Part shown: positions 1 to 19,434 of the stretch, piece by piece
How the letters are laid out: each line of letters starts with the position of its first letter
How positions within the stretch are numbered: position 1 is the first letter of the stretch
Source: Promethearchaeia archaeon
GTDB taxonomy: Archaea; Asgardarchaeota; Lokiarchaeia; Sigyniarchaeales; SOKP01
Reading direction: 5' to 3'
DNA length: 19,434 bases
Assembly (NCBI GenBank): GCA_046497275.1
Contig: JAWOFX010000145.1
Coordinates: forward strand, 1-19,434
The notes under the pieces: model-generated
What the model was told of the DNA's origin: nothing
Database searches by the model: none
The model's input: only the letters and a program-made list of their open reading frames with translations
Made by a program: the position numbers and the translations under genes

Positions 1-162
1 AATGCAATTAAAGTAGTAAATGAATCGATTAATACGCATATAAATAAGTTATATCGAGTTCAATGCGGAATGCGCACGATCGAAAACCTTCAAATGCGTA
101 TCTCTCAGCGTCTCTCTTGCCCTATCATCGTCTCACCATCGTTAAAGGAAAAACTACATTAA
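1..162 (+). mobile_element. 3' end of a probable ISL3-family transposase (truncated by window start)
   Basis: Frame +1 is open from 1 to TAA at 160-162: NAIKVVNESINTHINKLYRVQCGMRTIENLQMRISQRLSCPIIVSPSLKEKLH. The spacing E-x-I-N-x2-I-x4-R-x3-G-x-R-x2-E-N-x3-R-I matches the ISL3 C-terminal pattern (EGxNxkIKxikRxaxGfRnfenfrxRI) as I recall it. Bases 61-140 are 50% GC by count, well above the rest of the window. No terminal inverted repeat identified. Confidence 0.5.
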
Positions 163-194
163 TGATCTAAATTTCAATGATCATAGTCTAAAGT

Positions 195-212
195 AAAGAA
201 AAAAAAAGAAAA
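195..212 (-). terminator. Oligo-T tract (archaeal-type terminator) after the MFS gene
   Basis: Minus strand reads TTTTCTTTTTTTTTCTTT directly after the stop at 214. Confidence 0.45.
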
Positions 213-213
213 T

Positions 214-1635
214 TTATTTGTTTCTTGTTTCAAATTTATTCTTCTTATCTAAGTGAATTTTATCTAATTTTCTCTGAATAGATTTTAAATATTCTCCATG
301 TAAAGGATATTTATACATTGCAAGAATAACGATGATCAATGCTATAATGGGAAAAATCGAGCCTAAAAGCTTTAATCCAAATATTTGAGCAGAAGTTATC
401 GTTTCGGGTACATATAGCTTCCATCCAACACTATTAAATACAAGATTTATAGAAAGAAAAACAAAAATATAACCAATTCTTAAAAAGAAAATGTAAATAC
501 CAAAATAGCTTGCATCTCGTCTCGTACCTGTGTTTAATTCATCTTCATCAATAATATCAGAGATAATTAAAGCTTTAGCATAAAGAGAACCCGCTAAACC
601 AATTCCAAATAAAAAGAAGACTATTAAGCCTGACCATCTATCATTAATAAATAGCACGGGTATCAATGTAACTATCCAGATTATGGAAGATATAATCCAC
701 ATCATTCTAACACCAACTTTTTTTACCACAGGTTTCCATAAAAAGTTGACAAAAATGGCTGCAGAAATAAATGTAATTCCTAACATTATTGACTGAAACA
801 TAGAATCTTCAATATTTAAAACATATTTACCAAAGAGAGGAACTATTGTAGGAAGAATAGATTCAATATAAAATGCTCCTATGAATGCAGGTAAAGCCCA
901 TCGAAAAGATTTACTTTTCAAGCAAATTTTAAAAGATTCCCAAAATTTAGGTACATTCAAATAATCTTCTTGAAATTCTTTTCTTTCTCGTGGTGTAAAA
1001 AGAAGAAAGATTAGTCCTATAGCGATTATTATAAAAACTAAAATAATGCCATATAAATGGAAGTTGGATAGTTGAGCGGGATCAGAAAAATCTTCAATAA
1101 AAAAGGTGGGCATTATAAATGCAAATATTAAGCCTATAATGGTAAAGATTTGTCTAACATTATTTGCCTTAACTCTTGATGCTTCAGTGATAAACACTTC
1201 TGGAAAGGTGGATGAAATATTAATATCATATGTAGTATAGCAGAACTCAAAAATCAAAATAATTATAGTAAAATAGATAAAATTTGATATTTGATCAGTT
1301 ATCCCATAAGATTTAGGGGCGAAAAATAAAAAAAACATTGTTAATGCGAGAGGTAAAAGAAAAGCCATAATATATGGTCTTCTACGGCCATATTTTGTAT
1401 GAGTCCTATCACTAATATATCCCATAATAGGATCATTGAAAGCATTCCAGATACTCCAAATAAGGTAACCTATTGTCATTAAATTTACATCTATTCCTAT
1501 AACTGCGAAATAAAATGTAAAAACAAGATAAGAAAATGATTGATACGATGTGATCAAGGAAAGGTGTCCAAAACTATATGCTATAGCGCCTTTTGTTGAA
1601 TATTCCTCCGTTTCTGATTTATTAACTTTTTTCAT
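214..1635 (-). CDS. MFS transporter, glycoside-pentoside-hexuronide (GPH/MelB-like) family
   Basis: About 12 hydrophobic segments; family motif WNAFNDPIMGYISDRTHTKYGRRRPYI; second-half motif SDIIDEDELNTGTRRDASYFG. ATG at 1635 preferred; TTG at 1641 is an alternative start. Confidence 0.9.
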   Translation of the reverse strand: MKKVNKSETEEYSTKGAIAYSFGHLSLITSYQSFSYLVFTFYFAVIGIDVNLMTIGYLIWSIWNAFNDPIMGYISDRTHTKYGRRRPYIMAFLLPLALTMFFLFFAPKSYGITDQISNFIYFTIIILIFEFCYTTYDINISSTFPEVFITEASRVKANNVRQIFTIIGLIFAFIMPTFFIEDFSDPAQLSNFHLYGIILVFIIIAIGLIFLLFTPRERKEFQEDYLNVPKFWESFKICLKSKSFRWALPAFIGAFYIESILPTIVPLFGKYVLNIEDSMFQSIMLGITFISAAIFVNFLWKPVVKKVGVRMMWIISSIIWIVTLIPVLFINDRWSGLIVFFLFGIGLAGSLYAKALIISDIIDEDELNTGTRRDASYFGIYIFFLRIGYIFVFLSINLVFNSVGWKLYVPETITSAQIFGLKLLGSIFPIIALIIVILAMYKYPLHGEYLKSIQRKLDKIHLDKKNKFETRNK

Positions 1636-1802
1636 TATCAATAATCCTTTTAAATTTTTTAAAATGATTTTATATAGAGTTTATACCAACATCTATATAA
1701 TATTATATTCTTCAAAAAGGGAAAGACATAAATAAGGAATTTTTAATAAATACTGAAATAAGGATTCATAAATGAATAATATAATTTATATTAAGATAGT
1801 GT

Positions 1803-2777
1803 TTATTCTTTTTTGATTTCAAAATGAACTTTATCAAAAATATTATGAATCTTCTGATGAATTTTAAATTTATTATTGATTATATTAGACCCGATATCTA
1901 TTAATTCCTCTTCATTAAATAGATTATTCAATAATATAGATTCAATTTTATTCATAATAGCATCCTTTACTTTGTAGGCGTATCGTCTCTTCTTTTTTTC
2001 TTCAATCAATTCTGACATTTTAACATAATCTTTGTGCTCCCAGATACTCTCAATTAATTCATCGACACCTTCACCACTTAAAGAGTTAGTCATATGTGCT
2101 GGAGGCCTCCATCCACTTTGAGAGGATGTGGCATCATCCAGCATCATTTCGATCTGCACCACCACCTCTTCTCCTCCTAAATCCTTTTTATTTACATCAT
2201 AAATATCACCGATTTCTATTATTCCTGCTTTCTGCATTTGAATCGCATCCCCAGCACCAGGAATTAATATCACTATTGTACTATATACAAGATTATAAAT
2301 TTCAAATTCTGCTTGCCCAACACCTACTGTCTCAATTATAATGATATCCATACCGAATGCTTCATATAATAGAGAGATGTCGAAAACAGCCCGAGAAATT
2401 CCACCTTTATATCCTCTTGATGCGAGACTTCTCATAAAGACATTGGGATGGCAAGAGATTTCTGAGAGACGTACTCGATCTCCTAAAAATGCCCCTCCAG
2501 TGAAAGGAGAAGTTGGATCAACAGAAATTACTCCTATTTTCATATCTTTCTCTACTAATCGCTTTACAATTTGCCCAGTCAATGTACTTTTGCCGACTCC
2601 TGGACTACCTGTAAGACCAATTATATAGGATTCATTTTCAATATCATCAAATTGCTTAAAAATTTCTAATGCAGAATCTGGATTATTTTCTACGAGTGTA
2701 ATTAATCTTGCTAAGGCTACTTTATCGTGGTTTTTGAATCGTTGACATAATTCTTCAATGTTATATTTCTTATTCAA
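1803..2777 (-). CDS. meaB: MeaB/ArgK-family GTPase chaperone of AdoCbl-dependent mutases
   Basis: N-terminal ALARLITLVEN, P-loop GSPGVGKS, DPTSPFTGGAFLGDRVR, ETVGVGQAE, NKKD; adjacent to mutase genes; TTG start preceded by GGTG. Confidence 0.93.
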   Translation of the reverse strand: MNKKYNIEELCQRFKNHDKVALARLITLVENNPDSALEIFKQFDDIENESYIIGLTGSPGVGKSTLTGQIVKRLVEKDMKIGVISVDPTSPFTGGAFLGDRVRLSEISCHPNVFMRSLASRGYKGGISRAVFDISLLYEAFGMDIIIIETVGVGQAEFEIYNLVYSTIVILIPGAGDAIQMQKAGIIEIGDIYDVNKKDLGGEEVVVQIEMMLDDATSSQSGWRPPAHMTNSLSGEGVDELIESIWEHKDYVKMSELIEEKKKRRYAYKVKDAIMNKIESILLNNLFNEEELIDIGSNIINNKFKIHQKIHNIFDKVHFEIKKE

Positions 2778-3030
2778 AAAGAATGCACCATAATATCATC
2801 ATTTCTCACTATATTTTTTTAAATAAGATTACAGAATTTTCTGTATTTCTTAGGTAGAAAAATATTTATTCCTATTATTAATTTATGAAATCGTAATTGT
2901 TTTTAATTTGAGATTAATAATTCTTCTTAAAATCATAAATATCGTGTTTTTTACTTATTTCTCATTATGCCTAGCCTTACTAACAATTAGTCGTAAAAAA
3001 GAAGGAATAAAAAAATGAATTCTTTCAAAT

Positions 3031-3435
3031 TTATTTTGTTTCAATATTATTATGGATAAAATCTACTATATCTTGAGTCATAGTTCCGGGACCAAATACT
3101 CCCGCAACCCCGATATCTTTAAGCTTCTTGAAATCTTTAGCAGGAATAACACCGCCTACTAGTATCATAAAATCGCCTTTTAACCTTTTTTCTTCTAATT
3201 TGTCTATCAGTTGCTTGGTATATGCAAGATGAGCTCCAGAATGAATACTTAATCCAATAATATCTACATCCTCATGAACTGCAGATTCCACAATTTGATT
3301 GATGTTTTGAAATCCTCCAAAAATTAATTCCATGCCTGCATCTCTAAGAGCTCTCGATACAACAATACCACCTCGCCAATGACCATCTATCCCTGGCTTA
3401 CTCATAAGCACTCTAATTTTTTTAGTTTGCTGCAT
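3031..3435 (-). CDS. Cobalamin-binding small subunit of an acyl-CoA mutase (MCM C-terminal domain-like)
   Basis: KPGIDGHWRG (DxHxxG base-off/His-on motif), IGLSIHSGAH, VGGVIP, FGPGT; 15 nt downstream of the large subunit. Confidence 0.93.
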   Translation of the reverse strand: MQQTKKIRVLMSKPGIDGHWRGGIVVSRALRDAGMELIFGGFQNINQIVESAVHEDVDIIGLSIHSGAHLAYTKQLIDKLEEKRLKGDFMILVGGVIPAKDFKKLKDIGVAGVFGPGTMTQDIVDFIHNNIETK

Positions 3436-3440
3436 TTTTA

Positions 3441-3447
3441 CACCTCC
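3441..3447 (-). promoter_or_regulatory. Shine-Dalgarno GGAGGTG for the mutase small subunit
   Basis: Minus strand GGAGGTG-TAAAA-ATG (start at 3435). Confidence 0.7.
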
Positions 3448-3450
3448 GGT

Positions 3451-5124
3451 TTAAATGGCGAGAGGGGGATCCCAAATACCCCATATCTCTCTATAAATAT
3501 CACAGATCTCTCCCACAGTAGCTCCCTCTTTGGTGGCTTTCATTACAACAGGCATCACATTTTCCTCTCGTTCGCAAACTTTTCGTAATTCATCGAGAAT
3601 TTCTTCTAGTTTATCATTATCTCGTCTCTTTTTTAATTTCTTAATACGCTCTATTTCAATTTTCATAGCTTCTTCATTTGTTCTAAACACATCCGTGACC
3701 TCATCATACGGAACTGGATATTTATTTACACCTAAGGTTATTTCTTCTCCAGTCTCCATCTTTTTCTGTCTTTTATGAAACGCATCTCTCATTTCTTTAT
3801 ATAACCAGCCTGTTGATAAAGCTTTATCTATTGATCCTACTTTCTCAATTTTATCTATATAATTCCATACTCGCTCTTCAATTTCATCGGTTAACCACTC
3901 AACATAATAGGATCCCGCCATTGGATCAACAGTGTTAGGAATTCTAGTCTCATCGGAAATTATTTGCTGAGTTCTAAGGGCAATTAAGGCGGCTTCTTTA
4001 GAGGGCAAACATATAGCTTCATCAAAAGAATTAGTGTGGAGTGATTGACATCCACCTATCGTTGCTTCTAGTGCTTGAATGGCTGTTCTAATAATATTAA
4101 CTTTCGGTAATTGAGCAGTTAAGGAACTTCCCGCTGTTTGGACATGAAATCTAAACTGCATGGATTTTTGATCTTCTACATCATATCGATCTCGCATTAA
4201 TTTTGCCCAAATTCTACGAGCGGCTCTATATTTTGCGATCTCTTCAAAAAAGTCTTTATGAGCAGAGAGGTGGAAGGCTAATCTATTCACAAAGTCGTCC
4301 ACCTTCCATCCTCGGTCGGCTATATTATCGATATGAGAACATGCACTAGCAAAGACAAAACCTAATTCTTGTACTGCGTCTATACCACCTTCTCGATAAT
4401 TATATCCAGTAAAATTAATTGGATGCCATTTTGGTACATTGCCCATCGGCACAGTCCATTCAATAAAATCACAAGCCAAATCAAGTAAATGTTTCGGGGG
4501 AACGTTCTTATAGGGAATATAACCGACTGTCATGGTCAAAATATCATTTTGTGTAGTTCCCATAAGTTGAGTTACATCATAGCCTCTCTTTTTTGCCATA
4601 TTATAATACATAGCAGAAACTGGAGCAGCGGTAAAAGGTTCAACAACCAATGCCACACTTATTTTATCAATTGGGACGTCTTCAGTTAACGCGAATAAAC
4701 TATCAATACAATAGAGAGGAACTCCAGATGTTCCTACTTCTGGTGCTCCATCTGAATTTGAAGGATCGATTCCATTAAAGGTTAATGCATCAACTGCCGC
4801 GCTAAATCCTGTTTCTCCATGCTCATATAAGAATTTCCACCGCTCATTCGTTTCTTCAGGAGTTCCATGTCCACTAAACAAACGCATAGTCCAAATTCTT
4901 CCCCGATACATAGTCGGATATGGTCCGCGCGTATATGGGGGTTGTCCTGGAAATCCGATATCTTCAATATAATTCGTTTTTACATCTAAGGGAGTATATA
5001 ATCGTTTAACTGGGATTCCCGAATCTGTTTCGAATTTTACATCACGCTCTTTTACATCCTTGAATTTTTTTTCCCATTTCTCTTTTTCTCTTCTGATCTT
5101 TTCTAAATATTCATCATCATACAT
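3451..5124 (-). CDS. AdoCbl-dependent acyl-CoA mutase large (substrate-binding) subunit, MCM/ICM family, atypical active site
   Basis: GFPGQPPYTRGPYPTMY, WTMRLFSG, GTTQNDIL, FFEEIAKYRAARRIW, FHVQTAGSSLTAQ, QSLHTNSFDEA, VDPMAGSYYVEWLT. No mcm symbol given because specificity residues differ from MCM. Confidence 0.93.
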   Translation of the reverse strand: MYDDEYLEKIRREKEKWEKKFKDVKERDVKFETDSGIPVKRLYTPLDVKTNYIEDIGFPGQPPYTRGPYPTMYRGRIWTMRLFSGHGTPEETNERWKFLYEHGETGFSAAVDALTFNGIDPSNSDGAPEVGTSGVPLYCIDSLFALTEDVPIDKISVALVVEPFTAAPVSAMYYNMAKKRGYDVTQLMGTTQNDILTMTVGYIPYKNVPPKHLLDLACDFIEWTVPMGNVPKWHPINFTGYNYREGGIDAVQELGFVFASACSHIDNIADRGWKVDDFVNRLAFHLSAHKDFFEEIAKYRAARRIWAKLMRDRYDVEDQKSMQFRFHVQTAGSSLTAQLPKVNIIRTAIQALEATIGGCQSLHTNSFDEAICLPSKEAALIALRTQQIISDETRIPNTVDPMAGSYYVEWLTDEIEERVWNYIDKIEKVGSIDKALSTGWLYKEMRDAFHKRQKKMETGEEITLGVNKYPVPYDEVTDVFRTNEEAMKIEIERIKKLKKRRDNDKLEEILDELRKVCEREENVMPVVMKATKEGATVGEICDIYREIWGIWDPPLAI

Positions 5125-5263
5125 AATTATAACACTTTTAATCGAATTGAAGAAATAAATTTAATTTCTTAATTAATAATAAATTACTATTGTTTTAATT
5201 AATTAAAAAATTTTAAGTATCATAAATATTGAAATAGTATTTTACAAGAATTAGATGATTTTT

Positions 5264-6199
5264 TTAAAAAGAAAAGCGATTAATTTTTCTTAATGTTTCT
5301 AAGTCAAACTTACTTGCTGCATATTCAGCTATAGGGACGATACACCCACAGTTCTCACATAATTTTTCTGAATTTCCCATTACGCAAAATTTCCGTTGAC
5401 CATTAGGATAATAACTTTTAACACCACCCATTTTAAATATACAATTAGGGATGAATTCTTTTGTAATGTATAATTCAAGCATTTTCTTCGAGAATATAAT
5501 AAAATCTCCATATTCACTTAAAACTTTTAAAATACTTTTGGTTACTGACTTAAGCATCTCTCCGCTTAATAATAATGGATCACCAGAATAACCGGTATAA
5601 AATAAGAAAAAAATACCTGAAACACCAATATCATAGGCAATTTTTACTACTTTCTCAATCTCCTTATAATTCATAGAACTTATGGTATGAGAAATTGTTA
5701 CTCTTTTATCATCCTCAATATTTTTGATAATTCTTTGAAATATTTTTGCCCCTCGTATTGAATTATGCATTTCTTCTCCACCATCTAAACTTACCCAATA
5801 AACTGGTTGTTTAAGACCCTTAAAATTTGGTAATTTTATTAGGCCATTAGATGCAACTTGGATTGTAGGAAATATTTTAAGAGCATGCTCGATTAAATTC
5901 ATTCTAAGAGTGGGTTCACCACCTGTTAGAGCCGCACTTACAATTCCTAAATTTCTATGATGATTAAATACTTTTAGCCATTGTTGATCCGTTAAATCTT
6001 GTATGGATCTAGAGGAATTTTTACCTAATTCACTTTTTGATGCATTAAAATAGCAATGTTTACAATTTAAATTACACTCCCAGGTTAAATCATAATTTAC
6101 GGCCATAGGTATTTTTCTAGTTTTGTTTTTTAAGAAGTTAAAACCCGCTTTAATGCCAGTTTTAATATTTTCTGGAGTGATTAAACCATTTATTACCAT
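5264..6199 (-). CDS. Radical SAM protein with C-terminal Cys cluster (SPASM/twitch-like)
   Basis: CNLNCKHC (CxxxCxxC), LTGGEP, VSLDG; C-terminal C..C..CENCGC. Confidence 0.88.
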   Translation of the reverse strand: MVINGLITPENIKTGIKAGFNFLKNKTRKIPMAVNYDLTWECNLNCKHCYFNASKSELGKNSSRSIQDLTDQQWLKVFNHHRNLGIVSAALTGGEPTLRMNLIEHALKIFPTIQVASNGLIKLPNFKGLKQPVYWVSLDGGEEMHNSIRGAKIFQRIIKNIEDDKRVTISHTISSMNYKEIEKVVKIAYDIGVSGIFFLFYTGYSGDPLLLSGEMLKSVTKSILKVLSEYGDFIIFSKKMLELYITKEFIPNCIFKMGGVKSYYPNGQRKFCVMGNSEKLCENCGCIVPIAEYAASKFDLETLRKINRFSF

Positions 6200-6316
6200 T
6201 GGATATTAATAAAATAAATTTAATATATTTAGAGTTTTTAAAATTATATTTTTTTATCCCTTAATAAAATATATCTTTTTTTAACCCATATTCTAAAAAT
6301 AGATATTTATTTTTCT

Positions 6317-7120
6317 TTACTTCGAGATAATGAAATTAAAATATTCTCCTTGCATTCGCCACGCATGAAAAAAACTATCGAATGTCCTTAATTCCCAATT
6401 TTTAATTATTGATTTAATCTCATTCATAAGATCTTTTAATAATTTAACACTGCAAGGAGATTTGCAATGTGAAGGAAATAGAATTATATCTTCGTATTTT
6501 TCTGAAATATTGATTAAATCAGAGAGCGTTTTTAATACGAGAGGGAATTCGTTTCGAGGAGGTAAAAAAATATCTCCATAGTAGGCTACATCTCCCGTGA
6601 ATAGTATATTATTTGTCTTTAGACAAATGGAACCAGGAGAATGCCCAGGAGCATGTATGATTTCTACATTCAGATCTCCTAAATCAAATATATCCTTATC
6701 ATGAAGATTAAGAATTTTATCAGCAGGAGGGACGAGAAAATTGTACTTTTCATACTTTTTTACACTTTTTCGGGGTGAATTTCGTAAAAAGGTGAGATTA
6801 TAATTGTTTTTAATAATATTTGCTTCATTTTTATGAATATAAACCTCCTCAAATTCATGATTCCCTAAAATATGGTCCCAATGAGCATGCGAGTTTATTA
6901 CAATTAATTCTCTTCCTTCTATTATATCTTTTACAATAGGCTTTAAAGGATAAAGACCACATCCCGTATCAAGCAATATTGCTCTTTTAGATCCTAGAAC
7001 AATATAAAGATTAAGAGGATCATTTCTATAGATGGGATGGATTTCTGAGATATTTTCCTGAATAGAAAAGACTTTATTATTTAATTTAGTTATTTTAAAA
7101 TGGTTATCTTTTTGCTTCAT
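6317..7120 (-). CDS. Metallo-beta-lactamase-fold hydrolase
   Basis: LLDTG, HAHWDH (HxHxDH), PGHSPGS, LFTGD and a late PSH motif. Confidence 0.9.
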   Translation of the reverse strand: MKQKDNHFKITKLNNKVFSIQENISEIHPIYRNDPLNLYIVLGSKRAILLDTGCGLYPLKPIVKDIIEGRELIVINSHAHWDHILGNHEFEEVYIHKNEANIIKNNYNLTFLRNSPRKSVKKYEKYNFLVPPADKILNLHDKDIFDLGDLNVEIIHAPGHSPGSICLKTNNILFTGDVAYYGDIFLPPRNEFPLVLKTLSDLINISEKYEDIILFPSHCKSPCSVKLLKDLMNEIKSIIKNWELRTFDSFFHAWRMQGEYFNFIISK

Positions 7121-7341
7121 TTCTTAAATAATTTGTTCATTTTAATTGATTCAATTTGAATTGGTTTGATATAATAATGAGATATTCTTTTAATCAAGTA
7201 ATTCTCTTTTAATCATAAAATTTTATTCTATAGAATAATAATTAAGAAAATATTTTTTAATTAATTGGATATCAAAAACATTTATATTTATATAATCCGT
7301 ATTTTTAATCATTCTAATAAGATTATAGAGGAAAAATTAAA

Positions 7342-8043
7342 ATGGGTAATGAGATTCGAGACCAAGCTGAAAAATTAGGTTTATTAAATCTTCCCGGTGT
7401 AACCCTATATGCTCATCCAAGCGGTGTAAGACAAACTTTTGCTAGGATAGTTCCCCATACGGACAAAGCAGTCGAAAATTATATTAGTCAAATCGATCCT
7501 TCTTTTGTTAAAGGAAGAAGCGGTGGATCAAGAGGATCAACCTACGTTGTATATGCTCCTAATGCTAAAATATATTTTGAAGATCAAGATCTTTATATTG
7601 GATGGGCGCATAATGAAAAAAATCATTTACAACAAATTAAAATTCATGCAGATACAGAAGAAAAAATAAGGCATATTGCTCAAATTATCGACAATCTGTA
7701 TACCAATGGAGTATTAGCTAACATAAATTGGAAAAAGATAAATAAGAAATATAAAATAGACGAAAAAGAAGGTATAGCAATGTGGAATAAAGTTTTGAAT
7801 AAACAAACCACAAAACCAAATTCTATCGATAAAGTAGAAGAATTCAAGGTCTGTCGTAAATGTGGGAAAGAAAATCCTATAGAAAATAAATTCTGTATTG
7901 AATGTGGAAATGAATTTCCTGATGAAGAATCCCAAAAGCAACATCTCGAAGAAAATGATCAAGAATTTAAGAAATGCAGTAAATGCGGTAAGCAAAATCC
8001 TATTAAAAACAAATTCTGTATAGAATGTGGAAAAAAATTTTAA
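7342..8043 (+). CDS. Hypothetical protein: unknown N-terminal domain plus two C-terminal zinc ribbons
   Basis: Two CxxCG-x9-CxxCG units; purine-rich GAGG upstream; followed by a T9 tract. Confidence 0.85.
   Translation: MGNEIRDQAEKLGLLNLPGVTLYAHPSGVRQTFARIVPHTDKAVENYISQIDPSFVKGRSGGSRGSTYVVYAPNAKIYFEDQDLYIGWAHNEKNHLQQIKIHADTEEKIRHIAQIIDNLYTNGVLANINWKKINKKYKIDEKEGIAMWNKVLNKQTTKPNSIDKVEEFKVCRKCGKENPIENKFCIECGNEFPDEESQKQHLEENDQEFKKCSKCGKQNPIKNKFCIECGKKF
7840..8040 (+). repeat. Intragenic duplication, two 78-nt zinc-ribbon units (7840-7917 and 7963-8040)
   Basis: EFKVCRKCGKENPIENKFCIECGNEF versus EFKKCSKCGKQNPIKNKFCIECGKKF, 20/26 aa identical. Confidence 0.9.
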
Positions 8044-8051
8044 AATAAATA

Positions 8052-8060
8052 TTTTTTTTT
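8052..8060 (+). terminator. T9 tract between convergent genes
   Basis: Nine T residues 9 nt after the stop at 8043. Confidence 0.45.
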
Positions 8061-8069
8061 AAAAATTTA

Positions 8070-8243
8070 TTAAGCTAAGTTGCTACAGCAATTAGTGCAT
8101 AATAATTCTTTTATATCTCTTACACCACATTCTCCGAAATCACATTCCCATTTATTTGCCGAAGAATTAAGGGAAATACTTAAACCACAAGTTAAAGGGA
8201 TTGTTTCTATTATTTTTCCACAATTTGCACATCTTAATTTCAT
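8070..8243 (-). CDS. 57-aa cysteine-rich putative metal-binding microprotein (not in the supplied ORF track)
   Basis: Manual translation: MKLRCANCGKIIETIPLTCGLSISLNSSANKWECDFGECGVRDIKELLCTNCCSNLA*. 8 Cys; SD GAGGTG (8257-8252) 8 nt upstream of ATG. Confidence 0.8.
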   Translation of the reverse strand: MKLRCANCGKIIETIPLTCGLSISLNSSANKWECDFGECGVRDIKELLCTNCCSNLA

Positions 8244-8638
8244 TCTTAATACACCTCTGAAAATTTTATTTTATTTTACCATTTCTTATATCAAAAATAG
8301 TTTTAATAAGAATTGCGCCAATGTTTTTGAATCTGAAATTAATAAAAAGTTTCAATAACAAATGAAAAGCATAAGGAAATTTATAGATTATAAATTATCT
8401 AATAAGATATAAGAAATTAATTTTTTAAAAAGTAATTAAGAATTTTTAGATCTATCATAATAACTTAATTTTGATATTTATAAACTATTAAAAATTTATA
8501 GATTTAAATTAATTTATTAAAAGAAGAAAAATAGTTTAGTTGTAGCTTTTTGGATCTATGTGTAAATTCACAAATTTTTTATTTTTCCATCAATTTTTTA
8601 AGACTAATTTAAATTAAACAAATGGAATATGATTAAAA

Positions 8639-9793
8639 ATGAATTTTTCGCTCACTAAGAGACAAAAAATGATTCGAAAGATAACGAGAGAATTTTCAGA
8701 GGAATATATTTCTCCAGTAGTAGAGGAAAGCGATCAAAACTCCCAATTAGACCCTAAAGTATTCGAAATGATGAAGAAAATGAAATATTTCGGTACTTGT
8801 ATTCCAAAGGAGTACGGTGGAGCAGGTCTACAAGACGACACAATTAGTTTTTGTATTGCTACAGAAGAGATCGGACGTATAGATGCCTCATGGAGCATTA
8901 CGACTGGAGTTCATTGTTCAGTTTGTGCATACCCCATTTATATTTTTGGAACGGATGATCAGAAAGATCGTTTTTTAATAGATCTTGCAACGGGGGAAAA
9001 ATTAGGAGCATTTGCATTAACAGAAGCAAACGCTGGCTCTGATGCTGGAGGAGTACAACTGACGGCTGTCAAGGATGGAGATGAATATATTCTTAATGGA
9101 AGTAAAATTTTTGCTACGAATGGAGGTATTGCTGAAACTCTATTAGTTGTGACGACTACAGGACAAAAAGGAAGAAGAAAGGAATTGACAATATTTATAG
9201 TTGATACAGACACACCAGGATATTCTGTGGGGGTCAGAGAAGACAAATTGGGAGTCCGTGCTTCAAATACTTCTGAATTGGTATTTCAAGATGTAAGAGT
9301 GCCTGAGGAAAATATACTAGGAAAAGTTGGACAAGGTTTTAGATTGAGTATGCAAATTTTAGATTATGGGAGGATTTTAATGGCAGCTCAATGTGTTGGT
9401 CTTGGACAAGCTTGCCTTGAAGCATCAATAAAATATGCAAATGAACGGGTACAATTTGGTCAAAAAATCGGACGTTTTCAAGGAATTCAATGGAAAATAG
9501 CGGATATGGCCACCGCAGTAGAGTCATCACGCCTATTAACTTATAAGGCAGCATATAAATGTGATATTGGAGAGGATTATGGACATGCTGGAGCAATGGC
9601 TAAATTAGTAGCTTCTGAATCAGCAATGCAAGCTGCTCATGATGCTGTACAAATCCATGGTGGATATGGATTAATGAAAGCTTATGATGTAGAGAGATAT
9701 TTCAGAGATGCTAAAATGGCTGAAATATATGAAGGAACTTCTGAAATTCAGCGTTATGTAATTGCTAATCATTTATTAAGAAAAGGAGCATGA
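8639..9793 (+). CDS. Acyl-CoA dehydrogenase (short-chain/Bcd-like)
   Basis: GAFALTEANAGSDAG, NGSKIFATNG, KLGVRASNT, RVQFGQKIG, AVQIHGGYG, IYEGTSEIQR with the catalytic Glu in the SCAD/MCAD position. Confidence 0.95.
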   Translation: MNFSLTKRQKMIRKITREFSEEYISPVVEESDQNSQLDPKVFEMMKKMKYFGTCIPKEYGGAGLQDDTISFCIATEEIGRIDASWSITTGVHCSVCAYPIYIFGTDDQKDRFLIDLATGEKLGAFALTEANAGSDAGGVQLTAVKDGDEYILNGSKIFATNGGIAETLLVVTTTGQKGRRKELTIFIVDTDTPGYSVGVREDKLGVRASNTSELVFQDVRVPEENILGKVGQGFRLSMQILDYGRILMAAQCVGLGQACLEASIKYANERVQFGQKIGRFQGIQWKIADMATAVESSRLLTYKAAYKCDIGEDYGHAGAMAKLVASESAMQAAHDAVQIHGGYGLMKAYDVERYFRDAKMAEIYEGTSEIQRYVIANHLLRKGA

Positions 9794-9801
9794 GTTGATA
9801 A
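9791..9801 (+). promoter_or_regulatory. TGAGTTGATAA SD-like motif before etfB (overlaps the ACAD stop)
   Basis: TGAGTTGATAA-TAA-ATG; GAGTTGAT is one mismatch from the anti-SD complement GAGGTGAT. The identical 11-mer occurs before two other genes. Confidence 0.6.
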
Positions 9802-9804
9802 TAA

Positions 9805-10608
9805 ATGAAAATATTTGTATGCATTAAGCAAGTACCGGGTGTTTCTGAAGTAAAGATTGATCCAGAAACAAACACACTAGTAAGAGAAGGTATCCCAAGC
9901 ATCATCAACCCTATGGATAAAAATGGGATTGAATTGGCATTAGAATTAAAGGAGAAATATAAGGCTGAAACAATTGGCATCAGTATGGGACCTCCTCAAG
10001 CAGAAGAGGCTCTTCGAGAGGCATTAGCTATGGGTTTAGATGAAGCATATTTACTTACAGACAGAGCGTTTGCGGGCGCGGATACTTTGGCGACATCTCA
10101 TACTCTATCAATGGGTATCAAAAAATTGATAAAGAATTATGGGGAGAGAGATAATTATTTAGTGATTTGTGGAACTCAAGCCATTGATGGAGATACTGCA
10201 CAAGTAGGACCAGAATTGGCAGAAGAATTAGGTATACCTCAAATTACTTATGTACAAAAATTTGAGATTAAAAATGATAAAGTGATTGTTGAACGCGCAT
10301 TCCGAGGGGAAGAAGTTGTTGTAATTGAAACTAAATTACCTGTTCTTGTTTCTGTCCTTAGAGATCTCAACGAACCAAGATATCCCAATTTAGATGGAAT
10401 AGTTGATTCTTATGAAAAAGAAGTGAAATATTTAAATCATGAAGATATCGAAGCAATAAAGAAAAATATTGGTCTGGTAGGTTCTCAGACAGAAGTTTGG
10501 AGGATATTTGTTCCCAAAAGAAAAGGAGAACATATTATATTGGAAGGCTCAATAGAAGAGCGAGTAAGTGAATTATGTGAAAGATTAAGAGAGGATAAGC
10601 TAATCTAA
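9805..10608 (+). CDS. etfB: Electron transfer flavoprotein beta subunit
   Basis: MKIFVCIKQVP, INPMD, SMGPPQA, DRAFAGADTLATS, QAIDGDTAQVGP, EPRYP. Confidence 0.96.
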   Translation: MKIFVCIKQVPGVSEVKIDPETNTLVREGIPSIINPMDKNGIELALELKEKYKAETIGISMGPPQAEEALREALAMGLDEAYLLTDRAFAGADTLATSHTLSMGIKKLIKNYGERDNYLVICGTQAIDGDTAQVGPELAEELGIPQITYVQKFEIKNDKVIVERAFRGEEVVVIETKLPVLVSVLRDLNEPRYPNLDGIVDSYEKEVKYLNHEDIEAIKKNIGLVGSQTEVWRIFVPKRKGEHIILEGSIEERVSELCERLREDKLI

Positions 10609-10620
10609 GGAGGTTAAAAA

Positions 10621-11820
10621 ATGAGTATAATAATAGACAATGAATTGTGCACAGGCTGTGGAGCATGTGTTGATAATTGCCCATTTGGAGGAATGGAAAT
10701 AAAAGATAATGTAGCGTGCATAACTGGTGAATGTACATTATGTGGAGCTTGTGTTGATGTTTGTCCCGTTGAGGCGATCACAATTGAAAAGGAAGAGTTT
10801 AAAATCCCAAAAATGGATCTTTCTAAATTCAAAGGGATAATGGTAATTGGCGAACAATTTCGAAATGAAATTCAAAGTGTAGTTTATCAACTTTTGGGAA
10901 AAGGAAGGGATTTAGCAGATAAATTAGGAGTAGACGTATCGGTTGTGCTTTTGGGTTCTGATCTAGATGATAAACTAAAAGAGTTAGGAGAGTATGGGGC
11001 AGATGAAGTTATTTATGTTAAATCTCCCATTTTAAAAGATTATTATTCTGATTTATATGTTAATACTTTAACTGAAATAATCCAAGAGCGAAAGCCAGAA
11101 ATTGTTCTAATAGGAGCAACTCCAACCGGTAGGGATTTTGCTCCTCGCCTCTCAAAACGATTATATGCAGGATGTACAGCTGACTGCACGGGATTAGATA
11201 TTGAAGAAGATACGGGAAATTTGTTACAAACTAGACCGACGTTTGGAGGGAATATTATGGCAACGATTAGAACCCCAACGAGTAGACCTCAAATGAGCAC
11301 CGTTCGACCAGGTATTTTTGAACCTATTGAAAAAATAGATAAAAAACCTAAAATAACAATTATCGAAAAAAAATTTGATGAAGAGGACTCCGTTACTAAA
11401 ATCCTTAAAATTATTGATAAAGAAAAGATTGCTGTTAATCTTGAAGAGGCAGAAGTAATCGTTTCTGGAGGAAGGGGAGTCGGAAATAAAGAAAATTTCA
11501 AAATAATTAAAGAATTAGCAGAAGCATTAGGAGGAGAAGTTGGAGGATCCAGAGTTACTGTTGAATTAGAATGGATTGAGCAAGACAGACAAGTTGGTCA
11601 AACGGGAAAAACAGTGTCGCCTAAACTATATATCGCATGTGGTATCTCTGGAGCCATCCAGCATTTAGTCGGAATGGAAACATCAGATATTATCGTGGCA
11701 ATTAATAAGGATCCTAATGCTCCAATTTTCGATGTGGCTCATTATGGAATTATTGATGATTTACATAAAGTGGTACCCGCTCTCACAGAAGAAATAAAAA
11801 AAAGAAAATCAAAAAATTAA
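10621..11820 (+). CDS. etfA: Electron transfer flavoprotein alpha subunit with N-terminal 2x[4Fe-4S] ferredoxin domain
   Basis: CTGCGACVDNCP and CTLCGACVDVCP, then TADCT, QTRPTFGGN, IVSGGRG, QVGQTGKTV, GISGAIQH, AINKDPNAPIF; SD AGGAGGT upstream. Confidence 0.96.
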   Translation: MSIIIDNELCTGCGACVDNCPFGGMEIKDNVACITGECTLCGACVDVCPVEAITIEKEEFKIPKMDLSKFKGIMVIGEQFRNEIQSVVYQLLGKGRDLADKLGVDVSVVLLGSDLDDKLKELGEYGADEVIYVKSPILKDYYSDLYVNTLTEIIQERKPEIVLIGATPTGRDFAPRLSKRLYAGCTADCTGLDIEEDTGNLLQTRPTFGGNIMATIRTPTSRPQMSTVRPGIFEPIEKIDKKPKITIIEKKFDEEDSVTKILKIIDKEKIAVNLEEAEVIVSGGRGVGNKENFKIIKELAEALGGEVGGSRVTVELEWIEQDRQVGQTGKTVSPKLYIACGISGAIQHLVGMETSDIIVAINKDPNAPIFDVAHYGIIDDLHKVVPALTEEIKKRKSKN

Positions 11821-11961
11821 ATTGACTTTTACTTAAAATCTTTTTATTGCTTTTCCACAATTAATATTTTCTTATATAAATCAACTTAGACATATAAATT
11901 GATTTTTAGTATATTTTAAAACCTAAAAAAAAGTAATAAGAAAAAAGAAATTTTCCAAAGG

Positions 11962-12753
11962 CTAAACTTTATCTAACCTACCACCATTTATGCCAATTAT
12001 CTCGCCGTTCATAAACCAAGCATCTTCGCTGCATAAGAAAAGGATTACACGCGAAACATATTCTGGCTCTCCAATTCCCATTGGAATTCTTCCTGAATAA
12101 TATTTCCTCCATTTTCCATCTTGTTTTGATAACAATTCTCCGAGAATTGGTGTTTCAATTAATGTTGGCATAATAGCATGCGTCTTCACATTATAGCGTA
12201 TTAATTCTAATCCCGCCGTTTTTATCATACCTAACATTCCAGCTTTCGCTGCCGAATAATTTAATTGCCCAATGTTTCCTTCAGCTGCTTGACTCGATAT
12301 TGTAATAATTCTTCGGTCAGGATAGTCCGCAATCTCTTCTTTGGGGTTTTCCTTACATATATCAATCCATCTTTTTACACATGCTTGCATAGATAAAAAA
12401 AATCCCTTAAGGTGAGTATCTATTACCGCATTCCATCTCTGTTCGGGTAGTTTATGTATCATACCATCCTGTAAAATACCAGCAGAATGAATGAGAAAGT
12501 CATTAGGACCATATGTATCAAAAGTGTTTTGTATTGCTTGATCAACAGCCTCTATATCTCTCACATCTCCTTCAATAAACGTCACTTCTCCGCCAAGCTC
12601 TTTTATCTCATTTTCAACTTTTTTTCCATTCTCAGCATCAAAATCGTATAAAACTACTTTTGCTCCTTCTTTAGCAAAATCCTTAGCTGTCTGTCTTCCT
12701 AGTCCAGAAGCCCCTCCGGTGATAAAAGCCACTTTACCATTAAATCTTTCCAT
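11962..12753 (-). CDS. Short-chain dehydrogenase/reductase, FabG/(3R)-hydroxyacyl-CoA dehydrogenase-like, probably NAD-dependent
   Basis: TGGASGLG, acidic residue after beta2 (LYDFD), ISS, GQLNYSAAK (YxxxK). Confidence 0.9.
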   Translation of the reverse strand: MERFNGKVAFITGGASGLGRQTAKDFAKEGAKVVLYDFDAENGKKVENEIKELGGEVTFIEGDVRDIEAVDQAIQNTFDTYGPNDFLIHSAGILQDGMIHKLPEQRWNAVIDTHLKGFFLSMQACVKRWIDICKENPKEEIADYPDRRIITISSQAAEGNIGQLNYSAAKAGMLGMIKTAGLELIRYNVKTHAIMPTLIETPILGELLSKQDGKWRKYYSGRIPMGIGEPEYVSRVILFLCSEDAWFMNGEIIGINGGRLDKV

Positions 12754-13678
12754 ATTTTTCGACCTTAAATTACATCAATTTTTTATTATTTTATTATTAT
12801 TTTTTTTAACATAAAAATCTTTTAAAATCAGAATCTACGCAAACCGGGGAATTTAAGAATGAATTTATAAGAGATTAAATCAAATTAGTTGGGTACTTGA
12901 TTCTGATTCAATTTTATGATATTAAAGTTCAAAAAAGAAAAGAAAGTAATGGAATGCTTGAAATATAGTTATTAGCACGTTAAAATTTATTAGTGGAGGA
13001 ATAAATTAATTATGGCTAAAAACAAACATTCCATTACTATGTCGAAAAAAATTTTTCTAATTCATAATATGTATTTTTAGATTAATAAATCTTTCGTCAA
13101 TTTTATGAACGCTGTGTTTAAGTATCTCTTTAAATAGTTTGCTATGATATAATTTTGTAAGCATTTTTATTAGATTTCTTTTATACTTCCTTAAGATAAT
13201 AATATAGAAAGAAAGAGCTCATAGATTTACTTAAAAATAAAAAAAGATCTTTAAGTAAATTTGATAGAATGTATTTTTTTTATAGATTATCAACCAAATT
13301 TCCCAATAAATTCTGATTTATTAAGTTTGGAAGAAAAGAAAAATAGATTTTATTAAGATTTTAATAAGAAAGAAATCAGAAGAGGTGGTCCTAAACACCC
13401 ACAGGTCTTTATTATAAGGATATCAACTATATTAAATATGATATTCGGGTTCAATTTTATAATTTACCTTAATCTTTAAGATTTTAGGATTTTTTGTATA
13501 AATCAATTATATACTAGTACATAAAGAAGGCTGAATATTAACAGTTTTATCGATATAATCACAAAAAAAAATTTCCTTTTCAATTTTCAATAGAATTATG
13601 AGGAATAATTAAAATAGAATTAAATATAAAGAATAAGTTTTATAGATTAAAAAGCTAAAAATTTAAAGTGAAGGTTAA

Positions 13679-14197
13679 ATGAGTGAAAATGAAAAAAAAG
13701 TAGAATACATCCCCTTTGTTGGTGCGGTTGATGATTATGTAGGGCGATCAGCGTGGGATTTTTATAGTTGGGGGCACGTTGACATGGGTATCGCAGCATT
13801 CATATTCTTCTCCCTTTTTATCACCATTCCTGAATATTATTTAGGACAGGGTACTGGATTTTTTCCATGGTGGTGCGCATTTTTGCTAACTATCGCTGTT
13901 GGTATTTTGTGGGAGATTCTTGAAAATACCTTAATATATTATTGGGGATGGCGTCCTGGAGGATTAGATAGCGTAGTTAACGCGGTTTGGGATATCATAT
14001 TTGTCACTTTAGGTGGCGGTGTGATGTGGTTATTAAAATGGATAATTATAAATTTTTTTGGATATCCAGGAAGATGGTTTTATATTGCTGCATTTAATTC
14101 CTTTCTGATCATATTGATATGTTATCTTATTGGTTTTTATATCACTAATGAGAATACTAAAAAAGCTAGACAGAAGAGAGGCAAATCGATAAGTTAA
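13679..14197 (+). CDS. Integral membrane protein, DUF2585-like
   Basis: About 4 hydrophobic segments; polar motifs DFYSWGHVDMG, WEILENT, DSVVNAVWD resemble the DUF2585 pattern as I recall it. The CDS is solid; the family call is tentative. Confidence 0.7.
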   Translation: MSENEKKVEYIPFVGAVDDYVGRSAWDFYSWGHVDMGIAAFIFFSLFITIPEYYLGQGTGFFPWWCAFLLTIAVGILWEILENTLIYYWGWRPGGLDSVVNAVWDIIFVTLGGGVMWLLKWIIINFFGYPGRWFYIAAFNSFLIILICYLIGFYITNENTKKARQKRGKSIS

Positions 14198-14432
14198 TTA
14201 TATTTTAATTTTTTTCTTTTTTTCAAATTTGATTCTTAAATTCTTTTATAGGACAAATAAAAAAATCTTCCTAAATTTAATTATAAAATCAACTCTCAAT
14301 AGTTTAATGGTCAAAATTAAACATATAAATTCAAATATATAATCTTAAAAAAAAATTAATTAAATTGTTAAATAAATAATCAAAATTAGGATTTAACTTC
14401 TCTTTATAATAAAATAGAGTGTTTAATGAAAG

Positions 14433-14849
14433 CTATAATTCATCGCCTTCTATCAAATCAAAATTTTCTGCCTTAAGAATTTCTAGAGCTTTCTCCGAAT
14501 CATCAACCTTTACGATTATAAGACTATTATGCTGAGGTGTAGTCGTTAAATAAAGATAATCGATATTTATCTTATTGTTGCCTAAAATATTCGCAACATT
14601 AAATAAGGTTGAAGGTTCATTTCCAAATTTAATAGCTACAACTTCAGTCGAGGAGAATTCATATCCATTCTCCTCTAAATGGTTTATACACTTCTGAGGT
14701 TTATCTACTAAAAGTAGAATCAATCCATAATCTGCAGTTTCTACTACTGATATTGCTCTAACATTAATTCCATTTTCATTTAATTCTTTTAATAAATCCG
14801 CCAACTCTCCAGGTTTATTTGGTAAAAATACACTTAATTCTGTTATCAA
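14433..14849 (-). CDS. Tandem-ACT domain protein (Bt0572-like), paralog 1
   Basis: SVFLPNKPGELA, NVRAISVVETADYG, NIDYLY; TTG start. Confidence 0.9.
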   Translation of the reverse strand: MITELSVFLPNKPGELADLLKELNENGINVRAISVVETADYGLILLLVDKPQKCINHLEENGYEFSSTEVVAIKFGNEPSTLFNVANILGNNKINIDYLYLTTTPQHNSLIIVKVDDSEKALEILKAENFDLIEGDEL

Positions 14850-14991
14850 TTCATAACACTCTCTTTTTCATATTTAATTTGAATTAATTTATTTCTTTTT
14901 GATATTTTAAAAAAGTTATTTATATTAAAAATAATCAAACGTTACTTTTCAAGATAACTCTATTCAAAATAAGATATTTTTAATTTAGTAT

Positions 14992-15411
14992 TCAGAATTT
15001 TTCTCGTTCTTCTAAGAGAAATCCATTATTCTTTAACACATCTATAGCTTTTTCGTTATCATCCACTCTTAGGATTAGCAGAGATTCATCTTTGACCAAA
15101 GTTGAATACATATATTCAATATTTATACCACCCTCTCCCAGAATTTTAGAGATTTTTAAGACACCCTTAGTATGTCCTTCTTCTGATAAAACTTTTACTG
15201 CTATAACTTCTGTAACAGAATAAATATGATCTTTTTCTTCTAATAATTCAATACATTTATTAGGTTTATCAACTAATAATAAGAGTAAGCCATACTCCTC
15301 ATTTTCGGCAACAGTAATCGCTCGAATTTCAATATCATTCTCAACTAATAAAGTTGCAAATCGAGCTAATTGCCCAGGAACATTCTTTAAATATACTGAA
15401 ATATTTTTCAT
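14992..15411 (-). CDS. Tandem-ACT domain protein (Bt0572-like), paralog 2
   Basis: SVYLKNVPGQLA, IRAITVAENEEYG, INIEYMYS; GGAG upstream. Confidence 0.9.
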   Translation of the reverse strand: MKNISVYLKNVPGQLARFATLLVENDIEIRAITVAENEEYGLLLLLVDKPNKCIELLEEKDHIYSVTEVIAVKVLSEEGHTKGVLKISKILGEGGINIEYMYSTLVKDESLLILRVDDNEKAIDVLKNNGFLLEEREKF

Positions 15412-15629
15412 TCGTGTTGTAGACTCCTTCTAATAATATTTTGATATAAAATCTAAGTTATAAAAATTGAAGAGCTCTTTAAAACTATTGCATTATTTTA
15501 TTTTATTTAATAGTGAATTTTTTCTAGCTTTTTAATAGCTTTGCATTTCGAATTGATTATATTTTAAATAATACCATTTCTATCAGTTAGAAAGATTTTT
15601 TTCATGAGTTTAGATAAAATTAAAATCAA

Positions 15630-16043
15630 TTAAAAATCTTGGTTTTTAACTAATTTAACTCCGTTATCTTCCAAAATTCTCACCGCTTTTTCAATATCAT
15701 CTACTTTTAACACAATTATCGCTTCTTGTCTAATTAAAGTGCTGTATATATATTCTATATTAATATCATTATCTCCTAATATTTCTGCGATTTCATGCAA
15801 TGATCCGGGCTTGTCAGGAATTTGAATTGCTATGACATCGGCGATTGAAACTAAATAATTATTTTTTCTAAGAACTTTTACACATTCCTCAGTTTTATCA
15901 ACTAAAGTTCTTAATATGCCAAAGTCAGCTGTTTCAGCAACAGTTAAAGCTCTCAAATTAACATTGTTATCTTGAATAATTTTTGTAAATTTACTCAATA
16001 CACCTGGAGTATTTTCCAGAAAAACACTGATTTGTTTTAACAT
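15630..16043 (-). CDS. Tandem-ACT domain protein (Bt0572-like), paralog 3
   Basis: MLKQISVFLENTPG, NLRALTVAETADFGILR, IPDKPGSL, INIEYIYS; GGAG upstream. Confidence 0.92.
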   Translation of the reverse strand: MLKQISVFLENTPGVLSKFTKIIQDNNVNLRALTVAETADFGILRTLVDKTEECVKVLRKNNYLVSIADVIAIQIPDKPGSLHEIAEILGDNDINIEYIYSTLIRQEAIIVLKVDDIEKAVRILEDNGVKLVKNQDF

Positions 16044-16160
16044 TTTTAAAAAACTCCATATCTGTGATTTTTTTAACCATTTTTATTTAATATAATTTTA
16101 TTTAGTAAGAAGTATAAAAAAAATATATTTTTATTTTGATTATTCTATTTGAGAGGATAT

Positions 16161-16964
16161 ATGAATTCAAAGGTTTTTTATGATGATCATTTTAATTTCT
16201 CTCTTAGAACACTTTTAGAATATTTCATTTCCCCAGGGATTAAAATAAAATATGATATTTTAAAAAAAAATATAGAACAAATAAAATCATATTCTAACGC
16301 ATTAGATTTAGGATGTTCAGGTAATTCATTTTTATTTTTTTTAGATCATCAAAAACATAATAGTTTGCTTGATATTGCAGAAAAACCATTAAAATATTAT
16401 CTTAGGGACTACAAATTTGATTATTATAATTTTCTCCAAAAAAGACAAAAGGAAGATTTAAATCCTATTAACGCAAATATATGTGATTTACCGTATAGAT
16501 CTAAAACCTTTGATTTAATCTTTGCATTAGATGTGCTTGAACATTTGAGGGATGATGAAAAAGCAATTAAAGAAATAAGTAGAATTTTGAAGAAAGAGGG
16601 AACCTTAATCTTATCAATCCCTCAAGGCATAAATTTTTATAGTGCTCAAGATAGGTTAATAGGTCATTATCGAAGATATGAATTAAAAAGTCTTGTGAAA
16701 ATTTTAAATCAAAATGCTCTAAAAATTAAAAAGGTCTTCGGAATTTACGGCAAATTATTTAAATTAACAGAAATACAATCATTCAATCCTAATAAAATAG
16801 AGGATTCCATAATTCACTTGAGAAATTCTTATAATAATAAAATGTGGTTTAGAATTTTTTGGAATTTGATAGTTGCGATTTCTTCATTTTTTATGAAAAT
16901 TGATGTAAAATATAGAGATATAACTGACATGTATAATATAGGAATAATTTTATGCAAAGTTTAA
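16161..16964 (+). CDS. Class I SAM-dependent methyltransferase
   Basis: LDLGCSG, LPYRSKTFDLIFALDVLEH, RILKKEG, DRLIGHYRRY. ATG at 16161 follows GAGAGG and is preferred over TTG at 16149. Confidence 0.88.
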   Translation: MNSKVFYDDHFNFSLRTLLEYFISPGIKIKYDILKKNIEQIKSYSNALDLGCSGNSFLFFLDHQKHNSLLDIAEKPLKYYLRDYKFDYYNFLQKRQKEDLNPINANICDLPYRSKTFDLIFALDVLEHLRDDEKAIKEISRILKKEGTLILSIPQGINFYSAQDRLIGHYRRYELKSLVKILNQNALKIKKVFGIYGKLFKLTEIQSFNPNKIEDSIIHLRNSYNNKMWFRIFWNLIVAISSFFMKIDVKYRDITDMYNIGIILCKV

Positions 16965-17012
16965 GAAAAATAAAGATGGATCCGTCAATTTTGGCTTGAA
17001 ATAATTCTTAAT

Positions 17013-17867
17013 TTACTCAGAATTTTGGGATTTTGTTTTAGTGGAGTCAAATTTTTCATTAAATCCCTCTATTAAAGTAGGTGTACGAATATCGATCTTA
17101 TAATCCTCACAAATGTAATATACTGCTTTTTTTAGTTGATAATCAAATCTCGGTATGATCTTACTATTATTAATGAAGACTATAAGTCTGTATTTAACCG
17201 CATTATTTAAGAATTCATATACATCTACTCGTGGCTTGGGATACTGAAGAATATTATCAAATTTTTCTGCGGCTCCAATTAAAGCTTTTTCGACTAATCT
17301 CGGGTCAACACCATACCCAGGAGTAATAAATATTTCTCGTCGAAGTATTTTATGACTTCCAAAATTCTGTATTTCTTCCTTTATTAGTTTTTGATTGGGA
17401 ACAGAAATTCTGACTCCATCAACATCTTCTAATAAAGTATAGATAAGCTTGATATCTATAACGTCAGCTATACGTTCTAGAAAATAAATTCTGTCTCCCA
17501 CTTTAAAGGGTTTAATAGCGATAATAATTATACCTGCTATTAGATTGCCTAGAGTATTCATAGAAGCAAAACCTATAACCGTTCCGGCTGATACTGTTAT
17601 AAGTCCGGTAAATAAACTCAAAGTCTCCGCAAATTGAATTGCAATAATAGTTAAAACTACTATATAGATCACTAATTTAAAAAGTCGAATAATATTTTTG
17701 GCAGTTGATTCATCAATTTTTTCTTTTCGTTGTTGACGCTTAATTTGCTTTTTTACTAAAAAAATTATAACCCAGCCTATTAGGATTGTGACCCCAGCAG
17801 CTATGAAAGACCAAATATGAGTTACAAGCCAATTTCCAATTTCTGATAAAATTTCAAAAAATTCTAT
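17013..17867 (-). CDS. mscS: Small-conductance mechanosensitive channel (MscS family); N-terminus extended to a probable ATA start
   Basis: GTVIGFASMNTLGNLIAG, KPFKVGDRI, ISVPNQKL. The frame stays open upstream of the listed GTG (17672) to a TAA at 17873-17871 and adds a transmembrane segment. With ATA at 17867 the protein is 284 aa, a typical MscS length. The start position is inferred. Confidence 0.85.
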   Translation of the reverse strand: MEFFEILSEIGNWLVTHIWSFIAAGVTILIGWVIIFLVKKQIKRQQRKEKIDESTAKNIIRLFKLVIYIVVLTIIAIQFAETLSLFTGLITVSAGTVIGFASMNTLGNLIAGIIIIAIKPFKVGDRIYFLERIADVIDIKLIYTLLEDVDGVRISVPNQKLIKEEIQNFGSHKILRREIFITPGYGVDPRLVEKALIGAAEKFDNILQYPKPRVDVYEFLNNAVKYRLIVFINNSKIIPRFDYQLKKAVYYICEDYKIDIRTPTLIEGFNEKFDSTKTKSQNSE

Positions 17868-17870
17868 GAA

Positions 17871-17881
17871 TTATCAACTCA
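17871..17881 (-). promoter_or_regulatory. TGAGTTGATAA SD-like motif before the extended mscS frame
   Basis: Minus strand TGAGTTGATAA-TTC-ATA, same spacing as before the etfB ATG. Confidence 0.55.
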
Positions 17882-18055
17882 ATTAGTTAATGATTAGTCA
17901 TTAATTATTTCCGTTTCTTCTATATTTCATCCTATTTACTCTTTTACAAATTTATTCATTAAATTCTAAAGAAAAAGTTAGAAGGAAACATTTTCAATCT
18001 TAGATTTAATAAGGAGTTTTAGAGATTAGATTTCATTATTCTAAAATCGAAAACA

Positions 18056-18466
18056 TCAATCATTTTCTTTTTTCATTTTTTCAAATAAAGCCTTATATTC
18101 TTCGATATATTTTTCATCATTTGTTTCCTCAATTTTTTCAATAAGTTCGATTGACTTACTGAGAGCATCTGAGCGATTTTTTATTTTTTTTAAAAAAAAA
18201 TCTTTGTTGAATTTTCCCCTGACCACAGTTAATTGAGATTTCATTTCTTTTATGGATTCTTCCATCGCATTCTCAACTTCGATAACTTCATCGAATACGC
18301 CTAGCTGAAGTTCTCTTTTCCTTTTCTCTAATTTGAGACAGTTTTCACACACAATCTCTCCTTCAGCTTTAGGATCTCTAAAAAAGGGATTTCCACATCG
18401 AGAACATGCGATTAATTCCAGAGATAATTTTGAGGTATTATTTTCATTATTGTGTAAATCGGTCAT
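18056..18466 (-). CDS. Hypothetical protein: Cys4 zinc-binding motif plus charged helical/coiled-coil C-terminus
   Basis: CSRCG-x14-CENC followed by a K/E-rich helical region. Confidence 0.8.
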   Translation of the reverse strand: MTDLHNNENNTSKLSLELIACSRCGNPFFRDPKAEGEIVCENCLKLEKRKRELQLGVFDEVIEVENAMEESIKEMKSQLTVVRGKFNKDFFLKKIKNRSDALSKSIELIEKIEETNDEKYIEEYKALFEKMKKEND

Positions 18467-18850
18467 AAACTCAAAAACCCACTCTTAAATTAATAAATTA
18501 ATCTCTTATTATAAGTAATATCTCGAATTACAAATATAACTTTATTTTTTTAACTAAGTATTTTTGATAATTGCAAATGTGAGCTCTCATTTTAATTTGA
18601 ATCGAAATAAGTAAAAAAAGAAATTCAGAATTTTTCATGCGATGTCAAATAAACAATTACTTTTATCTCGATATTAATATTTTGAGGTTATATCCTTAGA
18701 TACTGTTCTTTAATTATTTTAGTTCTAAGAATTCAAACATCCATTAACCATCCAAACTTCCATGAAACTTTCATAAGGATGTTTATATATAGAATTGAAT
18801 CGTAATCAATATTCAATGTTTTTTAAGAAATTTATAAATCTAATATAAAC

Positions 18851-18861
18851 TGAGTTGATAA
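18851..18861 (+). promoter_or_regulatory. TGAGTTGATAA SD-like motif before the beta-helix gene
   Basis: TGAGTTGATAA-AATTTT-ATG (18868). Confidence 0.55.
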
Positions 18862-18867
18862 AATTTT

Positions 18868-19434
18868 ATGAGAAGTTTTAAGACAAAAATTAAAAGAGAG
18901 ATTATTTTTCTCTTAGGATCCTGCCTACTTTTAAGTGCTACATTTCTAAATATGTTTCCATTAATAAAAGTTGATAATTTAAGCGAAAAAGATGGAAATC
19001 AAGACCACCGAGGATTACATGGAGCATATTTTAATAATTCAATGACGCCAATATATATCGATGGAGATGCCACAGGAGTCGGTGCTCATAATTGGACGTG
19101 GGCAGTAAACCAACCATGGTGTTCAGGGAGTGGCACGTGGAATGATCCTTATGTGATCAAGAACATCATGATCGATGGTAAAGGAACTGAGAATTGTATA
19201 GAAATCCGTGATTCCAGTGTTCCTTTCATAATACGCAATACTTCATTATATGATGCCTCATCTGCGAATTATAAAGCCGCTATTCGTTTGGATCATGTCA
19301 ATAATTCCCTCATTATAGAGAATAATTGTTCCAATAATGGCCACATCGGCATTATCTTGTATGAACATTGCAATAATAATACCATAAAAAGAAATATCAT
19401 GCATGACAATCAAAATGCTGGGATTTCACTGAGA
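18868..19434 (+). CDS. Secreted or membrane-anchored right-handed parallel beta-helix (NosD-like) protein, truncated at window end
   Basis: Manual translation gives 189 open codons: MRSFKTKIKREIIFLLGSCLLLSATFLNMF (signal/TM-like), PIYIDGDATGVGAHNWTWAVNQPWCSGSGTWNDPYVIKNIMIDG, then Asn-rich repeats (IIENNCSNN, GIILYEHCNNNTIKRNIMHDNQNAGISL). Not in the supplied ORF track. Confidence 0.85.
   Translation, partial: MRSFKTKIKREIIFLLGSCLLLSATFLNMFPLIKVDNLSEKDGNQDHRGLHGAYFNNSMTPIYIDGDATGVGAHNWTWAVNQPWCSGSGTWNDPYVIKNIMIDGKGTENCIEIRDSSVPFIIRNTSLYDASSANYKAAIRLDHVNNSLIIENNCSNNGHIGIILYEHCNNNTIKRNIMHDNQNAGISLR

What the first reader, a model, noticed from the sequence alone, without database searches (positions are those of the whole stretch)
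1803..12753. Candidate rearrange-then-oxidise pathway: atypical mutase plus ACAD/ETF plus hydroxyacyl-CoA-type SDR
Seen: the mutase module and the ACAD-etfBA operon with a convergent SDR lie within about 11 kb. Knowledge: mutases with Phe at position 89 convert branched to linear acyl-CoAs, which ACAD/ETF and hydroxyacyl-CoA dehydrogenases can then oxidise. Inference: a pathway for a branched acyl-CoA from amino-acid or lipid breakdown in an anaerobic archaeon. Caveats: the two blocks are separate transcription units, and no CoA ligase, hydratase or thiolase is in the window.
Basis: inference. Interest (0 to 1): 0.6.

Follow-up and report, generated by a model that had tools for sequence, protein, structure and literature searches.

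The report
Orphan B12 mutase beside Bcd-EtfAB operon
A Loki-type Asgard archaeon carries an uncharacterised vitamin-B12 acyl-CoA mutase next to its only butyryl-CoA-dehydrogenase/electron-bifurcating flavoprotein operon, an ancestral neighbourhood in its family that many relatives have since lost, so a shared pathway is plausible but unproven.

Summary
All the genes named are present at the stated coordinates. They are a MeaB / B12-subunit / large-subunit mutase operon with Phe, Tyr and Asn at the MCM Tyr89, Arg207 and His244 positions, a tight ACAD-etfB-etfA operon, and a convergent SDR.

- **Mutase.** It is not an isobutyryl-CoA mutase. It belongs to a Lokiarchaeia-restricted clade inside a large uncharacterised "Asn-244" radiation, so the "Phe89 means branched-to-linear" rule cannot be transferred.
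- **ACAD/ETF.** It is a Bcd-EtfAB-type electron-bifurcating complex with a CarE-like ferredoxin domain. It is the only ETF in a genome with about 14 ACAD loci, so it is a general module. Its direction is open, and Asgard literature reads it as reductive.
- **Synteny.** Across 80 species-level loci the ACAD lies divergent within 10 kb of the mutase in 32 of 54 informative cases. This looks ancestral but has been broken at least 13 times. It is not seen in one genus of the same family or in the sister family, both of which keep the mutase.
- **SDR.** It is sporadic (8 of 46).
- **Addition.** A GctAB-like CoA-transferase flanks the operon in 26 of 50 relatives.

Best reading: a loosely coupled module around C4 acyl-CoAs. 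The substrate and the direction of flux are unknown.

The parts
1803..2777 (-). MeaB-type G-protein chaperone of the mutase
   Evidence: PF03308 2.6e-78 and TIGR00750 286 bits, above cut-off. P-loop GSPGVGKS present. Found downstream of MutS in 64 of 66 informative relatives.
3031..3435 (-). B12-binding small subunit (MutS)
   Evidence: PF02310 and TIGR00640 133 bits. DGHWRG matches the DxHxxG base-off/His-on motif. Adjacent to MutL in 78 of 78 loci.
3451..5124 (-). Acyl-CoA mutase large subunit with the Phe / Tyr(Phe) / Asn signature (P0001)
   Evidence: PF01642 full length, 1.8e-167. Best PDB match is HcmA 4R3U at 433 bits, against MCM at 344. The signature is conserved in about 145 orthologs. 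Orthologs at 69% identity or more occur only in families f1 and f19.
5264..6199 (-). Radical SAM protein of unknown role; probably not part of the module
   Evidence: PF04055, with only weak NCBIfam hits. Near the mutase in 7 of 48 loci and elsewhere in other genomes. No specific similarity to the rSAMs next to other mutases.
6317..7120 (-). MBL-fold hydrolase, a frequent neighbour divergent from the ACAD
   Evidence: PF00753 1.7e-20. Lies between mutase and ACAD in 22 of 52 loci. Function not determined.
8639..9793 (+). Bcd-type acyl-CoA dehydrogenase / enoyl-CoA reductase
   Evidence: Three ACAD domains. Best PDB matches are C. difficile Bcd 5OL2 at 386 bits and A. fermentans Bcd 4L1F. Catalytic-base motif YEGTSEI at residue 364.
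9805..10608 (+). EtfB, bifurcating type
   Evidence: CarD 6FAH_B 250 bits and 5OL2_B 225 bits, against human ETF-beta 90 bits.
10621..11820 (+). EtfA with an N-terminal 2x[4Fe-4S] ferredoxin domain
   Evidence: Full-length match to CarE 6FAH_A, 391 bits, residues 2-394. Two CxxCxxCxxxC motifs. Together with EtfB these are the only PF01012 matches in the genome.
11962..12753 (-). Classical SDR, possibly a (3R)-hydroxyacyl-CoA dehydrogenase / 3-oxoacyl reductase
   Evidence: adh_short 1.2e-44. TGGASGLG and YSAAK motifs. Best PDB match is the MFE-2 (3R)-hydroxyacyl-CoA dehydrogenase 2ET6 at 174 bits, followed by BbsD and FabG. The ortholog is sporadic among relatives.

Best explanation
Two self-contained units lie side by side.

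**Unit 1** is an adenosylcobalamin acyl-CoA mutase: large subunit, B12-binding subunit and MeaB chaperone. It belongs to an uncharacterised clade found only in Lokiarchaeia. Its substrate pocket is non-polar: Phe for Tyr89, Tyr or Phe for Arg207, Ala and Val near HcmA Asp117, and Asn for His244.

**Unit 2** is the organism's only bcd-etfBA operon. It encodes a flavin-based electron-bifurcating enoyl-CoA reductase / acyl-CoA dehydrogenase with a CarE-like ferredoxin domain.

I infer that the family's ancestor carried a small acyl-CoA island in this order: GctAB-like CoA-transferase, mutase operon, Bcd-EtfAB, SDR. In it the mutase would interconvert a branched (or tertiary) and a linear C4-C5 acyl-CoA. 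The linear form would belong to the butyryl / crotonyl / 3-hydroxybutyryl-CoA pool, which Bcd-EtfAB and the SDR act on. The acids would enter or leave through the CoA-transferase.

The coupling is loose. Bcd-EtfAB also serves the rest of the cell's acyl-CoA metabolism, and the island has been broken up in many descendants.

**Shown:** gene identities, the signature, the bifurcating-type ETF, and the distribution and synteny. **Inferred:** the substrate class, any flux between the units, and the direction of that flux.
For: - **Gene identities and intact cofactor motifs:**
- **Signature:** conserved in about 145 orthologs, with Tyr/Phe alternation at the Arg207 position. That argues against a carboxylate or an obligatory H-bond there.
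- **ACAD linkage:** ACAD-etfBA is divergent within 10 kb of MutL in 32 of 54 informative loci, including all the early-branching clades with informative flanks on the MutL tree. In six loci the intergenic spacer is only 144-491 bp.
- **CoA-transferase:** glutaconate-CoA-transferase-like subunits lie within 10 kb downstream in 26 of 50 loci.
- **SDR:** where present it always lies just beyond etfA, and it stays next to the mutase in genus g3 after the ACAD-ETF was lost.
- **Chance:** sitting next to the single ETF operon by chance is about 0.5% for one genome (20 kb of 3.85 Mb).
- **Precedent for the logic:** butyryl-CoA from reverse beta-oxidation, then a mutase, then a CoA-transferase to isobutyrate, reversible, in Clostridium luticellarii.
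- **Related clade:** another Asn-244 mutase clade has the operon CoA-transferase A/B - MutL - MutS - MeaB - SDR.
Against: - All the synteny comes from one family, so it is essentially one inherited event.
- The linked state changes at least 13 times on the tree (33 linked, 23 not; shuffled labels average 17.9, minimum 12). The gap ranges from 145 to 9127 bp, which looks like neutral erosion.
- Genus g3 (0 of 3) and family f19 (0 of 6) keep the mutase but lack this ACAD. Their ETFs lie elsewhere, about 500 kb away in the closed genome G038.
- Genomes G113 and G150 have the ACAD but not the mutase.
- The ETF is the only one for about 14 ACAD loci, so it is not dedicated to the mutase.
- The genome already holds a Phe/Gln/His ICM-like mutase with its own MutS and MeaB.
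- The window's own genome has no ortholog of the CoA-transferase.
- No expression or biochemical data exist.
Confidence: 0.42

Rival explanations
1. There is no functional coupling. The adjacency is inherited gene order in one archaeal family. Bcd-EtfAB is the general butyrate-fermentation / beta-oxidation redox module, and the mutase serves another, unknown pathway.
For: - It is the sole ETF for about 14 ACAD loci.
- Imachi et al. describe Bcd-EtfAB association as general in Asgard genomes and read it as butyrate fermentation.
- Linkage is lost repeatedly and the spacing is unconstrained.
- The mutase persists without this ACAD/ETF in g3 and f19.
- Flanking genes with no acyl-CoA role (HTH regulator, ICMT-like, nitroreductase, ACT, methyltransferase) are conserved about as often.
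- The genome is dense in acyl-CoA genes: 21 ECH matches and 7 3HCDH.
Against: - The neighbours that recur are enriched for CoA-ester enzymes on both sides of the mutase: CoA-transferase, Bcd-EtfAB, SDR, and in a subset an AbfD-like protein.
- Sister family f19 independently places SDRs and thiolase/DUF35 pairs beside the mutase.
- In several lineages the two operons share one short divergent spacer.
Confidence: 0.33
2. [quoted passage not shown] The SDR oxidises 3-hydroxybutyryl-CoA to acetoacetyl-CoA, and Bcd-EtfAB reduces the crotonyl-CoA branch, giving a disproportionating fermentation of a tertiary or branched hydroxy acid that the CoA-transferase activates.
For: - The best solved-structure match is HcmA (433 bits against 344 for MCM).
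- The enzyme shares Asn244 and the extra residue in the 207 loop with a bacterial clade whose operon is CoA-transferase - MutL - MutS - MeaB - SDR. In L153 a 682-aa TPP enzyme lies upstream. That resembles the Desulfococcus/Desulfosarcina acetone cluster: a 685-aa TPP enzyme, an 'RcmAB-like' 2-hydroxyisobutyryl-CoA mutase and an SDR dehydrogenase.
- The window SDR is closest to a (3R)-hydroxyacyl-CoA dehydrogenase.
- f19 has SDRs and thiolases beside the mutase.
Against: - The Hcm determinants Ile90 and Asp117 are Phe and Ala here.
- Tyr/Phe alternation at the 207 position argues against a hydroxyl-binding role.
- The SDR ortholog is near the mutase in only 8 of 46 loci, and the f19 SDRs are not its orthologs (34% identity).
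- That the L153 clade equals RcmAB is my inference from gene content, not a sequence comparison.
- Identity to that clade is only 41%.
Confidence: 0.15
3. One reading: a dedicated catabolic route in which an ICM-like mutase linearises a branched acyl-CoA derived from an amino acid, which this ACAD/ETF and this SDR then oxidise.
For: - Phe at position 89 and a non-polar pocket.
- The ACAD is closest to short straight-chain butyryl-CoA dehydrogenases.
- Fd-domain ETFs can run oxidatively, as in the lactate dehydrogenase LctBCD 7QH2 (282 bits to EtfA).
- Anaerobic isobutyrate degradation via isomerisation to butyrate is established knowledge (Stieb and Schink 1989, seen only as a reference-list entry).
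Against: - ICM membership fails on Gln198, on His244 and on clade placement.
- The SDR is not a conserved partner.
- The ETF is not dedicated.
- The hydratase and thiolase are absent here. They sit instead beside a different mutase paralog on contig C20, together with another ACAD and an ADP-forming acyl-CoA synthetase.
Confidence: 0.1

Closest known systems
Isobutyryl-CoA mutase (IcmA/IcmB with MeaB; fused IcmF, PDB 4XC6) in anaerobic butyrate/isobutyrate isomerisation
   Same: Split large and small subunits plus a MeaB chaperone. Phe at the Tyr89 position and a non-polar pocket. The pathway logic of mutase plus CoA-transferase plus Bcd-type reductase has been described for Clostridium luticellarii.
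   Different: Tyr/Phe replaces the ICM Gln198 and Asn replaces the catalytic His244. The 207 loop has an extra residue and the Lys-Glu pair is lost. The enzyme sits outside the MCM/ICM/HCM clade. It scores only 185 bits to IcmF. The genome has a separate Phe/Gln/His paralog.
2-Hydroxyisobutyryl-CoA mutases: HcmAB (PDB 4R3U) and the distantly related RcmAB-like enzymes of Kyrpidia and Desulfococcus, with their SDR 3-hydroxybutyryl-CoA dehydrogenase
   Same: HcmA is the best solved-structure match. An SDR and a CoA-activating enzyme lie nearby. The enzyme shares Asn244 and the loop insertion with a bacterial clade whose gene content resembles the Desulfococcus acetone cluster.
   Different: HcmA Ile90 and Asp117 are Phe and Ala here. 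Identity to either group is only 38-42%. The link to RcmAB is inferred and was not tested by sequence.
Bcd-EtfAB and CarCDE flavin-based electron-bifurcating enoyl-CoA reductases (PDB 5OL2, 4KPU/4L1F, 6FAH)
   Same: The operon order is acad-etfB-etfA. All three subunits match these complexes best. EtfA carries the CarE-type two-cluster ferredoxin domain, and the catalytic Glu is present.
   Different: It is archaeal, it is the sole ETF of the genome, and it is not embedded in a crt-hbd-thl butyrate operon. Its activity and direction are untested.
IaaGH phenylsuccinyl-CoA mutase with the IaaF decarboxylating ACAD in anaerobic indoleacetate degradation (lead from earlier scan note e1-5161364)
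   Same: A known 'rearrange with a B12 mutase, then act with an ACAD' module. From my own recollection, unchecked here, a CoA-transferase lies in the same cluster.
   Different: As I recall, that system handles dicarboxylic succinyl-type esters. Here the Arg207-equivalent that binds the substrate carboxylate in MCM is absent, and the ACAD keeps its normal catalytic base and its ETF operon.

Membership tests
AdoCbl-dependent acyl-CoA mutase superfamily (MCM-like) | Full-length MM_CoA_mutase substrate barrel | tested here: met
   PF01642 1.8e-167, profile positions 1-512 of 512. TIGR00641 554 bits.
AdoCbl-dependent acyl-CoA mutase superfamily (MCM-like) | B12-binding partner with the DxHxxG motif and a MeaB G-protein | tested here: met
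   DGHWRG in the small subunit and a P-loop in MeaB.
AdoCbl-dependent acyl-CoA mutase superfamily (MCM-like) | Conserved core residues equivalent to Gln197, Tyr243, Gln330 and Asn366 (numbering from my own knowledge of P. shermanii MCM) | tested here: met
   TTQND, GYN, HVQTAG and LHTN are aligned with the paralogs.
Isobutyryl-CoA mutase (ICM) | Phe at MCM Tyr89 | tested here: met
   RLFSG.
Isobutyryl-CoA mutase (ICM) | Gln at MCM Arg207 | tested here: not met
   Tyr in the window, Tyr or Phe in orthologs, with a one-residue insertion.
Isobutyryl-CoA mutase (ICM) | Catalytic His244 retained and placement within the ICM clade | tested here: not met
   Asn in all of about 145 orthologs. The tree places the clade with other non-canonical representatives, away from the Phe/Ala/His sequences.
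Methylmalonyl-CoA mutase (MCM) | Tyr89 and Arg207, which bind the substrate carboxylate | tested here: not met
   Phe and Tyr/Phe.
2-Hydroxyisobutyryl-CoA mutase (HcmAB type) | Ile90 and Asp117 | tested here: not met
   Phe and Ala in the HMMER alignment to 4R3U.
Electron-bifurcating Bcd-EtfAB / CarCDE complexes | ETF subunits of the bifurcating group rather than the AMP-binding respiratory group | tested here: met
   EtfA scores 391/332/281 bits to 6FAH/5OL2/4KPU, against 156 to human ETF. EtfB scores 250/225/204 against 90.
Electron-bifurcating Bcd-EtfAB / CarCDE complexes | ACAD partner encoded in the same operon, with the catalytic glutamate | tested here: met
   Gaps of 11-12 nt between the genes. 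YEGTSEI motif. Best matches are Bcd 5OL2_C and 4L1F.
Electron-bifurcating Bcd-EtfAB / CarCDE complexes | NADH-dependent coupled reduction of ferredoxin and enoyl-CoA | not testable with these tools
   Needs an enzyme assay.
(3R)-Hydroxyacyl-CoA dehydrogenase type SDR | Classical SDR cofactor and catalytic motifs | tested here: met
   TGGASGLG and YSAAK.
(3R)-Hydroxyacyl-CoA dehydrogenase type SDR | Specific relationship to hydroxyacyl-CoA dehydrogenases rather than to FabG or other SDRs | tested here: inconclusive
   2ET6 scores 174 bits, but BbsD and FabG structures score 146-148 bits. FabG is the best NCBIfam hit and falls below its cut-off.
Functional gene cluster (one pathway) | Linkage conserved beyond shared descent, in independent lineages | tested here: inconclusive
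   32 of 54 within one family, with at least 13 state changes. Not seen within about 9 kb in three f19 loci.
Functional gene cluster (one pathway) | Co-occurrence of mutase, ACAD/ETF and SDR across genomes | tested here: not met
   Mutase with ACAD in 18 of 23 mutase-bearing genomes. Five genomes have the mutase only and two the ACAD only. The SDR was found in 6 of the 26 family genomes. f19 has the mutase only.
Functional gene cluster (one pathway) | Co-expression | not testable with these tools
   No transcript data were available.

The most novel reading that the evidence does not exclude
The ancestral four-part island (GctAB-like CoA-transferase, Asn-244 B12 mutase with MeaB, bifurcating Bcd-EtfAB, SDR) is a Lokiarchaeia-specific fermentation route for a branched or tertiary C4-C5 acid, such as isobutyrate or 2-hydroxyisobutyrate. 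It would run on a mutase with a substrate specificity, and possibly a His-independent rearrangement chemistry, not yet described. It would link branched-chain carbon to ferredoxin-coupled energy conservation in the closest archaeal relatives of eukaryotes.
Probability: 0.2. Interest if true: 0.65.

Novelty: new variant of a known kind. Interest (0 to 1): 0.4.

Why it matters
Lokiarchaeia are the cultured and metagenomic reference point for the archaeal host of eukaryogenesis, and their energy metabolism is argued largely from gene inventories. A strongly conserved B12 mutase (77-92% identity within the family, 69-70% to the sister family) that fits no characterised specificity class is a real gap in those inventories. 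If it feeds or drains the Bcd-EtfAB node, it would change how branched-chain amino-acid carbon and reducing equivalents are budgeted in syntrophy models.

This report also corrects two easy misreadings. "Phe89 means ICM" does not hold here. "ACAD plus ETF means oxidation" does not follow either, because the ETF is the bifurcating type and the only one in the genome.

Tried and rejected
I replaced them with genome regions and tblastn.
- **Context of the nearest outgroup clade.** For P0122 (46% identity, Phe/Ala/Asn) only 2-6 kb contigs were found, holding MutL-MutS and unrelated genes. This was uninformative.
- **A mutase-associated radical SAM family.** The rSAMs upstream of the window mutase, of the C109 paralog and of the L153 bacterial mutase share only the CxxxCxxC core. 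Rejected.
- **A shared operator in the short divergent ACAD/MutL spacers.** The alignment of six spacers is AT-rich with no convincing conserved motif.
- **AbfD-like dehydratase as the mutase's partner (3-hydroxyisobutyryl-CoA to 4-hydroxybutyryl-CoA).** The gene is inserted between MutS and MeaB in only 8 of 51 loci. It is a subclade insertion, in agreement with earlier scan note e1-5572957.
- **Asgard hits at 47-49% identity as possible intermediates.** They carry canonical Tyr or Phe with His244.
- **Specificity papers.** The papers that define the specificity residues (Jost 2015, Kurteva-Yaneva 2015, Weichler 2015, Cracan and Banerjee 2012) are not held. The residue rules for MCM, ICM and HCM therefore rest on my own knowledge plus the alignments.

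Full report
**What is there.** The window is a whole 19.4-kb contig (C181) of a 3.85-Mb genome with 30% G+C, estimated 98.9% complete. Record titles of close relatives name them Promethearchaeota / Promethearchaeia, that is Lokiarchaeia-type Asgard archaea.

- On the minus strand lie MeaB (1803-2777), a B12-binding small subunit (3031-3435) and a full-length mutase large subunit (3451-5124). Upstream of these are a radical SAM gene (5264-6199) and an MBL-fold gene (6317-7120).
- On the plus strand lie a zinc-ribbon protein, a 92-aa ORF, and then a tight ACAD-etfB-etfA operon (8639-11820, 11-12 nt between genes).
- A convergent SDR follows at 11962-12753.
- Cofactor and catalytic motifs are intact: DGHWRG in the B12 subunit, a P-loop in MeaB, YEGTSEI in the ACAD, two CxxCxxCxxxC motifs at the EtfA N-terminus, and TGGASGLG with YSAAK in the SDR.

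**The mutase.** HMMER alignments to human MCM and to HcmA, together with an alignment of the three large-subunit paralogs of this genome, fix the signature.

- Phe replaces MCM Tyr89 (RLFSG).
- Tyr replaces Arg207, with one extra residue after it and loss of the Lys-Glu pair.
- Asn replaces His244 (GYNYRE).
- Ala replaces HcmA Asp117.
- The other two paralogs are canonical. C20 has Tyr/Arg/His (MCM-like). C109 has Phe/Gln/His (ICM-like) and its own B12 subunit and MeaB.

The signature is invariant in about 145 orthologs, except that the Arg207-equivalent alternates between Tyr and Phe. That argues for a non-polar pocket rather than a hydroxyl or carboxylate contact.

Orthologs are very well conserved but narrowly distributed. 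Among 151 sampled Asgard genomes, hits at 69% identity or more occur only in the window's own family (f1, 22 of 25 besides the window) and in family f19 (5 of 6). Every other hit is at 49% or less. An exhaustive search of 1.84 billion cluster representatives found no full-length representative above 50% identity. The nearest is P0122 at 46%.

A FastTree of 127 sequences places the clade, with P0122, inside a large and diverse assemblage of mutase-like proteins that lack His244. It lies away from the MCM/ICM/HCM-like sequences. All the Asn-244 clades I aligned share the extra loop residue.

**The ACAD/ETF.** All three proteins match the structurally characterised electron-bifurcating complexes best.

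- EtfA aligns end to end with CarE of the caffeyl-CoA reductase, including the ferredoxin domain (6FAH, 391 bits). It also matches C. difficile EtfA (5OL2, 332 bits), against 156 bits for human ETF-alpha.
- EtfB scores 250 and 225 bits to the same complexes, against 90 for human ETF-beta.
- The ACAD is closest to C. difficile and A. fermentans butyryl-CoA dehydrogenases.

A family search finds no other ETF gene in the genome, while 15 matches (about 14 loci) to the ACAD C-terminal domain exist. This is therefore the cell's general Bcd-EtfAB, not a mutase-specific accessory.

Sequence cannot settle its direction. Fd-domain ETFs run reductively in CarCDE and oxidatively in the lactate dehydrogenase LctBCD. 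Imachi et al. 2020 note that Asgard butyryl-CoA dehydrogenases tend to sit with EtfAB, and they read this as butyrate fermentation. "Rearrange then oxidise" is thus only one of two possible directions.

*Sampled family genomes.*
- In the 26 sampled genomes of family f1 (G000 included), the mutase ortholog was found in 23 and the ACAD ortholog (73% identity or more) in 20. Both were found in 18, the mutase alone in 5 (all three g3 genomes among them), the ACAD alone in 2, and neither in 1.
- f19 has the mutase but not this ACAD.
- The ETFs of f19 and g3 are about 50% identical to the window's and lie elsewhere, roughly 500 kb from the mutase in the closed genome G038.
- The SDR ortholog was found in only 6 of the 26 family genomes.

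*Census of all GTDB species representatives.* This returned 80 loci. The counts below are by tblastn. "Informative" means the gene was found, or at least 9 kb of flank was available without it.

| Neighbour of MutL | Present / informative |
|---|---|
| MutS | 78 / 78 |
| MeaB | 64 / 66 |
| ACAD, upstream within 10 kb, always divergent (gap 145-9127 bp, median 3.3 kb) | 32 / 54 |
| EtfB | 27 / 51 |
| MBL-fold | 22 / 52 |
| SDR | 8 / 46 |
| Radical SAM | 7 / 48 |

On a tree of the mutases, the early-branching clades with informative flanks are all linked, so the arrangement is probably ancestral. The state nevertheless changes at least 13 times (33 linked, 23 not). Shuffled labels average 17.9 changes with a minimum of 12. 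The tree is poorly resolved, which inflates this count. Even so, the pattern is one of erosion rather than maintenance. In six loci the two operons share one spacer of 144-491 bp, but I found no conserved motif in it.

**New context from relatives.**
- Downstream of MeaB, 26 of 50 loci carry two convergent genes for a glutaconate-CoA-transferase-like enzyme (1POI, 124 and 100 bits). The window's own genome has no ortholog.
- Where the SDR is present it always lies just beyond etfA. Genus g3 kept the SDR and its flanking genes next to the mutase after losing ACAD-etfBA.
- I infer the ancestral order as CoA-transferase, MeaB-MutS-MutL, (MBL), ACAD-EtfB-EtfA, SDR.
- In f19 the mutase is flanked by non-orthologous SDRs and by thiolase/DUF35 pairs.
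- A bacterial Asn-244 clade (L132, L153, L194) has the operon CoA-transferase A/B - MutL - MutS - MeaB - SDR. In L153 a 682-aa TPP enzyme and a radical SAM gene lie upstream.
- That gene content resembles the Desulfococcus/Desulfosarcina acetone cluster. There a 685-aa TPP enzyme, an "RcmAB-like" 2-hydroxyisobutyryl-CoA mutase and an SDR 3-hydroxybutyryl-CoA dehydrogenase act in sequence. This equivalence is my inference; I could not compare the sequences.

**Reading.** The recurring partners are all CoA-ester enzymes acting around C4 acyl-CoAs (butyryl, crotonyl, 3-hydroxybutyryl).

- I therefore favour (0.42) a loosely coupled module. In it the mutase interconverts a branched or tertiary C4-C5 acyl-CoA and a linear one, which Bcd-EtfAB and, where present, the SDR act on. 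The CoA-transferase would handle acid entry or exit. The closest described logic is the reversible butyryl-CoA / isobutyryl-CoA / isobutyrate route of Clostridium luticellarii. Substrate and direction are inferred, not shown.
- The main rival (0.33) is that the adjacency is inherited gene order with no shared flux.
- A hydroxyacyl-CoA (Rcm/Hcm-like) version gets 0.15.
They sit beside the canonical MCM-like paralog on contig C20. On gene content alone that locus is the more complete "mutase plus beta-oxidation" set in this genome.

**Novelty and limits.** The Bcd-EtfAB is a known kind, and its presence in Asgard genomes is already published. The mutase clade is uncharacterised, and I found no paper that names it. 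The proposed pathway is a variant of known mutase-plus-acyl-CoA-redox modules. An earlier scan note on another genome (e1-5572957) judged an AbfD-like insertion in what appears to be the same orphan mutase operon to be recent. My count of 8 of 51 loci agrees.

Noticed in passing
G000 contig C20 (locus L031) 4518-12958: The canonical Tyr/Arg/His mutase large subunit (5800-7476, minus strand) sits between an archaeal-type thiolase and a DUF35 gene. It is divergent from an ACAD - enoyl-CoA hydratase - thiolase - ADP-forming acyl-CoA synthetase row. No B12 small subunit or MeaB is nearby, and the genome has three large subunits but only two small subunits and two MeaB.
   Followed up: partly
Relatives, e.g. 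L004:5021-5902 and L021:10144-11040; 26 of 50 loci: A two-subunit glutaconate-CoA-transferase-like enzyme, often with a nitroreductase gene between the subunits, lies convergent 1.6-9.3 kb downstream of MeaB in many relatives. No ortholog was found in the window's genome.
   Followed up: partly
L153:5991-13975, L132:3594-9482, L194:1433-6045 (metagenome contigs, 53-66% G+C): A bacterial Asn-244 mutase clade has the operon CoA-transferase A/B - MutL - MutS - MeaB - SDR. In L153 a 682-aa TPP enzyme and a radical SAM gene lie upstream. The gene content resembles the published Desulfococcus acetone / 2-hydroxyisobutyryl-CoA cluster.
   Followed up: partly
L011:2395-3933, L012:5697-8542 and six other loci: An AbfD/HpaB-family gene, sometimes with a PLP-dependent enzyme gene, is inserted on the opposite strand between MutS and MeaB in 8 of 51 loci. 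The window's genome has five paralogs of it elsewhere.
   Followed up: partly
L026, L027, L029 (family f19): The f19 ortholog (69-70% identity, Phe at the Arg207 position) has no MeaB within about 9 kb. It is flanked by one or two SDR genes, an amidinotransferase-fold gene and tandem DUF35/thiolase pairs.
   Followed up: partly
G076:C24:12318-13454 and G006:C1:120744-121877: The best ACAD matches in family f8 (52-53% identity) each contain one in-frame stop (TAG, TAA). This could mean a pseudogene, a sequencing error or recoding.
   Followed up: no
window 7342-8358: The zinc-ribbon protein and the 92-aa ORF between the MBL gene and the ACAD have no counterpart (45% identity or more) in any of the 80 related loci. 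They look like a lineage-specific insertion.
   Followed up: partly
window 13679-18466: The genes beyond the SDR (172-aa hypothetical, ACT-pair genes, methyltransferase, 136-aa protein) keep their neighbourhood with the SDR in genus g3, where only one ACT-pair gene is present against three tandem copies here.
   Followed up: no

Follow-up and report, generated by a model that had tools for sequence, protein, structure and literature searches.

The window analyzed here, the whole 19,434-nucleotide stretch of DNA from an Asgard archaeon, carries an open reading frame (ORF 3451–5124) that invites the label methylmalonyl-CoA mutase (MCM), and it raises the question of whether that label is right and, if not, on which substrate the encoded enzyme acts. 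Profile and structural comparisons confirmed that the ORF encodes a full-length acyl-CoA mutase large subunit with the catalytic TIM barrel of the superfamily: PF01642 is matched with 558 bits over all 512 of its 512 positions and TIGR00641 with 554 bits (cut-off 304). The MCM equivalog NF006944 scored 440, far under its cut-off of 876. By phmmer, the best sequence match was HcmA (433 bits, 37% identity), with 344 bits for human MCM and 113 bits for MutA, and HcmA was also the best structural match of an AF2 model (pLDDT 90.3), which superposed on 4r3u_B over 546 residues with an rmsd of 1.7 Å and Z of 52.2 (VIA-align); Z was about 50 against MCM structures and 42 against IcmF. An ESM Atlas feature search with the protein returned generic "methylmalonyl-CoA mutase" clusters and nothing more specific. 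Because its active site is unlike that of any studied family member, the MCM label is probably wrong. No Asn244-type mutase was found in the literature on Asgard acyl-CoA mutases, signature residues, similarity networks, and subfamily names.

Table 1. Features of the locus, including active-site residues of the large subunit and their MCM counterparts
Feature	Coordinates	Strand	Details
MeaB-type G-protein chaperone	1803..2777	-	324 aa; P-loop GSPGVGKST; TIGR00750 286 bits (cut-off 241)
B12-binding small subunit	3031..3435	-	134 aa; TIGR00640 133 bits (cut-off 57), PF02310
Acyl-CoA mutase large (substrate-binding, TIM-barrel) subunit	3451..5124	-	557 aa; non-His244 Asgard clade; PF01642, TIGR00641, AF2 model
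Retained radical/CoA machinery: His327, Gln329, Gln360, Asn365, Glu369 (MCM 328, 330, 361, 366, 370)	4018..4146	-	
Ser142 (Asp148), Val160 (Thr166), Glu162 (Asn168), His264 (Tyr266)	4333..4701	-	clade-specific; codons verified
Asn242 at the catalytic His244 position	4399..4401	-	GYNYREG; ungapped, between conserved Gly-Tyr and Glu
Thr197-Met198 for canonical Lys202-Glu203, Tyr202 for Arg207/Gln207	4519..4536	-	within QNDILTMTVGYIPY
Val111 at MCM Phe117	4792..4794	-	SAAVD; HCM Asp117 position is Ala110 here, no Asp
Leu82-Phe83 at MCM Gln88-Tyr89	4876..4881	-	WTMRLFSG; invariant in 121 homologues
Radical SAM	5264..6199	-	upstream, co-directional
MBL-fold hydrolase	6317..7120	-	upstream, co-directional
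Candidate pathway partner: short-chain ACAD (Bcd/AcrC-like), EtfB, ferredoxin-domain EtfA	8639..11820	+	Pfam
FabG-like SDR, possible hydroxyacyl/oxoacyl-CoA oxidoreductase	11962..12753	-	

The active site was placed in MCM numbering by phmmer against 1REQ_A, 2XIJ_A, and 4R3U_A, by a MAFFT alignment with 167 family members, and by HHalign profile-profile comparison. The three methods were concordant, equating Phe83, Val111, Thr197-Met198, Tyr202, and Asn242 with MCM Tyr89, Phe117, Lys202-Glu203, Arg207, and His244, and the codons of Phe83 (TTT, 4876–4878), Tyr202 (TAT, 4519–4521), and Asn242 (AAT, 4399–4401) are exact. The alignment to MCM contains a one-residue insertion after position 205. 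Because residues 197–207 (TMTVGYIPYKN) include neither Arg nor Gln, no register places either residue at 207. The equivalences proposed in the preliminary description at 89, 117, 202/203, 207, and 244 are thereby upheld, as is its statement that the CoA-binding and radical residues are retained. Indeed, Arg81, Gln192, Tyr241, and Glu245 (MCM Arg87, Gln197, Tyr243, and Glu247) are kept in addition to those in Table 1, and the adenosyl- and CoA-contact set as a whole (Arg87, Gln197, Tyr243, His328, Gln330, Asn366, and Glu370) is invariant in 121 homologues. The signature is likewise constant across these homologues, Tyr202 excepted; position 202 is aromatic and not strictly Tyr, because Phe occupies it in 12 of the 121 and also in orthologues of 70% identity.

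Residues 89, 207, and 244 are Tyr, Arg, and His in MCM, Phe, Gln, and His in isobutyryl-CoA mutase (ICM), and Ile, Gln, and His in 2-hydroxyisobutyryl-CoA mutase (HCM). Tyr89 and Arg207 of MCM bind the substrate carboxylate, and His244, the general acid on the thioester carbonyl, is to our knowledge invariant in all characterized acyl-CoA mutases; its removal from MCM lowers kcat by 100- to 1,000-fold. Comparison with each known enzyme sets ORF 3451–5124 apart, in agreement with the earlier view that its defining residues are not those of MCM, ICM, or HCM. MCM (EC 5.4.99.2; Propionibacterium shermanii MutB, 1REQ; human MMUT, 2XIJ) shares its fold, the DxHxxG motif, and the retained residues listed above, but Tyr89, Arg207, and His244 are all replaced. 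ICM (EC 5.4.99.13; IcmA/IcmB, or fused IcmF, PDB 4XC6/5CJT) likewise has a two-subunit form with MeaB, Phe at the Tyr89 position, and no carboxylate-binding Arg; of its Phe89, Gln207, and His244, however, only the Phe is present here, Gln207 being Tyr/Phe and His244 Asn, and in addition Phe117 is Val and Gln88 is Leu. HcmAB of Aquincola tertiaricarbonis (PDB 4R3U) resembles the Asgard system in its separate large and small subunits, its MeaB-type chaperone, and its CoA- and adenosyl-contact residues. In contrast, alignment to 4R3U_A shows Phe83, Ala110, Tyr/Phe202, and Asn242 where HCM has Ile90, Asp117, Gln208, and His (Ile/Val90 in HCM/RCM), and Thr-Met where Lys-Glu follows QxDIL. Asp117 of HCM/RCM binds the substrate hydroxyl.

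The departure from the canonical active site goes further than these positions. When 18 Asgard rows were compared with 52 canonical rows (clusters), seven residues that are 90–100% conserved in the canonical clusters (Asp148, Thr166, Asn168, Lys202, Glu203, His244, and Tyr266; His244 in 52 of 52) were found to be replaced throughout the Asgard clade. The preliminary description, right in the residues it named, thus understated the change, having passed over Asp148, Thr166, Asn168, Tyr266, and the SxL motif of the B12 subunit. Because seven canonical invariants are replaced and the B12 subunit carries SIH, the chemistry may be altered or the substrate may bear a polar substituent.

The small subunit carries Lys13 and Asp17-Gly-His19-Trp-Arg-Gly22, the DxHxxG base-off/His-on motif (DGHWRG), and, at 3241–3249, SIH where canonical subunits have SxL. 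Nearly all of 19 aligned orthologous small subunits keep both DGHWRG and SIHSGAH, the exceptions being one GGHFRG, one SMHSGAH, and two ORF calls that begin past DxHxxG; in the small subunit of the ICM-type paralogue, the two motifs read DGHDRG and SILSGAH. With these conserved, co-varying motifs, the small subunit adjoins the mutase in 19 of 20 orthologous loci, and MeaB (dN/dS 0.10) lies downstream in 15. Both accompanying proteins are intact, as had been claimed. The operon contains no second large subunit, and neither an extra cofactor domain (e.g., a PLP domain) nor a conserved extra partner gene was found among the 20 loci.

The same genome also encodes a Y/R/H MCM-type paralogue (contig C20) and an F/Q/H ICM-type paralogue (C109), and ORF 3451–5124 is therefore a third, distinct mutase, 43–45% identical to the other two. 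The ICM-type paralogue has its own small subunit and MeaB; against three large subunits, however, the genome yielded only two small-subunit genes and two for MeaB. Most genomes of the source's family carry the orthogroup, which is tight (66–98% identity) and extends to several further Asgard families. Its identity to five other genomes (88, 83, 78, 66, and 70%) shows conservation at least equal to that of the MCM-type paralogue (74, 68, 59, and 63%, with no value for the fourth genome) and about equal to that of the ICM-type (85, 81, 78, 68, and 65%). Asgard matches at 47–49%, considered as sister clades, were rejected, as they are ordinary MCM-type and ICM-type paralogues.

In a tree built without characterized ethylmalonyl-CoA, pivalyl-CoA, and alkylsuccinyl-CoA mutase references, the Asgard clade (support 100) is separate from a group (support 98) that holds all His244-type clusters, including the F/Q/H clusters and the HCM-/RCM-like clusters with an STDFD motif. 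Characterized ethylmalonyl-CoA and pivalyl-CoA mutases retain His244. The Asgard clade is instead joined (support 99) with clusters P0127, P0146, P0140, P0201, and P0213, in which residue 244 is Asn, Asp, or Val, and among 50%-identity clusters, about half of the nearest 150 have no His244. The metagenomic "MCM-like" clusters of this branch (P0127, P0140, and P0213) share with the Asgard enzymes Asn or Asp at 244, hydrophobic residues where canonical enzymes have Lys202-Glu203, and an adjacent B12 small subunit, but they are at most 46% identical, have other residues at 89 and 207, and are not Asgard-specific. The P0127 contig was too short to show gene context, and the neighborhoods of P0140, P0146, and P0213 yielded no substrate clue: besides the B12 subunit next to the mutase, they hold no more than an ABC ATPase and, in one of them, a CoA ligase of a generic fatty-acyl/feruloyl type. 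Collectively, the sequence comparisons support a new subfamily that is not MCM. That part of the earlier proposal stands, as the Asgard enzymes form their own conserved clade outside the His244 group, but the group is not unique: its sequences place it as one branch of a large uncharacterized radiation with Asn, Asp, or another residue at 244.

Our leading explanation, which we hold tentatively, is that the large subunit, the small subunit, and MeaB constitute a functional two-subunit AdoCbl-dependent acyl-CoA mutase of an uncharacterized subfamily, with an alkyl acyl-CoA substrate lacking a carboxylate. Because aromatic and aliphatic residues stand in for the Tyr89/Arg207 clamp, it is reasonable to infer that the substrate has no free carboxylate; the hydrophobic or branched character that the preliminary description proposed for it is more speculative. 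Acting on a short acyl-CoA, the enzyme would carry out the radical 1,2-shift of the CoA-thioester group that is usual for such mutases, most likely interconverting branched and linear C4–C6 alkyl acyl-CoAs, with Asn242 providing only a hydrogen bond to the thioester carbonyl and no protonation. The straight-chain partner would then pass to the nearby Bcd/Acr-type acyl-CoA dehydrogenase-EtfBA.

The gene context, however, is only suggestive of function. The ACAD-EtfBA block, which matches 5ol2_C (2.7e-114), recurs within 4–8 kb in 6 of the 20 loci with an orthologous mutase, but elsewhere among Asgard genomes ACAD-ETF genes also adjoin MCM-type genes of the ordinary kind. In 5 of the 20 loci the mutase has SDR genes next to it, including a mutL-mutS-SDR-SDR arrangement in family f21. 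Neighboring genes differ from genus to genus, the radical SAM/MBL order upstream of the mutase being kept within the same genus. A functional link to the MBL-fold protein is doubtful and was rejected, its orthologue occurring in mutase-less genomes and missing from some mutase-bearing ones. In family f1, 6–8 loci have a GctA/GctB-like pair next to MeaB; the pair was rejected as a required partner, the source genome having a 35% relative only and the GctB-like protein lacking the catalytic Glu. In agreement with the preliminary description, which noted no methylmalonyl-CoA epimerase gene in the window, no VOC/epimerase domain was found in its scanned ORFs; TIGR03081 gave sub-threshold matches only, on other contigs of the source genome, which say nothing about this gene.

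The polar residues new to this clade, Glu162, His264, and Asn242, at barrel-top positions, could bind a polar substituent and so count against a purely alkyl substrate. They suggest an alternative that we consider unlikely, though deserving of attention: a mutase for hydroxy-substituted or otherwise polar, uncharged acyl-CoAs, which would convert 2-hydroxyacyl-CoA to 3-hydroxyacyl-CoA in the manner of HCM but with other binding residues (for example, 2-hydroxyisobutyryl-/3-hydroxybutyryl-CoA or lactyl-/3-hydroxypropionyl-CoA). The product would pass to the neighboring SDR or, after dehydration, to the enoyl-CoA-reducing ACAD-Etf. HcmA is the best match by both sequence and structure, yet the paralogues in the same genome are closer, the HCM determinants Ile90, Asp117, and Gln208 are absent, and the STDFD clusters lie apart from this protein, inside the His244 clade. 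FabG-like SDRs come immediately downstream of the mutase in family f21 and occur in its vicinity in g1 and g3, but SDR paralogues are numerous and those of f1 and f21 are not orthologous (33–35% identity). Thiolase/DUF35 pairs upstream of the mutase in f21 also fit a hydroxyacyl substrate, as do the best NCBIfam matches of the ACAD and EtfA, which are to AcrC and AcrA of acryloyl-CoA reductase (under cut-off). In contrast, the source genome has at least six strong HGD-D-family (2-hydroxyacyl-CoA dehydratase-type) genes and would need no such bypass.

A conserved Asn at the otherwise universal His244 position, together with the loss of Lys202-Glu203, Asp148, Asn168, and Tyr266, may amount to more than a change of specificity, which also weighs on the alkyl-substrate reading. 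The enzyme might apply AdoCbl radical chemistry to a CoA ester in a different reaction class, with another migrating group or an elimination, making His244 and Lys202-Glu203 dispensable across the non-His244 radiation. The joint replacement of seven canonical residues, the variety at position 244 in the sister group, the extent of the His244-lacking clusters, and, in the B12 subunit, the conserved SIH and the Trp following the His ligand are all consistent with this idea, which we nonetheless regard as improbable. The residues known to contact adenosyl and CoA in MCM are all retained, the modeled fold superposes closely on HcmA, and no additional cofactor domain or conserved further partner gene accompanies the enzyme. 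Moreover, MCM with a mutated H244 still works as a slow mutase, so the Asn here may be no more than a poorer donor of a hydrogen bond. It is a long shot that the Asgard enzymes, and with them perhaps all of the non-His244 radiation, catalyze a B12-radical reaction on CoA esters not known in nature. Possible examples are a non-thioester migrating group or a natural mutase for lactyl-CoA/3-hydroxypropionyl-CoA or another 2-hydroxyacyl-CoA, the lactyl-CoA mutase reaction having been termed "new-to-nature" in 2024 (PMC11599936).

We give little credence to an isozyme of known activity, either isobutyryl-CoA or methylmalonyl-CoA mutase, despite the ICM-like Phe at 89, an ACAD-ETF context like that of butyrate metabolism, and the shortfall of small subunits and MeaB genes, which leaves room for functional overlap among the modules. 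MCM-type and ICM-type genes of the canonical kind are separately conserved in the same genomes, the carboxylate clamp of MCM and the Gln207 and His244 of ICM are gone, and the protein falls outside the His244 clade. A decayed or non-catalytic subunit, comparable to MutA, the inactive beta chain of P. shermanii MCM, is very improbable even though neither the catalytic His nor the substrate clamp remains: as the preliminary description judged, the protein looks functional, with strong purifying selection (dN/dS of about 0.04; dN 0.085, dS 2.17 against a same-genus orthologue), 54% of positions invariant across 121 homologues, the radical machinery kept, a MeaB and a dedicated B12 subunit of its own, no second large subunit in the operon, and a match to MutA far weaker than to catalytic chains.

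Asgard metabolic reconstructions count every PF01642 gene as MCM and take such counts as a basis for inferring propionate/succinate metabolism or the rearrangement of alkane adducts (e.g., PMC8163825). Because this orthogroup appears unable to bind methylmalonyl-CoA in the known way, Asgard maps are probably wrong at the MCM step. The orthogroup is accessible and highly conserved, and it represents a very large B12 mutase branch without the supposedly universal catalytic His; identification of its substrate would widen the known B12 carbon-skeleton chemistry and could yield catalysts for engineered pathways.

Lokiarchaeia-type Asgard archaea keep this mutase beside ordinary methylmalonyl-CoA and isobutyryl-CoA mutases.

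The 557-aa large-subunit protein encoded at 3451-5124 matches PF01642 from end to end (558 bits) and scores 554 bits against TIGR00641, while its score of 440 with the methylmalonyl-CoA mutase (MCM) equivalog model lies far below the cut-off of 876. Residue equivalences were obtained by phmmer alignment to P. shermanii MutB (1REQ_A, used here for MCM numbering), human MMUT (2XIJ_A) and HcmA (4R3U_A), by aligning the protein in MAFFT together with 150 representative clusters from the acyl-CoA mutase family, and by matching an Asgard profile against a canonical, His244-type one in HHalign. All three methods place Leu82-Phe83 at MCM Gln88-Tyr89, Val111 at Phe117, Thr197-Met198 at Lys202-Glu203, Tyr202 at Arg207 and Asn242 at His244, the same signature, with exact codon coordinates, that the preliminary description had read from the sequence. 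Near these sites the alignment contains a single indel, one residue inserted after position 205. Residues 197-207 (TMTVGYIPYKN) offer neither Arg nor Gln at 207 in any register, and the His244 site lies within an ungapped block (GY-N-YRE versus GY-H-MQE). The equivalents of Arg87, Gln197, Tyr243, Glu247, His328, Gln330, Gln361, Asn366 and Glu370 are all retained. An AlphaFold2 model (pLDDT 90.3) gave whole-fold superpositions on HcmA with a Z of 52.2 and an rmsd of 1.7 Å over 546 residues, and on MCM structures with a Z of about 50; its eight beta-strands agree in position with the sequence alignment.

When 18 Asgard rows were set against 52 canonical ones at positions 80-100% conserved in the canonical group, more replacements emerged than were initially listed. 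Invariant in the Asgard rows are Ser142 for Asp148, Val160 for Thr166, Glu162 for Asn168, Thr197 for Lys202, Met198 for Glu203, Asn242 for His244, His264 for Tyr266 and Ala113-Leu114 for Leu119-Pro120. The B12-binding small subunit of the window keeps Lys...Asp-x-His-x-x-Gly and carries the motifs DGHWRG and SIHSGAH, whereas the ICM-type (isobutyryl-CoA mutase) small subunit of the same genome has DGHDRG and SILSGAH. Nearly all of the 19 orthologous small subunits aligned share both window motifs, two of them having single-residue variants. One small subunit (L055:8137-8541) has GGHFRG for DGHWRG, so that the Asp of DxHxxG is Gly, in an otherwise conserved protein.

The source genome, which is 98.9% complete, contains three large-subunit genes: an MCM type on contig C20 (RQY / KEYVARGTY / YHMRE), an ICM type on contig C109 with its own small subunit and MeaB (RQF / KEYIAQKSW / YHIRE), and the window gene (RLF / TMTVGYIPY / YNYRE). 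Thus, the window gene is a third paralogue and not a drifted MCM. A small-subunit gene and a MeaB gene were each found only twice, as sets that adjoin the ICM-type gene and the window gene. The C20 gene, flanked by a thiolase gene and a DUF35-like gene, has no small subunit of its own and so may borrow one.

Decay of the window gene is very unlikely. Over 120 database clusters share 80-98% identity with its product, and all keep the signature; Tyr202 is the only variable site, being Phe in 12 of 121 homologues. A same-genus orthologue gave dN 0.085 and dS 2.17, a ratio of about 0.04 with dS saturating. Across five genomes, identities were 88/83/78/66/70% for the window paralogue, 74/68/59/-/63% for the MCM type and 85/81/78/68/65% for the ICM type; conservation at least equal to that of the MCM type and similar to that of the ICM type argues strongly for a working enzyme. 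In a sample of 301 genomes from the phylum, orthologues with 66-100% identity were seen in about 53 of the 68 that belong to the window's family, in 5 of 6 from family f21 (about 70% identity), and in one or few genomes of families f2, f4 and f7. The next matches, at 49% identity or less, are MCM-type or ICM-type paralogues, and those at 47-49% were therefore rejected as sister clades.

An exhaustive search of representatives found the nearest other 50%-identity cluster, P0127, at 46%. In both trees (FastTree, 160 rows; IQ-TREE, 73 rows), a branch supported at 98 sets all Tyr/Arg/His, Phe/Gln/His and Ile/Gln/His clusters together on one side, among them the 2-hydroxyisobutyryl-CoA mutase (HCM)-like clusters with the STDFD motif. 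The Asgard orthogroup (support 100) groups with P0127 (Asn at 244), P0146 (Val) and P0140/P0201/P0213 (Asn, Asp, Asn) with support 99. Of the 150 nearest clusters (P0127-P0276), roughly half have neither His244 nor the Lys-Glu pair, which places the window protein within a very large, unnamed and unexplored radiation. The clusters without His244 have Asn, Asp, Gln, Val or Cys at 244; most also lack Lys202-Glu203, and some members lack even Arg87. In the sister clusters examined a B12 subunit is adjacent, and in one an acyl-CoA ligase is translationally coupled.

Features of the window around the mutase gene
Feature	Position	Strand	Remark
MFS/GPH transporter	214-1641	-	
MeaB GTPase	1803-2777	-	
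B12-binding protein	3031-3435	-	134 aa
Acyl-CoA mutase large subunit	3451-5124	-	557 aa
Radical SAM protein	5264-6199	-	311 aa with CxxCxC at the C-terminus; matches the PTO1314 family weakly
MBL-fold hydrolase	6317-7120	-	
Zinc-ribbon protein		+	divergent block with ACAD-EtfB-EtfA
Acyl-CoA dehydrogenase (ACAD)	8639-9793	+	
EtfB	9805-10608	+	
EtfA	10621-11820	+	N-terminal ferredoxin domain, 2x[4Fe-4S]
SDR	11962-12753		convergent, after EtfA

Within 20 orthologous loci, the small subunit adjoins the mutase in 19 and MeaB lies downstream in 15. Other neighbours vary from genus to genus: a Bcd-type ACAD-EtfB-Fd-EtfA block 4-8 kb away (6 loci), an MBL gene (7), SDRs (5; directly after mutL-mutS, the large- and small-subunit genes, in f21, where thiolase/DUF35 pairs lie upstream) and a GctA/GctB-like pair (6-8). 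The window ACAD is closest to electron-bifurcating butyryl-CoA dehydrogenases (5ol2_C, 2.7e-114); its best NCBIfam match, acryloyl-CoA reductase AcrC, is below cut-off. In other Asgard genomes ACAD-ETF lies beside ordinary MCM-type genes as well, presence of the MBL gene, rejected as a functional partner, does not follow that of the mutase, and the GctB-like protein lacks the catalytic Glu and has no close copy in the source genome (≤35% identity). Given these differences, neighbours are not reliable guides to function.

The best-supported reading of the sequence data is a functional adenosylcobalamin-dependent acyl-CoA mutase of an uncharacterised subfamily. This part of the preliminary interpretation holds, on signature, conservation and third-paralogue status, and its view that a free-carboxylate substrate is unlikely is reasonable: Tyr89 and Arg207 are replaced by Phe and Tyr/Phe, accompanied by Leu82 and Val111, an argument that draws on the established MCM, ICM and HCM structures. 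The simplest guess is a short uncharged acyl-CoA connecting to a Bcd/Acr-type dehydrogenase. The evidence is divided on whether the substrate is alkyl, as originally proposed, or carries a hydroxyl or other polar group. Glu162, His264 and Asn242, all new in this protein, would fit a polar substrate, as would the SDRs nearby; absence of the HCM determinants counts against a hydroxyacyl bypass, as do several HGD-D dehydratase genes in the source genome. Coordinated loss of His244 and the Lys-Glu pair leaves room for altered chemistry. The protein appears to be a known kind of enzyme in a new form, an acyl-CoA mutase with Asn at 244, and our literature search found no description of an Asn244-type mutase. 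Its interest lies in its substrate, and possibly its chemistry, in a clade abundant in Asgard archaea. In an Asgard study such genes are simply taken for methylmalonyl-CoA mutases that rearrange alkane adducts (PMC8163825), and a lactyl-CoA mutase has been described as new-to-nature (PMC11599936).

The GctA/GctB-like pair is glutaconate-CoA-transferase-like (best PDB match 1POI A/B) and lies next to MeaB in family f1 (L055:5156-6944, L054:5138-6022, L047:2584-5200 and five other loci). Because the catalytic Glu54 position of the GctB-like subunit aligns to Tyr-His-Tyr, the pair, instead of being a transferase, may be a CoA-ester decarboxylase or hydrolase similar to AibAB or IpdAB. The co-directional order MBL hydrolase, radical SAM, mutL, mutS, MeaB is shared within the genus (window 5264-7120 (-); L054:4-1655). 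The ferredoxin domain of EtfA resembles that of some bifurcating/confurcating Etf complexes. In f21 (L039 (G038:C1), L040), an MtrH-family methyltransferase lies about 5 kb from the mutase and an IS605 OrfB/Cas12f-like TnpB gene 3 kb upstream; on a single 3.58-Mb contig the mutase is about 21 kb from an ICM-type and about 120 kb from an MCM-type paralogue. The 19.4-kb window (G+C ~30%) is Asgard DNA, as the sources of close homologues bear names such as Lokiarchaeota, Promethearchaeota, Hodarchaeota, Hermodarchaeota and Thorarchaeota. At 14433-16043 (-) it holds a tandem array of three ACT-ACT (PF19571) paralogues, each 137-139 aa long, where L055 and L058 have a single copy in the same synteny block.
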